Virus record (IMG/VR): IMGVR_UViG_3300028034_000004 | Coordinates: 1 to 56,448 of that record | Origin: a virus | Lineage: Duplodnaviria > Caudoviricetes | Length of the DNA: 56,448 nucleotides | Reading direction: 5' to 3' (one strand) | Shown here: positions 1 to 56,448 of the stretch, one piece after another | How the letters are laid out: every line of letters begins with the position of its first letter | How positions within the stretch are numbered: the first letter of the stretch is position 1 | Notes under the pieces: generated by a model | What the model was told of the DNA's origin: nothing | Seen by the model: only the letters and a program-made list of their open reading frames with translations | The model's database searches: none | Position numbers and translations under genes: made by a program

Positions 1-3000
1 AGTATTATTAATTAATTCCTTATTAAACGCACCCGGTTCGGCTGTAGACTTAGCTCTATCAATCATACCTTTACGAGCACCATACATTGTAGTCCAATAA
101 TCAGCTGTATCAATACCTTCACCATATGATTTAGTTACAGGCACTGGTACGATTTCGTTTTTATTGTCAGCTAGAATACCCGGACCACCTAAAATCTGTC
201 TTACATTGTGTTCGTTACCACGAGCACCTGAACGCTGCATTACTACAAAGGCGTTGTCTGGGTTGTCATCGGTGATTTGTTTATAGACTTTCTTTTCAGC
301 TTCATTCATTATTTTAGCAATTTCTTTTTGAGCCTGTTCTTTGGGTTTCTTTCTCGCTTTCTCTACTTTCTTTTTGGCTGCGTCATAGATTTTATCTTTC
401 TTTTTCTTATCAATATCCAAATCAGAGATACCTACAGTAAAGCCACGCTTGTAGACATGTTCGTTACCTAAATTTTTAAGTTCATTTGCGATGTCTGCCA
501 ACTTGGAATTATCGAATTCCTCGTCTTCCCCAAGTTCGCTAAACATTTTCTTTAGGTAACCTTTATCTATGGCTTTATCATATTTGCGGTACTTTTTGGG
601 CAACACTTGGTTAACAATGATCTTACCAATCGTAATTATGTCACCATTAACTTTGATAGGATCTTCTTTGGACCACTTTTCTTTATTCTTTTTAGCTTCA
701 CGATATGCCTTCAAAGCTTCTGACTTAGATGAATACTCTCCTTTAAGTTCCTTCTTGTCCGGGTTTTTGGTTAGATAATACAATCCTAGAATCTGTTCGT
801 GTCCGGGAGTGTACATAAAGTTATTATGGCCCGGTCTGAATAAGTTTTTAGAAGGTAGCATTTTTTCTAAGGCTTCTTCTTTGGCTTCTTTGGATACAGG
901 TACGTGTACTGCCATGGTGTCATATACAACAAGACCACTGGCTAAAGTAAATGTCCAGACGTCGGGGACTGTTATATCATAAGCAGTTGTTTCTTTGGTA
1001 TATTCCTCAATCTTAGTTATTCTAGCCCATGTTACAGTTTCATCTTCGACTATTTCTTTCCACTTTTTCATAAGACCTTCTCCAAAGAATTCATCACCGA
1101 GTTTTTTGATTGCTCTTTTAGCAACTAATCTCGAAGTATAACCTTTTTTCATAGTGTTTGAAATAGGTGCATAGATTTTTCTTTCTTTAGAACCTACCGC
1201 ACTTCTTATTTTTTGCCCTAATTTTTCTGGTAAGGGTACTAAGTCATATCTAGAAGATGCCACTGCATCTGTTTTTAATTTAGATAAAGCTTCTTTTCTA
1301 TTTTCAGTAACTATTAATAGGTCATCTTTTACATTTTCCATTGTCACTGATGACATTGATACGTTTTGGTATTCCATATCATTTTGTTCATAAATGGTTA
1401 CATTAGATTTAAGCCCTAGTGATTTACAGAGCAGCTGCACTTGTTTAGATAATTCTAGCGACTTAGTATGATAAGAAAATTGAACCTGTTTTTTCTTTTT
1501 TGCTTTAGCTTTCACTTCTGTGATTGAACCATCAGTATCAAGTAATCCAGATAGTAAACCTAATCTGAACTCTTTGGATGTATTCATAAACCAAGAAGGT
1601 AAATGCTTATTTTCAGCACCATGTCCGAATAAATCGTAGAACATTTTAGCGATGTTACCTTCGCTAAATTCAGTCACTATCGACATACAATCATGACCTT
1701 CCCAGGTATGCGGCTTTTCATAAGTGTTAAAATTAATTTCTTCATTTAGCCAACTTGAAATTATTTCTTTCCACTTATTTATTAAAGGTTCACTTGAATT
1801 AGAAAGTTGAATTTTATTAATTAGTTTACCTTTACTAAGAGTAGCATTGCCATCACCAATGAAGGCACCAAATATATATCCGGTCTCTTTATTCAATGGT
1901 ATTTCTTTTTTTAACCTTGAATTGTAGCCGGCATTAACATAAGAATCATTAATCGGTGTAATAACATCAATAGGGTCTTCCGGTTCTTCTATCTCTGTAA
2001 CTACTGGCATCATATCGTTAATCTCGCCGACTGATTTTTTTATTTTTAATTCATCATTAATTACTGTTAATGAGTGATCGTCAGATACTAAATAATCATT
2101 CAGTCTGTTAGTTCTGATCTTTCTCATTTTCAGGTTTTTGTGAATGTGGAACTTACTCACCGGCATCCACTTTTTGTTTCCTTCTTCATCCATAGCCAGA
2201 ACAGTTACACCGTCTGGAACGTCGTATATTTCAGTATTATCCTTCACTTCCTTACTTTCTTCTATTCTCGGGAATTTCTTTAAATGAATGTTCCCTGAAA
2301 CAAACTCTCCATCAACAATTAATTCTCCGATGTGTCCTACCATTTTATCTTCCCCTTTATAGTTTGATACATACATCATATCACTTAAAGGGTATTCAGT
2401 CAATGGGGATTTTGATTTTTTCTTCATTTTTTCTTTGTTCCATTCCATAAAACCTTCATCAAGCCCGATAGAACAGACATCTAGTGCACAGTCGCCATCA
2501 AAATCTGCATTAAAACCACCTGTAACCAGTGAAGGTAATTGAATCGACTTACCTTCTATCAACTTTGGTTTGAAAGCCATTGTGGAGAACTTATGAAGTG
2601 AAGGTGCCCTGTTTAATATTACCGGTGTTTCCTCGGCAACTTCTTTTAACATCTTCTTTGCGGTTTCACTTCGTTTCTCCCAGTGCTCATCTCTGGCTTC
2701 AGCTCCTGGTATAGCCGCTTCCTGTGTTAACTTTCTAATGACCTGCGGCTTAAAGATATTCCAGGCCATTTCCTCTGGTAGACCTATCGTATCAATATCT
2801 AAGTCCGGTCCAGCCACAATAATACTTCTACCGGTCAAATCCTGACGTTTCCTCATGACTCTGTTTTGGAAGAAAGCATTTTTAGGCTGTGTTCCGGAAG
2901 TACCACCAATTTCTCTTAGGATACCCTTCTTACCTCGCCTTACGGCATCATTGGTGATAGGGTCTGATAAACCCTGTACCGCTTCCATCGACTTAAAGAG

Positions 3001-6000
3001 TTCCTTTCTCATATCCCCAATTTCCTTCTCATTAAGCAATCCTAATTCTTTATCTTGTTTCAGGGCTTTATTAACAAGGATGGTATGCTTATAGAGTTCA
3101 TTGATATCGGAAACATTTAAGCTGCCATTCGGTAATTCATACACTGGTCTGAACTTTGGCGGAAGTATCGGCATTTTAGTCAGAACATAATCTTCTGGTC
3201 TTTTATCCGTTTTCTTTAATGCTTTAAGATATCTTATTCTTTTGTGCAGCCTATCTTTTTTTGGAGCTGACTTTGTTTTTTTCGCTTCTTCTTTGGCTTC
3301 TTTAATTGCTTCATCAATATCTACTTGAGATAAAGCATCTTTAATTGCTTCACCACCGGTTTTTCCATTTAACTTCTCATCACCTGCTAAGACATTGTTA
3401 AATTTTTTGTTGGTGATGCCCAGAATGGAAACTATAGCGTTTTTAAAGACGGGATTAGGTATTGGTTCCTCTAAATTAATATGTGACCATTTACCCTTAT
3501 CCTCGGTGTCTAAACCACCGGTAATATCCGGATCAAAGAGTCCACCTTTTTCTTCTTTTAAGTCTTTAGCTCTTACAATAGTAGCATCATTAATCTCACC
3601 TGCTGACATTTCCTCAATGTCCTTATCGGTCATTGCCATCAGTTGATAATGTTTTTCGCCTTTTTTGACATTAACCCCGAGACCTTTTAATTCATCAATG
3701 AATTTATCGAATACAAATGGCGTCTCAAGCTTAGGTAAAGGTGCACCCACCTGGAAACTACGCCAGAATTCATCATTGCGTTGACCCTTAAGTGTAGACA
3801 TTTCTTTGAGGTTGTGTTTGGCACCGTGAGCAAGAAGTGTATAATTAGTCAAAATATCCATTGACTGTCCTGATGATTTACCACCTTGTATTGGCTGTTC
3901 GTTTTCATCATATCCTTCACCGACACCTCTGGCTGAGAATTTCTTTTTAGTTTGATGTTTTAGTTTTAAGAAATACTGTTTACCGGTAAAAATCGGATTT
4001 TCTAATTCCCCTTCGGTAGGGTCGATTATCTTTTCCTTTTCACTTAAACCGTGCTTTTTTAAGTCTTTTTTAATTTTATCCAAATAATCTTCACCAGAGA
4101 AATTATTAATTTTATATGGCTTACCAGTTTTATCTGCAATTTTACCTGCTGCAGTTTCAAGTAACTGGCTCGGGTTCATTCTCGAAGGCACCGTATGAGG
4201 GTTCAAGATTATTTCAACCGGTTTACCATCTTCATTGTGTGGTGCCTCGTTATCTGGAATAATCTTAGAGATAGTACCTTTATTCCCATAGCGACCTACT
4301 ATTTTATCTCCTTCTTTTGCTTTTTCTTCAGTTTCTACAATAATTTTAATCAGATTACCATTACGGACAACCTCATTAACTTCACCTTCGTTCTCATTAT
4401 CCCACTCAATCGTAAAAGGAGCCTGATCGGGAGCTAAGTTTTTGTGAATATTCTTTAAAAGGTAATCTGTTTCAGTTAAGTTTTTCTTTCGCAAGGCAAC
4501 GAGTAACTTATCACCTTTTTTGACTAACGCTCCTTTTTTAATTACACCTTCATCGTCCATTTTTTGGGCATTATCTGTTTTAAGTTCTCTAGGAAAAATT
4601 ATATTAAATCTTTCTTTATCCATTGTCGTATTGGTATCTTTTTCAAACTCGAAGGTATATAAATGTTCTGACCTCATCTTTTCGGCTGCACTATCTGAAA
4701 TTACAAGTCCATCTTCAAATGTGTAGCCTTTATATGGCATAAAGGCTACATTCAAATTAGTACCTAATGCCATTGTTCCATCTTTAGTAAAGTTTGAATC
4801 AGCTAAGAGTTCGCCTTTTTGAACTTTATCCCCCACTTCGACTTTAATTTCATGTGTAACCATTGAGGACCCACCAAGTGGAAACTTATCGTAAGTATCT
4901 ATTTCTATTTCATCCCCGTTAGATTTTTTAATGGTTAGTGGATCTGTTGAAGTAATTTCACCAGCAACAGGGGCTTTAATGGCATTGTTATTGCCGAGAG
5001 ACTCCTCAAAGGTGGAACCGTCTTCTGTTACTGCTGACTGTACCAGAGGGGCTTCTCTGTTCTTTAAAGATAATGCCTGTTCCTGCATCTTACCACCCAT
5101 CATTGCTCTGTTACCCTGAGTGTTTTGCAAAAATGGAATAAGGTTAGTTGTGTGGTCAAACATACTCTTATCAGAGAGTAGTATATAATCTACTTTAGAA
5201 GAGTCAACCTCATTAACTTCCTTTTTATCCATTACCTTAACCGTTTTATTTTTAAACTTCTTTTTCTTTTTATCATACTGGTCCGGAAAGGCAACAGTTG
5301 ATTCACTCATTTGTTTTGGTGATATCTTTTCGACTTCTTTGGTTTTGGCATTGATTACCCTGGTCTTTAATTCTCCATCCTCAATGTCAGTAGCGACACC
5401 AAGATGAAGGTTAGCACCAATCTTTTGTGACTCTGGTGTATGTACTGGATCTAAGAACCCAAATTGAGAAGGATTAATATTAATCATATCATCAGATAAT
5501 TGGTTGGGGGAACTTATTCCACCCTCGCCCATGATAGTTACTTTTCTGTAATTACCTAACGCCGCCAATGGGTTGGTTATTTCAGTAGCTGCAGTAATAT
5601 CGGAAGATGTGAAAAAAGATTTAATCGGTTCATTAAACAAATTAGGAGAAACTATCTTTTTAATTTCTTCGTGATTATCTACATTGTATTCTACATTTCT
5701 TTTTATTTTATCTACCGACTTATCAATTCTCTCTGACAGATGATCCTCAACTGACATAAATTTCTTAAACACTAAAGAATCTCTGTCATCTTCTTCCTCT
5801 TTATTCTGCATTACTTTTATAAGTTTTTGAGCAGCATGTAATATTAAATCAGCATTCACTCTTTCAAAACTCTTACCTAAAGTAATTTCTGTGGTCTCTT
5901 TATCCATTTCAGCTTCATTGAAATATGTTTTTATATCTTCTTTTGCTTTATCTAAATTGGTGTGATCTGAATAAACTATCTTTTTGGCGAAGTTCTTGAC

Positions 6001-6606
6001 AGCTTTCTTTGTCCTGTGTTCTTTTTCCCGTCTATTCGTGTCGAGGATCTCTTTCCCAAGGAATTGTTCCATATAACTATCTTTGATACCCATACCTTTT
6101 AAGAAGGCATATAAGGATATATTAGAACTCCTGGCGGAAATGTATAATATTTGATCTTCGGGGTCCATCTTGATTTTGAACCCTGGTTTGTTACCAACAT
6201 TGATTTGAGTCTGTAATTCGCCGTTGTTAGCAAACTTTGTGTATACTCCAGCTTTTAACCGCAGCTGATTTGATGCTTGATATTCATTACCATCAACAAG
6301 ATAAGTGTATCTCTGGGTTAGTGCTGGAAGTCTCATTATCTTAACTGTCTTATCATCAATTTTTTCACCAGTTAGATTATCCCAAAGTGTTAAATGGGCT
6401 CTGACTGGAAGAGTTAGACTTCTATTTTTAAGTTTTATTTCCTTTTGTTTCTTTAGAGAATGCAAAGCTTTGGTAGAACCAAACTTTAATTCCTCTAATT
6501 TAAGGGTATGTTTTTTACCTTTGACCGGAAATATCTTAGCAACAGACTGGTCTAATTTCTCTTCAATTTTATTTGTTATCTTTTGTATCTCTTCTTCTGG
6601 AAACAT
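1..6606 (-). CDS. rpoBC: Fused beta-beta' multisubunit-type DNA-directed RNA polymerase, intein-containing; 3' end lies outside the window
   Basis: Hand-translated open frame from ATG 6606 (RBS AAGGAGG at 6613-6619) to base 1. Beta motifs: FGFLDPVHTPESQKIG, GNRAMMGGKMQEQA, MPYKGYTFEDGLVIS, GDKIVGRYGNKGTIS, LNPHTVPSRMN, YFLKLKH. Beta' motifs: LPPKFRP, RKRQDLTGRSII, LNRAPSLHK, NADFDGD (2511-2491), bridge helix GARKGMIDRAKSTAEPG. Confidence 0.95.
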   Translation of the reverse strand, partial: MFPEEEIQKITNKIEEKLDQSVAKIFPVKGKKHTLKLEELKFGSTKALHSLKKQKEIKLKNRSLTLPVRAHLTLWDNLTGEKIDDKTVKIMRLPALTQRYTYLVDGNEYQASNQLRLKAGVYTKFANNGELQTQINVGNKPGFKIKMDPEDQILYISARSSNISLYAFLKGMGIKDSYMEQFLGKEILDTNRREKEHRTKKAVKNFAKKIVYSDHTNLDKAKEDIKTYFNEAEMDKETTEITLGKSFERVNADLILHAAQKLIKVMQNKEEEDDRDSLVFKKFMSVEDHLSERIDKSVDKIKRNVEYNVDNHEEIKKIVSPNLFNEPIKSFFTSSDITAATEITNPLAALGNYRKVTIMGEGGISSPNQLSDDMININPSQFGFLDPVHTPESQKIGANLHLGVATDIEDGELKTRVINAKTKEVEKISPKQMSESTVAFPDQYDKKKKKFKNKTVKVMDKKEVNEVDSSKVDYILLSDKSMFDHTTNLIPFLQNTQGNRAMMGGKMQEQALSLKNREAPLVQSAVTEDGSTFEESLGNNNAIKAPVAGEITSTDPLTIKKSNGDEIEIDTYDKFPLGGSSMVTHEIKVEVGDKVQKGELLADSNFTKDGTMALGTNLNVAFMPYKGYTFEDGLVISDSAAEKMRSEHLYTFEFEKDTNTTMDKERFNIIFPRELKTDNAQKMDDEGVIKKGALVKKGDKLLVALRKKNLTETDYLLKNIHKNLAPDQAPFTIEWDNENEGEVNEVVRNGNLIKIIVETEEKAKEGDKIVGRYGNKGTISKIIPDNEAPHNEDGKPVEIILNPHTVPSRMNPSQLLETAAGKIADKTGKPYKINNFSGEDYLDKIKKDLKKHGLSEKEKIIDPTEGELENPIFTGKQYFLKLKHQTKKKFSARGVGEGYDENEQPIQGGKSSGQSMDILTNYTLLAHGAKHNLKEMSTLKGQRNDEFWRSFQVGAPLPKLETPFVFDKFIDELKGLGVNVKKGEKHYQLMAMTDKDIEEMSAGEINDATIVRAKDLKEEKGGLFDPDITGGLDTEDKGKWSHINLEEPIPNPVFKNAIVSILGITNKKFNNVLAGDEKLNGKTGGEAIKDALSQVDIDEAIKEAKEEAKKTKSAPKKDRLHKRIRYLKALKKTDKRPEDYVLTKMPILPPKFRPVYELPNGSLNVSDINELYKHTILVNKALKQDKELGLLNEKEIGDMRKELFKSMEAVQGLSDPITNDAVRRGKKGILREIGGTSGTQPKNAFFQNRVMRKRQDLTGRSIIVAGPDLDIDTIGLPEEMAWNIFKPQVIRKLTQEAAIPGAEARDEHWEKRSETAKKMLKEVAEETPVILNRAPSLHKFSTMAFKPKLIEGKSIQLPSLVTGGFNADFDGDCALDVCSIGLDEGFMEWNKEKMKKKSKSPLTEYPLSDMMYVSNYKGEDKMVGHIGELIVDGEFVSGNIHLKKFPRIEESKEVKDNTEIYDVPDGVTVLAMDEEGNKKWMPVSKFHIHKNLKMRKIRTNRLNDYLVSDDHSLTVINDELKIKKSVGEINDMMPVVTEIEEPEDPIDVITPINDSYVNAGYNSRLKKEIPLNKETGYIFGAFIGDGNATLSKGKLINKIQLSNSSEPLINKWKEIISSWLNEEINFNTYEKPHTWEGHDCMSIVTEFSEGNIAKMFYDLFGHGAENKHLPSWFMNTSKEFRLGLLSGLLDTDGSITEVKAKAKKKKQVQFSYHTKSLELSKQVQLLCKSLGLKSNVTIYEQNDMEYQNVSMSSVTMENVKDDLLIVTENRKEALSKLKTDAVASSRYDLVPLPEKLGQKIRSAVGSKERKIYAPISNTMKKGYTSRLVAKRAIKKLGDEFFGEGLMKKWKEIVEDETVTWARITKIEEYTKETTAYDITVPDVWTFTLASGLVVYDTMAVHVPVSKEAKEEALEKMLPSKNLFRPGHNNFMYTPGHEQILGLYYLTKNPDKKELKGEYSSKSEALKAYREAKKNKEKWSKEDPIKVNGDIITIGKIIVNQVLPKKYRKYDKAIDKGYLKKMFSELGEDEEFDNSKLADIANELKNLGNEHVYKRGFTVGISDLDIDKKKKDKIYDAAKKKVEKARKKPKEQAQKEIAKIMNEAEKKVYKQITDDNPDNAFVVMQRSGARGNEHNVRQILGGPGILADNKNEIVPVPVTKSYGEGIDTADYWTTMYGARKGMIDRAKSTAEPGAFNKELINNT
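919..2490 (-). mobile_element. Intein with LAGLIDADG homing endonuclease (524 aa)
   Basis: Interrupts NADFDGD|TMAVHVP. Starts with Cys (CALD). Block B-like VSDDHSL; endonuclease motifs GYIFGAFIGDGN and GLLSGLLDTDGS; blocks F/G YDITVPDVWTFTLASGLVVYD, followed by +1 Thr. Confidence 0.92.
2341..2403 (-). promoter_or_regulatory. SigA/sigma70-type promoter, RBS and in-frame ATG inside the intein
   Basis: TTGACT (2403-2398), 17-nt spacer, TATGAT (2380-2375) with extended TG; upstream A-tracts; AAGGGGA 7 nt before in-frame ATG 2343. Confidence 0.7.
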
Positions 6607-6642
6607 TTCAAACCTCCTTTGAAATAACTTCTTATTTTGCAT

Positions 6643-6668
6643 TATAAGAATAGCGTAGGGAAACCTAC
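6643..6668 (+). promoter_or_regulatory. Candidate phage promoter TATAAGAATAGCG followed by a short hairpin
   Basis: Intergenic. Near-identical to TATAAGTATAGTG at 11861. Followed by GTAGG-GAAA-CCTAC. Confidence 0.4.
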
Positions 6669-6706
6669 CTATACTTAATTATATCTTAAAAAAGGAGGCA
6701 AAACAA

Positions 6707-6976
6707 ATGGAAATAAAAGTGAATAAAATATTAGGTAAAGAAAGATTCGAAAATAGAAACGAATTAAATCAAATGGAAATGATAGGTATTCAAAACTTTT
6801 TCAATGGTGAGTTGGCAAGAGGTAATTTAATTTATACCGATAATTATCTCTATCCAGAACAAGTAGCTAAAATTAAAGGTCACGAGATAATCAATCTATT
6901 TATGTACAGGGATTCACTTTATGTGACGGCTATTGATACTGAAACCGAAGAAGAAATATATTACAAAATGAATTAG
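6707..6976 (+). CDS. Hypothetical protein
   Basis: 89-aa ORF with AAGGAGG RBS. Confidence 0.8.
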   Translation: MEIKVNKILGKERFENRNELNQMEMIGIQNFFNGELARGNLIYTDNYLYPEQVAKIKGHEIINLFMYRDSLYVTAIDTETEEEIYYKMN

Positions 6977-6986
6977 GAGGACACCA

Positions 6987-7292
6987 ATGAAAGTAACTAA
7001 AATTGATTTCAAAAAAGGGAAGGAACTTTACACCAATAGAGATGAAGTTGGTCCACCGTTTACTGATGAAGTAAAAGAGTTAGTATTTTTTGATTATTTA
7101 ACCCCTGACGTCGCCGATAAAATATTTACTCATTTACATGTTCACAATAACTTCCTTTGTGGTGCTGCTCATTATGTGAAGTTTCACGGTAATGTTTTAA
7201 AGAAAGCGTTCAAAAAAGATGACATAATATATTTTCTAACCGGTGACAAGAACAATCCTTACCAAAATATCTTTTTCAAAGTGGAGGAATAA
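6987..7292 (+). CDS. Hypothetical protein, possibly a distant paralog of 6707-6976
   Basis: RBS AGGAGG. N-terminus KVTKIDFKKGKELYTNRDE resembles KVNKILGKERFENRNE. Confidence 0.8.
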   Translation: MKVTKIDFKKGKELYTNRDEVGPPFTDEVKELVFFDYLTPDVADKIFTHLHVHNNFLCGAAHYVKFHGNVLKKAFKKDDIIYFLTGDKNNPYQNIFFKVEE

Positions 7293-7294
7293 AA

Positions 7295-7771
7295 ATGAAT
7301 ATTATGAGAGCTAGAACAAAAATTCCAAAGGATATATTTAAAGAAGGAGACTGGGTATATGGATATTATTTCGAAGATGTTGATAACCATTATATAAAAG
7401 TCCCTTATGGCGACGAAAACGGAGAAGGTCCTATCGTTAAAACAGTTGATGTAATTATTGACCCAGATACTTTAGGAAAATGCACCGGCATTAAAGGTTA
7501 CAAAGGGAGATTAATTTTCGAAGGTCATATGATAGCCGGCCATGTTGATTTGAGAAAATACGAAGAAAAAATTGTTCCAAGAATATTGGATTTAAAATCG
7601 GAAAAAGTGGAAAGCGCCGTCGTAGAAGGCATAGTAAGGTATGATGATGAACTTAAAGCATTTATGTTTGATAGCAGCGCAAAACCGAGATTTCTCTGGG
7701 AGGTAAAACAACCTATAACTATTATCGCTGACGACCCTAACTCGGCTATCCCCGACGATGACCTTTTTTAA
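7295..7771 (+). CDS. YopX-family protein
   Basis: GDWVYGYY...IDPDTLGKCTGIKGYKGRLIFEGH...GIVRYDD pattern typical of YopX. Confidence 0.75.
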   Translation: MNIMRARTKIPKDIFKEGDWVYGYYFEDVDNHYIKVPYGDENGEGPIVKTVDVIIDPDTLGKCTGIKGYKGRLIFEGHMIAGHVDLRKYEEKIVPRILDLKSEKVESAVVEGIVRYDDELKAFMFDSSAKPRFLWEVKQPITIIADDPNSAIPDDDLF

Positions 7772-7780
7772 TGTTTAAAA

Positions 7781-7792
7781 TAATGATATAAT
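7781..7792 (+). promoter_or_regulatory. Extended -10 promoter TAATGATATAAT
   Basis: TGnTATAAT just upstream of the RBS of 7811. Identical 12-mer upstream of gene 38229 on the minus strand. Confidence 0.55.
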
Positions 7793-7810
7793 AAAAGAGG
7801 GTGATATAAA

Positions 7811-8293
7811 ATGAATTTCGATTTAGGTTTAATAGATAAAGATAATCTTTCTGAAGAAGAAAAGAAAAACTTAACACCTTATCAACAGGTAGAAGCAGCT
7901 AAAGATATTTATGGTTGGCCTTTCAAAAGATTAAGAGGAATAGATAAATTAGTTGCTTTATTCAAAAAATACTTCTTTACAACTTTCGGCAGCGATGATT
8001 TGGACCCGGAATATGGTTCTTATGTGAAACAAATGATTGGTAGATCATACAGCAACTTAGAAGAAATAGCTGATGATTTACAAAATGAAGTAGAAAGAGT
8101 TGAAGAACAAATACTTAGAGTTCAAACCGAAAGTTTTTTCGAAATACCAGCTGCTGAAAGATTAAAAGCGATAGAGTTGGAATCAATTTATGAAGATAAT
8201 AGTTCTTCAATGTGGAGAGTTAATGCTAGATATAAATTAATTAACTTCGAGGGGGATGAGTATGAAGGAGAGTTACTTCCAACAGAAAGTTAA
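7811..8293 (+). CDS. gp25/GPW-like baseplate wedge (sheath initiator) protein
   Basis: FFTTFGSDDLDPEYGS motif and size match the gp25-like family. Confidence 0.6.
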   Translation: MNFDLGLIDKDNLSEEEKKNLTPYQQVEAAKDIYGWPFKRLRGIDKLVALFKKYFFTTFGSDDLDPEYGSYVKQMIGRSYSNLEEIADDLQNEVERVEEQILRVQTESFFEIPAAERLKAIELESIYEDNSSSMWRVNARYKLINFEGDEYEGELLPTES

Positions 8294-8645
8294 AGATGCT
8301 TTCAGCAGGGATGGCTTTATGGTATTGAATCTATCGGATAGCTTCACCGGAGGTATCCCTGATACATACCTTTTAAAAGATGGAGTTAGTTACTGGCTCG
8401 AATTAAAGGTAACAAATAAAAAGCCGGGTCAAATAGTCCATTTAGATGATAGAAAAGCATCTGGTCGAGGGTTTACAAGAGAGCAGGCATTGAAGTTATA
8501 TCAGTTAAAAAAGAAAGGGGCGCAAGCTCATGGTGTTATTTATTTAGCACATGATAAAGTTGCTCTAAAGATACCACCAGAAAGAATGGAAGAGTCGCAT
8601 CAATATGAAGATCTAATAAAAGAATTTGAAGAATTTATCATTTAA
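8262..8645 (+). CDS. PD-(D/E)xK nuclease, VRR-NUC/Holliday junction resolvase-like
   Basis: MKESYFQ...GGIPDTY...WLELK...FTREQ. Start moved to the second ATG based on RBS spacing. Confidence 0.8.
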   Translation: MKESYFQQKVKDAFSRDGFMVLNLSDSFTGGIPDTYLLKDGVSYWLELKVTNKKPGQIVHLDDRKASGRGFTREQALKLYQLKKKGAQAHGVIYLAHDKVALKIPPERMEESHQYEDLIKEFEEFII

Positions 8646-8666
8646 CGCCCTATTAGGGCGTTTTTT
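8644..8666 (+). terminator. Intrinsic terminator
   Basis: AACGCCCT-ATT-AGGGCGTT followed by a T-run. Confidence 0.75.
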
Positions 8667-8679
8667 ATTGGAGGTGTAT

Positions 8680-8814
8680 ATGTTATTTTTTGAATGTGAT
8701 TGTGGGTATAAGGGCAAAGCGGTATTTAATGATGAGATTAGTGGCTGCCCTAATTGTGGAAAGTCAGTTAAAAAGTTAAAAATAATATTTCAAAGGAGTG
8801 GTAAAAGTGACTAA
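8680..8814 (+). CDS. Small zinc-ribbon protein (44 aa)
   Basis: GGAGG RBS before ATG 8680; CDCG...CPNCG. Confidence 0.65.
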   Translation: MLFFECDCGYKGKAVFNDEISGCPNCGKSVKKLKIIFQRSGKSD

Positions 8815-9574
8815 CATCATAGAACTAGAAGTAGGTAAACATTTTATAACAGACACAGATAAAGGTGTTATCTTTATGAAAGCGAACTCTGAATTTAGTG
8901 TAGATATGAATAATCTTGAATATCCAGGAGGCTTTGTTTCTAACAATAAATTTAAAGGGTTGGAAATTGAAGAGGTATATATTGAATACGCAGAAAGAGA
9001 AGTTAACGCCAGAACTTACTTTGATAGAATGAAAGACGGTGCCTTCTTTAAATTTTATCGAAAAGGCGCTCTTTATAAAAAACTGCAAAAAGATCTCGTT
9101 TTAAACGTAAAAAGCGGAAAAACTTTCAGAAAGAATAAAGACGGGATAGACTTTGAATATGCAAACGGTGTAGAGGTCGAAGTCAAGAAAATGAAACCAG
9201 GGGAAATACCAGTGAAGTTTGAAGAAATAATCATAGGTGACGTCTTTGGATTCCACGATAACGTATTCATTAGAGTTGAAGGGAATAAAGTTATTTCCCC
9301 TTATAGCAGCTTTGAAATGTCGAGCGATTTTAATTCCGATACAGAAGTAATTAAATATGAAAAAGCCGAACTGGAAAATTATAGTATTGAGGATATTAAC
9401 TTTATCAAGTTAGAACCCGGAGATATATTCACGCTAAAGCAAAGTTCCGGTAAGATAATAAAAGGACAGGATAAGTATTACTTCTTTGAAACCGGCGAAG
9501 TTATTGACTTAAAAAGAATAGAACCTGTAAGTGTTGACTTGTTAGAGAACCCCGATATAGTAGCTTATAAGTAA
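8798..9574 (+). CDS. Hypothetical protein with about four internal ~60-aa repeats
   Basis: ELEVGKHF / RMKDGAFF / EIIIGDVF / KLEPGDIF. Confidence 0.8.
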   Translation: MVKVTNIIELEVGKHFITDTDKGVIFMKANSEFSVDMNNLEYPGGFVSNNKFKGLEIEEVYIEYAEREVNARTYFDRMKDGAFFKFYRKGALYKKLQKDLVLNVKSGKTFRKNKDGIDFEYANGVEVEVKKMKPGEIPVKFEEIIIGDVFGFHDNVFIRVEGNKVISPYSSFEMSSDFNSDTEVIKYEKAELENYSIEDINFIKLEPGDIFTLKQSSGKIIKGQDKYYFFETGEVIDLKRIEPVSVDLLENPDIVAYK

Positions 9575-9612
9575 TTTTTTTATTTTAAGGTCCACCAATA
9601 GGAGGTAATAAA

Positions 9613-10362
9613 ATGAACATTGATTTAGAGATGAAAAGAGTAAAGAATTTCAAGGCTGGTGATTTTTTATCGATAGATGGTGATTATTATATCAAAATGA
9701 AAAACATCATAATGAACGATGAAATAGTTCCTGTATATGGTTATAAGCAAATGCTTAAGAATGCCAAAGCTCAAAAGGTAACTTATGATATAATTGATTC
9801 TAAAAAGATTGAATATCATGAATTAATGATTGGCGACATTTTTAAGATAAACAAAATGTCAAAAACACTATATAAATGTTTCGATAATTCATTTTTGAAT
9901 TTAAGGTCCATGAAATACCATAAACTAAAAGAAATTAATTTGGGTGATGTGTTTAAAGTAAAGTTAAAATTTAAAGAAGCCGAACAAAAATTGTCTAAAA
10001 TAAGATATTTAGATGGTGGTAGTATATTTATATGCGATGAGAAAAAGTGTATAGTGGCAAAAAAAGGTGCCAGAACTAAATATGTTGACTTGTTGACTGG
10101 TATGAATTTAAATATAGACGCAAGTTCCCCTGTAAGAGATATCACAGATGAGGTCAAAATAACTTTCAATACAAGTTGTAGAAAAAAATACGAAGAATTA
10201 AATCCTGGCATGGTCTTTGAATTAATCGGCGGAGAAGGCTTATTTATGAAAAAACCTCATGATATCTTAAATTTAAATACCGGCCGTATTATTTCTGATG
10301 AAGATTTACCTTTATATGAAATAATCTATGTAAATGCCAAACTAAAAGGGGAGATAAAATGA
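9613..10362 (+). CDS. Hypothetical repeat protein, probable paralog of 8798-9574
   Basis: GGAGG RBS; NFKAGDFL / ELMIGDIF / YLDGGSIF / ELNPGMVF. Confidence 0.8.
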   Translation: MNIDLEMKRVKNFKAGDFLSIDGDYYIKMKNIIMNDEIVPVYGYKQMLKNAKAQKVTYDIIDSKKIEYHELMIGDIFKINKMSKTLYKCFDNSFLNLRSMKYHKLKEINLGDVFKVKLKFKEAEQKLSKIRYLDGGSIFICDEKKCIVAKKGARTKYVDLLTGMNLNIDASSPVRDITDEVKITFNTSCRKKYEELNPGMVFELIGGEGLFMKKPHDILNLNTGRIISDEDLPLYEIIYVNAKLKGEIK

Positions 10363-11222
10363 AAGCACATTTTTACTGCACCAGTTATAATAATTTAAGA
10401 ATTAAAACTGATATAGAATTCGAAGTGCCCTATGGATATAATCAATATGTTAGAAAAAACAATGATAAAACTTATCCATATACCATTACCAATTACAATG
10501 CTTTTTTAGAGTTAATCGATATCAATGGTATCGAAGAAAAGGGAATAGAATTATACGGACTCAAAGAATTTTACGGTCACGAAGATAACTTTGGCAAATT
10601 GAACAAAGACTTTCTTTCTAACTGGAATAAATTTAAACCCCTTAAAAGGTATCGTTTAAATAAAGGCCACAGTGAGAATATGTTTGGGATACATATGTTG
10701 GCTTGGGAAAGTGTTCTGGTGATGTTTGATGGAGGTTTTTATTTCGACAATATCACACCAGAAGAATTAAAGGTACTCATTAAGAGCACGAATGGAGTAG
10801 TTAAAGAAAAAGCCGAAAAACTACTTGAAGTGTTGGGTATGGAGGAAGAGGAAATCGAGGAAGCCAGAGAAACTGTAAGGTTCTACGAAAAGAGAATGCA
10901 ATATATCGTAGACGATCACAGCGAAGAAATACTAAATGAATTTGATGGCAAATTGTACGATTATGATGGGGATAAAATAATGCCGTATGATATTAAAACA
11001 GGTTTAGATTGCGGTTTCTTACACGCTTATTCTGAGAACAAATTATATAATGAAGCCAAAGAAATAGTTGTTCTCTATGACGATGAAGCCGATTGGATGA
11101 ATTTGAGATTGCCTTATTCGCCACAGTCAGTAACTTTAAAGAAAAAAGTTTTTGGGAAAGTTAAAGAAGTCGTCAATGATTTCATTGGTGAGGAATTGTA
11201 TTGTAAAACAGTATTAGACTAG
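10359..11222 (+). CDS. Hypothetical protein
   Basis: 287-aa ORF, ATGA overlap with upstream gene, GGGGAG RBS. Confidence 0.8.
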   Translation: MKAHFYCTSYNNLRIKTDIEFEVPYGYNQYVRKNNDKTYPYTITNYNAFLELIDINGIEEKGIELYGLKEFYGHEDNFGKLNKDFLSNWNKFKPLKRYRLNKGHSENMFGIHMLAWESVLVMFDGGFYFDNITPEELKVLIKSTNGVVKEKAEKLLEVLGMEEEEIEEARETVRFYEKRMQYIVDDHSEEILNEFDGKLYDYDGDKIMPYDIKTGLDCGFLHAYSENKLYNEAKEIVVLYDDEADWMNLRLPYSPQSVTLKKKVFGKVKEVVNDFIGEELYCKTVLD

Positions 11223-11229
11223 GAGGGTT

Positions 11230-11832
11230 ATGATGACAGGGATGGAAGCGTTGGAAAAGTATTATTATACTAAAGAAGAGAAATACTTTGAATATGGGAT
11301 CGAAGATACCATGGATATTATAATGAATAAATTGAAACAATATAACATTTACACCAGGGTAGAAGAATTTGTTCAAGAAGTTAAATTGAAAGTTTGGAAA
11401 GCGTTTACTTTTAATTATGATCCAAGCAGATCGGGAGTCTATACTTTCTTTGTTAATGTTTGTGACAATGCGATAGTTCAATATTTAAAGAGAATAAATA
11501 GATTCAAAAGGGTGGCTCTTTTGGAAGCTGTATCTTTAAATGAAACCATAGATGATGAAACCGAAACAGAGTTTATTGAATTGCTCCAGGAAGACGAAGA
11601 CCTTGAATATAAGGTTGTTAATTCAATTGAGTACGAAAGGTTAAAAAAGGTTTTCGTTTCGATGCTCACCCCAATGGAGAAAAATATATTCGAAATCCTA
11701 ATTGAGGATCACAACAGCCAGGCAGATTATAAATTAATTATGGAAGAGACTGGTTATAGAGCAAAACAGATAGATAACGCTTTGTGGAGAATCAGAAAAA
11801 AAGCCGAGAACGCAACGTTCTTAAAGGATTGA
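11230..11832 (+). CDS. RNA polymerase sigma factor, SigH (Spo0H)-like
   Basis: Region 2 EEFVQEVKLKVWKA..YDPSR..TFF; VSLN; region 4 LTPMEKNIF...KQIDNALWRIRKK, compared with SigH SIDNALQRVKRK. Confidence 0.85.
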   Translation: MMTGMEALEKYYYTKEEKYFEYGIEDTMDIIMNKLKQYNIYTRVEEFVQEVKLKVWKAFTFNYDPSRSGVYTFFVNVCDNAIVQYLKRINRFKRVALLEAVSLNETIDDETETEFIELLQEDEDLEYKVVNSIEYERLKKVFVSMLTPMEKNIFEILIEDHNSQADYKLIMEETGYRAKQIDNALWRIRKKAENATFLKD

Positions 11833-11860
11833 AATTGTGAAATTTTGGTACTGTTTCTTG

Positions 11861-11873
11861 TATAAGTATAGTG
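11861..11873 (+). promoter_or_regulatory. Candidate phage promoter TATAAGTATAGTG
   Basis: Intergenic; 11 of 13 bases match 6643-6655. Confidence 0.4.
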
Positions 11874-11924
11874 AAGGGAAGAAAATATCCCTCAAAAAAT
11901 CTATTAAATAGGAGTGGAAATATT

Positions 11925-12155
11925 ATGGAAAAAGAAAACAAAACAACTATGAATCAGGCAAAAGACGATGTTAAACAAGGTGTTAATGCTGCTCGCGAAG
12001 ATATCGCTAAAGCTTCAATGACAACTAAGCAAAAGGTCATGATTGGAACTACAGTTGTAGCAGCTGCTGGTGCAGGTTTTGCAGCTGGCTATGTTGTTGG
12101 TAAACGCAAGAAGAAAGACTCACAAGAAAACATAGAAACAAAAGAACTGGATTAA
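11925..12155 (+). CDS. Small single-pass membrane protein
   Basis: AGGAG RBS before ATG 11925; hydrophobic VMIGTTVVAAAGAGFAAGYVVG followed by KRKKK. Confidence 0.75.
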   Translation: MEKENKTTMNQAKDDVKQGVNAAREDIAKASMTTKQKVMIGTTVVAAAGAGFAAGYVVGKRKKKDSQENIETKELD

Positions 12156-12171
12156 TTCCAGTTCTTTTTTT
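12141..12171 (+). terminator. Intrinsic terminator
   Basis: AAAGAACTGGA-TTAAT-TCCAGTTCTTT plus T-run. Confidence 0.8.
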
Positions 12172-12192
12172 GCTGTAAAAAAAGGAGGGATA

Positions 12193-12336
12193 ATGATGGA
12201 AGAAAAAAAGCCAAATAAAAAAGACTTTACAATATGGTCCGGTCTAGTATTTACTCTAGGCGTGCTTGTGGGATCCGGAGCCACAAGCTGGATTGCAACT
12301 AGACCTCGCCGTAAGATAAAAAAGGATGATAAATAA
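12193..12336 (+). CDS. Small single-pass membrane protein (47 aa, not in ORF track)
   Basis: AAGGAGG RBS; MMEEKKPNKKDFTIWSGLVFTLGVLVGSGATSWIATRPRRKIKKDDK. Confidence 0.75.
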   Translation: MMEEKKPNKKDFTIWSGLVFTLGVLVGSGATSWIATRPRRKIKKDDK

Positions 12337-12407
12337 TGGAAAGAATTGTTTACGGTTGGGGAGAATCGATCAAGGAAATTTTAGACGAACTAATAAAAAC
12401 TGTTTAA
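12336..12407 (+). CDS. Putative 23-aa peptide (not in ORF track)
   Basis: TAATG coupling to the previous gene; MERIVYGWGESIKEILDELIKTV; fills the gap to the next RBS. Confidence 0.5.
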   Translation: MERIVYGWGESIKEILDELIKTV

Positions 12408-12419
12408 GGATGTGGTAAT

Positions 12420-12656
12420 ATGCCAAATTGGTGGGATGGAGCAGCAAGCTCCAAATCTAGTAAATACAGCAAAAGTTATAATTATAGTGACAATAACATT
12501 GAAGATGCTGCAGAAGATTTAAAAGAAGAAATAAATGATGACTCCGCAGTTTTGGTACCACTTTTCACTGCTGCTGGACTAGCATTAAAAGGTATTGCAG
12601 AAAAAATGGGTGACTCCATTGTTGAAGTTATAGAATGGAGGTGGCCACATGAGTGA
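12420..12656 (+). CDS. Small hypothetical protein with a hydrophobic segment
   Basis: 78-aa ORF; AVLVPLFTAAGLAL. Confidence 0.7.
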   Translation: MPNWWDGAASSKSSKYSKSYNYSDNNIEDAAEDLKEEINDDSAVLVPLFTAAGLALKGIAEKMGDSIVEVIEWRWPHE

Positions 12657-12915
12657 TGAATTTTGGGACGGACCAAGTAGTGGTGGAGACGATTGGGATG
12701 ACTTCGATTTTTCTGCTGATGAAGATTTTTCTGCTGATGAAGATTTCGAGATAGACTATGAAGTAGAAGACGTAGTCTATGAAGATAAAAATGACGCCAC
12801 CTTAAAAAGGAGACGTCTGGCCAAAAAAGCTGGGTTCTATTCTATTGGGGTATTGCTTCTCGGGGTTGGGAATGCTCTAATAAAAAGAGCCCGTAAATGG
12901 AAGAAAAGGGATTAA
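12649..12915 (+). CDS. Small acidic protein with C-terminal membrane anchor
   Basis: GGAGG RBS; very acidic N-terminus containing an 18-nt tandem duplication (DFSADE x2); TM segment flanked by basic residues. Confidence 0.75.
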   Translation: MSDEFWDGPSSGGDDWDDFDFSADEDFSADEDFEIDYEVEDVVYEDKNDATLKRRRLAKKAGFYSIGVLLLGVGNALIKRARKWKKRD

Positions 12916-12932
12916 TCCCTTTTCTTTTTTTT
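12901..12932 (+). terminator. Terminator formed by a perfect 26-bp palindrome at the convergent gene junction
   Basis: AAGAAAAGGGATTAATCCCTTTTCTT followed by a T-run. Confidence 0.75.
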
Positions 12933-13220
12933 AGCCCTTATTTTTTCTTCGGTTCTATCAAAGAGTTCATTCCCTAATTCCTGTCCAATATTATAAGAAG
13001 CCGTTCCTAAACCAAGCATTGCTGGTAAAGCTTTTTGTGGAAAATCTTTGATATGCTTCCTGTGGAAACCAAATCTATCCATTACATTGGCTGTATTACC
13101 GAAGTCTTTAAGTAATGGTTGGCTAGAATTAAGCAACATTCCAGCCCCAGTACCTAAAGCAGCGCCTCTGCTGCCTTCAAGCAATACATCTTTAAGAAGT
13201 TCTTTGTTCGTTCTTGGCAT
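12912..13220 (-). CDS. Hypothetical protein with Gly/Ala-rich segments
   Basis: 102 aa; GGAGG RBS. Confidence 0.7.
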   Translation of the reverse strand: MPRTNKELLKDVLLEGSRGAALGTGAGMLLNSSQPLLKDFGNTANVMDRFGFHRKHIKDFPQKALPAMLGLGTASYNIGQELGNELFDRTEEKIRAKKKKRD

Positions 13221-13440
13221 AGTCCACCTCCGGTTCTTCCCATTTTAAAAGAATTGTTATGTTGGAATGTTTATCTGTATACTTATCTTCATCATGTATT
13301 TTCCAACCATCTTTTTTATCAATTATGCAGCGTTGATTGATTCTTTGATACATCATAATATCTGTTTCATCCTGCATATCAAACACTTTCACCCTTAATT
13401 TAGTGTCGCTGTCTTTAGAAAAGAAATCGAATCCATTCAC
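13192..13440 (-). CDS. Hypothetical protein
   Basis: Start reassigned to GTG 13440 (GGAGG RBS; GTGA overlap with the upstream stop). Confidence 0.7.
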   Translation of the reverse strand: MNGFDFFSKDSDTKLRVKVFDMQDETDIMMYQRINQRCIIDKKDGWKIHDEDKYTDKHSNITILLKWEEPEVDYAKNEQRTS

Positions 13441-13766
13441 ATCAAATACCTCCAAATGAAATATAGTATGATTATATGGAAGACCTGATCTATTACAAAT
13501 ACCAACCACATTGGAGCTTCTTTGTCTCTTTTTATATATTTAATCCACCAGATTGTCGGTTTCCTGGTATCAATAAAAAAGTGAGTAAAGAATATTATAG
13601 CCGCTATTAACCAGAAGTTTGGATAACCCCAGACTGGTATTAATACAATAAGAGAATACGTTAAAGCATGTACGAATAAGTATCTATAGTCACTTGTTTT
13701 CTTTTTTGCCCACTCAGCTGGTTGAAATAACCAATCACCTAATAGGTGGTATATTAGTAGTCTCAT
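13437..13766 (-). CDS. DUF3307-like membrane protein
   Basis: HLLGDWLFQ...LFVHALTY...THFFID...IDQVFHI His/Asp pattern in TM helices. Confidence 0.8.
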   Translation of the reverse strand: MRLLIYHLLGDWLFQPAEWAKKKTSDYRYLFVHALTYSLIVLIPVWGYPNFWLIAAIIFFTHFFIDTRKPTIWWIKYIKRDKEAPMWLVFVIDQVFHIIILYFIWRYLM

Positions 13767-14065
13767 TTGGCAGCCTCTTTAATCATATTTCCTAATGCAG
13801 ATGCTTTCTTTCTCATATGAACTCTGTACAATTTATCTAAGTGTCTTTTACCTTCTGGTGTAACCATTTCGGAAGTTAACTTAAATTCTCTTGGTAGACG
13901 GTTTTTATATACCCATTTACGACCTTCCTGTGTAAGAAGGTGCTGTTCATTCAAATTTTCTAGAACCTGCTCAAATGCCTCTCTCAGCTCTTTCTCGTTC
14001 TTTTTGGATCTACCTGATTTAAGTCGTGATTGAATACTATCATAAATTGTTGGTTTATCTGACAT
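13763..14065 (-). CDS. Hypothetical protein
   Basis: 100-aa ORF directly downstream of the portal gene. Confidence 0.7.
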   Translation of the reverse strand: MSDKPTIYDSIQSRLKSGRSKKNEKELREAFEQVLENLNEQHLLTQEGRKWVYKNRLPREFKLTSEMVTPEGKRHLDKLYRVHMRKKASALGNMIKEAAK

Positions 14066-14076
14066 TTATCTCACCC

Positions 14077-16086
14077 CTATATTGTAATATTATCCCGTCT
14101 CGGTGGTGCTTTTTCGGGATTTGGTCGCATATCAACCTGTGGGTCCAATTCTTCTCCATTAGTTTGTGGGTCACCTTGTGGTCTGGGTTGAGTTGCACCC
14201 TGTTCTAATTCTTGATACTTCTCCATAATTAATTGAGCCATCTGTGGCATCTCTTGTTTCATTCTTTGCATAATTTGTTCTTTTTCTTCATCTGACATAG
14301 TAACTAATTCTTTTGCATATTTATAAGCCATATCTTCTGGATCTTGCGGAACTTGAGCACCTTCTGCATCTTGCTGCTGAGCCATTGCTTGTTCCATTGC
14401 TTGTTCTTCCTCAATCATTTGAATATAGTTATCCCATAAACCTCCAACATTGGTAGGTGGTTTATCGTTGGCGCCTTTTTCTTGATCTTCGGCCGCTTTC
14501 TGCTGACCTGTAATTCCTGCACGAGTAACTAACTCCTGGACTTTACCCTGAATTGTACCCTGTTCTAATCCTTTGAGTTTAAATAACTCTAGCTTATCTT
14601 TGTAATCTTTTATAGTTTGTTTTAACTCAGAGTCGCTATCTAATCCGGCCACTTCTTTTAAGAAGGTAGAGTCAGATACCTTATCCATCTGATTAAGTTG
14701 CTGTAAGAGTTGTTTTCTCTGAACATCATCAGCCATTTTAAACTCCTGCATCTTAACTTTGTAAGGTTTAACCCCTAAAAAGGTTGCTAACTTAGGTATG
14801 ATAAATTCATTAATCATTTCAAGTAGAGATTCTCTATAAACTAAGAAATGATTTTCTAACATTCTAAGTGAGATAGAAGAACCCGACCATGTGAGTCCGC
14901 CGAACACAAATTCTTGCGGGGCTCCCATACCGTTAATGATGTTTTCGGACACCATTCTCATCTCTTGATTAAGTAATAACATTTTGCCGTCACCGGAAAC
15001 TTTTTGAGTTCCAAGAGGTACCGGCATAATAGGTATGTAATTAGGATCTCTTTTCCACTTTCTGATCTCTTCTTCTACATTTGTTTTCCAACTACCCAGA
15101 CCAGTTCTTCTGTGTGGGGCGGCGTTAGATTGGTTATCCCCTGGAAATAATATTCTAAGCGGCACCAAATGTTCCATAGCGATCTGCTGTTGCGCTTTTC
15201 TTAAAACCTGTAGGTGGAACATATCTTGCATTACAGGCAATATAAGTGGCATGCCCCATTCCATATCATTGTCGGAAACATCCGCTCTTTTGGAATGGTA
15301 GATGTTTGAATTTTTCATTTTAACAGCTTTGCTTTCCTTCAAAGCTTCAAAATAAATTTTTGGGGCGGTCATTAAAGTGTCTTCATCTTTTCCAACAATC
15401 TTTTTCTTTAATTTGTTTGGAATGTTATAATAATACTTATGTTGGCCTGTAATTTCATTATATTCAATATCAAAATGTTCTGGGTTGTGCCTTATAATAT
15501 TAACTTTCTTTAATTGTTTAACTGTATTATCTTCGACTTTAAACTTAACATTACTGCCACAACTTGGACAGACCCCTTTGAATTCATAATTTATAAAGTC
15601 CAAGTCATGCTTTTTTCCGATACCGCCAAAGTCTTCTAACTGATTTTTGGTGTCACAGCTTGGGCAGACAAACATTCTTTTGAAAGGAAAGTACATAGAA
15701 ATCAAAGCATTGCCATAAGTGAAAAAATCAAGGCCATACTTAATTAAAAAATCTTTTAATTTAATTCTTTTATCTAAAGCATCTTTCAATTTTTTAGAAC
15801 CTTTTTCGTCTTGGATTTCTTCTGGCATCTCGTGAATTAAGTCAGTGATTGGATACTCTGACAGTTTATAGATTGTAGTAGATACCAATCCCATAGTTTT
15901 ATAGTAATGTCTACACCACTTAAAAAGTTCTTTAACACTTCTTGGAAAGTAAAATTTAGATAAGTCAAAGAACGGTGATGGATAAGGCATTGGTTTTTTG
16001 ATTTTACCCTGGGTGTGATTGGTCTTACTCCCGGGTAACATGTCGACTCTTTCTCCTGTTAATAAGCTCGTTGGCATATTAATCAA
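14077..16086 (-). CDS. Portal protein with zinc-ribbon insertion and Gln/Met-rich C-terminal tail
   Basis: Portal-like elements LVSTTIYKLSEYP, NIYH..R, WGMPLILPV, IINGMGAPQEFVFGG.TWS; two CPSC motifs. Confidence 0.8.
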   Translation of the reverse strand: MINMPTSLLTGERVDMLPGSKTNHTQGKIKKPMPYPSPFFDLSKFYFPRSVKELFKWCRHYYKTMGLVSTTIYKLSEYPITDLIHEMPEEIQDEKGSKKLKDALDKRIKLKDFLIKYGLDFFTYGNALISMYFPFKRMFVCPSCDTKNQLEDFGGIGKKHDLDFINYEFKGVCPSCGSNVKFKVEDNTVKQLKKVNIIRHNPEHFDIEYNEITGQHKYYYNIPNKLKKKIVGKDEDTLMTAPKIYFEALKESKAVKMKNSNIYHSKRADVSDNDMEWGMPLILPVMQDMFHLQVLRKAQQQIAMEHLVPLRILFPGDNQSNAAPHRRTGLGSWKTNVEEEIRKWKRDPNYIPIMPVPLGTQKVSGDGKMLLLNQEMRMVSENIINGMGAPQEFVFGGLTWSGSSISLRMLENHFLVYRESLLEMINEFIIPKLATFLGVKPYKVKMQEFKMADDVQRKQLLQQLNQMDKVSDSTFLKEVAGLDSDSELKQTIKDYKDKLELFKLKGLEQGTIQGKVQELVTRAGITGQQKAAEDQEKGANDKPPTNVGGLWDNYIQMIEEEQAMEQAMAQQQDAEGAQVPQDPEDMAYKYAKELVTMSDEEKEQIMQRMKQEMPQMAQLIMEKYQELEQGATQPRPQGDPQTNGEELDPQVDMRPNPEKAPPRRDNITI

Positions 16087-16660
16087 CTCCTAATAATACA
16101 TCAGAATATTTCTTTATATAAAATAAACTCTTGATCTGATTTGAAAAAATAGATTCTTCGGTTTCAGCAACCTTACCTGCTGTCTTATCATCTTTAGGTA
16201 GCTTGCTCCAAATTTCCTCAACTTTATCTTTTAGCTTTCCACCGTCAATATGATCATTGACATTCTCAATGTACGGACAATGAAAAATGTTGGCTTGATT
16301 ATAACTTGCCACGATGTAATTGGTGACCTCTTCATTAAATTCCACAGGTGCAATTCTTTCAAAAAAATCTATCGCCACTTGTATTTCATGAGGTTCAGCA
16401 TGTTCTATTTCGGTAAACTCTGGAACAATACCATTAAAAGCGAGAACTATTTTTTCAAAAATCCTAAAATCATTAAAGTAAAAACCTTCGCCGTCCTTAA
16501 ACGCATTTAGTGCAGTCTGGATGGCCATAACTTGATTAAAGAGAACCTCATCTTCACCGATGACCTCACCTTCGATTTCTAGTTCCCTTATAGTTTCTGG
16601 TTCAAAATCTCTCCATCCGTTAATATCTTCGAGGTTATTGTAAAGCTCTATTAGATTCAT
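16079..16660 (-). CDS. Hypothetical protein
   Basis: 193-aa acidic ORF overlapping both neighbours. Confidence 0.75.
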   Translation of the reverse strand: MNLIELYNNLEDINGWRDFEPETIRELEIEGEVIGEDEVLFNQVMAIQTALNAFKDGEGFYFNDFRIFEKIVLAFNGIVPEFTEIEHAEPHEIQVAIDFFERIAPVEFNEEVTNYIVASYNQANIFHCPYIENVNDHIDGGKLKDKVEEIWSKLPKDDKTAGKVAETEESIFSNQIKSLFYIKKYSDVLLGVD

Positions 16661-17697
16661 TGTTTCACCTCGTCAATGATATTATCTATAATAGTCTGAT
16701 GAGGATTAGGTAGAGATTCATAAATAGTCTGTGGGTCCTGACATAAATCATTAACCATATATTCGTCAAAGTTTTCTTTTAATTTATTTTTCATCGCATT
16801 TTTTTTGCTCGGGTCACTAAGTAATCTTTGTAATTCAGAAACTCTATCTACTGATGCTGTCTTTTCTTTTTCTTCGAAAGCCAGCATAAAGGCGTTCTTT
16901 TCGACAGAGAATTTCTTTTCTGCGTTAGTTAATAATTCTTCGTTATTGAAGTTACCTGTATCAACATTGTTTTCAGCATCTAATTTGTCAATTACGGCTG
17001 CTGCTTCTTTAATTTTAGCTTCACCATCTTTTAATTTTTCCACCAATCTCATATAAGGTGCCTGTGCTTCTTTGGTTAGGTGTCTAACTTTAAATTTCAT
17101 ATCCCTTTCAAGGTTAGGATTTATTTTAGCTTCTTTTTCCATTAACCCAAACTTTTCTTTCTTTTCTTTGATTGATGCTGCTAACTTTTCTTTAGTTTCA
17201 TCATCAAGATTATCTTTGATTTCATCAAACTTTGCTGCAGCGACTTTAGTGTGATATTCATCTGGCATTGGAAACTTGCGAATTTTTTTGCCATCTTCTT
17301 CGTACACTAGACCAAAGTCATCATCTGAAATTGACGCTTTCTTTTCCCTGGTGAAATCACTAACCACATAATTATCTGCACCAATATCAAAATGTTCCAA
17401 TTTGGAAGGTACATCGACATCGTATTTAATACATGCTTCTTTAATTCTTGGAGCAGCTACGTTGGTTATTTCCTCTGGTAAATCTTCAATCCCTAACAAT
17501 AAATAAAGTAATGAAAGTATTGTTGACTTCTTATCGCAAATCGGAAACTTACGGTGTTTTCTTTTCTTTTTAATTATTACTGCAAAATCTTTGTCCGGTA
17601 ATTCGTGGACGTCTTCTCGCTTTCTGATAATTATACCTCTGTTGGCTAATTTCTCGAGATATTTATTTTCTGTATCGTCATACTGGTCTATAAACAT
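16657..17697 (-). CDS. Hypothetical head-associated protein with two RKFP domains and K-x-A motifs
   Basis: LPDKDFA..RKFPICD and ISDDDFG..RKFPMPD. Start moved to ATG 17697 (AAGGGGGG RBS). Confidence 0.75.
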   Translation of the reverse strand: MFIDQYDDTENKYLEKLANRGIIIRKREDVHELPDKDFAVIIKKKRKHRKFPICDKKSTILSLLYLLLGIEDLPEEITNVAAPRIKEACIKYDVDVPSKLEHFDIGADNYVVSDFTREKKASISDDDFGLVYEEDGKKIRKFPMPDEYHTKVAAAKFDEIKDNLDDETKEKLAASIKEKKEKFGLMEKEAKINPNLERDMKFKVRHLTKEAQAPYMRLVEKLKDGEAKIKEAAAVIDKLDAENNVDTGNFNNEELLTNAEKKFSVEKNAFMLAFEEKEKTASVDRVSELQRLLSDPSKKNAMKNKLKENFDEYMVNDLCQDPQTIYESLPNPHQTIIDNIIDEVKQ

Positions 17698-17775
17698 TTG
17701 AATGCCCCCCTTAAAGAGTTTTAATTCCATATTATAATTATATATGAATACCGGTCGCAGAGCAAATTTATTGAT

Positions 17776-18122
17776 TAGTGGATCGGGGTGGACCTCTCTA
17801 TATCAAGGTCCACCAAGCGTCATCGCTGTCATATCAAGGATAAGTGGATCAGTGGACCTTAATTGAGCTATATTGATAAATACACAAGTGTGTGTGCATA
17901 CAAACAGGTATAATAGACTAAATTACCTTACACTATATTATATATAATGTTACTATTTATATATATATACACTAGGTCATAGATGATTTTATAAATGTGT
18001 GCACACATCTTTTTATATTTATTGATATCTCCACTTTTAGGTCCACCAATCCACTTAATGCCGACACAACAGGGATAACAAAGGGTGGACCCTCATATAA
18101 CGAGGTCCACCCTGATCCACTA
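17776..18122. repeat. 127-bp imperfect inverted repeat flanking a 93-bp AT-rich core; candidate replication origin
   Basis: 17776-17902 aligns without gaps to the reverse complement of 17996-18122 (about 70% identity by hand count). Multiple GTGGAC/GTGGAT boxes. Confidence 0.85.
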
Positions 18123-18134
18123 GTCCACCCTATT

Positions 18135-18617
18135 TTAACTAATTATTTCTAGTTTATCGCACTTTGCAATGTCTCTTGGTTTAATATCGCCCAAATACAT
18201 ATCCGGAACTAAATCAATATCAATCTCGTTATAAACAATATCAATAAGTTCAGAACAAATTATATAATTGGGATTATTAAACATATTTTTACCTTTAAAT
18301 AAACCAGAAAATAAATAGCCAAATATTTGAGGTAAATCATATTTATTTCCTATACTTTCTAACATTGGTTTGAAAATTTTTTCTTTTTGGATAGAGTTTA
18401 ATCCACCTTTAATTCTCAGGACATCATATTTATCTGGTATCTCATTTAAGTGAATTATATGAACTCCACTCCAAAGATGTGATTCAATCAACAGATTAGA
18501 ATCTTCATGAATAACCATTGCCACATGAGTATAAGGAGATTCAGTAAACCAAGATATCCCTTTATCAATTATATGTTCACCCTTTTCTAATATAATATCG
18601 CCGGTTTCAAGTTTCAT
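18135..18617 (-). CDS. Permuted papain-like amidase (YiiX/YaeF-type NlpC/P60)
   Basis: LETGDIIL...SPYTHVAM...KYD...IICSELI; His precedes Cys. Confidence 0.85.
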   Translation of the reverse strand: MKLETGDIILEKGEHIIDKGISWFTESPYTHVAMVIHEDSNLLIESHLWSGVHIIHLNEIPDKYDVLRIKGGLNSIQKEKIFKPMLESIGNKYDLPQIFGYLFSGLFKGKNMFNNPNYIICSELIDIVYNEIDIDLVPDMYLGDIKPRDIAKCDKLEIIS

Positions 18618-19344
18618 TTATCCACCCCATTAATCTATCAACGATTACTGCCATCTCACCTCTGGTTACTGGATCTCCTGGCCTAAAGTTTTTGGTCTCG
18701 CTAAAGATACCAGCTTTCATGGTTCTTTCAATTTCTTCTTTGGCCCAGTGGTTTTCGTAATCTGTAGTTCTACCATCATATGCTCTCAAGCCTTTGAGGA
18801 TTGCTTTAATTAATTTTCTTTGGTATTGCCTATCATTTAGTAGTCTTTCTTCCTCAACGTTGGTAATGAACCCAAATTCGATTAATATGGCAGGCATATC
18901 AGTGTCATTTAATACATAAAGGTTATCTCTTGATTTAATACCTCTGTCTGGAGTGTCTGTCACTGCAATTAATTCTTTTTGAACTGCTGCAGCTAGTTTT
19001 TTACCTTCTTTTGAATCCGGGTGGTATAATGTTTCAATACCTTTAGCTGATTCAGCAACAGCTGCATTGCAGTGAAAAGAAATAAATACATCAACTTTTT
19101 CTTTATTAGCTATGTTGCATCTTTTTCCTAAAGTTATGTACTTATCTTCTGTTCTTGTTGGAAATACTTCATATTCTTTTTTTGCTTCTTCAATAAAAAG
19201 TTTTCCTAGTTCTAAGTTAATATCGCTTTCCTCTGAATAAATATCATCTTCATAAATCTCGTCATCTAAGGCTTTATCTTTGGGGTCTACTGCCCCTGGA
19301 TCGCTTCCGCCGTGTCCAGAATCTTGTGCTATTTTATTTATCAT
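18607..19344 (-). CDS. Endolysin: N-acetylmuramoyl-L-alanine amidase (Amidase_3) with C-terminal SLH domain
   Basis: DSGHGGSDPGA, ESDINL, FISFHCNA, PAILIEFGFITN; HWAKEEI...FRPGDPVTRGEMA. Confidence 0.93.
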   Translation of the reverse strand: MINKIAQDSGHGGSDPGAVDPKDKALDDEIYEDDIYSEESDINLELGKLFIEEAKKEYEVFPTRTEDKYITLGKRCNIANKEKVDVFISFHCNAAVAESAKGIETLYHPDSKEGKKLAAAVQKELIAVTDTPDRGIKSRDNLYVLNDTDMPAILIEFGFITNVEEERLLNDRQYQRKLIKAILKGLRAYDGRTTDYENHWAKEEIERTMKAGIFSETKNFRPGDPVTRGEMAVIVDRLMGWINET

Positions 19345-19664
19345 CTTTTATCACCTTTCACTGAAAAATTTATCCCTTTTAACCTATTAACAAAATCCAT
19401 TACCTTTTCAATTCCTGCTCCCCCTGCGATTCCTGAAACCGCATAATTAAAAGCTATTGACTCCGAAACCCCAGTCATTAACATACCGGCAAACCCTCCC
19501 ATAATACCGTTATAAATGAGGAAAGGAATTATTTTATCCCTTGGGATTTCTTTATCAGAAATACCTTTCAATAGACCAGCTGCACTTCCAATGAAACCAA
19601 CCAAAAAATAATTAGAATAGTTAATTATGTCTATTTTAACAATCAATTCTAAGATCTGGTCCAT
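19341..19664 (-). CDS. Putative holin (multi-TM small protein)
   Basis: Three hydrophobic Gly-rich segments; immediately upstream of the endolysin. Confidence 0.6.
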   Translation of the reverse strand: MDQILELIVKIDIINYSNYFLVGFIGSAAGLLKGISDKEIPRDKIIPFLIYNGIMGGFAGMLMTGVSESIAFNYAVSGIAGGAGIEKVMDFVNRLKGINFSVKGDKR

Positions 19665-19686
19665 AGGGGGTATAAACCTCCTAACA

Positions 19687-20622
19687 TTATTTGTTTTTTT
19701 CGAGGATTGCTATATAGTAAGATATAATGATTATGCTAGAAATTAGAATAAATATTAACAGCATATATAAAATCTTGGTTATTGCAATCTTTTTGTTGAT
19801 TTCCCTAAAAACGCCAGTATAACTTCTTAAAACATTTTCTTTATTTGTTCTTAAGATTAGAACCCATCTGTGATTTTCATTTTCTATTCCCCACATACTA
19901 TCAGGTACATCATTAAAGCCCAATGAACCAGGGGGTATTGTTATCCACTCCAAAAGTTGTGTTTGCCCTGATTTGAGTTGCCAACTATAATGATCTTCTG
20001 CATTTGTTGAATTACCAGCTTTTATCTTGTTTAATATTTTGTTTACATTAGTCAAGTTAGTATAAGTGATATATCTATTTATTATTTTGAAAACATCTGG
20101 ATAATCAGTTTTTATTTTATTTAATTCATCAATGGTTATTTTATTATCTAATGTATATTGATTATATTTAAAATCATCATTTAAAATATTTAAAACAGTT
20201 TTTTGGGGTATAATTTCATTTTCTAGAGTTCGGTTATTCAATATATCAATTTTTTTTAAAGTCCCCCAATAACTATCGTACAATATTTTACCATCTGGGG
20301 AAATCCTGATAAGTAACAATTCCCCAAATTCTTCATTTTTTAATACCGATACATGTTGATTAATAATTCTTAAAATGTTTTTGTCATTAGTTACATCAAT
20401 ATTTTCTTCGTTTACATAATATAATATACTGTCTGAGGTTGATCTCAACACTTTTCTCATTTTTTCTCTATGATTATCCAATAGATTTTGTTGAATATTT
20501 TTTATCAGAATTTGAGTCTCTATTACCCAATTGGTGATTACATTAGAACCTATAAACGTTCCAAACGCCAATACAACCATAACAATTATTGCAAACGTTG
20601 TTCGTTTCATCTTACTCATCAC
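19687..20622 (-). CDS. Membrane protein with two TM helices flanking a ~250-aa extracytoplasmic (Cache-like?) domain
   Basis: N- and C-terminal hydrophobic helices; ISPDGKILYD; no cytoplasmic output domain. Confidence 0.65.
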   Translation of the reverse strand: MMSKMKRTTFAIIVMVVLAFGTFIGSNVITNWVIETQILIKNIQQNLLDNHREKMRKVLRSTSDSILYYVNEENIDVTNDKNILRIINQHVSVLKNEEFGELLLIRISPDGKILYDSYWGTLKKIDILNNRTLENEIIPQKTVLNILNDDFKYNQYTLDNKITIDELNKIKTDYPDVFKIINRYITYTNLTNVNKILNKIKAGNSTNAEDHYSWQLKSGQTQLLEWITIPPGSLGFNDVPDSMWGIENENHRWVLILRTNKENVLRSYTGVFREINKKIAITKILYMLLIFILISSIIIISYYIAILEKNK

Positions 20623-20791
20623 CCGCTTGATCTTCCTTCATTACTTCTTTTATTTTATTTAATTCATCAATTCTGTTTTCTAAACCAAAAATTTTCTTTT
20701 CTATCCTCACCAACTGATTTCTCACTTTATAATTCATTTGTTTTGAGGTTTCTAATTCTTCTGTTAACTCTTCTATCCTTTCATCAATCAA
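20612..20791 (-). CDS. Small coiled-coil protein
   Basis: TTG start after AAGGAGGGGG; heptad pattern. Confidence 0.65.
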   Translation of the reverse strand: MIDERIEELTEELETSKQMNYKVRNQLVRIEKKIFGLENRIDELNKIKEVMKEDQAGDE

Positions 20792-20804
20792 TTGATCCCC
20801 CTCC

Positions 20805-20951
20805 TTAAAATTTCTTTTCGAATTCGAATCCAAATGAAGTACCTTCTTTTTCTTTTATAACTCCCAAAGTAAAGTCACCTTTTTTAAGTTTCATTGCTGG
20901 TCCATCTTTGGAGAGGCCGGCTGAAACATCGCCGACCTCGACCAGCTTCAT
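20805..20951 (-). CDS. 48-aa beta-rich ORF (not in ORF track), possibly a -1 frameshift extension of the upstream gene
   Basis: MKLVEVGDVSAGLSKDGPAMKLKKGDFTLGVIKEKEGTSFGFEFEKKF; TAATG overlap; fills the gap exactly. Confidence 0.6.
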   Translation of the reverse strand: MKLVEVGDVSAGLSKDGPAMKLKKGDFTLGVIKEKEGTSFGFEFEKKF

Positions 20952-21394
20952 TATTTTGGGTCTGATATCCTGGCAATTTCTTTTCTAATATCGGATTTTT
21001 CATATAATTTAGCTTCAAGATAATCAGCAACCCATTTATCAAAGTTGTCTGTCTGTGATTTTATCATATTAATACTTTCATTTGAAAGAGTATTAATAAA
21101 CACTTGTTTAGCTTTAGTGAGGGCATCACGCTTTTCATTATCAGTTAACTTTCCATCTTTACTTGCCTCTCTTATTTTCTTAACAAATGTCTGCTCAACT
21201 GAATTAATTGATTTATCGGCTATTACTTCGGCTTCGTCTAATGCTGTGAATAAAGCCTGTCTAACGGACTCATCTTTTATTTCTTTAGATTTAACCTTCA
21301 AATAATTAATTCCAAAACCTATCAAGATAGTAATCAAAACACCTATAATACTTATTCCACCTTCGATTAAAGCACTTTCTAATTGTACTGGCAT
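20951..21394 (-). CDS. LL-H-like holin (single N-terminal TM)
   Basis: TM, then SINSVEQT..KDGKLTDNEKRDA..AK..YLEAKL; strong RBS. Confidence 0.6.
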   Translation of the reverse strand: MPVQLESALIEGGISIIGVLITILIGFGINYLKVKSKEIKDESVRQALFTALDEAEVIADKSINSVEQTFVKKIREASKDGKLTDNEKRDALTKAKQVFINTLSNESINMIKSQTDNFDKWVADYLEAKLYEKSDIRKEIARISDPK

Positions 21395-21423
21395 ACGTAT
21401 CTCCTCCTTTTAATTTTAGTATA

Positions 21424-23052
21424 TCACTTTTTAATCATTTCATAAAATCTGAGAGCAGCTTTACCATCAATTTTTCCAATAGAACATTGTTGGATAGTTG
21501 GAACTATAGATTCGTTGGTTATCTTTTTGTTATAAACAGGGTCGAATTGACAATGTCCTAATTTACAACCTTTGCATATTGGCTCTAATTCTCCATTGAA
21601 AAAACCTTCATCAATATCTTCATATTTATTTTTTAATGAAGGATCCAGATAACTAATTTCATTTTCAATAAATTTTTCGTTGAAAAAGTTATTATTCTGA
21701 TATAAAATATCATCAATAACATTTATATGAAAGACCCCTTCTTTTTGCATAAGGTCTATTATCTTATTTAACTGTTTATCGTACTCATTTAAATTTTTAT
21801 CAGACCAACCAGCTGTATCTTTAAATCTAAATTGAAAATGATAAATATTTTTCTTGAGCCCTTCTAAAACAATATTATATAATTTTGAAACATTATTAAT
21901 TGAAATTTCTATCATCATCTTTATTTTAGCATTTGTCTCAAGTTCAAAATCAGGAATTGAATCAACTAGTATCACAGCATTTTCTTTAATATCAATCTTT
22001 TTAGGATTAACTAATAAAGGTAGAGTTTCCCCTTTTTTTATATATTTCATAACTTTAGTCTCCTTTTTTATTTCTTTTAATCTTTCCCAGTGTTTAAAGG
22101 CTTTTTCAATCATCATTTTAATTAATTTACAATAATTTGCTTGAATTTTCTTTTTAGGTCCATCAATATTTTCATAAAGGAATGAATCATTACCCCAACA
22201 GTTGCAACAATATGCCTCATACTTACATTTATTACATTTATTCCAATTAACATGTTCGTGACTCCTTTCCCCTTTAGCATACTTATATCTGGTACAGTTA
22301 AATTTTTTTCCAGTGGTGCCAACGTAACTTGCATCTTCAAGATCACAAACTATATCATTAATGTATCCTGGCTCATCAAGTCTATATCTTTCTAATTTTA
22401 TTTTTTCTATTTCATCAAGGTGGTCAATTATAAAATTATTAATTTTGTCTAACTCTTTGCTCAAGTTCTCTCTATATTTCTTTGTAAACCCTAAATCATC
22501 TAAATTTAAATAAATTGAAAAATTTCTAAAACCTAAACTATAAAGAAATTTAATATTATCATATGTTTTATTAAGATATTCTTTATCAATAACTGCAGAA
22601 ACTCCCAATTTAATTTTGGTATTATTTTTTATCCATTCATAATTTTTAATAACGTTTTCAAAATTGCCGCCTTTTTTCTTTTGTTCGAATATATCTTTTG
22701 GACCATCTAAAGAGATATCTATAGAAATTATATCTTCATATTTTTTATAGGTTTTTTTCATTCTGTCATCCAATAAAGAAAGATTAGTAGTCATATTAAT
22801 ACTTATGTTTCTTCTATTTTTGATAGCGTTACATTTATTCAATATATATTCAACTAATTCAAAATTTAATATAGGCTCTCCCCCAAAAAGTGTAAAAGAA
22901 ATAAGTTCATCTTTTTTAGTTTTTTTTAGAGACTCCTTAAATAAATCGTCAAAAACTTCTTTCGACATCATTCCTTTTTTATTGATGTGTTCACAATAGT
23001 CACAATTGTAATTGCATTCTTCGGTCAAAAATAAAGTATAAAGTTGGTTCAT
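21424..23052 (-). CDS. Radical SAM/SPASM enzyme fused to a C-terminal CXXX-repeat-maturase-like domain
   Basis: CNYNCDYC, FGGEPIL, TTN, ISLDG; CNKCKYEAYCCNC..NYC; second Cys cluster EPICKGCKLGHC..NKKITNESIVPTIQQC. Confidence 0.85.
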   Translation of the reverse strand: MNQLYTLFLTEECNYNCDYCEHINKKGMMSKEVFDDLFKESLKKTKKDELISFTLFGGEPILNFELVEYILNKCNAIKNRRNISINMTTNLSLLDDRMKKTYKKYEDIISIDISLDGPKDIFEQKKKGGNFENVIKNYEWIKNNTKIKLGVSAVIDKEYLNKTYDNIKFLYSLGFRNFSIYLNLDDLGFTKKYRENLSKELDKINNFIIDHLDEIEKIKLERYRLDEPGYINDIVCDLEDASYVGTTGKKFNCTRYKYAKGERSHEHVNWNKCNKCKYEAYCCNCWGNDSFLYENIDGPKKKIQANYCKLIKMMIEKAFKHWERLKEIKKETKVMKYIKKGETLPLLVNPKKIDIKENAVILVDSIPDFELETNAKIKMMIEISINNVSKLYNIVLEGLKKNIYHFQFRFKDTAGWSDKNLNEYDKQLNKIIDLMQKEGVFHINVIDDILYQNNNFFNEKFIENEISYLDPSLKNKYEDIDEGFFNGELEPICKGCKLGHCQFDPVYNKKITNESIVPTIQQCSIGKIDGKAALRFYEMIKK

Positions 23053-23948
23053 TATATCTCCCTCACTAAGTCAAAATATTTTTGAATAAAATTAGGACGA
23101 TTTATTTTTTCTTTAAAAATACTCCCATTGGCTTCTCTATTTTCTAATAAACATGTAAAACTAACACCTGCTATATTGAAAGGTCTTCTTTTGTTTTCAT
23201 CAATTCCATCATAAATATTGCCAAGTCTATTCTCCGGATAGTCATAATTTACACAAGGATAGATATCTCCCCTTTCATTAATCATTAAATGATTTTTGCA
23301 TTCGCAAAAACCTTTGGTTTCTATATTGAGGATTTGTTTTAAATTTTTATATTGCATACATTTTTTTCTGAAATAATTTTCAAATTTATCCCAATCAAGT
23401 TCTTCATCCCAATCAATTCCATTTGCAATTAATATATCATACCCCGGATAAATATTTTCTTTAATAAAATCTATAATTCTATCTAAACTAAAAATAGTAG
23501 AAGGAGTAACTACAGTATTCACTCTTGTAATGAAGTGCCTAAAAAACCAAAGGTTATTCATTACTTTATCAAAGGAATTGTTTCTGTTAGCATCTTGTAT
23601 ATCTTTTGGTCCATCAAAACTTAAAATGATGCTTATTCTGTCTTTGTTTTTTAAAAATATTTCCTGTATTTTTTGATTTAATACTGTTCCGTTGGTTATT
23701 ATTTTTAATTTAATTTCAGGAAAATTTTCCGCAAATATATTTATTATTTTCGGATTTAACAAAGGTTCCCCTCCGGTAAACAGTATCCTGTCGAAGTTTT
23801 CATCTGAACTCTTTATAAATTTTGATATATTCTGCGCCATATCAGATGACATCTTTATTTTCTCAGCTGGTAGGTCACAATAAGAACAATTTAAATTACA
23901 ATTTTTGGTTGGTTTAATAAATAATGTGTATCCATCCAATTCCCTCAC
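23052..23948 (-). CDS. Radical SAM enzyme with shortened SPASM/twitch domain
   Basis: CNLNCSYC, FTGGEPLL, ITNGT, LSFDG, GDIYPC, LGNI. Confidence 0.9.
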   Translation of the reverse strand: MRELDGYTLFIKPTKNCNLNCSYCDLPAEKIKMSSDMAQNISKFIKSSDENFDRILFTGGEPLLNPKIINIFAENFPEIKLKIITNGTVLNQKIQEIFLKNKDRISIILSFDGPKDIQDANRNNSFDKVMNNLWFFRHFITRVNTVVTPSTIFSLDRIIDFIKENIYPGYDILIANGIDWDEELDWDKFENYFRKKCMQYKNLKQILNIETKGFCECKNHLMINERGDIYPCVNYDYPENRLGNIYDGIDENKRRPFNIAGVSFTCLLENREANGSIFKEKINRPNFIQKYFDLVREI

Positions 23949-23951
23949 CCT

Positions 23952-24950
23952 TTAGTATTTGTAATCTTCTATTTTATCAATTTCATTTAATATTTCTTCA
24001 AGGTTAAAATCACCTTTACCATAAGAAGAAATATAGTCAATCATAACAAATAAAAATGCTTTCTTCGATCTTGAATCATCATCTTCATAATGTTCTTCCC
24101 AATATTTTTTAGATATTTCTCTGAAATTGGAATCAATTCTTGAAGGATAATTAACATTCAAATAATCAAAATAAGATTCTAATACATATCCTTTAAATTT
24201 CGTGTTATTGTATAATTTCATAAAATAATCTTCTAAATCTATATAACCGCTATTTACAGCCATTTTAGCAGCAGAATACATAGTAATTCTTCCGTAATTA
24301 TCTATTGATCCTTCTTTTTCTAATTTTTCAGTGGCATCAATTATTTCCTCCATGAGAAGGTCTATTTTTTCGGTATCTTCGTCCGCGAGTGCTTTCTGCA
24401 ATCTTATTTCAGTAACCTGCAGTAATATATCATAATGATCATAATTAAATCTTGTTGTTATTTTATCAAAATTTAAATTATCAACAATATATTCTTTATC
24501 CTCTTTTAGTTTTTCTAATTCATCAAAATATTTTTGATTATCTTCTAAATTAGAAGATAAAATAAAGTTTCCAAGATAGGTCATGGCATGCATTTTATCT
24601 TTTATATCATTTGCATTTTTTGCCTTTTTAAAAAGATTATCAATAGCTTCTTTTTTGGATATTTTAGAAACCATTACATTTAAAATATCAAGGGTTATGT
24701 TTATTGAATCATATTTTAAAATTTTAGAATAATCATTATTAATTCTTTCTACCAAAGAATTAATAAATTTAAAAGATGATTCTTCTAATAAGAAAATTCG
24801 AAGAGCGCTTGATAATAATCTAACTGCGTTTTCTTCATCCATTTTACTATCCAATATTTTGTCGACTTTTTTGAAAAAACCGTTTAAATTTTCTTCTTGA
24901 ATATTTTTGACTAAGTAATTAACATTTTCATTAATTTTATCAATTTCCAT
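23952..24950 (-). CDS. Hypothetical all-helical (TPR-like?) protein in the rSAM cluster
   Basis: 332-aa ORF with AAGGGGG RBS; helical amphipathic pattern. Confidence 0.7.
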   Translation of the reverse strand: MEIDKINENVNYLVKNIQEENLNGFFKKVDKILDSKMDEENAVRLLSSALRIFLLEESSFKFINSLVERINNDYSKILKYDSINITLDILNVMVSKISKKEAIDNLFKKAKNANDIKDKMHAMTYLGNFILSSNLEDNQKYFDELEKLKEDKEYIVDNLNFDKITTRFNYDHYDILLQVTEIRLQKALADEDTEKIDLLMEEIIDATEKLEKEGSIDNYGRITMYSAAKMAVNSGYIDLEDYFMKLYNNTKFKGYVLESYFDYLNVNYPSRIDSNFREISKKYWEEHYEDDDSRSKKAFLFVMIDYISSYGKGDFNLEEILNEIDKIEDYKY

Positions 24951-24957
24951 TTTTATT

Positions 24958-25360
24958 CCCCCTTAAAACCATCTACCATCACACCCATCACAACCACCAG
25001 CACAAGTTCCTCTACAAGACCCAGAACATGATCCTGTACAGCTAATACATGTTGAAGAACACGTTCCACCACACCCTTCACATAATCCAGCACAAGTTCC
25101 ATTACACCCACTATCAGTTCCCACATCTGGTTTACTAACAAAGAAATTGGTTCTATTCCTTAAGTCATAAAAATGGCTAGATTTTATTATTACTTTATTA
25201 TCTTTTAAATTAACATCATCTAACCAGGAATAAGGCTCTATCAAATCTAAACTATTTCGATAATCATTTATTATACTTCCTAAAATTAAATCTTCCTTTT
25301 GTACTCCCAATTGAACACCCCCTTAAAACCATCTACCATCACACCCATCACAACCACCAG
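24958..25360. repeat. Identical 43-bp direct repeat (24958-25000 and 25318-25360)
   Basis: CCCCCTTAAAACCATCTACCATCACACCCATCACAACCACCAG occurs twice, 360 bp apart. Confidence 0.95.
24963..25310 (-). CDS. Cys-x-x-x repeat protein, putative rSAM modification target
   Basis: IKSSHFYDLR motif, then a 12-Cys tail ending GGCDGCDGRWF. Confidence 0.85.
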   Translation of the reverse strand: MGVQKEDLILGSIINDYRNSLDLIEPYSWLDDVNLKDNKVIIKSSHFYDLRNRTNFFVSKPDVGTDSGCNGTCAGLCEGCGGTCSSTCISCTGSCSGSCRGTCAGGCDGCDGRWF

Positions 25361-26873
25361 AGCAACTACCATAACATGTTCCGGTACAACCGCCTTTACA
25401 TGTCCCAGCACAATTTCCGACACAATTACCACCACAAGTGCCACTACATCCTTGACATAAACTAGCACATCCCGAGTTACATCCATCACTTGGCACATTT
25501 CTTCGTATCATCTCATCATCGATATAACTTATTATTTCATTAGTGTGTAATGCTTTTATAAGAGTTTCTTTAGCAATCAAATCATCTGTAAATTCTATCG
25601 TTTTAACTACATTATCTATTTTTGAGATATTTATTGTTCCTGCATGATCTGAAACTATTGGTTGATCAGCTGTTATAATAAATTCTAAAGTATTATTCCC
25701 GAAAATTAATTCACTATATTGGATTGTTTCGTTAATTAAAATTGGAGCGTCGCTTAAAAAAGTTACATTTTTATAACTGGTTCCATTTAAAAATATTTCA
25801 TATGCTATTTTTATTGGTTCTGCATTGATTTCTCTTAAGTACCCGCTAACATCAACATTCATAGGGTTTACAGATTCAACATTTGTAGGACTTACAGTTA
25901 TATCAGTTAATTCAATTCGAGGAACATAAGTATAAGTATCTTCTCCAATATATTCCGGAACATTTGATACCTGACCATAGTCATCTCTTCCCCAAGCAAA
26001 ATTTATTAAAGTTCCATTTTTTAGACTACCATCTGTGGTCATTGCTAAAGCATGGTTATATCCGGCATCAACTTCTGAAAAAATAAGTTCTGGATGATCT
26101 GGATAATCTGGATAATCTAATATTTGATTATAATTATCTCTTCCCCAAGCTTCTAATTTTCCGTCTGATTTCAATCCAACTGTAAAATTCTGACCCGAAT
26201 CTAAATCTGTAAAATTATTTAAATAAGGTGTATTAGTAACCTGACCATAAGTATCATCTCCAAAGGAAATTATAACCCCATCTTCTCGGAGTGCAGCGCC
26301 GTGTGATTCTCCGGCTGATATTTTACTATAATTATTTCCAGTGGGTGTATCAATCCCAACCCCTTTTAAGGTGCCATCATACATTAAAAGGAGAACAAAA
26401 TTGTGGCCAGCTTCCACATCTATTATACCACCGTGAACGGGTAGATCATTTAAGATTGGATTATCCCCAATACCTTTTATGTGACCGCTTTCGTCAAGAC
26501 CCACTCCAAAATCACTGCTTGCTGTTATTTTGACAAAATTATTATCAGGTGGAATATTAGATATTAAACCCCAACTAGTTATAGAACCACCAGATAAAGC
26601 TAATGAAAATTCATCCCCGGCAGCAATTTGTTCAAATGTTCCACTCGGGGTATTCGTTATCAATCCATTAGCATCGTTACCAACAGTTTCTAAATGACCA
26701 TCAAAATATCTAACAGTTGTATGATTGTTACCTGCAGCTAGATGATTTTCGAAATCAGTAGAATTAAGTGACAATTGAGGAGGTATTTCTAAAGTTGAAT
26801 CAAAATCAACATTTCCATCAATATAATTTATAACATTAATGTCGATTGAAGAATTAAGATCATTGGTTGGCAT
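25323..26873 (-). CDS. RCC1-repeat beta-propeller fibre/receptor-binding-like protein with C-terminal Cys-x-x-x repeat tail
   Basis: Repeats IAAGDEFSLAL, ISAGESHGAAL..DG, WGRDNYNQ, VDAGYNHALA; Ig-like segment; IKALHTNEI; 13-Cys tail ending GGCDGCDGRWF. Confidence 0.85.
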   Translation of the reverse strand: MPTNDLNSSIDINVINYIDGNVDFDSTLEIPPQLSLNSTDFENHLAAGNNHTTVRYFDGHLETVGNDANGLITNTPSGTFEQIAAGDEFSLALSGGSITSWGLISNIPPDNNFVKITASSDFGVGLDESGHIKGIGDNPILNDLPVHGGIIDVEAGHNFVLLLMYDGTLKGVGIDTPTGNNYSKISAGESHGAALREDGVIISFGDDTYGQVTNTPYLNNFTDLDSGQNFTVGLKSDGKLEAWGRDNYNQILDYPDYPDHPELIFSEVDAGYNHALAMTTDGSLKNGTLINFAWGRDDYGQVSNVPEYIGEDTYTYVPRIELTDITVSPTNVESVNPMNVDVSGYLREINAEPIKIAYEIFLNGTSYKNVTFLSDAPILINETIQYSELIFGNNTLEFIITADQPIVSDHAGTINISKIDNVVKTIEFTDDLIAKETLIKALHTNEIISYIDDEMIRRNVPSDGCNSGCASLCQGCSGTCGGNCVGNCAGTCKGGCTGTCYGSCSGGCDGCDGRWF

Positions 26874-27993
26874 TTTCTACCTCCTCAATTTTTTCAAAGA
26901 AATATTTGTTTGCTTTATACTGTGCTTCAACCATATCACAAAACATTCCTTCTCTTCTAAAAATAGAACCGCTGACATCATAATTGTAGGCGGTACACCA
27001 GGAGCACATTTTTTTATATTCACATTCATTACATTTCTTTTTGTATTCTCCTTGAATTGTTTGAAGATTAACATATTCAAATGGTTTTAATTTATTTTGA
27101 TCTATCCCATTATAAATGTCTCCTATTGCTAAATTATCCCTTTGCGATAATGTTTGAAACCTATGACAGGGATATAATTCTCCATTAATTCCTATTGAAA
27201 TCATGCTTGTTCCCGAGCCACACCAATTTCTATATTTTAAATCTTCGCCGTCACTATTATAAAGATGAGTAAAATAACCGACATAAATATCTTCGTAAAG
27301 CCCCGTATCTATTAAATAATCAGCTAATTTAATTAATTGATTTTTAAAAATTTCTGGATCATCCTCAGTCCAAACATTTTCAAAAACATTGTTTATTTCT
27401 ATTCTATCAAGACCTAAATCTATCAAATGTTTAACACTTTCAAAAAGATAAGGAAGGGTATCATGATTTACCGTAGCTTTTATATTATTCCAAGGGAAGG
27501 TTTTTCTCCACCAATCAAAATCTTCCATTATTTTATCATAAGACCCATTTCCTTCTACTGTTTTACGATTTAAATCATGAGCTATTTTAGAACCATCTAA
27601 ACTTATTCCTACGCTTAATTTATTTCTATTTCGTTTTAAAATTTCTTTTATTTTGTCGGTAAATAAAGTTCCATTTGTTGTTATCGAATAAATTCTATTA
27701 TTTTTCCAAGGATGGTCCAAATCAATTAGCTTCTCATCTATGTATTTTATTATATCATACATTAAGTCAAACTCAACTAAAGGTTCTCCTCCAATAAATT
27801 CGAAAATTCCCTTATCATGTTTAACCGGTTTGTTTAATATATAATCAACTGCATCTTTGGCAACATCCAAATCCATCGTAATGTGTTTTTTGTTTTCCTC
27901 ATAACAATAAGTACATCTTAAATTACATTTTTCGGTAATCATAAATGAAACTGTTTGTGCAATTGGATTATCTTTTGGTTTTTTATATCTCAT
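26860..27993 (-). CDS. Radical SAM/SPASM peptide maturase, CXXX-repeat target family-like
   Basis: CNLRCTYC, FIGGEPL, TTNGT, NNVFENVW, NWCGSG, YPCHRF, CNEC..MCSWCTAYNY..FCDM. Confidence 0.9.
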   Translation of the reverse strand: MRYKKPKDNPIAQTVSFMITEKCNLRCTYCYEENKKHITMDLDVAKDAVDYILNKPVKHDKGIFEFIGGEPLVEFDLMYDIIKYIDEKLIDLDHPWKNNRIYSITTNGTLFTDKIKEILKRNRNKLSVGISLDGSKIAHDLNRKTVEGNGSYDKIMEDFDWWRKTFPWNNIKATVNHDTLPYLFESVKHLIDLGLDRIEINNVFENVWTEDDPEIFKNQLIKLADYLIDTGLYEDIYVGYFTHLYNSDGEDLKYRNWCGSGTSMISIGINGELYPCHRFQTLSQRDNLAIGDIYNGIDQNKLKPFEYVNLQTIQGEYKKKCNECEYKKMCSWCTAYNYDVSGSIFRREGMFCDMVEAQYKANKYFFEKIEEVENANQ

Positions 27994-28004
27994 TTTATCT
28001 CCCC

Positions 28005-28454
28005 TTAAAAGTTATCCAGTTTCTCCAACAAAAGGCCAATTTCTTCGTTTATCTTTTCTTTTATGAAATCGGGAGCTTGATAATTTAATAAAGTTTCTAA
28101 TTTATTTTTCATTAACATATGTTTTACCATTTTTCTTTCTTCATTTTTAATCAAGTCATCAATAATGTTTAGTGACTTATTTATATCTTTATTAAAATGA
28201 TAATTAAATAAAAATATTTGATAATAAAAATCACTTACCTCTTCTGAAAGGATAAATAAATATTTATTGGAGTTTTCTTTAGATTCTATTTTTCTAAAAA
28301 GAACATCAAGTGGACCCATTAAACCTTCAATCCATTCAAATTTATCATAAACTGCTTCTATTTTTTCTGACCATTTTCTAAAATCGTTTAAATCATCTTT
28401 TTCAATGGCGAGTATAAGCCTTGCTTTCAATATTGTTTTATCTTTAGATAACAT
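28005..28454 (-). CDS. Hypothetical helical protein
   Basis: Start moved to ATG 28454 (AGGAGG RBS). Confidence 0.7.
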   Translation of the reverse strand: MLSKDKTILKARLILAIEKDDLNDFRKWSEKIEAVYDKFEWIEGLMGPLDVLFRKIESKENSNKYLFILSEEVSDFYYQIFLFNYHFNKDINKSLNIIDDLIKNEERKMVKHMLMKNKLETLLNYQAPDFIKEKINEEIGLLLEKLDNF

Positions 28455-28464
28455 TTGTTCCCTC

Positions 28465-29532
28465 CTAACAATTTTGTACAAACATCCATATTCTTTTTTC
28501 TTCACCTTCAGCAAGTGGTTCTAAAGCTTTACCTATTATAGTTCCTGGGACATTATCTTTTGATTTTCTTGCAAACCCTTTTTTAGAAGAAGTTTCTAAT
28601 TGGTCCATTGTTTCGATTGGTCCTATAGCTTTTACTTTTACTCTTCCGCATAAACCTTGTGGTGCATATTTTTTTAAATTTTCTTTTTCAGATACATTCT
28701 CCCCTCCAATATAAATTCCATAAGTATCAGAATAAACACCCATTACTCTTTTATCACCTGCTTCTGTGCAGGCTTTAACGCCGTCATTATCCCAAATTAA
28801 AACATCACCTGGTTCTACATCTTCGTTCTTTGGCATAAACTCAGCTAGGTCATTATAAACTGCTCTAGATATTTTAGCGTCATTATCTAAGATTTGATAT
28901 TTAACACCACCGGTATCATATTTAAATAACTGTGCTTGAGGACCTAAAGTAGTGTCTCCTTCAACAGCATTTATTTCAAATACTGGGTCATCATTATTAT
29001 TATATATACTTAAAGCAAACTCATCATTATCTGCATCACCGGTTTTGATTAGCATACCACCAGCATCGGTACCTGTTGTTTGTAATAAAAATCCATAATT
29101 ACCTCCTGCCCCGCTGTTACCGGTAGTAAAAGAATATTGTTTACCTGGTGTTATCACTTCAAGGTTATCTTCTAAACCAACTTTACTTTTGAGATTAGTA
29201 TCTCCATACACGGTTAAATCACCATCGGCTTGAATATAACTATTGCTTCTTATATGACCTACAGCTGTTATATAATCAGAAAATTCCCCAAAACCACCGA
29301 ATGTTGAATCGCCACTAATATCTAAATTACCCGTCGCAGCTACATTGGCATTAATTTGTAAGTCATTTTCTATAACGGGATCAGCTAACCATTCTTCCCA
29401 AATTTCTGTATTATGTAGTGTATTTTCCCACAATCTTTGAAGTGGTCGGTTAGCAACACCGGCAACTACATTTTCGGTTAAATCTATTAATTCTATTTCA
29501 TCTATTGTTCTATGAAATGGTGTACTAGGCAT
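28465..29532 (-). CDS. Tail fibre/spike protein with C-terminal intramolecular-chaperone (peptidase G2-like) domain
   Basis: ANRPLQRLWENT anchor; beta repeats GNLDISG/GDLTVYG; NDLAEF..EPGDVL..VMGVYS..GRVKVK..GTIIGKAL. Confidence 0.75.
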   Translation of the reverse strand: MPSTPFHRTIDEIELIDLTENVVAGVANRPLQRLWENTLHNTEIWEEWLADPVIENDLQINANVAATGNLDISGDSTFGGFGEFSDYITAVGHIRSNSYIQADGDLTVYGDTNLKSKVGLEDNLEVITPGKQYSFTTGNSGAGGNYGFLLQTTGTDAGGMLIKTGDADNDEFALSIYNNNDDPVFEINAVEGDTTLGPQAQLFKYDTGGVKYQILDNDAKISRAVYNDLAEFMPKNEDVEPGDVLIWDNDGVKACTEAGDKRVMGVYSDTYGIYIGGENVSEKENLKKYAPQGLCGRVKVKAIGPIETMDQLETSSKKGFARKSKDNVPGTIIGKALEPLAEGEEKRIWMFVQNC

Positions 29533-29545
29533 CTATTTACCTCCT

Positions 29546-30085
29546 TTAATAAGCTATCGACCACTTGAAATAAACATCCCAAGTTTCTTTTTTAAGTATT
29601 GATTCAAAACATTTTGTGGCAATTGATTCTCCGGAAATACTCTTCAGTGTAGCCCGGGAAAAAGTCTTACCATTACCTTCTGACTTTTGGATATGTACTC
29701 TAAATACAGCAATATTGGGTTGAACTTCAGATATATCTTTTTGGTCAATTAAATGTGAATAAAAATCAGGGTTACTTGTTGATACTTCAGTTGAGCCATT
29801 GGGGGTAATAATTAATTCACTACCATCTTGTAAAATGTTTGAACCTTCATTATCTAACCAAATGCTGTTTGGGATTAAGTCCTCAGCCATTCTGTTACCA
29901 CTGTCATTATAATAACCATCATTATCTACAGCCATATTAGCAGCGTTGATTCGATAGTTATCTAATATAACATTACTGTCTGCGGTATGTAATTGCCAAG
30001 GTCCACCATCTTTTCTAACAAAAATTTCTAGGAATCCAGCGACACCTTTTTCTAAAACTGTATCTTTCATTTCCATCCATTTCAC
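29546..30085 (-). CDS. Baseplate/tail-fibre attachment protein
   Basis: Position; NVILD..., EGNGKTFSRATL..FESILK..VYFKWSI pattern seen in myovirus fibre-collar proteins. Confidence 0.55.
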   Translation of the reverse strand: MKWMEMKDTVLEKGVAGFLEIFVRKDGGPWQLHTADSNVILDNYRINAANMAVDNDGYYNDSGNRMAEDLIPNSIWLDNEGSNILQDGSELIITPNGSTEVSTSNPDFYSHLIDQKDISEVQPNIAVFRVHIQKSEGNGKTFSRATLKSISGESIATKCFESILKKETWDVYFKWSIAY

Positions 30086-30090
30086 CTCTT

Positions 30091-31626
30091 TTAATAATTT
30101 CTTAAAGTTTTTAAAAGGACATCATTTTCGTGAACTTCTATTACTAATTGTTCTCCCATGTTATCGTATTTTATTTCTCCATCAAATTGATAATATCTAT
30201 CCTGTAAAGCATAAGTGTGATGAAATTCTGGTACAGGACCCCAGTTGACTGGCCTGTCTGCAATTTCTGCTTCAGCTTCTTTCTCAAACCACGGGTCGTG
30301 GAGTTTCCCTCTTTCATCTTCATAGTCAGTGGCTTGGGCGTTATCTATTTTATGTTTGGCTCCATCGTCACCTTCCCCATAGTCATCACCGTCACCTTGA
30401 TCATAATTGCCATCATCACCATTTCCGCCATCGGGGTTTTCTGGTTCGAAGTCATCATAATTGCCACTATCTTCATCACCGCCAGGGTCATAAGGATCAC
30501 CACCACCGGGTCCGATTCCACCTTCACCACCACCACCATAATCATTGTCGTCAGTATTAGTAACTAAAAATAGTTCGAAGGTCATATATTGCGGACTTAT
30601 TCTGGTTAAAAAATCATATAATATCGAAAGGTTTCTTGATTGGTTACCAAAAGCTCTACCAGTAACCTCGATGAAAGCTGTGGAATTTTTTTCGATATCA
30701 ATGTCGCTGTCGAAATAATTCATCGGCTTCCACCAGCCCGGGTGAGTTAAATAATCTTTTACTTCTATTCCCTGCACTAAAAAATTAAACGGAGGGACTT
30801 TATCCCCAACCCCGTTAACCGGTATCTTGTTATAATCTTCATCTTCATAGTGTTCTATCAGCTTAAAATCGGGTTTGTAGTACCATTCTTCTCCTGTCGA
30901 TAGTTTTACATGCCCGGGCTCCCAAACTTCAATTGTGGACTCCTGAGCCATCGTCATCGGCAAATCATAAAATAGGTATAATCCCATTTTAATGTTTTCA
31001 ATAGTCGGCCCATTAACTAGAACATACCACATAGCAACTGTCATATTATAATATTTTCTAGAATATTTATTAAGGCCGAAAACACCTTTATTTAGTCCAA
31101 CCAATTCTCCGAATGTTTCATAAACTAATGGGTTGTGAACATAATAGTTCTCAACCCAAATTTCCAAAACATCATCTTCTATATACCCATTGAATATATC
31201 AACTTCTAAAGGATTATTATTTAAATCCCTGAATTCAATGGGATTATAAGGTTCTTCACCGTTAAAGGGTTTATCCGTGACGGTTATTTTATATTCCATC
31301 TCAAAACCATACTGATTTTCTAACTTCAATGGTTTTAAATTGTTATCAAACACATTATAATTATTATCTTCAAAGACCTCAATTGAAGTTAACACATCTT
31401 CAAAATCGGTCATTAAATGAAATTGTCCATCAATTATTTTAAATTTAATTTTTTTCCATTTTTTCTTTATTTCGTAAGGGACAGTTTTAATAGACTTAGA
31501 ATAGTTAACCGCTTCAATAGCTACTTTTTGTTCTTCCGCTAAATCCTCATAACTCCCCCAAATGGTTTCAATTACTTCTTTATAATCGTATGTATCCCAA
31601 TAATCCCCTAATTTATCAAAACTCAT
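30091..31626 (-). CDS. Baseplate wedge-like protein with Gly/Asp-rich insert
   Basis: Follows baseplate J; NGPTIENIK..L and LTRISPQY motifs. Confidence 0.6.
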   Translation of the reverse strand: MSFDKLGDYWDTYDYKEVIETIWGSYEDLAEEQKVAIEAVNYSKSIKTVPYEIKKKWKKIKFKIIDGQFHLMTDFEDVLTSIEVFEDNNYNVFDNNLKPLKLENQYGFEMEYKITVTDKPFNGEEPYNPIEFRDLNNNPLEVDIFNGYIEDDVLEIWVENYYVHNPLVYETFGELVGLNKGVFGLNKYSRKYYNMTVAMWYVLVNGPTIENIKMGLYLFYDLPMTMAQESTIEVWEPGHVKLSTGEEWYYKPDFKLIEHYEDEDYNKIPVNGVGDKVPPFNFLVQGIEVKDYLTHPGWWKPMNYFDSDIDIEKNSTAFIEVTGRAFGNQSRNLSILYDFLTRISPQYMTFELFLVTNTDDNDYGGGGEGGIGPGGGDPYDPGGDEDSGNYDDFEPENPDGGNGDDGNYDQGDGDDYGEGDDGAKHKIDNAQATDYEDERGKLHDPWFEKEAEAEIADRPVNWGPVPEFHHTYALQDRYYQFDGEIKYDNMGEQLVIEVHENDVLLKTLRNY

Positions 31627-31628
31627 TT

Positions 31629-33398
31629 TTATACACCTTCTTCTTTGGCTACCGAAACTTTAGGCACCATTGTTTGATAAGGTAATATTTTATATTCATC
31701 TTCGATCGGAATATATTCATCGGTGCTCCCTATACCGTTTGGCGATTGGCAACTAAATGAAATATTATAAGCCGATGAATCCATCATATTCCCATTGGAG
31801 AAGACCATTATTCTCCCCTCTTGATAATCTATTTGATAATCGATGTTCCTTTTAAATACTGTTATACCATCAGTTACAGTCTCGGTGTTATAGAGGATTT
31901 TAAAATATGGTAAATCTACATATGTATCATAATTACTATTAAATGAAATTGGATTATCCAAAGTTATATAAGGTGTATCCAACTCCAAAGTCATTGGCAA
32001 CTTTACTTTTTCTACATTTTCTGCATAAAGTGTACTTATGAGATCTGAAACCTCAAATATTCGCCGCATCGGTTCACCATAATTTGAATATTCACTACTC
32101 GCTCTTGTTTCATTATAATGATAATATTTGATAAAATAATTTATTTTTTCCTGTAATTCCAATTCTTCAATTTCTCCTCTATAATATATTATACCATAAA
32201 GGGGGAGCAATTCAAAGTGGCGAATTAGGGGATCTCCAACGGGCATTCGGTTCTTAGGATCATTAATAAACTTTTGCATTTGAGGTATCGCTGGACTTGC
32301 TAAAGCTCTAATTCTTATATCCGAGACCACATTTTCATAAGTAGTCCCCGTAAAATCTAAAATTGATTTTTGTCTTACGGAATTTTCAGTAAAGAGTGAT
32401 TGAATGAAATCAACTCCATTTATTGTACCAGTCACTTCACCATCGGAAGTTAATGCAGAAACTTCTAAAGCTCTAACAATAACCATATCTATAGGTTCAC
32501 CTTGGCTGTTTTTGGCGGTATATGTATGACCGTTTTCAAACATTTCCGTACCTAGATCGCCGATGCTAAAGCCAAAGTTAACAGTTGGATCTTCTGTTTT
32601 AGTTATGTCAAATTCATATTCTGCTAAGTCATTATTTTCAACCCAAATATCATGCATGTTACCTACTCGGTATTCTTTATTGTTGATTACTTCAATTTCT
32701 CTGCGCATTAATTCATCACCAGTTCTAATTGGAAAAATATTAATTATTGTGCTGGCAAATTTATTTTTTAAAACCGACTTAATGGCCGGTTCATTAGAAA
32801 GATTTCTGACTGATATGCTATCCTGCACTCTCTCATATGTTTTCTCGGGAGGTTCCACACCAGCTCCATTATTAAATCCATAAGGATTACTTATTTGCAC
32901 GGCTCTACTTTCTATAATAGGATTTAAACAGGTAGTTATAGCTTTCGGGTCTATATTATACTCATCAGATTTTTCTTCCGCTATAACCTCTAATTCGTGA
33001 TAATAATACATACCTTCAGAATAATTAGCCATTTCAGTTGAAGTTATTTGGGTGTCTTTGATTGCACTAAATCTTAAATCGTTATCGGTGGCAAAACCTG
33101 TGCCTTCTTTAACTGTTAAATCCGTCGGTGAATCAAAATAAACCCTAACCGCTCCTTGGGCATATTCTCCCGAAGAAACATCTACAAAAAAATTGCCAGC
33201 AAACATTTCTTGGTCGTCTTTTTCTAATTCATTGAAGTTTAAAAAGGATAACTTTTTTGGGAGATTGTCAATTTCTATTTTTATTGGCTCGTTAAGCTGC
33301 AAATATTTTTTGGTGAAAAGATCGTCAACTGTGTTGTTTAAGGTGACATCAACTCCTATGTCGTTTAAATCCCTTCTTACTTTTTCTTTAAAATCCAT
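31629..33398 (-). CDS. Baseplate J-like (gp6/gp47) protein
   Basis: AQGAVRVYF, GTGFAT..LRF, AEEKSDEYNI, NPYGFNNGAGVE. Confidence 0.8.
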   Translation of the reverse strand: MDFKEKVRRDLNDIGVDVTLNNTVDDLFTKKYLQLNEPIKIEIDNLPKKLSFLNFNELEKDDQEMFAGNFFVDVSSGEYAQGAVRVYFDSPTDLTVKEGTGFATDNDLRFSAIKDTQITSTEMANYSEGMYYYHELEVIAEEKSDEYNIDPKAITTCLNPIIESRAVQISNPYGFNNGAGVEPPEKTYERVQDSISVRNLSNEPAIKSVLKNKFASTIINIFPIRTGDELMRREIEVINNKEYRVGNMHDIWVENNDLAEYEFDITKTEDPTVNFGFSIGDLGTEMFENGHTYTAKNSQGEPIDMVIVRALEVSALTSDGEVTGTINGVDFIQSLFTENSVRQKSILDFTGTTYENVVSDIRIRALASPAIPQMQKFINDPKNRMPVGDPLIRHFELLPLYGIIYYRGEIEELELQEKINYFIKYYHYNETRASSEYSNYGEPMRRIFEVSDLISTLYAENVEKVKLPMTLELDTPYITLDNPISFNSNYDTYVDLPYFKILYNTETVTDGITVFKRNIDYQIDYQEGRIMVFSNGNMMDSSAYNISFSCQSPNGIGSTDEYIPIEDEYKILPYQTMVPKVSVAKEEGV

Positions 33399-33400
33399 TA

Positions 33401-35167
33401 CTAAACCTCCTTGATATTTGTTTTAAATATTCTATTCATTTCTTCCATTTCTTCTATTTCATCTATTTTGTTTTGAATACCTTCTTTTAAAATTTCGGAT
33501 GTATCATTTTGTAGTCGGTGCTTTCTTTCATTTTCAACCATCACCATTTTTCTTATTTCGACGCCGATGCTTTTAGTGACATCGTTAGCTTCGTTTAAAC
33601 AGGCTAAATCATTTAATAACTGCTGGGTGGTGCTTGCATCTTCTTCATCTAAATCTAAAGCTCCACCAAAGTCGCCAGCTTCTATTAATTCACTCATGTG
33701 ATCTAACCCTAGATAATCAGCCATCATAACCACTCCCGAAACCATCGTTGTTGTTTCGTGAGTAATATTTAAGGCTTGCTCTAATGCATTAACCGGTGTC
33801 TCCTGTTCGAATGTATTTAACCTATTGACTATTATGTTTTTGAAACTTGTTGCAGCATTTAAAAATTCATTAAATACCTGCAGCAAATCTTTTGTGACCT
33901 CTCCCCCTTCTGATAATAATTGCAGGACGAGATAAACCTCGTTATATCTTTTCATTAGTTCACTCCAATAAGGGGCGGAAATTGTTGTGTATGCTTGAAT
34001 GACATCATCTATTAGTGGAGCATAAATATTTTCATAAGCTAACAAGGCGTTGCCGTCAGTCGACGTTATCTCATTTAACTTCTCAATAACAACTCCAATT
34101 AAATTGGACCATGTGCCTTTATTTAATTTAGAAAAATTGGCATTGAGCTCCCAATCATCAAAATTATTAGCTGAAACAGTTGATGCTATTAAAGGAAAAT
34201 CTACATCGATGGGTTGGGTTACTTTTGTTTGAATATAATCGTCTATAGCTTTTTTTAATGCATCTGAACCTTGATACCTGTTTAAATTTTTCATTAAAGG
34301 ATTAACACTATATGCCCAATCTTCAAACATCATTTTGTCTGCTGTATCTAAATTAGATATTGCTTCTCTAATTAATCTTAGACTTCCCATCATATCATTA
34401 ATCGAATCCTTAAAATTTTCACCAACTTCGTTAAAAAAATCAGATAAATTTTTGAATTCGCCAGAGGACGGTCCTGTTAATCTATCTACCGCCTCTTCTA
34501 TTTGTTCCCACAAATTCAAAAGTTTAACTAAATTTGATATGATACTCTCATTTTGAGGATCATCTAAAATATTTTTTGCATTTTCTAATTTATATTTTAA
34601 ATTATTGATGGTGTTAGCTGTTAAATCTTCAGTTATATTTTTGTTATAAATATCACTTTCTAATCTTATTAAAGTGGTTTTGACTTCTCCTATATCACGA
34701 CCTACCCTCGGTACATCATAGTTCATTAAATCATTCAATTCATACTGTTGCATTTCCTTAAAATTTTCAGCTGAAAGGTTAGTCCAATTATATGTTAATT
34801 CATTAATAATTTCTTCTAAGTATTGAATTAATATATCTATCGTCTCTAATTCACTTTGAAAAAACTCCTTTAAACGATTTACTTCTTTAACTAACACCGT
34901 TCCAAAAGCGCTAGGGTTTATCAAAGCTATATAAGAAATCGTATTTTTTAGTGTTTCAAATTCTAAATCATCACCTATCATATCCTCTATCTCACTGGCT
35001 CCAGCATCCATTAGAACACCAATTACAATATTTTTAACTTTACCCCAGGTGCCATTTTGTGACGCTTCAATTGTGGCATTTAATTGTTGCAGGTAATCTA
35101 AACTTTCTTTTTGATTATCTATCATACTTTGAAATTCTTTACTTGCATTTTCTAAAGAACAAGCCAT
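33401..35167 (-). CDS. Hypothetical acidic helical protein (probably structural)
   Basis: 588-aa ORF with GGAGG RBS within the tail operon. Confidence 0.75.
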   Translation of the reverse strand: MACSLENASKEFQSMIDNQKESLDYLQQLNATIEASQNGTWGKVKNIVIGVLMDAGASEIEDMIGDDLEFETLKNTISYIALINPSAFGTVLVKEVNRLKEFFQSELETIDILIQYLEEIINELTYNWTNLSAENFKEMQQYELNDLMNYDVPRVGRDIGEVKTTLIRLESDIYNKNITEDLTANTINNLKYKLENAKNILDDPQNESIISNLVKLLNLWEQIEEAVDRLTGPSSGEFKNLSDFFNEVGENFKDSINDMMGSLRLIREAISNLDTADKMMFEDWAYSVNPLMKNLNRYQGSDALKKAIDDYIQTKVTQPIDVDFPLIASTVSANNFDDWELNANFSKLNKGTWSNLIGVVIEKLNEITSTDGNALLAYENIYAPLIDDVIQAYTTISAPYWSELMKRYNEVYLVLQLLSEGGEVTKDLLQVFNEFLNAATSFKNIIVNRLNTFEQETPVNALEQALNITHETTTMVSGVVMMADYLGLDHMSELIEAGDFGGALDLDEEDASTTQQLLNDLACLNEANDVTKSIGVEIRKMVMVENERKHRLQNDTSEILKEGIQNKIDEIEEMEEMNRIFKTNIKEV

Positions 35168-35179
35168 TTAAAAACCTCC

Positions 35180-35911
35180 CTATAAATATTTCTTAATCTT
35201 TTTCATTAACGATTTTCTTCTTCTAGACACTGTGGCTGGTGACACCCCGACTGCGTCGGCGACTTTCTTTGCTGAGTCTAATTTTGGTTTACCGCCAAAA
35301 CCAGTTAAATATTCGAAAATCAATCTTTCTTCACCGGTTAAAGTCTGATAAACCATCATTAAAGTATCCATTCTTTTTGGGTCCTCAGCCATATCAATGG
35401 AAAGTCCAGCTTCCATTAAATTAGAACCTGTTAATTCTTTCCTCAATTCTTTTTCCATACGCTGCACTTCGGCTAAATCCCAGTTCATTTCTTCTGCCAT
35501 TTCTTGAGCATTGGGTTCTCTACCTTTTCTGATTTCTAAGTCTTCTTTAGTTTTAACATAATTATCTATCTGGGTTGCTCTGTTTTGTGGTATTCTAGCG
35601 ACATCCTTATAATTTTTAACATAATTTCCAACAGATTTTAAATAGTTAGTTACAAATGTCGATAGTTTAGTTCCATAAGAAGGATCATATCTATCTATAG
35701 CTTCTTTAAATGCCTTACGACCTTCACTTTCGACGGCAACCATTGGTATTCCATAATTTCTATAGTTGTTAGTCTTATTGTGGATAATTCCTTTCATTTC
35801 TTGATACAATTCTCTAGCTTTCTGTTTGGCCATGTATTCGTTGCCGGCATCTTTTGCTCTTTTATATTCTCTCCAAATTTTTAAATCTTTATCGCTTTGA
35901 TTAATTGGCAT
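35180..35911 (-). CDS. RNA polymerase sigma factor, group 3 (SigF/SigG/FliA-like)
   Basis: EAIDRYDPSYGTKLSTF, ARIP, GREPNAQEMAEEM, LTGEERLIF, KVADAVGVSPATVSR. Start moved to ATG 35911 (AAGGAGG). Confidence 0.9.
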   Translation of the reverse strand: MPINQSDKDLKIWREYKRAKDAGNEYMAKQKARELYQEMKGIIHNKTNNYRNYGIPMVAVESEGRKAFKEAIDRYDPSYGTKLSTFVTNYLKSVGNYVKNYKDVARIPQNRATQIDNYVKTKEDLEIRKGREPNAQEMAEEMNWDLAEVQRMEKELRKELTGSNLMEAGLSIDMAEDPKRMDTLMMVYQTLTGEERLIFEYLTGFGGKPKLDSAKKVADAVGVSPATVSRRRKSLMKKIKKYL

Positions 35912-37679
35912 TGTTACCCTCCTTAGCAAACTTTCTCGGGGAAGTCTCATCCATTCTTCCTTTCAACGCTTTAACAGCATTTCTCCTTTGAATTGACACT
36001 GTTTCAGTGATGTCGTTCCCATCAACAGTTCTAGTTGTTTTCAAACTAATATCATAAGGTCCGCCGTATAGTTCCCCATCTCGCATTGTAATGTCTAAAG
36101 CATCTCTATATTCTGTAAATGTTGCTATCTCTCTTTTAAAGTTATTTTGGAATGTTATTCTATCGGTTGTACTATAATAATCTCTTTGTAGTTCTTCGAT
36201 GTTTTCTTTCATAGATACCATGTTCTCACTATCTAAACTTATCTTAGTTTCATACTTATCGAAAGCCCCACCCACATCCATATGTTCCTGATAAGTATTT
36301 TGAATCTCATTTACACCGAACTGGTCGATCGAGTACCATCCTGCAAGCTGTGGAAATTTCTCATTGAATGGTCTAACATGACTCATTGTTAGAGTTGTTG
36401 TTGCATAACCACTGCTCGGGTTAATGTTATGACTTGCAGCCACTAAATATCCAACTAGAGGTATTTCCTTATCGAGTATCAATGCAGGGAACCCGGGAAG
36501 TATATCTGGTTTAAATGCGACCTCCACGCTTAATGGAACTGTTTTATATTTTTCTTTGTAGTATAAATAATTAGTAAAACTTGATTTACTCTTTACCTGT
36601 TGTTCCCAACTACCTTCTGTAAACCCAATAGCGAGCGTTTGGGATAAAGGCAGAGTAGTCTGATAAGGAATAATCCCCTTAAATTTTTCTTCGTCTGTAA
36701 TTGTACTTCCAATGCCATTTTCTGCATCGAAATTTTCTAGTATTTCAGCCGGAGAATAATATCCAGCTGACTTAGTCCCTATTATATCATCTACCAATCT
36801 ATATCTTGTTGGTATTTGGGTTTCGTCTTTTTGATAATTAAAAGAAGTATTCTCGTCCGGGAACACTACATTGCACGCTGGTGGTGTAGTAAATTGCAAA
36901 TTGGGCTTCATCACATAAGAATTCAAGGGATCGCTTTTTGTCATTCCAGGTATTGGCTTTATGTCGTATTGAATAATTTGGGCTACAGAATAAATTAAAT
37001 CAATCACCCTTGTCATTGTTGAGGACTCATTTAAAATTTCACTATAAATATTTTGAATAACTTCGAGTGAGAAAACAGTTTCGGTCAAATCATTTTCTAT
37101 GATATTGAATCGTTCTTTTCCTATTTTGTACTTAGGCACATATTCATCTAAGAAAGCATTTCCACCCATTAAGGTTTCCAATACATGTGTTATGGAGTCG
37201 GTTATAGGTTGACCTTTTCCAAAAGATTCGATAAATTCCGCCATAACCTCTAAACCACCACTAGAAGCCATTTCGGTTTCCTCATATTCTTTGTTTTCAA
37301 ACCTTGAGTCACCATAAAAGACAGATTCTTTTGGTCCATAAACACTGGAGGCATTCATGAAGTCATATATTCTGGCATTATCCATAAACCATTTTACATC
37401 TTTAAACTTTAAAGTCACTGTTCTATCTTTAGGTCTTTTAGAATAACCGTTACCTATGTAAACTCCTTCGCACAGCATTTTCCATTCATCAGTTTTTTTC
37501 TCCTTGTAGACCATCAAACCATTGGTATTTTGTTTTAAATCGAACGCTTCGTGGTAAGGTGGAATATTGATATTAAAGGTAGTTGTATCATTGTGAGATA
37601 TAGTAACTGATCTAAATGGTATTTCTATTCCTTCTAGATATAATTTAAATGATAATCTTTTGAGCTGATAATTATCCAA
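35901..37679 (-). CDS. Baseplate hub-like protein
   Basis: KLYLEGIEIPF; FKPDILPGFP..GYLVAASHNI..TTLTMS; position after tape measure. Confidence 0.6.
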   Translation of the reverse strand: MDNYQLKRLSFKLYLEGIEIPFRSVTISHNDTTTFNINIPPYHEAFDLKQNTNGLMVYKEKKTDEWKMLCEGVYIGNGYSKRPKDRTVTLKFKDVKWFMDNARIYDFMNASSVYGPKESVFYGDSRFENKEYEETEMASSGGLEVMAEFIESFGKGQPITDSITHVLETLMGGNAFLDEYVPKYKIGKERFNIIENDLTETVFSLEVIQNIYSEILNESSTMTRVIDLIYSVAQIIQYDIKPIPGMTKSDPLNSYVMKPNLQFTTPPACNVVFPDENTSFNYQKDETQIPTRYRLVDDIIGTKSAGYYSPAEILENFDAENGIGSTITDEEKFKGIIPYQTTLPLSQTLAIGFTEGSWEQQVKSKSSFTNYLYYKEKYKTVPLSVEVAFKPDILPGFPALILDKEIPLVGYLVAASHNINPSSGYATTTLTMSHVRPFNEKFPQLAGWYSIDQFGVNEIQNTYQEHMDVGGAFDKYETKISLDSENMVSMKENIEELQRDYYSTTDRITFQNNFKREIATFTEYRDALDITMRDGELYGGPYDISLKTTRTVDGNDITETVSIQRRNAVKALKGRMDETSPRKFAKEGNNAN

Positions 37680-38229
37680 CTGCTGTCCTCCTCCTTTTTT
37701 TTATCACAAAAAATTTAAACGAAACACCAACAACCTTATCATTTTGCGAGTTCTTATCGTAATTCATATTGTACCAGATACCTTTAATTCTTTTATTCGA
37801 ATATATAATAGTCATTTCCATTTCATAATCTAATATAGTGTGCGGTCTGGCAAAGTCGTAGAACTTCTCATAATACTCTAGATCGTTAGTGTTCTCACCT
37901 AACATGTTCTCCTTACCGTCTAAAACGTTAAGCTGATACTGGTGTGTTTCTGCCCCTTCTCCAAAGGCGAAGAACATCGGGTGTTCGTTGGATTCTATAA
38001 CTTGTGTTCTATCTAAGTTATTTTCTGAAATTCTTTGGATATAGAACTTATCTAATTCTATTTCGTAAGGTCCATTTGGTGGAATTTCCCCGTTTTTTAA
38101 TCTTAATAATTCATCAATAATTTTTCTATCAAAATCATTTCTAACATTTTCAATCTTATCATTAGGAATAACTAATTTTATTTTTGCTTTCTCACCTTTA
38201 TTGTTTGAAGTACCTCTCAATGCGATCAC
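37672..38229 (-). CDS. Tail tube initiator/baseplate protein
   Basis: Position directly after tape measure; beta-rich tube-like pattern ending VSFKFFV. Confidence 0.55.
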   Translation of the reverse strand: MIALRGTSNNKGEKAKIKLVIPNDKIENVRNDFDRKIIDELLRLKNGEIPPNGPYEIELDKFYIQRISENNLDRTQVIESNEHPMFFAFGEGAETHQYQLNVLDGKENMLGENTNDLEYYEKFYDFARPHTILDYEMEMTIIYSNKRIKGIWYNMNYDKNSQNDKVVGVSFKFFVIKKRRRTAVG

Positions 38230-38240
38230 CTCTTTTTTTA

Positions 38241-38252
38241 ATTATATCATTA
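38241..38252 (-). promoter_or_regulatory. Extended -10 promoter TAATGATATAAT
   Basis: Lies between a terminator and the RBS of 38229; identical to 7781-7792. Confidence 0.55.
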
Positions 38253-38262
38253 CTAATAAAAT

Positions 38263-38292
38263 AAAACAAAAAAAAGACCCCCGAAGGGGTCT
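38263..38292 (-). terminator. Intrinsic terminator with UUCG loop
   Basis: AGACCCC-TTCG-GGGGTCT plus T-run on the minus strand, after the tape measure gene. Confidence 0.85.
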
Positions 38293-38297
38293 AAGAA

Positions 38298-41200
38298 TTA
38301 GTTTTCTATGTTTAGGTTCCAAGCTCCGGTATTTAAATTGTTGTAATCTAACCCTTGCTCTATATGTCTATCTAAACCATCTATTGAACTTTCTAACCTT
38401 GATAATGTTTCGTTAACTTCGCCATTAGTTCTTATTATATCCTCATGACTTTTTAGTAACCCTTCTTTGATTACTTCTTCCCATTTTTCAATCCAATCAT
38501 CTTCAGATGCCATATGGTAGGAAGTTTGCCCTTCTTCTACGACTGTGCTTATGAATTCATCAGTTAAAAGTTCATTTAGAAAGGTGTTAAACTGATTAGT
38601 TGTCATGTTTTCTGTGCCAGATAAATCCTGATCTCTAAAAAGAGCGTTACCTTCTAATTCTTTCATCACTTCTTCTCTTGACATTTTACCTGATGTGTAA
38701 TCAAGCCCAGTCGATAAAATAAACTTTTGGTTATCATTTTCTAATGATGATATAAGATCTCTATCAGTTAAACCGTTAGCTGCTGCTTGGTTATCGTACA
38801 ACGACATTATTTCACTTTCTAAGCTGTTATCGGTTTCGGTTATACCTTTTAAAACTTCACCGGCTCGTTTATTACCTCTTGCCATCTGATAAGCATAATC
38901 ACCAGTAAACATTCCTTCGAATATCTCATTAGCATTAATGGCGTGCATTCCACCGCTGTATTCATTTTGGCCTTCAAGGAATTTCATAACGTTCCTGGCA
39001 ACGTTGTCTTTTTGGCGTTGTACTACCTTATCATTTGCTACAGCCGTTGGTGAAAGGTTGCTCATTGCATCGTCATACATACCTTGAGCTTTACCCACAA
39101 GAGACATAAACACTTCTGTCTGTTCGTCAGAATAACCTAGAAAGTCTTTTGCATATTCTTCATATGTATACTGTTGTTCTACCCCATCTTCGCCGGTTAC
39201 TGTTACTTTGTCCGATCCTAAATTTTCAGCAAGTGTGACTGCTGTATTATCTTTAAAACCTTCAGTGAATATATCGGCAGCGGTAGTACCTCTATCTTGC
39301 ATCCAGTTGTAATTTGAAGCACCTTGACCGAGATATGCGGCCAATCTATGTTGGGCCATTACATTTAAATTTTCTCTTTTGTCTCTGAAGTTTTGGGGGT
39401 TCTGATTCAAAGCGTCATTGAATTCGCTCTGCCATTGAGTATCATTACCTGCAATAAACCTGTTGATATCTTGACTGACGCCACCTGCTAAGGATTGTAT
39501 CCCTTCGGTAGATAAATCTAAATCTAAATTAGCTTCCCTTAAATCGAATTCACCGACGGTCCTGACATCCTTTACTTGTTCATTCCAAAATTCCAAAAGA
39601 CCTGCTTTGATGTTATTATATGTTGAACTTACACCAGTTACTTCATCAATTCCTTGTCCGGTTTTGGCAAACCAATTGCTTATTCTTTCCATAACACCAG
39701 ACAAAGAACGTCTTTCTAATTTATCTTCTCTTAATTGTTGCTGTAAAGTTCTTCTAGTTAATTCATTCTGATCTATTACACCGGAAGATTTTATTGCCCC
39801 GGCGATAACTTCTCTCATTTTTTTATCTTCAAGACCTAAGTTTTTCAAGGTGTTTTCAATATCAAAACCTGCACCTTCTAATCCGGTTGTTTCTTGGAAG
39901 CCTTCAATCATACGGCTCATAACCTGTATGAATTCTGGCCCCTCTAACTTTTCAAAATAATTGGCTGCGTTAGTATAATACTCGGCTCTCATCTCTTTAT
40001 TGTTAGCGACTAAACTTGAACCTCTTCCCATAGCTTCTTTTAAAGACATATCTCCAGAAACCATTCTGTCTAACTGTTCTTGATTTATTTCCCCGTCTCC
40101 GTTCAATAAACCAAATAAAGCAGTCTGGAATTCTCCTTTTTGGGTCAAGCTCATCAAAAATTGAGAAGCTCCTGCCGCAGCACCTTCTCTGCCCCCGACT
40201 TCTTGGATGTTCTCTAAGTAAGCTTGGCGTTCATCGCCGCTTAAATTTTGTATTTCTTCTTCAATTGCCAAGGTAGTCATTGTGGAAGTGTCATAACCTA
40301 GTTGTCTACCTAAACCTAACTGTCTGGCTGTTTGAGCCCCTTGCGACCCCATCTGAACTATTTCTCTACCTGTGTAACCAGTCATTCTACCTATAGCATC
40401 ACTCTGTAATAACATTTCGGTTTGGTCGGCGGTTGTATAAAAACCAGACCGTTGCATTTCCCCTAACATTTCAGCCGACTCTTTTAAAGTGGTCTCATAA
40501 ATTCTAGAAATATCTCTCAAGGAACCTGTAACTTTCTCGAATTTATCCTGGAATTCTTCAGCACCTCTGACGTTGTACATCAGATCACCTTCAGTCATTC
40601 CAGCCAAAACTTCATCTAAATCTCCTTGTCGCATATAAAGATTATCTGCCATTTCACCTCTAGTTGCTTGAGCTAATTCAGCTGAATCTCTATAATTTAA
40701 ACCTCTGCCGGTTACAGCATTAGTTGCCATGCCAGGGGTGAATCTATAACTCATCTCCTGGATTGCAGTTTCTGCTTGCCTTTGGTATGCTATCTGATCT
40801 GTGAAATTATCGGCTAATTTTTGAGTTGCTATTGCCCCAGCCATTGGTAAAGCCAGCCCACCAGCAAAACCACCTATAGCCCCTAATGCAGAACCAGCGC
40901 CACCCCCAACAAAATTCAAACCTGTAGCAGCTAAAGAACCAGCCCCGCTCATCCCTATCGAGGACAATCCGGCATTTGCTAAAGTTCCTGCTGCACTAAA
41001 AGCACCAGTACCAATTGCGCTTCCAGCCGCAGAACCAATCCCGCTTGCTGCACTACCTAAAGCTCCAGCTATGCCCATTTTACTTAAAAGCATACCTCCA
41101 CCTAAAGTAGCTGCTGTAGTACCTATTCCAGCCATGGCACCAAAACCACCAGCGGTAGCTTCATTTACAGCTTGGTTGGCTAAATCATAACTCCTTCGTC

Positions 41201-41480
41201 CGGGGTTGTAAGCTCTGCCGTAAGCATCTTGCGAAGCTGACATTTCCCCGAAGGTATAACCGACATCATCATAAACATTCCCTATAGTTTGGGAAGCTGC
41301 AGAAGCAGCAGACATACCTACAGATGAGTTGGCAAATCGATATGCTCCATATCCAACTCCAGCAAAGGCTCCAATTTGTCCTATTTTCTCCAACATTTTT
41401 TTATTTAATAATTTACTTGCAAGTGATTCGGCAGCGTTTTCTACATCGTCGCCAAAATCCCCTCTGAATATATTCTCCAA
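38298..41480 (-). CDS. Tail tape measure protein
   Basis: 1060 aa, Gly/Ala-rich hydrophobic region and helical body; follows tube and chaperone genes. Confidence 0.75.
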   Translation of the reverse strand: MENIFRGDFGDDVENAAESLASKLLNKKMLEKIGQIGAFAGVGYGAYRFANSSVGMSAASAASQTIGNVYDDVGYTFGEMSASQDAYGRAYNPGRRSYDLANQAVNEATAGGFGAMAGIGTTAATLGGGMLLSKMGIAGALGSAASGIGSAAGSAIGTGAFSAAGTLANAGLSSIGMSGAGSLAATGLNFVGGGAGSALGAIGGFAGGLALPMAGAIATQKLADNFTDQIAYQRQAETAIQEMSYRFTPGMATNAVTGRGLNYRDSAELAQATRGEMADNLYMRQGDLDEVLAGMTEGDLMYNVRGAEEFQDKFEKVTGSLRDISRIYETTLKESAEMLGEMQRSGFYTTADQTEMLLQSDAIGRMTGYTGREIVQMGSQGAQTARQLGLGRQLGYDTSTMTTLAIEEEIQNLSGDERQAYLENIQEVGGREGAAAGASQFLMSLTQKGEFQTALFGLLNGDGEINQEQLDRMVSGDMSLKEAMGRGSSLVANNKEMRAEYYTNAANYFEKLEGPEFIQVMSRMIEGFQETTGLEGAGFDIENTLKNLGLEDKKMREVIAGAIKSSGVIDQNELTRRTLQQQLREDKLERRSLSGVMERISNWFAKTGQGIDEVTGVSSTYNNIKAGLLEFWNEQVKDVRTVGEFDLREANLDLDLSTEGIQSLAGGVSQDINRFIAGNDTQWQSEFNDALNQNPQNFRDKRENLNVMAQHRLAAYLGQGASNYNWMQDRGTTAADIFTEGFKDNTAVTLAENLGSDKVTVTGEDGVEQQYTYEEYAKDFLGYSDEQTEVFMSLVGKAQGMYDDAMSNLSPTAVANDKVVQRQKDNVARNVMKFLEGQNEYSGGMHAINANEIFEGMFTGDYAYQMARGNKRAGEVLKGITETDNSLESEIMSLYDNQAAANGLTDRDLISSLENDNQKFILSTGLDYTSGKMSREEVMKELEGNALFRDQDLSGTENMTTNQFNTFLNELLTDEFISTVVEEGQTSYHMASEDDWIEKWEEVIKEGLLKSHEDIIRTNGEVNETLSRLESSIDGLDRHIEQGLDYNNLNTGAWNLNIEN

Positions 41481-41497
41481 AGGTACACCCCCTTGGG

Positions 41498-41812
41498 TTA
41501 ATTGTCCATTCTTTGATATTGACTTAAATCTATTTCATTACCTGCTAAATCTTCTAGTATCATTTTATTATTTTCCATAAACTCTTCCCGTTTTTCAGCA
41601 ACTTCTGGGAACATTTCTTCAACATATTTTTTAAGTGCTTCTTCAACTTTTCCACCTGCCGCAGCAACGATTTTAGCAACTTCATTTTTGAAATTTATTC
41701 TATTTTCTTTCCTCAACGCTGCAATCAGGTACGCCTCACGAAGGGAATTGTAATCAGGTTCTATACCTTTTAACCTTAATTGGGCTCTAGCCCAACCGTG
41801 AGACGTATTCAT
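41498..41812 (-). CDS. Tail assembly chaperone, T part (-1 frame extension)
   Basis: In the -1 frame of the upstream gene; precedes tape measure. Confidence 0.65.
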   Translation of the reverse strand: MNTSHGWARAQLRLKGIEPDYNSLREAYLIAALRKENRINFKNEVAKIVAAAGGKVEEALKKYVEEMFPEVAEKREEFMENNKMILEDLAGNEIDLSQYQRMDN

Positions 41813-42543
41813 TAGTTTTTTAGACTCTCTCCGATTTCGGAGGAATCATTTAATTTTTCTCTAATTTCATTTTCTAACTTTTCTGCTCTCTGTAATATAA
41901 ATTTAATTAAGTCAACACTGATCCCTTTGATGTTGTCTTCATTTAATTCATTTCCGTTCACAGTCTCAACCATTTCCAAAATGAATTCATTTTCGTTTAT
42001 ATATTCTAAATGAACATTAGTTTTTACATCTTTTTCTTTGACTTTCTCTTGAATCCTTTTTCCAACCTTTTTATTCTCTTTTACATTTAAAATTTTATAC
42101 CTAATTTTTATTGGTGGAGTCTCTTCATTAAAATTTAACTTAATATTTCTTTGAATCATATCGGTTAAAATGAACTCACCAACCTCCTCATCGGTTAAAG
42201 GTTGTGGTTCAAAACCTTTAAGGTAATCTTCGATATCCGAACTTAATTCTTTGTACTTATCTACTATGAAATTTATTTTAGCCGATGAGAAATTTTCTAT
42301 TTCTTCACCAGTTTTGTTCTCGTTATCAAAAGCAACAAGACACCCCTTAACTATCTCGGTTGCTATGGTGTTGCTGACATAAATCCCGTTCTCTTTTTGT
42401 TCAAAATCATCAAAACTTTTTACAAATTCACCTTCTTTTTCCCAGGTGAATGAAGCTATTGTGAAACTAATATCACCAATTTTATGTTTTCTAATAACTC
42501 TAAAATTATTATGAAATTGCTTAATTTCTTCTTCTGTTAGCAT
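41812..42543 (-). CDS. Tail assembly chaperone, G part
   Basis: Between tube and tape measure genes; ends ...LKN at the slippery site. Confidence 0.65.
   Translation of the reverse strand: MLTEEEIKQFHNNFRVIRKHKIGDISFTIASFTWEKEGEFVKSFDDFEQKENGIYVSNTIATEIVKGCLVAFDNENKTGEEIENFSSAKINFIVDKYKELSSDIEDYLKGFEPQPLTDEEVGEFILTDMIQRNIKLNFNEETPPIKIRYKILNVKENKKVGKRIQEKVKEKDVKTNVHLEYINENEFILEMVETVNGNELNEDNIKGISVDLIKFILQRAEKLENEIREKLNDSSEIGESLKN
41815..41821 (-). other. -1 ribosomal frameshift heptamer A AAA AAC
   Basis: CTA AAA AAC TAA TG at the end of the chaperone gene; hairpin TTGGGCT-AG-AGCCCAA about 20 nt downstream. Confidence 0.7.
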
Positions 42544-43223
42544 TAGAATCTCTCCTTTAATACCTGTTCAATTCTTAGTATTTTATCCCCTGTATATTTC
42601 CCTAATGGTACTGGTCTCCCAACTTCCATCTGCATATTTTCTGTTAAAACCCTGTTTGATGCGTTCATTTGCAGAACATGAGAACTAATTAAACAGTTCT
42701 CTAAAAAAACCCCTCCATAATCCTGGAGATAGCCATTAGGCATTCTTTGTTTAATGTTAATGAATATCCCTATTGGGTTATCGAATAACTCACTGGTTAA
42801 ATTAACCCAGAAATCACCAGTTCCAGGCATCTTGGAATCATTAATCTTAGAAGCATCTAAATCATTTGCCAAACTTTGCATCATCGATTCATACATCCCT
42901 TGGTATTTGTGATCCAACATATTTGTGTCCTTATAAGCATATCCAATGTATTTCAAAAGAGATGGCCCATCAAAAAGTATCCTGTTAAAACTCGCATTAA
43001 TTCTTGGTTTCCCTGTAACCATTTGATACTCATCATTGCCGTATTCAAAAAACTTTGTTATATTTCTTTGTTGATTTAAAGATAAATCTTGAATTAACCC
43101 CACTGTGATAGCTTTTGAACTTGTATTATCCTCAGTAAGTTTTGGGGGAGCAAAACTTACTGATACATTTGTAGTTGATACATGTTCACTTCCTATATTA
43201 TTTATGTTACCACCTAAATGCAT
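42543..43223 (-). CDS. Tail tube-like protein (paralog 2)
   Basis: VGLIQDLSLNQQRNITKFFEYG; FWVNLTSELFDNPIG; YGGVFLENCLISSH. Confidence 0.7.
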   Translation of the reverse strand: MHLGGNINNIGSEHVSTTNVSVSFAPPKLTEDNTSSKAITVGLIQDLSLNQQRNITKFFEYGNDEYQMVTGKPRINASFNRILFDGPSLLKYIGYAYKDTNMLDHKYQGMYESMMQSLANDLDASKINDSKMPGTGDFWVNLTSELFDNPIGIFINIKQRMPNGYLQDYGGVFLENCLISSHVLQMNASNRVLTENMQMEVGRPVPLGKYTGDKILRIEQVLKERF

Positions 43224-43246
43224 ATTGTTGCTCCCCCTTGTTTTAT

Positions 43247-44008
43247 TTAATTAGCATTAGTTCCATTTACAGCAGTTGAGGATTCGCCCATCCACTGTGA
43301 ATACTCATCAAACCACTCTGGTGTCATATCGTGAGTAGTTTCCATTATTTCTTTTCTTCTAGCGTAATGATCTTCATGATTAGTACCTCGAGAAAGAGGG
43401 ATTGGAGTTTCAAACTGCATCTGCATGTTCTCCTGCATTAACCAGTTGCCAGCCTGCATATTCATTGAGTGCGACTGTATCTTGGCATTGCTTAGGTAAA
43501 CAGATCCATAAGATGAAGATTGTCCATTCCCAAAGAATTCTCTAAAGTCTAATAATAACCCCATTGGATTCTTAAACATATCACTGGATAAGTTAATCCA
43601 GAAGTTTTTGTCATACCCGGAAGAAACGGCGTTTCTTTTTTGACCCTGGAATATTTCTGAATGTACCTCAGGGGCGCTGTTAGGATTAATACCTTTATTA
43701 AGTAATCCCATACCAGCAATCTTTAAAAGAGAAGGTCCGGAAAATAAAGCTCTAGAAATACTTAAGTTATTTCTAGAAGGACCGTCGGCCCAATATCTTC
43801 TTTCTGACCCAATTTCAAAGATTTCTCTGATCTGTCTCTGTTGATTCATATTTAAATTCTGAACCAACCCACAAACAATTGTGTTTGCTGTTTCGTCAAA
43901 CATTGGTGGTCCAAAAGATATAAGAACTGCTTTCGAACCCAACTGACCGCTACTTTCAGGGTTATCATACTGCTGTACCGCTTTGTTTTTAAAATCCCAA
44001 TTAGCCAT
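43247..44008 (-). CDS. Tail tube protein (paralog 1)
   Basis: CGLVQNLNMNQQRQIREIFEIGS; FWINLSSDMFKNPMG; directly after sheath. Confidence 0.75.
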   Translation of the reverse strand: MANWDFKNKAVQQYDNPESSGQLGSKAVLISFGPPMFDETANTIVCGLVQNLNMNQQRQIREIFEIGSERRYWADGPSRNNLSISRALFSGPSLLKIAGMGLLNKGINPNSAPEVHSEIFQGQKRNAVSSGYDKNFWINLSSDMFKNPMGLLLDFREFFGNGQSSSYGSVYLSNAKIQSHSMNMQAGNWLMQENMQMQFETPIPLSRGTNHEDHYARRKEIMETTHDMTPEWFDEYSQWMGESSTAVNGTNAN

Positions 44009-44021
44009 TTAATATACCTCC

Positions 44022-45593
44022 TTAATATACCATCTTAGCAACGATTAAGTCTAGAGGTGATTGAAATTCTACTCTCTGTTCCACATCAACTCTTGCTGCA
44101 TTAGATTCATTTCTATTGATAGCGATTAATTCACCACTATTAATTAATGTTCCTGTCTTAGTATCTATGTACCCGATAGCAGTTTCTTCGATTGTCTCCA
44201 TTACTGAATCGGTAATATTATTAACACCAATTAGAGGATCCAATGTCTTAATAAAACCATAACTGTAGGCATCCTTTGAATATTGAACACTTACCTGTTT
44301 AGTTTCGTTATCAAACATATTGGTAGTCCACTGAGCTCTACAATTAACAGGACCATCTTTTACATCCTGTAAAACCACAAAGATACCGCCATTTGAAATC
44401 TTTCTTAAGTGAGAAGGTTTGAAATACCCTTTCTGATAGAAAACTTCGTTAGCAATACCCGATACAGGATAATTTGTTAGACCCTGCTGTGGAGGTAGAG
44501 ATGCTTTGAAAGCGCAATAAGCTGCAGCTAAGTAATATGCCGGCAACCTCTTTTCTTCTCCATCAATAGTCATCGAAAATTCGTTAAAGAGGACAGTCCC
44601 TCTTTCATTAGAAATTGAAACACCATACTGATGTAGAATGTCAGACTGACCATTTTTAAGTTCAATCTCTGATATTGTATCAGTTGCTGGGTCCAAACTT
44701 TGATATTCCATGACTTCTTCTCTGGTGGGAATTGGTTTGGAAGTCCAGGCAAAACGATACATCTTTTCTTCTGGAACTGACATCGCCGCACAGTGATTAA
44801 TAACTGCTTGATGTGATAATTCATTTGAAGTAAGTAACGCCACCCCATGAACCTGTTTAGGTTCTATTCTCTCTAAAGCGGCACCGATTTCTGTTGCTTC
44901 ATCTACTGTACCACCAACTTGTGTCAAATAGTCTTTGGTTGGTACATAATAATGTGGTGTACTTGGTGCGACTGTTGTTGCTAACCCACCGGCTAAACCA
45001 AGTGGATTGTCTTCATCAGCTTTGCCTAATACAATCTGGGTATCACCTTTTCCTTCAGCTAATAAAACTCGACCTACCAAATCATGTCTTGCAGCACGAT
45101 AATTAATATGTATCTCTGCTCCAATTAACCCGGATAAATCCGGTGAAGCTGCAGTATAATCTACACTTTTAGCAAGCCACTTATCATTAATATCTTGAAA
45201 AGCGGTGAATAAATCACCCACCCCGCTATCGCCAAAATGAACTGTTACATCACTTTCGGTGATAGTTAAAATGGTGTTGGTATCTGAATCTGTTTCTGGG
45301 AGCACCTCTCTTCTACCATCTGTTTTGACTAATTCTACTACAACTGAGTTGGTATCTACTGGATTATCTACATCTGTTAAAGATGGATAAGATAAAGCAA
45401 CACTATCGTTTGTAGTAACATCAAGAGTATCGTTATCTAAAATTGTTCCAGTTGCTGTTACATTATCTTGGTCTGCTATTTGAAACAGTGGACCAATAAT
45501 GCAAGCTGGCATTTCAGGAGCTACCGGCTCTAAAACCTGTGCTTCTCTTTCTTCAACCACATATACTCCTGGATCATTAAAAATTTGAGCCAT
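44022..45593 (-). CDS. Tail sheath protein
   Basis: N-terminal PGVYVVEE, ACIIGP; C-terminal PPQQGLTN..., SPLDLIV. Confidence 0.85.
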   Translation of the reverse strand: MAQIFNDPGVYVVEEREAQVLEPVAPEMPACIIGPLFQIADQDNVTATGTILDNDTLDVTTNDSVALSYPSLTDVDNPVDTNSVVVELVKTDGRREVLPETDSDTNTILTITESDVTVHFGDSGVGDLFTAFQDINDKWLAKSVDYTAASPDLSGLIGAEIHINYRAARHDLVGRVLLAEGKGDTQIVLGKADEDNPLGLAGGLATTVAPSTPHYYVPTKDYLTQVGGTVDEATEIGAALERIEPKQVHGVALLTSNELSHQAVINHCAAMSVPEEKMYRFAWTSKPIPTREEVMEYQSLDPATDTISEIELKNGQSDILHQYGVSISNERGTVLFNEFSMTIDGEEKRLPAYYLAAAYCAFKASLPPQQGLTNYPVSGIANEVFYQKGYFKPSHLRKISNGGIFVVLQDVKDGPVNCRAQWTTNMFDNETKQVSVQYSKDAYSYGFIKTLDPLIGVNNITDSVMETIEETAIGYIDTKTGTLINSGELIAINRNESNAARVDVEQRVEFQSPLDLIVAKMVY

Positions 45594-46307
45594 TTAATTT
45601 TCCTCCTTTAAATTTAATTCTATTCCTTCTAAACGATCTCCGAATTGTACACTTGAGTAAGGTAATTTAATGACATATTCTATAGAAGTTTCTGTTCCCC
45701 AAAGTTTTACTTCGGAAGATAAATCTTCGGGCTGTGCTTGAGAGTAACCTAATGCGTGAATATGTGCAATACCTTTTAATCCAATTAAGTGTTTTACAAA
45801 TTTATTGATTGAGACCATACATAAAAAAGCCATATCTTCCGACTCTGATTTAACCGGGGATATACACTTAAGCGATAACCTCCCGGTGTAAATGTCGTCA
45901 GTACCGTGAACAGTGTTAATCATTTTAGAATGTATTGGAAGGAAATTTTCTTCTCCTAACGTTTCCAAAGCTGGTCTAACTCCGGAAATTTTACCTTCTA
46001 CGATTGCTGGTTTGACTCCGTTCTTGTCGGTATTCTCTGGCCAATTATTCCTAATATACATTTCTTCTTTAGGATTTAAATGCCAGTTGCCGGTTTGATA
46101 GTTCTGGTCGAATATTGCTCTCATAAAAACTATTAGAGTATCAGAAACTATTCTACCTGGCCTTTTAGGTGTATTGTATGCTTTATTAATTTGAATAGAC
46201 GATTTAAGTTTGTTTGAACCTAAAGCATTAACCTCTAAATTTGAATTTAGGTCTCCAGTATCTGAATTCCAAATATTAATTGATGAAATTAAATCATTAG
46301 TCGACAT
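45594..46307 (-). CDS. Tail completion/terminator-like protein with N-terminal DLxSxIxI repeats
   Basis: Position between neck and sheath; KPAIV and LSLKCISP..SESEDMA. Confidence 0.55.
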   Translation of the reverse strand: MSTNDLISSINIWNSDTGDLNSNLEVNALGSNKLKSSIQINKAYNTPKRPGRIVSDTLIVFMRAIFDQNYQTGNWHLNPKEEMYIRNNWPENTDKNGVKPAIVEGKISGVRPALETLGEENFLPIHSKMINTVHGTDDIYTGRLSLKCISPVKSESEDMAFLCMVSINKFVKHLIGLKGIAHIHALGYSQAQPEDLSSEVKLWGTETSIEYVIKLPYSSVQFGDRLEGIELNLKEEN

Positions 46308-47022
46308 CAAAATCTACCTCCTCATCTGGAAGAGGAATTTTGTATTCTGGTCTATGTGACTCTATAGCTTCCAAAGGTACGAATTGTTTTGTTACATACA
46401 TACCCATTCTAGATAAATTTATTCCGGAAACTACTCTGTATCTGACACCTTTGAAAACAAATATATCATTTGGTTTTAAAAGCGGAATATTGGTAGTCCA
46501 AAAAGCTTGAGAAAAACTTTCTGTAGAAACTCTTTCTCTCATCGGTCGTCTATGAATTTGATCTCCTCTGAAATCAACATATAATTTTAAGGGTTTGTAA
46601 TAAGGTTCTTTATATCCAGTACCTAAACAAGTTGGACAATTACTGCGGGTTGACTTCTCATTAACTTCATCCCAGCAGTCCGGACAATGCTCGGCATTCG
46701 TTTTTTTAATAAAAGCGAAGCCATAAGTCCCTCCAGAATGTCGCTCCGATTTAAGGTACCATCTATCCCTTCTTACAATCTCTTTTGCATATCCATTTGG
46801 TATCTGAAACATATGCAGCATAAAATCTTTTATTTTATAATATCTATATCTGTTATCGCTTTGATCGAATTTGTCGATATATTCACCGTCAGACAAATCT
46901 ATGGTATCGATAATTTTAAAACCGTCATGTGGAGCTTCGCTTCTTAAAATATCAGCTGTTTCATTGATTGGGGTCCAATGAAGTTTTGCAGCGCCGGGTC
47001 TAAATGTTACATACCCATTCAT
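46297..47022 (-). CDS. Neck/head-closure protein with zinc finger
   Basis: CPDC...CPTCLGTGY; PLLKPNDIF..RYRV. Confidence 0.6.
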   Translation of the reverse strand: MNGYVTFRPGAAKLHWTPINETADILRSEAPHDGFKIIDTIDLSDGEYIDKFDQSDNRYRYYKIKDFMLHMFQIPNGYAKEIVRRDRWYLKSERHSGGTYGFAFIKKTNAEHCPDCWDEVNEKSTRSNCPTCLGTGYKEPYYKPLKLYVDFRGDQIHRRPMRERVSTESFSQAFWTTNIPLLKPNDIFVFKGVRYRVVSGINLSRMGMYVTKQFVPLEAIESHRPEYKIPLPDEEVDFDVD

Positions 47023-47468
47023 TACCACATATTCCTTCCGAATTCAGAGTGTATTCCGCCCCAACCGGATTGTACACTGATGGCTTCTTTGAAATCTAAT
47101 AAATCTTGCATCCAGCGTTGGTACATACTCGATGCCATTTGGAAATATTGTTGACCTTTACCTTCCAAACGAACAGAAGTTCCACCCTGGTCCTGATAAG
47201 GCATTTCATTTCTAACTTTAAGCAACCCTTTAGATTGTAAAGCTTCTATGATAGCCCCATCGACAATAAGTAACCAATGAGTTTGGGGGAAGTTGTCTAA
47301 ACCATATGTTGTCGTAGGCGGTTTCATATTGATCCTTGCTAAAGATCTTTTAACATATCTTTCAATTTCTTTAGGAGCATATTCCTCACCGTTATTTCTT
47401 TCTAAAAGTATATGATTAAGTTCAGGATAATCTTGTAAAGTTTCCCTGACCTCAGTAACATAATCCAT
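47022..47468 (-). CDS. Head-tail adaptor (neck) protein
   Basis: Position; VRETLQD..N..L and YQDQGGTSV pattern. Confidence 0.6.
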   Translation of the reverse strand: MDYVTEVRETLQDYPELNHILLERNNGEEYAPKEIERYVKRSLARINMKPPTTTYGLDNFPQTHWLLIVDGAIIEALQSKGLLKVRNEMPYQDQGGTSVRLEGKGQQYFQMASSMYQRWMQDLLDFKEAISVQSGWGGIHSEFGRNMW

Positions 47469-47490
47469 TTTATCAACCTCCCCACTTTAG

Positions 47491-48087
47491 TTATGCTAAT
47501 TCTTCAATAATTAATTTTATTTTGTCGTCTTTGTTAAGCTTAGAATAACCACTGATTTCCTTTTCTTTGCAAAGGTCATCAAGATCGGTTGAAGTGAAAG
47601 CATCATCTAAAGCTTTCTCATCTAATTCAACTTCTTGGCCGTCGAATTCTACTGTGTTGATTTTTACTTCTACAGTTGAATCAACCTCATCTGCAGCATC
47701 TTCTTCAACCTCATCTTTAGCAGCTTCTTCTAAAGTTTTATCGGCTGCTTCTTTAGCAGCGTCTTCAATTTCTTTTTCTTCTTCGGTTGGCTCGTCTACT
47801 GGTTCTTCATCTTCATTGTCGACTGGCTCGTCAACCTTTTTTTTCATCGCCAGTTGTTCTGGTCTGAATCTCTTTTGTCTGACTTTTTTGGGTTCTTCAA
47901 CTTTATCTAAATTAACTATCTTAATTTTACCACCTTTTTCAAGCAACTTCAAACCTTCTGTAAGTGGTGCATCGTCAGTGTTGAAAGTTGGAATATTTGA
48001 TTTATCTTTGTACTTTTCAACGTTCTTAATTGTATACCCCTGCCATGCTGTGAAACCAAAACCTAAGTATTCAATCCTGTAATTCAT
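47491..48087 (-). CDS. Acidic protein with C-terminal Rho-N/HeH-like domain
   Basis: LDDLCKEKEISGYSKLNKDDKIKLI; directly after the capsid gene. Confidence 0.7.
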   Translation of the reverse strand: MNYRIEYLGFGFTAWQGYTIKNVEKYKDKSNIPTFNTDDAPLTEGLKLLEKGGKIKIVNLDKVEEPKKVRQKRFRPEQLAMKKKVDEPVDNEDEEPVDEPTEEEKEIEDAAKEAADKTLEEAAKDEVEEDAADEVDSTVEVKINTVEFDGQEVELDEKALDDAFTSTDLDDLCKEKEISGYSKLNKDDKIKLIIEELA

Positions 48088-48106
48088 TTTTTTCCTCCTT
48101 TAGATA

Positions 48107-48136
48107 TTAAAATAGGCGGGCGAATTTACGCCCGCC
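48107..48136 (-). terminator. Intrinsic terminator after the major capsid gene
   Basis: GGCGGGCG-TAAATT-CGCCCGCC-TATTTT. Confidence 0.75.
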
Positions 48137-48175
48137 CTTTGATTAGGATATTATTCTTATATTATTCTATACTAT

Positions 48176-49117
48176 TTATGCTGGGTTCCCGTCGTATAAT
48201 TCTTCAGCACCAGAAAGCACCATTTTACCTACAGCTTTGTAGTTACCTAAGTTGAATCCTGTGTAGTACCAGGAGCTCATTTTCAGTAGGTCTTTATCTT
48301 TCTGCATCCAGAATGTTGGATCTCCCAGAGCAAAAGCACTTCCAAAAAACTGTGGTGAAGTTGCAACGTAAATAACACCTGGTTTAATTACATCACTGTT
48401 ACTTGTAGTGATGAGTCTTTTTCCACCAATTTTAAGTTGCTCTACACCGTCTTCAATTACTCTAGTGATTAATCCCCCGACTTCTGTATGATTCCAGCTA
48501 TAAGCATCGTTTAATGTTGAACGGTGCATAATAACTGTGTCTGACTTCAATCTTTCTGTATCAATCATATTGAAAAGTTTTGTGAAGTCATCCTTTTGGA
48601 AAGTAGAGTTAGTAGATGCAAGATAGTTACCATTAAGTTTAACAGCACTATTAACGATTTTGAAGAAGTAATCATCTTCCTGCTCCTGCATATCTAATAC
48701 TACGTTCTGGCGAATGATGTCAGTGATAGGAATGCGGATGTTCTGCAATTCCATTTCATTTTTTTCAAATACTGGAGAAGCGTACTTTAAAAATGGTATG
48801 ATGAATTTATCACCAGTTATGTATTCTCCGGTAGGTTCACCTCTCATAGTCAGTTTCATAGCATAGGAGTCTGGCTCTCTATCAAGTAACATATACCCTG
48901 TATCAGAGTTATCTTGATCAATCTGATATCTTGGATCCTCAGTTGTTACTCTCTCAAAGCTATCTCCAAAGAAGCGTCTCATGACACCTTCTTCACGGAG
49001 TTTCATTCTTACATAGTTACTACCAGCAACGCTAGCTTCTTTAATTTTGCTAGGGTCTTCAATAATACTCATAAAGTTTTCGTTGAATTGCTCAACGCTA
49101 ATGTTATCGAAATTCAT
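48176..49117 (-). CDS. Major capsid protein (HK97-fold)
   Basis: 313 aa; strong RBS and terminator; MQEQEDDYFF backbone helix, DTVIMH, IKPGVIYV, C-terminal GFNLGNYKAV; lies after protease/scaffold genes. Confidence 0.8.
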   Translation of the reverse strand: MNFDNISVEQFNENFMSIIEDPSKIKEASVAGSNYVRMKLREEGVMRRFFGDSFERVTTEDPRYQIDQDNSDTGYMLLDREPDSYAMKLTMRGEPTGEYITGDKFIIPFLKYASPVFEKNEMELQNIRIPITDIIRQNVVLDMQEQEDDYFFKIVNSAVKLNGNYLASTNSTFQKDDFTKLFNMIDTERLKSDTVIMHRSTLNDAYSWNHTEVGGLITRVIEDGVEQLKIGGKRLITTSNSDVIKPGVIYVATSPQFFGSAFALGDPTFWMQKDKDLLKMSSWYYTGFNLGNYKAVGKMVLSGAEELYDGNPA

Positions 49118-49144
49118 TTATGTATTCCTCCTTTTAATTTTAAT

Positions 49145-49579
49145 TTAGTATAATTTTTGGATCTCAATATCTTCTGCGTTTACTGATAGAACTTCAGCAA
49201 CAGCCATATCTTCTGTATCTCCACCGGCTGTATCTAATACAGCAAGTTTGCCAGGAGTTGCACCAATTTTCATCTTATCTCCAACACTTGGAGTTCCGTC
49301 AAAATGTTTAGTATAAGCAGTAACGTTACCTCGTGAAATGGTAACTCCGTCAATAGCTTCGTTATCATACTGGAACTTAAGTTCTAACATTGGGAAAGCA
49401 ACTTTAGCGCCGGAAGGAGCGATTACAAACTTACCATTTGCATCCTCGGAAAGATATACCCCATCGTGTAATGCATCAGTATCTACTGTATCAGCAAGCT
49501 GCACAGTATCCCAGTTATTATTTTCACTACCGAATCTTAATTTAAAGTTTTGATCTTCTCTTAACCATTTTGTTTCCAT
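49145..49579 (-). CDS. Capsid decoration/cement-like protein
   Basis: 144 aa, beta-rich; PSVGDKM..GKL; just upstream of the capsid gene. Confidence 0.6.
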   Translation of the reverse strand: METKWLREDQNFKLRFGSENNNWDTVQLADTVDTDALHDGVYLSEDANGKFVIAPSGAKVAFPMLELKFQYDNEAIDGVTISRGNVTAYTKHFDGTPSVGDKMKIGATPGKLAVLDTAGGDTEDMAVAEVLSVNAEDIEIQKLY

Positions 49580-49601
49580 TTAAATTTCCTCCTTTTAAAT
49601 T

Positions 49602-50372
49602 TTATGAATTATTCATTACGAAATCAAAAATGGGGTTCCCTGAATTAGCAGATGCTTTCTTGGAAAGATCCCCTACATCTAATAAAGACTTTTCAGCGAC
49701 CTTATCCATAACTCTCATTTCGACTTCGAATTCCTCTTCATCCATTGAAGCGAATTTTTCTAACTGTTCAGGGATCTCATCAACAGAGATTTGTTCCATC
49801 TTTGCCATTTTAATGAGTTTATTAAAAGCTTTATCCCTTTGTTCATTCTGTCTTTTAATCGAAGCAATCTTTTCTAAACTTTCTTCCTTCTCTCCTTTCA
49901 GTTGTTTGATAACTGATGCGGATTTTTTTAAATCGGAAGCAGTTTTAGTTAGTAATTGGGAGATGTTTGCCACCTTTTCATTTCCCCCTTTCTTGAATTC
50001 TTTCAATACTTTTTGTTTTTCTTTCTTTCGTTTGTTATCAATATGAGCCTTCAACCCTCCTGCAGCAAGCATTGGTATTGCCATTTTTTTTGCAGTTGAT
50101 AAAGGTTTAGCTGCTGAATAATCTTTTGCCTTTTTAAAAGTGTCGCCACCTAAAGCAACATTTTTAGTAGTCTCGAAAGCTTTTCCTATACCAGGAGCAT
50201 TACTTAAGGTTTTACCGAGTGAACGATTTGCATTAGAAATTCCTTTTACTTTATTTAAAACTTGTTGATTGACTTTCCTTTTAGCAATATCTTTAGGTAG
50301 TTTATGTTTAAATTGGTTATACTTTGTTGCCCCAGCCTTTAAAGCACTACCTAATATGCTAGAGTTCCCCAT
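49602..50372 (-). CDS. Scaffold-like/internal head protein
   Basis: Basic N-half, coiled-coil C-half with repeated K-x-A motifs. Confidence 0.6.
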   Translation of the reverse strand: MGNSSILGSALKAGATKYNQFKHKLPKDIAKRKVNQQVLNKVKGISNANRSLGKTLSNAPGIGKAFETTKNVALGGDTFKKAKDYSAAKPLSTAKKMAIPMLAAGGLKAHIDNKRKKEKQKVLKEFKKGGNEKVANISQLLTKTASDLKKSASVIKQLKGEKEESLEKIASIKRQNEQRDKAFNKLIKMAKMEQISVDEIPEQLEKFASMDEEEFEVEMRVMDKVAEKSLLDVGDLSKKASANSGNPIFDFVMNNS

Positions 50373-50757
50373 CTAAGATTTGGCTCGCAATCTTATCTGA
50401 TAGTTCTTCTACCATTTCTTCATTACCTTCTTGGCTGAGGAGTTTTTTTCTAAGTTTATTATATTGCTCGTTGCGGACGCCATTTTTAAGTCCGTTCATA
50501 GCAATTTCTTTTAGGCGTTGTTTTGACTCATCACTGCTCTCTACAAGCATTTTTCCTCCGACACCCTGTTCATTTATTTTATCGACATCTTCCTTGTTTG
50601 CTTCTTTATTAAGTCCGCTGACAACATTGTCTATCTTGGAAGCATTCTTTTCTAATTCAGCAACAAAATTATCAACATCGATATCTTTTTCTTCTACGGA
50701 GGCGGTTTTTTCTTTTTTAATCTGTTTCCACAATTCATCTATTCTTTGTTCGTCCAT
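50359..50757 (-). CDS. Head-associated protein with K-x-A motifs
   Basis: EKTAS, EKNAS, KEAN, DKIAS. Confidence 0.7.
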   Translation of the reverse strand: MDEQRIDELWKQIKKEKTASVEEKDIDVDNFVAELEKNASKIDNVVSGLNKEANKEDVDKINEQGVGGKMLVESSDESKQRLKEIAMNGLKNGVRNEQYNKLRKKLLSQEGNEEMVEELSDKIASQILDGEL

Positions 50758-50770
50758 TTACTCCCCCTCC

Positions 50771-51238
50771 TTAAACGTTATTTACTTCTTCTCCCTGGTC
50801 TTCGAAAAACATTTGAATCTCTTTAGGAAGTCCATCTAATGTTTCATACTTCTGAAAGTTATTATCTCTAACAACTCTCGGATTAGAAAGCAGTTGGAAA
50901 GAAGCTAACTTTTCAAAAAGCTCTTTCTTTTCTGGTGAAGAAAACTTACCAGAAATAGAAGCAACTTTCTCTTTTTGAGCAGAAGATAACTTTCCTCTTA
51001 ACTCTTCTTCTACTTCTTCACTTTCTTCATCACCATCATCGGCTTCGTTATCTTCTGTTCCTTCAATCATTTCTTCTGGATCTTTTTCAGCTTTTGGTTT
51101 AGTTTTAGCTTTAGCAACCTTTTCTAACGCCCTTGCCATAACTTCTTCAGCTAGAGCATCAACTTCTTCAGAAGCGTTCTTTTCCATTTCTTCTTCTTCA
51201 GCAATTTCATTTACTAAATCTTCAAGTGTACCAGCCAT
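50771..51238 (-). CDS. Acidic scaffold-like protein
   Basis: EKNAS, EKVA, EKVAS, EKLAS. Confidence 0.7.
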   Translation of the reverse strand: MAGTLEDLVNEIAEEEEMEKNASEEVDALAEEVMARALEKVAKAKTKPKAEKDPEEMIEGTEDNEADDGDEESEEVEEELRGKLSSAQKEKVASISGKFSSPEKKELFEKLASFQLLSNPRVVRDNNFQKYETLDGLPKEIQMFFEDQGEEVNNV

Positions 51239-51249
51239 AAGGCACCTCC

Positions 51250-53031
51250 TTAGTTAATAATCTTTTTAATAGCAGTTCCGGCCAGCATATCAACACCTCT
51301 ACCCAATGATTGCATCGGGGAAGCGGATGTAACAAATATATTTCCAATATTATTTAATGTATCATATTTTTTGTCAATCTCTTTATATCTATTATACAAC
51401 TGATCGGTATCATTAATCAAATCTGAAGTAGATTTTTTTGGTGATACCATTCGGGCCGCTTCTTTTGTTATAACATTGTCATAATTCATTTGACTTAAAG
51501 CTTTTTTAATGGCAATCCAATCATCTTTTGAATTAGTGGCTCCGATACCTAACATAGCAACTAGGTTGGGGTGCTCTTCAAGGAACTTCATTAACTTGGC
51601 ATCACTGTCAAAACGACCCGCGATATCCGATGCTAAATAAGCAGCAGGTACTCCTGCAAAAACTCGACCACCTAAATTAGATGCGGTCTTTTCAAATTCC
51701 TTACCTGCTCTTTTCATCTCACCTAAACCTTTGACGGCGCCAACACTACCGGCGGTCATTACAGGTAATAACCACGGGTGATCTTTGATCTTCTTATCAA
51801 GACCTTCTGCATTGTAATCGGGGACTTGATTTAAGTATCTGTTGTATAAAAGACTGCCAGCAATTATTCCAGGTGTTGCCAGTTGTTCTGGTCTGAATCT
51901 CTTTTGTCTGACTTCTTTGGGTTCTTCTGCTGCCATCTTAATGAGTCTTGGATATAAATACTCTTTGATTGCTGACCTCTCTTTAACATAAGGTATTCCA
52001 ACTTTAAAGACGTCAAAGTCTAAATCACCAAATAACGGGTTAAACTTTTTGTTGACTTCTCTTTCTGGAATATCTATATTAAGGATAATGTCGTCAAAGT
52101 CATCCGGGTTATGCCCCAACTTATTTAAATATATCCTTTGGAATTCTTCCGGTTTTAAAATGATACCTAAAGTTAAAAGAGAAGTTAATACATCATCAAT
52201 AGGTTTTTCAGAATAAAAATCCAAAACCTTATCGGAAATGTTTTTTTCTCTTTCTTTGATATCAGAAAAACCCCTCATTAATTTAGCCGCAATCTGTCCG
52301 GCATCATTGGAGATAGTTTCACCTGGGATCTCTTTTTCAATATCCGCTTTCTTTTTAAAGCCATTCAATACAGAAGCGACCTTTTTTAATGACTTAGCGG
52401 TCCTGTCCGCACCAATGTAGACAAAACTGATATCAAAAAATCTCGGTTTCTTATTTATCATATAAACTTTTCTGCCGTCAGGCAATACTTCACCTTTATG
52501 ATATTTTATATGATCACAGTAATCGTTGGTAGTCTTGGCGACATTACCACAGATACTGCAAACATCATATGGAACCTTACATCCCATTGAAACATCCCAC
52601 ATCTTATCATTGTCGATGTCTGATGCAATCTTAGGGGCTTTATCCCTATCAATCCTAACAATAAGTTCTACCCTATGCATTCTCGGATTGAAGTGGGCAA
52701 ACATTATATCCCCTTTAGATTTTTTCGGGTCTTTATTTTTATGATGAGTAAATACATATCCGAATTCTTCGAAGGTCTTATAGTGATCTAATATTTCTTG
52801 TTCTTCAAAATAATCAGAGTTAACATTGTCTCCCCAAATCTCACCACTGCTTACAGCAGAAACTAAAACGTAAACGGAGTCTGGGTCAGACTCGATATTA
52901 TCTTCAATGTAGTTTTTAATCTCATCAGAGATTGTACCAGAAGCCACTTTTTCAAGAGAATCAGAAGGGTCGATCTCCTGTAGTGAAAATTCTTCATCGT
53001 TATAATTAAAGTGTATTGTTTTTTCTATCAA
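51250..53031 (-). CDS. Prohead protease with long C-terminal extension
   Basis: VFTHH, VSMGCKVPYDVCSICGN..CDH, FFDISFVYIGAD (HK97/herpes-type fold with Zn insert). Confidence 0.75.
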   Translation of the reverse strand: MIEKTIHFNYNDEEFSLQEIDPSDSLEKVASGTISDEIKNYIEDNIESDPDSVYVLVSAVSSGEIWGDNVNSDYFEEQEILDHYKTFEEFGYVFTHHKNKDPKKSKGDIMFAHFNPRMHRVELIVRIDRDKAPKIASDIDNDKMWDVSMGCKVPYDVCSICGNVAKTTNDYCDHIKYHKGEVLPDGRKVYMINKKPRFFDISFVYIGADRTAKSLKKVASVLNGFKKKADIEKEIPGETISNDAGQIAAKLMRGFSDIKEREKNISDKVLDFYSEKPIDDVLTSLLTLGIILKPEEFQRIYLNKLGHNPDDFDDIILNIDIPEREVNKKFNPLFGDLDFDVFKVGIPYVKERSAIKEYLYPRLIKMAAEEPKEVRQKRFRPEQLATPGIIAGSLLYNRYLNQVPDYNAEGLDKKIKDHPWLLPVMTAGSVGAVKGLGEMKRAGKEFEKTASNLGGRVFAGVPAAYLASDIAGRFDSDAKLMKFLEEHPNLVAMLGIGATNSKDDWIAIKKALSQMNYDNVITKEAARMVSPKKSTSDLINDTDQLYNRYKEIDKKYDTLNNIGNIFVTSASPMQSLGRGVDMLAGTAIKKIIN

Positions 53032-53045
53032 GTTGACCCCTCCTT

Positions 53046-53942
53046 TTATCCATATACTTTTTGTTTAGCTTCTTCGAAAGTCATGTTACTATCTTTCATT
53101 GTTTTGGCTAAGTTAACAATTTGGTTTTTATAAGCCACATTCTCTCTGGCCATATCATATCCTGCAGTACCTAAGTTCTCAGATACATCTCTAGCAGAGT
53201 TAAGAATGTTGTTAACACCAGAAATTATTCTGTCTTCAGCACCGTTATCTCTTCTATTGAAACTATCCTGGATAGAAGTGACATCTTTAATATTATTAAA
53301 GTGCATTGTTCCAGTTCCACCAGCTTCTATTTGTTTCATGAACGATTTGACAGCAATAGGATGCTTGGCTAAATCAGGAGCAGCATCATAAAAGAATTTG
53401 AACTGTTGCTTTGACTCTGGATTATCTTCAAATTCCGGGTACCTTCTAATGAAAGCTTCCCAATATTTTTCTTCCTGGTTATTCAATTTGTTTCTAACAG
53501 CCTGGTATAAATCTCCGCCACCTTTTGCCCCTAAAGAAACTGCACCGGCTCCAGCCATACTCATACCTAACTTCTTGGCGATATCCTTAATCATTTCTCT
53601 ATCCTCAGGGGATATACTCATCATTGATTTAAGTTTATCTTTAGCACTGGCTTTTTTACCCAACATACCTCCGAAACGAGCTTCATCATCTAATTTCTGG
53701 TTCATTCTTTCATAATAACCTTTTTCAGATTTAAGCTTGTCTCTTTGATATTTATTCATTCTGGCATTTTGGATACCTTTTACAAGTAAACCGGCACCCC
53801 CAGCCGCTGCTGCACCTTTAAGTCCTTTTTTCACTGAGGGTTCATTCTTTTTAATATAATTGACGGTGGCATCTGTCGCATCATTTAATCTGCGGAAAAG
53901 TTTTTCGGCTTCTTCGTTTTTTAAATTAAAATCAAAAGCCAT
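53046..53942 (-). CDS. Putative internal head protein with Gly/Ala-rich segments
   Basis: GAAAAGGAGLLV, AGAGAVSLGA, KKASA. Confidence 0.7.
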   Translation of the reverse strand: MAFDFNLKNEEAEKLFRRLNDATDATVNYIKKNEPSVKKGLKGAAAAGGAGLLVKGIQNARMNKYQRDKLKSEKGYYERMNQKLDDEARFGGMLGKKASAKDKLKSMMSISPEDREMIKDIAKKLGMSMAGAGAVSLGAKGGGDLYQAVRNKLNNQEEKYWEAFIRRYPEFEDNPESKQQFKFFYDAAPDLAKHPIAVKSFMKQIEAGGTGTMHFNNIKDVTSIQDSFNRRDNGAEDRIISGVNNILNSARDVSENLGTAGYDMARENVAYKNQIVNLAKTMKDSNMTFEEAKQKVYG

Positions 53943-53953
53943 TTAGCCACCTC

Positions 53954-54688
53954 CTATTCGATTTCTTCTAATAACTTTTTAGCTTCCTCATCGGACATTC
54001 CTTCGATTGTGCTAACTAAATTACCTAGATCTTCGTTTTCTTCTTGCTCTTCCAATTCTGAAATTTTACCTTTAAGTTCTGGGGAAGACTGCGCAGCTTC
54101 CTTTAAAATCTCGCCAGCTTCCTCTTCTGTGATGGAATCCAGGAAGTTATTAACTTCTGCTTCTTTAATCATCTCTTCGTTATATACACCAATAGCTTCA
54201 TCTAACACTTCTGGCTCGATACCTGTTACAGAAGCAATCTTTTGTAAGCCGTCAATGTAGAGTTCTTCAGCTGATGCTTGTTTTTCTTTTTTCTTACCTA
54301 AAGCTTTATCTGGTCTTAGTGCGCCCATAACTCCGCCAAAAGCGGCGCCTTGTCCGGCTAATCTTTTTAATTGATTGGCCGAAACATTGCCACCGGTCAA
54401 CTTAGTACCTAATGCACCTAATCCAGCTGCACCAGCACCTGTAGAAGCTGCACCAACTAGAGCACCTTTACCTCTTTCTTTTAAAGCTTGTTTCTGTTCA
54501 TCTGATAATTTGTCAGCGAGGGCGGCACCTCCGTAACCTAAACCTAATCCAGCAGCTGCAGCAGTGGCTATTTCCTTTTTAGAAAGTTTGCTATTTATGG
54601 GGGATCCCCCTCCTGGTAAAAGACCCGCAACATTCGGGTTAGCAGCAACTTTTTCCATACCTAATTCTGTAATTCTATTAAAATCCAT
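53954..54688 (-). CDS. Putative internal head protein
   Basis: EKVAA...Gly/Ala core...EKQAS, acidic tail. Confidence 0.75.
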   Translation of the reverse strand: MDFNRITELGMEKVAANPNVAGLLPGGGSPINSKLSKKEIATAAAAGLGLGYGGAALADKLSDEQKQALKERGKGALVGAASTGAGAAGLGALGTKLTGGNVSANQLKRLAGQGAAFGGVMGALRPDKALGKKKEKQASAEELYIDGLQKIASVTGIEPEVLDEAIGVYNEEMIKEAEVNNFLDSITEEEAGEILKEAAQSSPELKGKISELEEQEENEDLGNLVSTIEGMSDEEAKKLLEEIE

Positions 54689-54715
54689 TTATGTATTCCT
54701 CCTTAAAAAGAATTT

Positions 54716-54737
54716 ATGCGAGAGTTACCCCTCGCAT
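54716..54737 (-). terminator. Intergenic hairpin (weak terminator or processing site)
   Basis: ATGCGAGGG-GTAA-CTCTCGCAT followed by AAATTCTTTTT. Confidence 0.45.
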
Positions 54738-54745
54738 TTATTTAA

Positions 54746-55387
54746 TTACTCAGTTAAAGCGTCAATGCCAGCTTCAAATAATGCATCAAATGTTTCTTCA
54801 TCTAATCCATAAGCTGCAGCTGTTTTTTGCTTTTCTTTTCTCTTTTTATTAGCATAAGCACCAGCAGCACCTAATCCAGCTAATCCAGCGGCACCTAATC
54901 CAGCTTTACCTTTGTTGTTTTTGAGAGCTTGTAGAGCAGAACTACCAGCGGAACCCAAAGCACCTGCACCAGCTTTAGCAGCGTCGCCAGTAAAGCCGGC
55001 TACATTTTTAGCACCTCTAGCAACACTTCTTCCACCTCTTGCTGCCATATTACCTGGATTTTTAAGAGCTTCTTTTAATGCTGCTTTTGTTCCTACACTT
55101 TCAGGAGCATTTTTAACAAAGTCATAAACACCTTTGCCTGCAACGCCAGCACCTGCAGCACCAGCACCTCCACCAATCAATGCAGCTAATTGTTTCTTAG
55201 ACATTCCGCCATTTTCTTGCTCTTCAGCAGCCTTTTCTAAAAAGTCATGCAGTTCCATAGCATCTACACCATGTACTCCAGCTACCTTTTCTAAAGAATC
55301 AGCATAATCATTAAGACCTTCCTCATAAGCAACCTTTTCTAAACCTGCTTCTAATACCATATTGATTTCTTCTTGTGTTAAATTCAT
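54746..55387 (-). CDS. Putative internal head protein, paralog A
   Basis: N-terminal ~52 aa nearly identical to 55408-55857; Gly/Ala/Lys core. Confidence 0.8.
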   Translation of the reverse strand: MNLTQEEINMVLEAGLEKVAYEEGLNDYADSLEKVAGVHGVDAMELHDFLEKAAEEQENGGMSKKQLAALIGGGAGAAGAGVAGKGVYDFVKNAPESVGTKAALKEALKNPGNMAARGGRSVARGAKNVAGFTGDAAKAGAGALGSAGSSALQALKNNKGKAGLGAAGLAGLGAAGAYANKKRKEKQKTAAAYGLDEETFDALFEAGIDALTE

Positions 55388-55407
55388 TTTGTATTCCTCC
55401 TTGTTTT

Positions 55408-55857
55408 TTATTCAGTTAAAGCTTCTAAACCTTTTTCAAATAAATAATTTAAAGTGTTGTCATCGATAGATGCTTCTTTTTTCTTTTTCTTCGGTTGGAG
55501 TGCACCTGCCCCCGCCCCTATTAAACTCCCTGCAAGAGAGCCACCTGCTCCAGTTATTGAACTTGCACCGATAGCTTCGCCAACATTAAAATCTGAATCT
55601 TTTAAAGCTGAAACTAACATTGGAACTCCGCCAGCAACTCCGCCAGCAATTCCACCTCTCCGACCCCATTTTTTCCATTTAGGATCTTCAACATCTTCTT
55701 CGGCAACCTTCTCTAAAAAGTCATGTAAATCCACAGCGTCTACACCATGTACCCCAGCAACTTTTTCTAAAGAGTCAGCATAGTCATTAAGTCCTTCTTC
55801 ATAAGCAATCTTTTCCAAACCAGCATTTAAAATCATATCTAATTCTTCCTGAGTCAT
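55408..55857 (-). CDS. Putative internal head protein, paralog B
   Basis: AGLEKIAYEEGLNDYADSLEKVAGVHGVDA; ends ALTE like paralog A. Confidence 0.8.
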   Translation of the reverse strand: MTQEELDMILNAGLEKIAYEEGLNDYADSLEKVAGVHGVDAVDLHDFLEKVAEEDVEDPKWKKWGRRGGIAGGVAGGVPMLVSALKDSDFNVGEAIGASSITGAGGSLAGSLIGAGAGALQPKKKKKEASIDDNTLNYLFEKGLEALTE

Positions 55858-55869
55858 ATGTACCTCCTT

Positions 55870-56448
55870 TTAAGAGTATAATCTAGTTCCGGGGTGCTTT
55901 GACTTTTTCACCTCGAAAGGATTATCTGTTTTTTTATTCTTTATCTTATCATAATGCTTTTTACTTTTGCTTTTGGTCTCGCCTACAAGTGATGCAACTT
56001 CCATAGTTTTAAGTGGGTGTTTAGCCATCTGCAGGGCAATACCAGCAGCTTTTTCTAAACGTTCGTTCAATTCATCTAATCTCGACTTAATTTTACCATA
56101 GCTTGCAACCTTTTGCAAAAACTCATTTTCCTTATCTACAAGAAAATTCACCTCTGATATGTCAGGAATATTTTCTTCTGATGCAGACTTAATTAATTCG
56201 TCTGGTGCACCAGCTTTTTTAATGGAATAAGCAACTATCTTAGGGTTGTTATTTTGCAACTTGGATTTAATCAACTTCACTAAGTGTGGTTTCTTTTCCA
56301 TTAATTTGACTTCTAGATCTGATTTTTCCCTCTGCATATTGCCTATCAATGATTTTAGGTCTTCTATATTAATTGTTTCTTTTTCTTCCTCTTCATCATT
56401 AATTGTATAATAGGAATCATCAAAGCTCAAATCCGGACTTTCAGTTTT
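55870..56448 (-). CDS. Hypothetical K-x-A-motif protein, 5' end probably outside the window
   Basis: Frame is open to the right edge; KSAS, QKVAS, EKAA. Confidence 0.7.
   Translation of the reverse strand, partial: KTESPDLSFDDSYYTINDEEEEKETINIEDLKSLIGNMQREKSDLEVKLMEKKPHLVKLIKSKLQNNNPKIVAYSIKKAGAPDELIKSASEENIPDISEVNFLVDKENEFLQKVASYGKIKSRLDELNERLEKAAGIALQMAKHPLKTMEVASLVGETKSKSKKHYDKIKNKKTDNPFEVKKSKHPGTRLYS

Follow-up and report, generated by a model that had tools for sequence, protein, structure and literature searches.

Fusions of the two large RNA polymerase subunits (RpoBC) occur in Helicobacter and Wolbachia and, as in the engineered beta::beta' protein of E. coli, the C-terminus of beta is tethered to the N-terminus of beta'. 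These cellular fusion enzymes keep alpha and omega, are encoded in ribosomal-protein operons and are much larger than the phage enzyme described here. Among phages, the phiKZ and AR9 enzymes and the single-chain polymerases of crAss-like phages and P23-45 also contain the double-psi beta-barrel and lack alpha and omega, and some of them are packed in the virion. The phiKZ and AR9 enzymes are made of four to five pieces and are reported to have no sequence-recognisable sigma homologue (PMC7824862), whereas the phage studied here has genes of the sigma-70 family. The crAss enzyme is described as too divergent for beta and beta' profiles (PMC7481178) whereas the present enzyme matches bacterial Pfam domains at up to 1.8e-60.

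Closer systems have been found among tailed phages. Weinheimer and Aylward (2020; PMC7481178) described 97 contigs of multimeric-RNAP-encoding Caudovirales (mReC), metagenomic phages including IMG/VR contigs, whose bacteria-like beta and beta' stand apart from cellular homologues and are encoded among virion genes. In the sections consulted, neither fusion of beta to beta' nor any intein or sigma factor is mentioned for mReC, and the mReC capsids matched PF07068 (PMC7481178), which is absent from our sequence. The cultured phages Carin-5 (Cobetia) and vB_Yru_GN1 (Yersinia), of about 150 kb, carry trimmed bacteria-like beta and beta' with 25-27% identity to our query but in separate genes; in Carin-5 the gene order is sigma, beta', beta, so that the sigma gene adjoins the polymerase genes. 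Salmonella phage Arash (gp206, 1525 aa, and gp216, 606 aa) and Vibrio phages D69, D148 and D181 belong to the same family as our enzyme, at 32–34% identity, and share its linker-less beta/beta' junction. In the Arash/D69 group, however, beta' is cut about 85 residues past the catalytic motif with the remainder in a gene 4.7 kb away, whereas our beta' is continuous. The Arash motif is AADYDGD and has no intein; ours is NADFDGD, followed by an intein.

The window analysed here is the whole 56,448-nucleotide IMG/VR record IMGVR_UViG_3300028034_000004, about 31% of the genome. It carries baseplate, sheath, head and protease genes on the same contig as the polymerase gene, which agrees with an earlier reading, made from the sequence alone, that the polymerase is phage-encoded. 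The gene lies on the minus strand at 1..6606 and runs from beta through the N-terminal part of beta' and the intein into the C-terminal part of beta', its 3' end lying off the contig. When open ends are allowed, the frame is 6642..1 (2214 aa) and is stop-free to base 1; an ORF track that requires a stop would therefore miss it, as the earlier reader had observed. The ATG at 6606-6604, where the earlier reading had put the end of the gene, is probably a better start than the mechanical ATG at 6642, as AGGAGG (6618-6613) lies six bases upstream of the former while the latter has no such motif. About 385 C-terminal residues are lost to the contig end, a truncation which the sequence-only reading had overlooked. 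In the near-identical contig L005 the complete frame is 2599 aa, or 2587 aa counted from the ATG matching 6606.

The Rpb1/Rpb2 domain search suggested by that reading found, in one frame, Rpb2 domains 2, 3 and 6, then Rpb1 domains 1 and 2, the intein and Rpb1 domains 3 and 4; Rpb1 domain 5 follows next in the full-length relative. The claim of a single beta-beta' frame is confirmed by this domain order and by the translation, and the peptides quoted for the junction, flap tip and clamp helix are all where they had been placed. The frame had also been called uninterrupted. This holds in so far as it has no stop and beta runs straight into beta', but the polymerase itself is interrupted by a 524-aa intein, previously overlooked, in the catalytic loop directly after NADFDGD. 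The frame is thus a precursor, and its mature single-chain product would have a length of about 2075 aa.

The beta module (3664..6606, minus strand; ORF residues 13-993, about 980 aa) aligns with residues 43-1057 of the 1104 of the solved beta chain 8gzg_C. The switch to beta' falls at residue ~993-998 in Pfam and PDB alignments, within the linker-less junction at 3592..3720 (minus), whose sequence is kept across the family; cellular beta ends and beta' starts map to family HMM positions ~985-1090. The N-terminal part of beta' (2491..3663, minus; residues 994-1384) contains Rpb1 domains 1 and 2 but no zinc ribbon, a lack common to the phage family which separates it from the cellular RpoBC fusions. 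It ends with the Mg-binding motif NADFDGD (2491..2511, minus), the last residues of the N-extein. The C-terminal part (1..918, minus) starts at the +1 Thr (TMAVHVPVS) and includes Rpb1 domains 3 and 4 and the bridge-helix region, with beta' domain 5, the trigger loop and a four-Cys site lying beyond the contig end. The description 'streamlined' is borne out by the size of beta, the missing zinc ribbon and exteins with no cysteine within the window. Both sigma-docking elements have been retained, as first proposed: the flap-tip equivalent LTETDYLLKNI (4447..4479, minus) aligns with EEKLLRAIFGEKA of 8gzg_C, and the first clamp coiled-coil helix SDINELYKHTILVNKAL (3061..3111, minus) aligns with SDLNDLYRRVI of solved beta' chains.

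No alpha or omega gene had been seen in the window, and profile searches agree: there was no match to PF01000 or PF01192 in the window, and none to PF01000, PF01192 or PF01193 in the L005 record or in the complete genomes of Arash (180.8 kb) and D69 (186.7 kb), in each case at E <= 1, while all 14 control genomes were matched. As the contig is only ~31% of the genome, the rest of it could still encode an alpha or omega of divergent sequence; such a gene could also escape the Pfam models, and host alpha or omega might be borrowed by the phage enzyme.

The best explanation of these data, to which we give a probability of about 0.8, is that the window comes from a myovirus-like phage, uncultured and with a genome of roughly 180 kb (genomes of the Arash/D69 group have approximately 180–187 kb), and that the gene encodes a fused, intein-bearing precursor of the phage's own bacterial-type polymerase, its only large RNA polymerase subunit. 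The product would be a complete, trimmed beta joined head-to-tail to beta'. Once the precursor has been made, its intein, which is of class-1 type and contains a LAGLIDADG homing endonuclease, would excise itself, joining NADFDGD to TMAVHVP, rebuilding the Mg-binding catalytic loop and giving a presumably active enzyme. The covalent beta-beta' link may replace the assembly functions of the alpha dimer and omega, which the phage lineage appears not to encode, and the enzyme would then probably be independent of host subunits. Promoters would be recognised by the phage's own sigma-like proteins, with region 2 on the retained clamp coiled-coil and the C-terminal part presumably on the flap tip. 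The earlier interpretation of a sigma-dependent, streamlined viral polymerase is supported.

Virion polymerases of N4, phiKZ and crAss-like phages transcribe early genes without the host enzyme. The present enzyme may likewise travel in the virion and enter the cell together with the DNA for host-independent early transcription, which would refine the main reading and is compatible with it; we regard this as a tentative possibility, with the odds somewhat against it. Among the proteins of purified Arash virions, detection was highest for Gp206, the fused chain (3516 spectra, 100% coverage), and Gp216 (the C-terminal part of beta'), the sigma factor Gp10 and the helicase Gp217 were also found (PMC10585845). 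However, the Arash authors allow for contamination by abundant infection-stage enzymes, and 88 Arash proteins were relabelled as structural (PMC10585845); Arash is, moreover, only 34% identical. In favour of packaging, the polymerase gene of Arash and D69 is two genes downstream of the portal gene as annotated, or of the gene that corresponds to it by position, and one sigma-like gene of the window belongs to the tail module, where it is flanked by the genes at 33401-35167 and 35901-37679. Against it, the window polymerase gene is not beside a portal gene; opposite it lies a block of small, divergently oriented genes.

Sigma factors of the T4 late type redirect host RNA polymerase, and the phiKZ and AR9 enzymes start by other factors or unaided. 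The sigma-like proteins of our phage could similarly act on the host enzyme, the fused polymerase starting via another factor or alone. Many large phages with no polymerase of their own encode sigmas whose presumed target is the host core (PMC7824862), and both sigma-like ORFs are under the Pfam cut-offs. The first, a 256-aa ORF (35183..35950, minus; probable start M14 at nt 35911), matches the phrog_351 sigma factor at 3.2e-20 and Sigma70_r3 at 22.1 bits, below cut-off. The smaller (11230..11832, plus; 200 aa) has a sigma2-sigma4, ECF/SigH-like arrangement in profile and structure comparisons, with Sigma70_r2 at 18-19.7 bits (cut-off 24), a feature score of 0.97 and TM of 0.73-0.74 to SigH-type clusters. 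On the other hand, the flap tip and clamp coiled-coil are both retained on the phage enzyme, and a model of the first sigma-like protein with the polymerase puts sigma residues 42-82, in region 2, on the clamp helices (beta' 1185-1233) with an ipSAE of 0.76 against 0.00 for the best of three controls. The runs share at least 45% of contacts, with partner pLDDT of at least 69. In calibration, 58 of 80 solved complexes attained this ipSAE, as did 2 of 110 mismatched pairs; these counts are only roughly valid here because the model alignments were self-made, and, sigma and beta' being a textbook pair, resemblance to structures already solved may be what gives the model its high score. Arash, like the window, encodes a phage sigma (gp10), and Carin-5 too pairs such a polymerase with a sigma gene. 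Redirection of the host enzyme is therefore unlikely, and the sigma dependence of the phage enzyme is supported computationally, by two sigma-like genes and one control-checked docking.

The intein (919..2490, minus) was identified by Pfam between NADFDGD and TMAVHVP, with Intein_splicing at 42.4 bits (cut-off 35.8) and LAGLIDADG_3 at 47 bits (cut-off 22.5). The endonuclease core has its two LAGLIDADG motifs at 1881-1843 and 1557-1522 (minus). Its recognisable features are Cys1 (CALDV...), an S-D-D-H run at residues 136-139 of the intein, the sequence ...AYDITVPD... as block F and the end ...LVVYD; class 1 LAGLIDADG inteins with C-terminal Asp or Gln have the same Cys1, block B His, block F Asp, +1 Thr and paired LAGLIDADG motifs, and likewise insert where an essential enzyme is most conserved. 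The window intein is atypical in ending Tyr-Asp instead of His-Asn, with neither the penultimate His nor the terminal Asn, and in having Ser at the usual Thr place of block B, and splicing could consequently be slow or fail. Were it to fail, this strain would have a dead gene, or else an intein that serves as a conditional switch delaying polymerase activity. Besides the non-canonical end, the lack of any sequence match to solved inteins would fit, but such a failure is very unlikely. According to a review, the four splicing steps are unchanged in inteins whose last residue is Asp, Gln or Glu (PMC4031507). Of 64 catalytic-loop inserts, 40 were resolvable by pattern, and in these Asp is the last residue in 14, in proteins otherwise intact, and Thr the +1 residue in 30; members with no intein mostly have T or A next after NADFDGD. 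The exteins are also under strong purifying selection around the intein. Between the window and L005, 1383 of 1384 N-extein residues are identical, with 29 synonymous and 1 non-synonymous codon changes in the N-extein and 40 and 4 in the C-extein part (69 versus 5 together). Splicing to the mature polymerase thus remains the favoured reading. In P0155, a relative with 88% identity, the site is empty (NADFDGD|TMAVHVPVS), and two alleles of the intein, 63% identical, occur in genes otherwise 99.9% identical with co-conversion-like flanks. We propose that the intein is a selfish and currently mobile passenger at the gene's most conserved site, not a designed part of the enzyme. A literature search found no paper joining 'intein' and 'NADFDGD'.

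That the fused layout is the norm of a large family, and no isolated case, had escaped the earlier reading. The junction is present in one protein in the best 150 matches among 1.84 billion representatives, and is spanned in all 259 of the nearest database relatives collected, 230 of which reach the beta' C-terminus. Since these relatives were gathered with a junction-spanning query and a length filter, both favouring fused forms, the counts do not show that unfused members are absent; they do show that the fusion is a family trait and not an artefact. The compact fused layout is thus widespread in a large phage family of which little has been described, and a literature search found no paper on the fully fused form. 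A stop or frameshift at the junction had been named as a sign against the single chain. Contigs of four public runs from four studies have no indels there, and one 11,865-nt contig covers nt 700-3900 with 17 substitutions and zero gaps. It is scarcely credible, even for a gene touching the end of a metagenomic contig, that the fusion is an artefact of assembly or of a frameshift, or that part of a bacterial rpoBC was wrongly joined to phage DNA, given that independent contigs agree, the junction sequence is kept across a distinct phage clade and phage genes are found here where true cellular loci have rplJ and rplL upstream.

Placement among ordinary Bacillota, also named in advance as an adverse sign, was not found: the polymerase falls outside all 30 cellular rows of a tree built from 72 rows and 1910 columns by a quick LG+G4 search, with SH-aLRT as the sole measure of support. 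The cellular rows were chosen by similarity to the family and include no archaeal or eukaryotic sequences and no Helicobacter or Wolbachia. Branches with SH-aLRT of 100 split the 41 family rows from the cellular ones, and cellular loci show only 26-32% identity. Carin-5 forms a long branch outside the fused family. The polymerases of Arash, D69, D148 and D181 lie on the query's side, and the fused-and-split forms make up one clade among the fully fused forms.

The polymerase gene lies in a minus-strand open frame of 2214 codons that runs from 6642 to base 1 and is free of stop codons up to the window edge when open-ended frames are allowed. The 56,448-base IMG/VR record is estimated to be about 31% of its genome, and the gene is cut by the contig end and is thus missing from any ORF list that demands a stop codon. 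The sequence-only reading had described this overlooked gene as a single-chain beta-beta' RNA polymerase starting at 6606. That observation was confirmed and the reading of the gene was essentially right. Its coordinate is the better supported start, as the ATG at 6606-6604 is preceded by AGGAGG, six bases upstream, and the first in-frame ATG (6642) is without such a site; the gene therefore likely starts at 6606-6604. The peptides that it quoted were all recovered at their positions in the translated frame, and its assignment of the flap-tip and clamp-helix equivalents proved correct on alignment with solved structures.

Numbering residues from the ATG at 6642, Pfam models matched Rpb2 domains 2, 3 and 6 within residues 155-920, Rpb1 domains 1 and 2 within 998-1384, an intein splicing domain and a LAGLIDADG domain within 1468-1906 and Rpb1 domains 3 and 4 within 1933-2164, all on the minus strand. 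Rpb2 domain 6, the catalytic double-psi beta-barrel region, scored 205.5 bits against a Pfam cut-off of 23.4, and domains 2 and 3 scored 28.3 and 33.4 bits against cut-offs of 21.7 and 21. The beta flap has a flap-tip helix, TDYLLKNIHKNLA aligning with EEKLLRAIFGEKA of 8gzg_C. Alignment with this beta chain extends to residue 993 and Rpb1 domain 1 begins at residue 998, so the two subunits are joined with essentially no linker. The four-cysteine zinc ribbon at the N-terminus of beta' is missing, as no alignment with solved chains was obtained over that region, and no cysteine occurs in the exteins of the window. Rpb1 domains 1-4, along with the bridge-helix region, were found inside the window; domain 5 and the trigger-loop region were found only in P0002, the full-length protein of the near-identical contig L005, where the complete frame has 2599 codons. 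The mature chain of this relative contains five cysteines, four of which are the conserved beta' cluster. Assuming a C-terminus like that of L005, the precursor encoded in the window has 2611 codons (ATG at 6642) or 2599 (ATG at 6606), and the mature chain after intein removal has about 2075-2087 residues.

The frame had been read as an uninterrupted polymerase, which overlooked an intein interrupting it at NADFDGD (residues 1378-1384). CALDV comes directly after this motif, and polymerase sequence picks up again at TMAVHVPVS, 524 residues further on (intein at nt 2490-919, minus strand). The splicing domain scored 42.4 bits (cut-off 35.8) and the LAGLIDADG domain 47 bits (cut-off 22.5), and two LAGLIDADG motifs are present. 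The expected nucleophiles are Cys1385 at position 1 and Thr1909 at +1, block B has S-D-D-H in place of the expected T-x-x-H and block F has Asp (AYDITVPD). The insert ends in LVVYD followed by Thr, i.e. in Tyr-Asp, and lacks the His-Asn of class 1 inteins; according to a review, inteins whose last residue is Asp, Gln or Glu go through the same four splicing steps (PMC4031507). The 524-residue insert is an intein located in the Mg-binding loop. The frame encodes a precursor that could be active only once spliced, the NADFDGD Mg loop being continuous only after the predicted splicing. A PDB sequence search with the intein gave no match at E <= 0.01, and no literature combining an intein with the NADFDGD motif was found.

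The junction between beta and beta' was covered without insertion or deletion by contigs from four runs belonging to four studies. One contig of 11,865 bases crossed 700-3900 free of gaps and with 17 substitutions, though the run that best contains the gene may be the source sample. In run X9 one contig linked place 3351 to place 979 via 15 foreign letters, and loose contig ends were seen at 996, 2431 and 3334, several of such ends lying within the intein. The odd join and the loose ends probably come from relatives, or from different intein alleles, present in these samples. No RNA run was present among the sequencing runs listed as holding the polymerase gene.

Comparison of the window with L005 showed two intein alleles in nearly identical exteins. 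The N-exteins are identical at 1383 of 1384 residues and the C-extein part at 302 of 306, and the inteins are identical at 324 of 512 aligned residues (63%), with Cys as the first residue in the window and Ser in the L005 allele. In the DNA, no difference occurs within the gene's first 2400 bases. The N-extein contains 32 differences, 29 of which fall within the last 552 bases before the intein, and a further 49 differences are found in the 918 bases 3' of the intein. These clustered differences look like co-conversion tracts left by homing or exchange of the intein. The codon changes in the exteins comprise 69 synonymous versus 5 non-synonymous, which suggests that the exteins are under purifying selection, and splicing of the precursor is predicted on that basis. 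In P0155, a relative that is 88% identical, the site is empty (NADFDGD/TMAVHVPVS). Two intein alleles and an empty site thus exist among close relatives, a pattern suggesting that the catalytic-loop intein is currently mobile and offering what would be a clean natural case of homing into an essential enzyme at its catalytic centre.

The fused gene is not peculiar to this phage. A search of 1.84 billion representative proteins gave 2326 matches at E <= 1e-30, cellular subunits included. The best 150 matches for residues 560-1384 among these representatives all cover the junction within one protein, with E <= 1e-175 and, apart from the query's own cluster, 39-66% identity. The junction is spanned by 259/259 collected relatives, a collection which favours fused forms as one search used a junction-spanning query and one a length filter. 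The beta' C-terminus is reached by 230 of the 259; 14 stop at the split point found in Salmonella phage Arash and 15 are fragments or other forms. The junction peptide of the window is within the family consensus. A search of shorter proteins returned mainly junction-spanning pieces and a few beta-only or beta'-only hits, and the single-subunit hits P0275, P0308, P0315 and P0316 are marked as partial or are of unclear completeness. Family contigs reach 186 kb, and the polymerase gene of the window phage was present in metagenome runs of 16 studies of subsurface, groundwater, oil-field and freshwater samples.

The tree was made from 72 rows and 1910 columns (IQ-TREE quick search, LG+G4, SH-aLRT, root not set). 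The input included 30 of 80 genome contig loci and four cellular loci that carried wrong labels, together with 31 of the 131 full-length relatives that have no intein and six proteins comprising beta and the N part of beta'. The 41 family rows were split with a support of 100 from 30 cellular rows drawn from Bacillota, Bacteroidota, Pseudomonadota, Planctomycetota and candidate phyla. The contig also carries genes for baseplate wedge, tape-measure-like, sheath, major head and prohead protease proteins, and the cellular comparison loci have rplJ and rplL upstream of the polymerase genes. A cellular origin of the polymerase gene is rejected on this phage gene context together with the tree. Nine rows with a fused-and-split polymerase, Arash and Vibrio phage D69 among them, group together as one clade, which sits in a basal trichotomy with fully fused rows. 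As beta' is not split in cells, the simplest history for this unrooted tree would be a single fusion and, after it, a single split. The family is large, real and barely described, and what is particular here is the fully fused chain with its mobile catalytic-loop intein.

Some database labels in this collection deserve comment. Three phage contigs of 162-204 kb with a family polymerase (L015, L016 and L017) are filed in Leptolyngbyaceae, Thermoguttaceae and Bacteroidales MAGs, and this placement is either mis-binning or a hint of the host. Records labelled as phages of Staphylococcus, Enterococcus and Acinetobacter, and one Salmonella record (together L009-L012), turn out to be standard rplJ-rplL-rpoB-rpoC loci of bacteria.

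Among cultured phages, the closest at 32-34% identity are Vibrio phages D181, D148 and D69 and Salmonella phage Arash. They differ from the window in having beta and the catalytic front of beta' as one gene of 1525-1527 codons and the remainder of beta' as a second gene. The possibility that the Arash split coincides with the intein site was rejected, as Arash gp206 runs about 85 residues further; the match to Arash stops at NADFDGD because the intein of the query begins there. In Arash virions Gp206 was reported as the most detected protein, with Gp216, the sigma factor Gp10 and a helicase also found, and the authors caution that enzymes detected in virions may be abundant contaminants (PMC10585845). 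By analogy the polymerase of the window might be packaged in the virion, the Arash detection being the sole basis for this here. The multimeric-RNAP-encoding Caudovirales (mReC) are metagenomic phages described as having deep-branching beta and beta', and sections of that paper make no mention of fusion, inteins or sigma factors in mReC (PMC7481178). The mReC major capsid family, Gp23 (PF07068), had no match in the window at E <= 1, and the head protein at 48176-49117 had no Pfam match; capsids were identified in just 8 contigs of the mReC study, according to the same sections (PMC7481178). No published account of phages with a cellular-type beta fused to beta' was found, including in the accessible portions of PMC7481178, PMC7824862 and PMC13282480. 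Among the collected loci, L013, the cultured Cobetia phage Carin-5 (155 kb), has the order sigma, beta' (1083 aa), beta (927 aa), with both large genes annotated as 'subunit beta'. Carin-5 is a separate, unfused and trimmed phage polymerase lineage.

The extent of insertion across the family was surveyed with a profile from 35 intein-free members, counting inserts of at least 120 residues in 261 proteins. There were 137 inserts in 107 of the 261, with 64 of the 137 at the catalytic-loop site; for the 259 relatives alone, inserts were present in 106 proteins and 63 were at this site. The ends of 40 of the 64 catalytic-loop inserts could be resolved by sequence pattern. The +1 residue is Thr in 30 of the 40. 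The insert closes with x-Asp in 14 cases and with Ser-Asn in another 14, and it opens with Ser or Cys in 21, the others starting with a non-nucleophile. These non-nucleophile starts, which are Q, E, M, H, R, N or A and make up roughly half of the resolved set, go with the ending LSN/T. By sequence, such inserts are a second intein type for which the standard first splicing step would be impossible.

Two further oddities were apparent at this site. The residues directly before the insert read NADFDGN/C in P0118, P0128, P0131 and P0175, and NADFNGD/S in P0053, P0068, P0138, P0181 and P0200. Replacement of one of the three catalytic Asp by Asn in these intein-bearing relatives could mean a shifted splice register or an inactive copy. 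Six family proteins, P0276-P0280 and P0104, end about 25 residues past NADFDGD with a conserved tail, S-V-x-G-D-T. Two of the six are on contigs of 47-70 kb, so a contig end is not the cause of the short ending in those two. Atypically split inteins occur in metagenomic phage terminases, and the six proteins look like the short N-piece of such an intein; in that case trans-splicing would put the polymerase back together.

No match to alpha (PF01000) or omega (PF01192) was obtained at E <= 1 in a six-frame search of the window, a search covering an incomplete genome (about 31%). The models PF01000, PF01193 and PF01192 likewise had no match at E <= 1 in the complete Arash genome, the complete D69 genome or the L005 record, and the positive control for the alpha and omega models matched 14/14 genomes. 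Two sigma-like genes were found. The product of 35183-35950 matched phrog_351 'RNA polymerase sigma factor' at 3.2e-20 and NCBI lists one homologue as a sigma-70 family factor; its Pfam region 3 scored 22.1 bits (below the cut-off of 25.3) and region 2 scored 12.2 bits. The product of 11230-11832, with region 2 also under the Pfam cut-off, is SigH/ECF-like by language-model features (0.97) and predicted structure (TM 0.73-0.74).

Modelling of beta' residues 994-1384 in complex with the 35183-35950 product gave a score of 0.76, a level met by 58/80 solved complexes and 2/110 mismatched pairs, and the best of three controls scored 0.00. The model runs share at least 45% of contacts, the partner has a pLDDT of at least 69 and the contacts join beta' 1185-1233, the clamp coiled-coil, to sigma residues 42-82. 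Because such bacterial complexes have already been solved, the pass of the model shows likeness to sigma region 2 on the beta' clamp coiled-coil, not binding. Sigma use, like splicing and the function of the polymerase itself, is something we infer.

A far-reaching reading of these results would be that the spliced chain of about 2075 residues plus one small phage sigma factor is a complete promoter-specific machine that works without alpha, omega or host subunits, that the Mg-loop intein is a timer keeping the enzyme inert until splicing, for example after assembly or injection, and that the fully fused form is ancestral to the Arash-type split enzymes. We consider this whole reading unlikely, at roughly one chance in eight. 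Were it true, the enzyme would be the smallest sigma-dependent RNA polymerase of cellular type. In the accepted view, bacterial RNA polymerase needs an alpha dimer to serve as its assembly platform and omega to act as chaperone. A natural, widespread enzyme that swaps alpha and omega for one peptide bond, with its docking sites for sigma retained, would offer a compact model of sigma-dependent initiation, and the fused polymerase would also serve synthetic biology as an orthogonal transcription module.

Other genes were noted in passing. A tRNA scan of the window found no genes. Three radical-SAM-like genes (21424-23052, 23052-23948 and 26860-27993, minus strand) lie within the structural region, matching phrog_1802 at up to 2.3e-59, and an RCC1-repeat protein at 25323-26873 adjoins them. 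The L005 record is classed as having direct terminal repeats yet is rated 25% complete. Downstream of its polymerase gene, at 19964-26586, it encodes two giant RCC1/Kelch-repeat proteins (739 and 1467 aa). One of the two carries a CBM96 module, and both are probably host-recognition or surface proteins.

Follow-up and report, generated by a model that had tools for sequence, protein, structure and literature searches.

Organization of the Cassette

The window analysed was a 56,448-nucleotide stretch of DNA from an uncultivated tailed virus. Positions 21424–28454, all on the minus strand, contained seven genes: three encode radical-SAM enzymes, two encode helical accessory proteins, and two encode proteins ending in a ladder of regularly spaced cysteines (putative targets 1 and 2). 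The gene set and gene order of the initial annotation were recovered in full. The cassette and its neighbors were, by increasing coordinate:

18607–19344: endolysin (phrog_435, E 2.2e-49)
20951–21394, minus strand: holin (phrog_36209, E 1.2e-15); downstream boundary, start of the lysis cassette
21424–23052, minus strand: third radical-SAM enzyme, 542 aa (Pfam Radical_SAM, E 7e-15; CxxxCxxC motif)
23052–23948, minus strand: second radical-SAM enzyme, 298 aa (Pfam Radical_SAM, E 1.6e-15; twitch-like, shortened auxiliary Cys region)
23952–24950, minus strand: accessory protein, 332 aa, alpha-helical repeat of TPR/HEAT type
24963–25310, minus strand: target 2, 115 aa, a free-standing pre-ladder segment and a 12-Cys ladder (ladder at 24966–25106)
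25323–26873, minus strand: target 1, 516 aa, with an N-terminal 42 aa, an RCC1-type propeller (about 43–311), a beta-sandwich (about 320–420), a helical pre-ladder segment and a 13-Cys ladder
25326–25481, minus strand: Cys ladder of target 1, residues 465–516, 13 Cys with spacing 3,3,2,3,3,3,3,3,3,3,3,2
25503–25580, minus strand: helical pre-ladder segment of target 1, residues about 432–457, carrying the IKxxHxxEI motif
26860–27993, minus strand: lead radical-SAM/SPASM maturase of the CXXX-repeat-target type, 377 aa (TIGR04115, Pfam Radical_SAM)
28005–28454, minus strand: all-helical accessory protein, 149 aa with the ATG start at 28454 (169 aa with the TTG at 28514 as start)
28465–29532, minus strand: tail-fiber protein, 355 aa, the C-terminal ~136 aa being a phi29-gp12-type intramolecular chaperone/autoproteolytic domain

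The gaps between cassette genes ranged from -14 to 29 nt. The tail-fiber gene flanked the cassette on one side and the holin gene on the other, with PHROG matches to baseplate wedge, sheath and major head proteins further upstream and to the holin and the endolysin downstream, in agreement with the tail-operon location proposed earlier. The fiber gene is a true one. A profile made from its residues 219–355 and nine homologues matched the chaperone domain of the phi29 pre-neck appendage (3gqh, E 1.8e-4), and Pfam Peptidase_G2 (PF11962) was detected in nine of the ten aligned members; the Pfam scan of the window's own copy alone did not detect it. In the NCBIfam, Pfam and PHROG scans, none of the seven cassette genes matched a transporter, peptidase or immunity family, as the initial annotation had stated. 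The nearest peptidase-like gene, Peptidase_C92, was located at 18135–18617 and adjoined the endolysin.

Cys-Ladder Proteins

Both proteins carried their cysteines (13 and 12, as previously counted) exclusively at the C-terminus, spaced by three residues or, in a few places, by two. Target 1 matched Pfam RCC1_2 (E 2.5e-27) and phrog_13857, annotated "tail protein" (E 1.6e-6). The RCC1 part of its earlier description therefore held, and the "Ig" part corresponded only to the beta-sandwich at residues 320–420 of the AlphaFold model, the one region with a pLDDT of 83–89. All 13 cysteines fell within residues 465–511. A chance origin of this ladder is excluded because the other 464 residues contain no cysteine at all. 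The 13 cysteines were kept in homologues at 51% and 48% identity, the ladder matched phrog_6085 (E 3.6e-5), and the last 99 aa scanned alone reached 20.4 bits with the TIGR04114 repeat (cut-off 20). Target 2 scored 14.2 bits with this family, under the cut-off. Its 12 cysteines, all inside residues 69–110, were retained together with the pre-ladder motif in the relatives P0037 and P0038 and in the copy of locus L105. The two targets were related (BLASTP of target 2 against residues 384–516 of target 1, E 4e-21), and their last 11 residues were identical. In both ladders Asp occurred only in the last two repeats. At 0.11–0.21, dN/dS shows purifying selection on the ladder proteins; relative to L105 the values were 0.106 for target 1 and 0.209 for target 2.

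The IKxxHxx(E/D)(I/L) motif pointed out in the initial annotation was present ahead of the ladder in both targets. That annotation had called it common in phage fibers; the comparison made here covered its enrichment ahead of ladders. The strict form preceded 12 of 85 related ladders, versus 0.0008 occurrences per 45-residue stretch in 1511 other ORFs. The surrounding segment of target 1, modelled by AlphaFold at low confidence as two helices (435–441 and 445–457), was conserved in the homologues P0002 and P0003 and had a homologous counterpart in target 2. It is a candidate for a leader-like recognition element or an oligomerization element.

As previously suggested, the targets are whole proteins, of 516 and 115 aa, and not secreted short peptides, and genes for export, cleavage and immunity were absent. 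The cassette might nevertheless be a moron making modified peptides or proteins, for instance a bacteriocin, signal or exclusion factor, the long N-terminal parts serving as leaders or carriers; lysis could free the product, and no exporter would be needed. In favor of this, the enzyme family is cellular and RiPP-like, as are many small ladder peptides that carry short leaders or Tat-like signals, and the G+C content of the enzyme and helper genes (24–29%, versus 34–35% in the structural genes) resembles that of acquired DNA. We consider this explanation quite unlikely: neither a leader peptidase, nor a double-Gly site before the ladder, nor an immunity gene was found, the 464-aa propeller-plus-sandwich of target 1 is no leader, the cassette is tightly packed within a late tail operon, and the fiber-ladder order is repeated across many viral contigs (see below).

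Radical-SAM Enzymes and Accessory Proteins

The 377-aa lead enzyme aligned end to end with NCBIfam TIGR04115, the CXXX-repeat-target maturase (profile positions 1–359), at 340.1 bits, 10 bits short of the cut-off of 350. Its relatives at 38–70% identity are named "CXXX-repeat target family" maturases in public sources. It matched Pfam Radical_SAM (E 8.8e-14) and contained the CxxxCxxC motif; C23, C27 and C30 and seven SPASM cysteines were invariant in 22 aligned sequences, the Pfam SPASM model itself staying sub-threshold (17.6 versus 21.5 bits). The closest solved structure was 5wgg, an entry for a thioether-forming SPASM enzyme (E 2.9e-29). The alignment began at residue 95 of the 5wgg chain, and the lead enzyme was devoid of an N-terminal leader-binding (RRE-like) domain. 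The assignment of the cassette to the CXXX-repeat radical-SAM system is supported.

The earlier description of three rSAM/SPASM genes was right for the radical-SAM core, present in all three products, and for the SPASM region held fully for the lead enzyme only. The 298-aa enzyme displayed the CxxxCxxC motif and cysteines at 17, 21, 24, 197, 215, 217, 232 and 266; with only five downstream cysteines it looks truncated or twitch-like. It scored 55.2 bits with TIGR04115. The 542-aa enzyme consisted of a radical-SAM core, a SPASM-like Cys cluster (236–285) and a C-terminal extension of about 230 aa ending in a further Cys motif, CxxCx4C...C. TIGR04119, the "CXXX repeat peptide maturase", covered only its residues 473–541, with 42.8 bits for the whole protein and 52 bits for the C-terminal half (cut-off 150). 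The second-ranking family of each enzyme was PapB, with 250.3 bits for the 377-aa, 95.4 bits for the 298-aa and 84.3 bits for the 542-aa protein, always below its cut-off of 340.

The two helical accessory genes were found as described. The smaller product most likely starts at the ATG at 28454, and its Atlas entry begins at residue 21 of the 169-aa version. The single-sequence AlphaFold model contained eight helices, with a low pLDDT of 61.5. The gene of this protein lies immediately upstream of that of the lead enzyme; in 56 of 80 other loci this slot is filled by a family of about 108 aa, to which the protein had no detectable relation. For the 332-aa protein, the Atlas model aligned to TPR proteins (TM 0.66 by query). 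Only two relatives of this protein, at 56% and 51% identity, were found among 5.8 billion proteins; for one of them and for P0002, the homologue of the RCC1-ladder protein, the longest recorded contig measures 9885 bases, so both probably lie on one contig. Neither accessory protein had a Pfam, NCBIfam or PHROG match. The 80 loci retrieved with the enzyme contained no orthologue of the 298-aa and 542-aa enzymes or of the two helpers, and the roles given to these four proteins below are for that reason guesses.

Recurrence in Other Viral Loci

Relatives of the lead enzyme were encoded on 445 IMG/VR stretches. Two sets of 80 loci were fetched, one with a profile of the enzyme (enzyme-first) and the other with a profile of the ladder protein (ladder-first). 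A ladder ORF, defined by at least seven cysteines with gaps of at most six, was present in 75 of the 80 enzyme-first loci, mostly on the same strand and within 2 kb. Conversely, 74 of the 80 ladder-first loci encoded a lead-type enzyme scoring at least 100 bits; in the six others the sequence stopped 0.6–1.9 kb past the ladder gene. The spacing was three residues in 2923 of 3784 ladder intervals, and Gly was favored at the middle position between cysteines (41–58%).

These observations bear on the possibility that the ladders are not substrates and instead bind metals or iron-sulfur clusters, as a metallothionein or a cluster carrier would, or form extracellular disulfides, the radical-SAM enzymes acting elsewhere. 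Dense cysteines among small residues can bind metal, and the apo tail of target 1 was without structure in the AlphaFold model (pLDDT 25–28, uninformative). Ladder and TIGR04115-type enzyme, however, co-occur in both directions, and NCBIfam names enzyme and target as a pair; both points argue for an enzyme-substrate relation. We therefore consider the alternative very improbable, all the more as the closest characterized relatives act on peptide cysteines and the strict spacing with a middle Gly corresponds to no known cluster-binding pattern.

The coupling to tail-fiber genes, for which the initial annotation had called for a survey, recurred in many viral contigs. Homologous fiber C-termini were located directly upstream of ladder cassettes in 14/80 and 48/80 viral loci; in 48 of the 80 ladder-first loci, a fiber ORF with the same chaperone domain ended where the ladder gene started. 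Among the 25 PHROG families most matched by 81 dereplicated upstream neighbors, ten were "tail fiber", three "tail protein", two "collagen like minor tail" and one "baseplate", with no other named function. Ladders were fused to an RCC1 propeller in this phage, to an SGNH esterase in locus L010 and to an ALK-type Gly-rich domain in L054. The RCC1, SGNH and tail-fiber fusion partners are diverse domains of surface type. A tail-fiber PHROG domain was present in just three of 51 other ladder proteins, and for 22 of the 53 scanned the sole match was phrog_6085, of unknown function.

Fiber assembly factors are often encoded directly after fiber genes. A gene in this position can also specify an assembly chaperone that stays out of the virion, a point that runs counter to placing the ladder proteins there. 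The ladder proteins could accordingly be modified and yet remain intracellular, as chaperones or scaffolds of tail-fiber assembly outside the finished particle. Besides the gene position, the many ladder proteins known only by phrog_6085 are compatible with this, as is the text covered on the related phage SPN3US: passages of one paper name none of its ladder proteins among the virion proteins, and gp163-166 go unmentioned in the excerpts of the two SPN3US virion papers. We hold it to be unlikely, since the fiber here has its own intramolecular chaperone domain, the domains to which ladders are fused (RCC1 propeller, SGNH esterase, tail fiber) fit an extracellular role, and a transient chaperone would gain little from a costly covalent hardening.

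Comparison with Known Systems

The literature search found no paper on such a phage cassette. The TIGRFAM accessions given in the initial annotation exist, and the TIGRFAM HMM scan matched them: TIGR04115 is a maturase, TIGR04114 a Cys-rich repeat and TIGR04119 a second maturase of a CXXX-repeat system defined in silico and, to our knowledge, uncharacterized. The qualification "new system" was thus too strong, both the enzyme and the target families being already defined. As in that system, the Cys-x3 repeats of the phage targets are rich in Gly, Ser and Thr, and the third phage enzyme shares the C-terminal Cys motif of TIGR04119. Unlike it, the phage cassette has as targets two tail-operon proteins, one of 516 aa with several domains and one of 115 aa, instead of short peptides. 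It has three enzymes, the lead one just below the family cut-off, and its helpers belong to no family; the ~108-aa helper that other phage cassettes commonly carry is absent.

PapB is reported to build six small thioether rings in tandem on repeated Cys motifs, by a type of chemistry that requires an acidic residue after each Cys (PMC12373016). The PapB/freyrasin ranthipeptide system thereby offers the closest precedent to a ladder made of rings. In contrast to PapB, which joins Cys to Asp or Glu, Asp is confined here to the last two repeats; PapA also differs from the phage targets in being a small peptide. The SCIFF maturase CteB (5wgg) shares the radical-SAM and two-cluster SPASM layout with the lead enzyme, which scored 158.6 bits with TIGR03974 (cut-off 425). 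The part of CteB before residue 95, which we take to be its leader-binding domain, had no counterpart in the lead enzyme. QhpD and the anaerobic sulfatase maturase are SPASM enzymes that modify cysteines in a protein subunit and not in a free peptide. QhpD, acting in quinohemoprotein amine dehydrogenase maturation, and the sulfatase maturase provide a precedent for a radical-SAM-modified protein staying in a larger assembly, although their substrates are unrelated and have no phage context, and the scores of the cassette enzyme (TIGR03906, 145 bits; TIGR03942, 84.5 bits; 4k37, E 1.7e-14) were far under the family cut-offs.

On the virion side, the fiber has the chaperone domain type of the phi29 gp12 autochaperone. 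The T-even gp38 is a Gly-rich adhesin encoded after the fiber gene; the ladder gene likewise occupies the slot after the fiber, and a Gly-rich module of small residues ends a fiber-associated protein. The HK97 capsid is an isopeptide chainmail. The virion cross-links known to us are autocatalytic, and we know of no phage that modifies a structural protein with radical-SAM enzymes.

A Proposed Model for Ladder Maturation

With about even confidence, we read the cassette as a CXXX-repeat radical-SAM system for maturation, carried by the phage; its substrates would be the two tail-module proteins and not an exported peptide. Weighing against this reading are the score of the lead enzyme below the TIGR04115 cut-off, the confinement of Asp to the last two ladder repeats, the low share of ladder proteins with a tail-fiber domain, the SPN3US texts, the uninformative AlphaFold model of the Cys tail and the missing orthologues of the extra enzymes and helpers. 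In this model, the operon would co-express the fiber, the enzymes and the two ladder proteins late in infection. The 377-aa SPASM enzyme would recognize the pre-ladder helix, which is conserved, together with the motif C-x3-C-x-G-L-C at the start of the ladder, the helical accessory proteins perhaps replacing the leader-binding domain that it lacks. Its radical chemistry would turn the cysteines into a series of small thioether (sulfur-to-carbon) rings, and the two further radical-SAM enzymes may add or complete cross-links. The product would be a short, rigid C-terminal rod or knob resistant to reduction and to proteases, which could tip the RCC1-propeller receptor-binding protein and its small partner, or anchor them to the neighboring fiber. 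The gene content, the family assignments, the place in the tail module, the repeated fiber-ladder-enzyme order, the purifying selection and the lack of export, cleavage and immunity genes were observed; the modification, its thioether nature and the presence of the products in the virion we infer. The initial annotation had named stapling of a fiber tip, cross-linking of subunits and loading of metal clusters as candidate outcomes. The likeliest reading is that the ladders become cross-linked while still part of tail-associated proteins.

The sequence observation of the initial annotation is confirmed and its overall interpretation partly supported. Newly described here are the three enzymes, the RCC1 fusion and the clade-specific helpers. 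Judging from the genes that it carries, the phage probably applies to part of its own tail a cross-linking enzyme chemistry otherwise known from small peptides.

Organization of the Cassette and Its Surroundings

The window, a complete and linear IMG/VR virus record of 56,448 bases, had a CheckV completeness of 31%. From approximately 12.9 kb to the window end, the genes of at least 90 aa were almost all on the minus strand.

Landmark genes of the window, from PHROG matches
51250–53031, head maturation protease
48176–49117, major head protein
44022–45593, tail sheath
31629–33398, baseplate wedge protein
20951–21394, holin
18607–19344, minus strand, endolysin

Eight close-packed genes, with intergenic gaps of −14 to 29 nt, separate the tail genes from the holin. 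Two of them encode proteins ending in a run of Cys at mostly three-residue spacing, called the ladder below.

The eight close-packed genes, in transcription order
Gene 1, 355-aa fibre protein
Gene 2, 149-aa helical protein
Gene 3, 377-aa radical-SAM enzyme (the lead enzyme)
Gene 4, 516-aa protein (ladder)
Gene 5, 115-aa protein (ladder)
Gene 6, 332-aa helical-repeat protein
Gene 7, 298-aa radical-SAM enzyme
Gene 8, 542-aa radical-SAM enzyme

The segment 21424–28454, proposed in the initial annotation as a candidate maturation system, corresponded exactly to genes 2–8, given the ATG start of the 149-aa protein, which is backed by an Atlas record. The absence of a transporter, peptidase, or immunity gene was likewise confirmed, as no such family (ABC transporters included) was found in the seven cassette genes. 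The arrangement thus departs from a classical exported RiPP cluster: the precursors measure 115 and 516 aa, and no leader peptidase, exporter, or immunity gene is present among the seven genes. A rival explanation is that the ladder product is set free by lysis; the cassette is bordered by the holin on one side and by tail genes on the other. The promoter and terminator scan gave a signal no higher than in shuffled sequence.

The G+C content was 24–29% in the three enzymes and the two helpers, versus 34–35% in the two ladder genes and the fibre gene, which are in this respect like the remainder of the tail module (35.5%). The low values could mark a separate origin of the enzyme and helper genes, or just reflect amino-acid composition.

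The segment 18579–27930 was colinear with L104, a metagenome contig of 10,009 bases, with an overall nucleotide identity of 95.4% and a mosaic pattern. Proteins of the stretch that begins with the lead enzyme and ends with the holin were 98.7–100% identical, and the next three lysis-module proteins 77–94% identical, with dS of 0.5–1.9. This mosaic identity indicates a recent recombination boundary near 20.6–20.9 kb. A tblastn search of the phage collection with the sheath protein returned one weak match, from which neither a cultivated relative nor a host emerged.

Two other regions deserve description. Directly downstream of the endolysin, a 160-aa Peptidase_C92 protein (permuted papain-like amidase; 18135–18617, minus strand; E 2.2e-8, passing the Pfam cut-off) probably serves as an additional cell-wall hydrolase. 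Part of the lysis module, it was the sole peptidase-like gene near the cassette. The last approximately 45 residues of the amidase-type endolysin itself (18607–19344) resemble by eye what we take to be an S-layer-homology-type wall-binding segment, which, if true, hints at a host with such a cell wall. A minus-strand open frame (1–6642), no shorter than 2214 aa, runs off the window start. Its residues ~45–993 matched bacterial RNA polymerase beta and ~1087–1384 beta' (PDB phmmer, E 5e-77 and 4e-78), so that this phage record would encode a divergent RNA polymerase of the multisubunit type with beta and beta' fused into one chain.

The Radical-SAM Enzymes

All three cassette enzymes passed the Pfam Radical_SAM model. 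The TIGRFAM scan suggested in the initial annotation produced matches to both maturase families, each under its cut-off. The lead enzyme aligned with TIGR04115 (radical SAM peptide maturase, CXXX-repeat target family) over profile positions 1–359 of 359, with 340.1 bits and an E-value of 2e-101 (339.9 bits in a six-frame search). This is 10 bits under the curated cut-off of 350, yet 90 bits over the next family, the PapB family NF047865 (250.3 bits); a gut-phage relative, L020, reached 513.2 bits on TIGR04115. For TIGR04119 (CXXX repeat peptide maturase), the match was partial and well under the cut-off of 150: the 542-aa enzyme obtained 42.8 bits as a whole and 52 bits with its C-terminal 258 aa, limited to profile positions 116–185 of 210. 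On the PapB model, the lead enzyme and the other two (95.4 and 84.3 bits) all remained under the cut-off of 340.

The radical-SAM CxxxCxxC cysteines of the lead enzyme (C23, C27, and C30) were invariant in 22 aligned sequences, as were seven SPASM cysteines (C258, C276, C321, C324, C330, C333, and C352), a full auxiliary-cluster set. The auxiliary Cys region is shortened in the 298-aa enzyme. In the 542-aa enzyme, a SPASM-like cluster is followed by a C-terminal extension, whose last part produced the TIGR04119 match. The adjoining Cys-x3 target that belongs to the definition of TIGR04115 was found in the form of the two ladder proteins, directly downstream of the lead enzyme. The closest solved structure was 5wgg (E 2.9e-29). 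Because the alignment begins at chain residue 95, the lead enzyme lacks the N-terminal domain of 5wgg, the leader-peptide binder of that enzyme.

The Two Ladder Proteins

The 516-aa protein contains RCC1 repeats (Pfam E 2.5e-27), with a match to phrog_13857 'tail protein' in the RCC1 part (E 1.6e-6). A predicted beta-sandwich (residues 320–420) comes next, then two helices bearing the IKxxHxxEI motif, then 13 Cys within residues 465–511, the only Cys of the protein. Its AlphaFold model, built on a three-row alignment, had a mean pLDDT of 50.9 and 25–28 in the tail; only the beta-sandwich was modelled confidently. The 115-aa protein, with 12 Cys, shares homology with the final ~130 residues of the 516-aa protein (E 4e-21). 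With the TIGR04114 repeat model (cut-off 20 bits), the last 99 aa of the 516-aa protein gave 20.4 bits (E 5.2e-4) and the 115-aa protein 14.2 bits (E 0.046); neither matched at E ≤ 0.01 when whole proteins were scanned.

Two homologues of the 516-aa protein (51% and 48% identity) retained all Cys and the motif, and the order RCC1-ladder, small ladder, helper was preserved in contig L105 (74% nucleotide identity), relative to which the RCC1-ladder gene had a dN/dS of 0.106 and the small ladder gene one of 0.209. An RCC1 relative, P0009, is fused to an endosialidase-chaperone domain (PF13884). The tblastn comparison of the 115-aa protein and of a related ladder protein, P0060, with the phage collection gave no match, in a search where ladders may be masked by the low-complexity filter. 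Generic RCC1 proteins were all that the RCC1 alignment recovered from genome contigs, and the contigs of the two homologues P0002 and P0003 were not among the returns of the metagenome scan.

Ladder Families at Large

The last 99 residues of the 516-aa protein were used as a HMMER query against 1.84 billion representative proteins, and 90 proteins were found at E ≤ 1e-3. Besides two close homologues, 85 of the remaining 88 possessed a ladder of at least six Cys. These relatives comprised short peptides made of a leader and a ladder, peptides carrying a Tat-like signal, and a third group of 110–280 aa proteins in which an 'xxHxxELRxxINxLE'-type helix, present one to three times, precedes a ladder starting with C-x3-C-x-G-(L/M)-C. 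The proteins of the window are assigned to this third group.

Among related ladders, 2923 of 3784 Cys-to-Cys intervals were of three residues, Gly prevailed at the middle position (41–58%), and D and E represented 4.7% and 2.1% of the non-Cys residues. The number of residues after the last Cys peaked sharply at five (26/85 ladders), as also seen in the window. An F, W, or Y within the last three residues was enriched, being seen in 34 of 72 C-terminal ladders versus 284 of 1511 other ORFs. This C-terminal signature was common to cellular and phage ladders (P0037–P0124 and ORFs of the loci). Elsewhere the ladder is fused to an SGNH esterase (L010) or to an ALK-type Gly-rich domain (L054). Tail-fibre PHROG domains were fused to it in 3 of 51 other ladder proteins, and phrog_6085 was the sole match for 22 of the 53 scanned, a total that counts the two of the window.

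Recurrence in Phages and the Preceding Fibre Gene

With the lead enzyme alone as query, the locus search gave no match, whereas the search of IMG/VR with its profile yielded at least 445 relatives on contigs that are predicted viruses. A ladder ORF was present in 75 of the 80 loci kept from these (the enzyme-first set), in which the number of radical-SAM genes was one in 71 loci, two in 8, and three in 1. Starting from the ladder, 80 loci were kept of 88 found, at least three contigs being shared with the enzyme-first set. The enzyme, at 100 bits or more, was detected in 74 of them, and the other six end 0.6–1.9 kb past the ladder gene. This two-way co-occurrence makes it very likely that the ladder is the substrate of the radical-SAM enzyme.

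Whether such clusters sit in tail modules was a question raised by the initial annotation, and the survey answered in favour of this placement. The 25 commonest PHROG families of 81 dereplicated upstream neighbours, tallied by family rather than by locus, included 10 'tail fiber', 3 'tail protein', 2 'collagen like minor tail', and 1 'baseplate', with no further named function. An ORF with a Peptidase_G2-type fibre domain ended just at the start of the ladder gene in 48/80 ladder-first loci versus 14/80 enzyme-first loci.

The 355-aa protein ahead of the cassette showed a similar affiliation. Its last 136 residues were 31–44% identical to the C-termini of nine proteins of about 190 to 2076 aa from other viral loci. 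A ten-sequence profile made from window residues 219–355 and these homologues matched the phi29 pre-neck appendage auto-chaperone (3gqh, E 1.8e-4; 6qz9, E 3.6e-4). Pfam Peptidase_G2 (PF11962) was recognized in nine of the ten aligned members; the window copy alone had no Pfam match. From the profile match and the Peptidase_G2 assignments, the gene encodes a true fibre/spike-type protein with a phi29 gp12-type autoproteolytic chaperone domain.

In cultivated phages, 117 records contained a relative of the lead enzyme. In SPN3US, two ladder ORFs, one of them unannotated, are located between gp167, a 'virion structural protein', and gp164 and gp163, which are both radical-SAM genes. According to PMC5105663, the upstream gp168 is a tail protein. 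In this Salmonella phage (NC_027402.1; L002 3088–3486), an open frame with 14 ladder Cys lies between gp99 and gp100 (RefSeq tags), unannotated in both SPN3US records.

Helper Proteins

The two helpers of the window had no detectable relation to each other (E 0.46), and for the 332-aa helper only two relatives were found among 5.8 billion proteins. Atlas feature matches pointed to DUF6707 (0.85–0.90) and serve as leads only. When the 115-aa ladder protein was modelled in a complex with both helpers, the prediction (score 0.00, mark 0.32) spoke neither for nor against binding.

In the enzyme-first viral loci (L009–L088), a family of ~97–143 aa (about 108 aa) adjoined the CXXX-type enzyme in 57 of 80, lying directly upstream in 56. 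The four members scanned had no NCBIfam match. The family is absent from the window, without detectable relation to its helpers, and appears from its gene neighbourhood to be an undescribed helper of phage cassettes.

A Model for Ladder Modification

The closest characterised enzymes join the sulfur of Cys to carbon. PapB produces six tandem rings joining Cys to Asp or Glu, as stated in PMC12373016. An Asp or Glu acceptor follows each donor Cys in the PapB substrate (same source), whereas the ladders of the window have Asp solely in the last two repeats. Since acidic residues follow the last two Cys only, most acceptors, if thioethers form, would be other atoms, belonging to Gly, Ser, Thr, or Asn, and the two extra radical-SAM enzymes may supply that further chemistry. 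A different explanation of these Cys-rich tails is that the ladder binds metal. Under enzymatic modification, the lead enzyme without a leader-binding domain, together with the conserved pre-ladder helix and start motif, suggests a leader-like recognition of that helix and of the ladder start, perhaps mediated by the TPR-like helper.

A location of the ladder proteins on the virion is suggested by the operon position, by the recurrent fibre-then-ladder order, by fusion partners that act on cell surfaces, and by the endosialidase-type chaperone domain of the RCC1 relative P0009. Together these place the balance slightly on the side of tail-associated proteins. The competing possibility that they are an intracellular assembly factor is, among the three rivals, the hardest to exclude. 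For the whole chain, enzyme-modified ladders on tail proteins, we consider the chances to be even.

A more detailed picture is offered tentatively, as one that we hold to be somewhat improbable. In many phage lineages, radical-SAM enzymes would stitch a portable ladder module into a covalent rod, either locking an RCC1 propeller, an esterase, or another accessory receptor-binding or -degrading domain onto the tail fibre, or forming its hardened tip.

Significance

The enzyme and target families already exist as in-silico NCBIfam definitions, and the CXXX families reportedly originate from a 2011 TIGRFAM paper. To our knowledge, the covalent links known in virions are autocatalytic. No publication describing a radical-SAM system, CXXX-repeat or otherwise, that modifies or acts on the tail proteins of phages turned up in our literature searches; the one phage paper to mention a radical-SAM 'maturase' labels that gene as antibiotic-synthesis. 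The features proper to the window are three radical-SAM enzymes, the RCC1 fusion, and helpers restricted to a narrow clade. The system itself is widespread (at least 445 IMG/VR enzyme relatives) and occurs in the cultivated model phage SPN3US, which puts the question within reach of the genetic and proteomic methods already in place.

Protein engineering would find a useful, stable scaffold in a thioether-stapled rod built of Gly, Ser, Thr, and Cys, and RiPP enzymology would gain, if the model is true, a peptide-type maturase whose substrates are full-length proteins retained within an assembly. For phage structural biology, ladders that are enzymatically cross-linked tail parts would constitute a novel class of virion modification. 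The tentative picture of a stitched rod would go further: virion structural proteins would for the first time be seen to undergo enzymatic, radical-based cross-linking after translation, and the ladder would be a plug-in docking module, by which tails could swap host-recognition heads.
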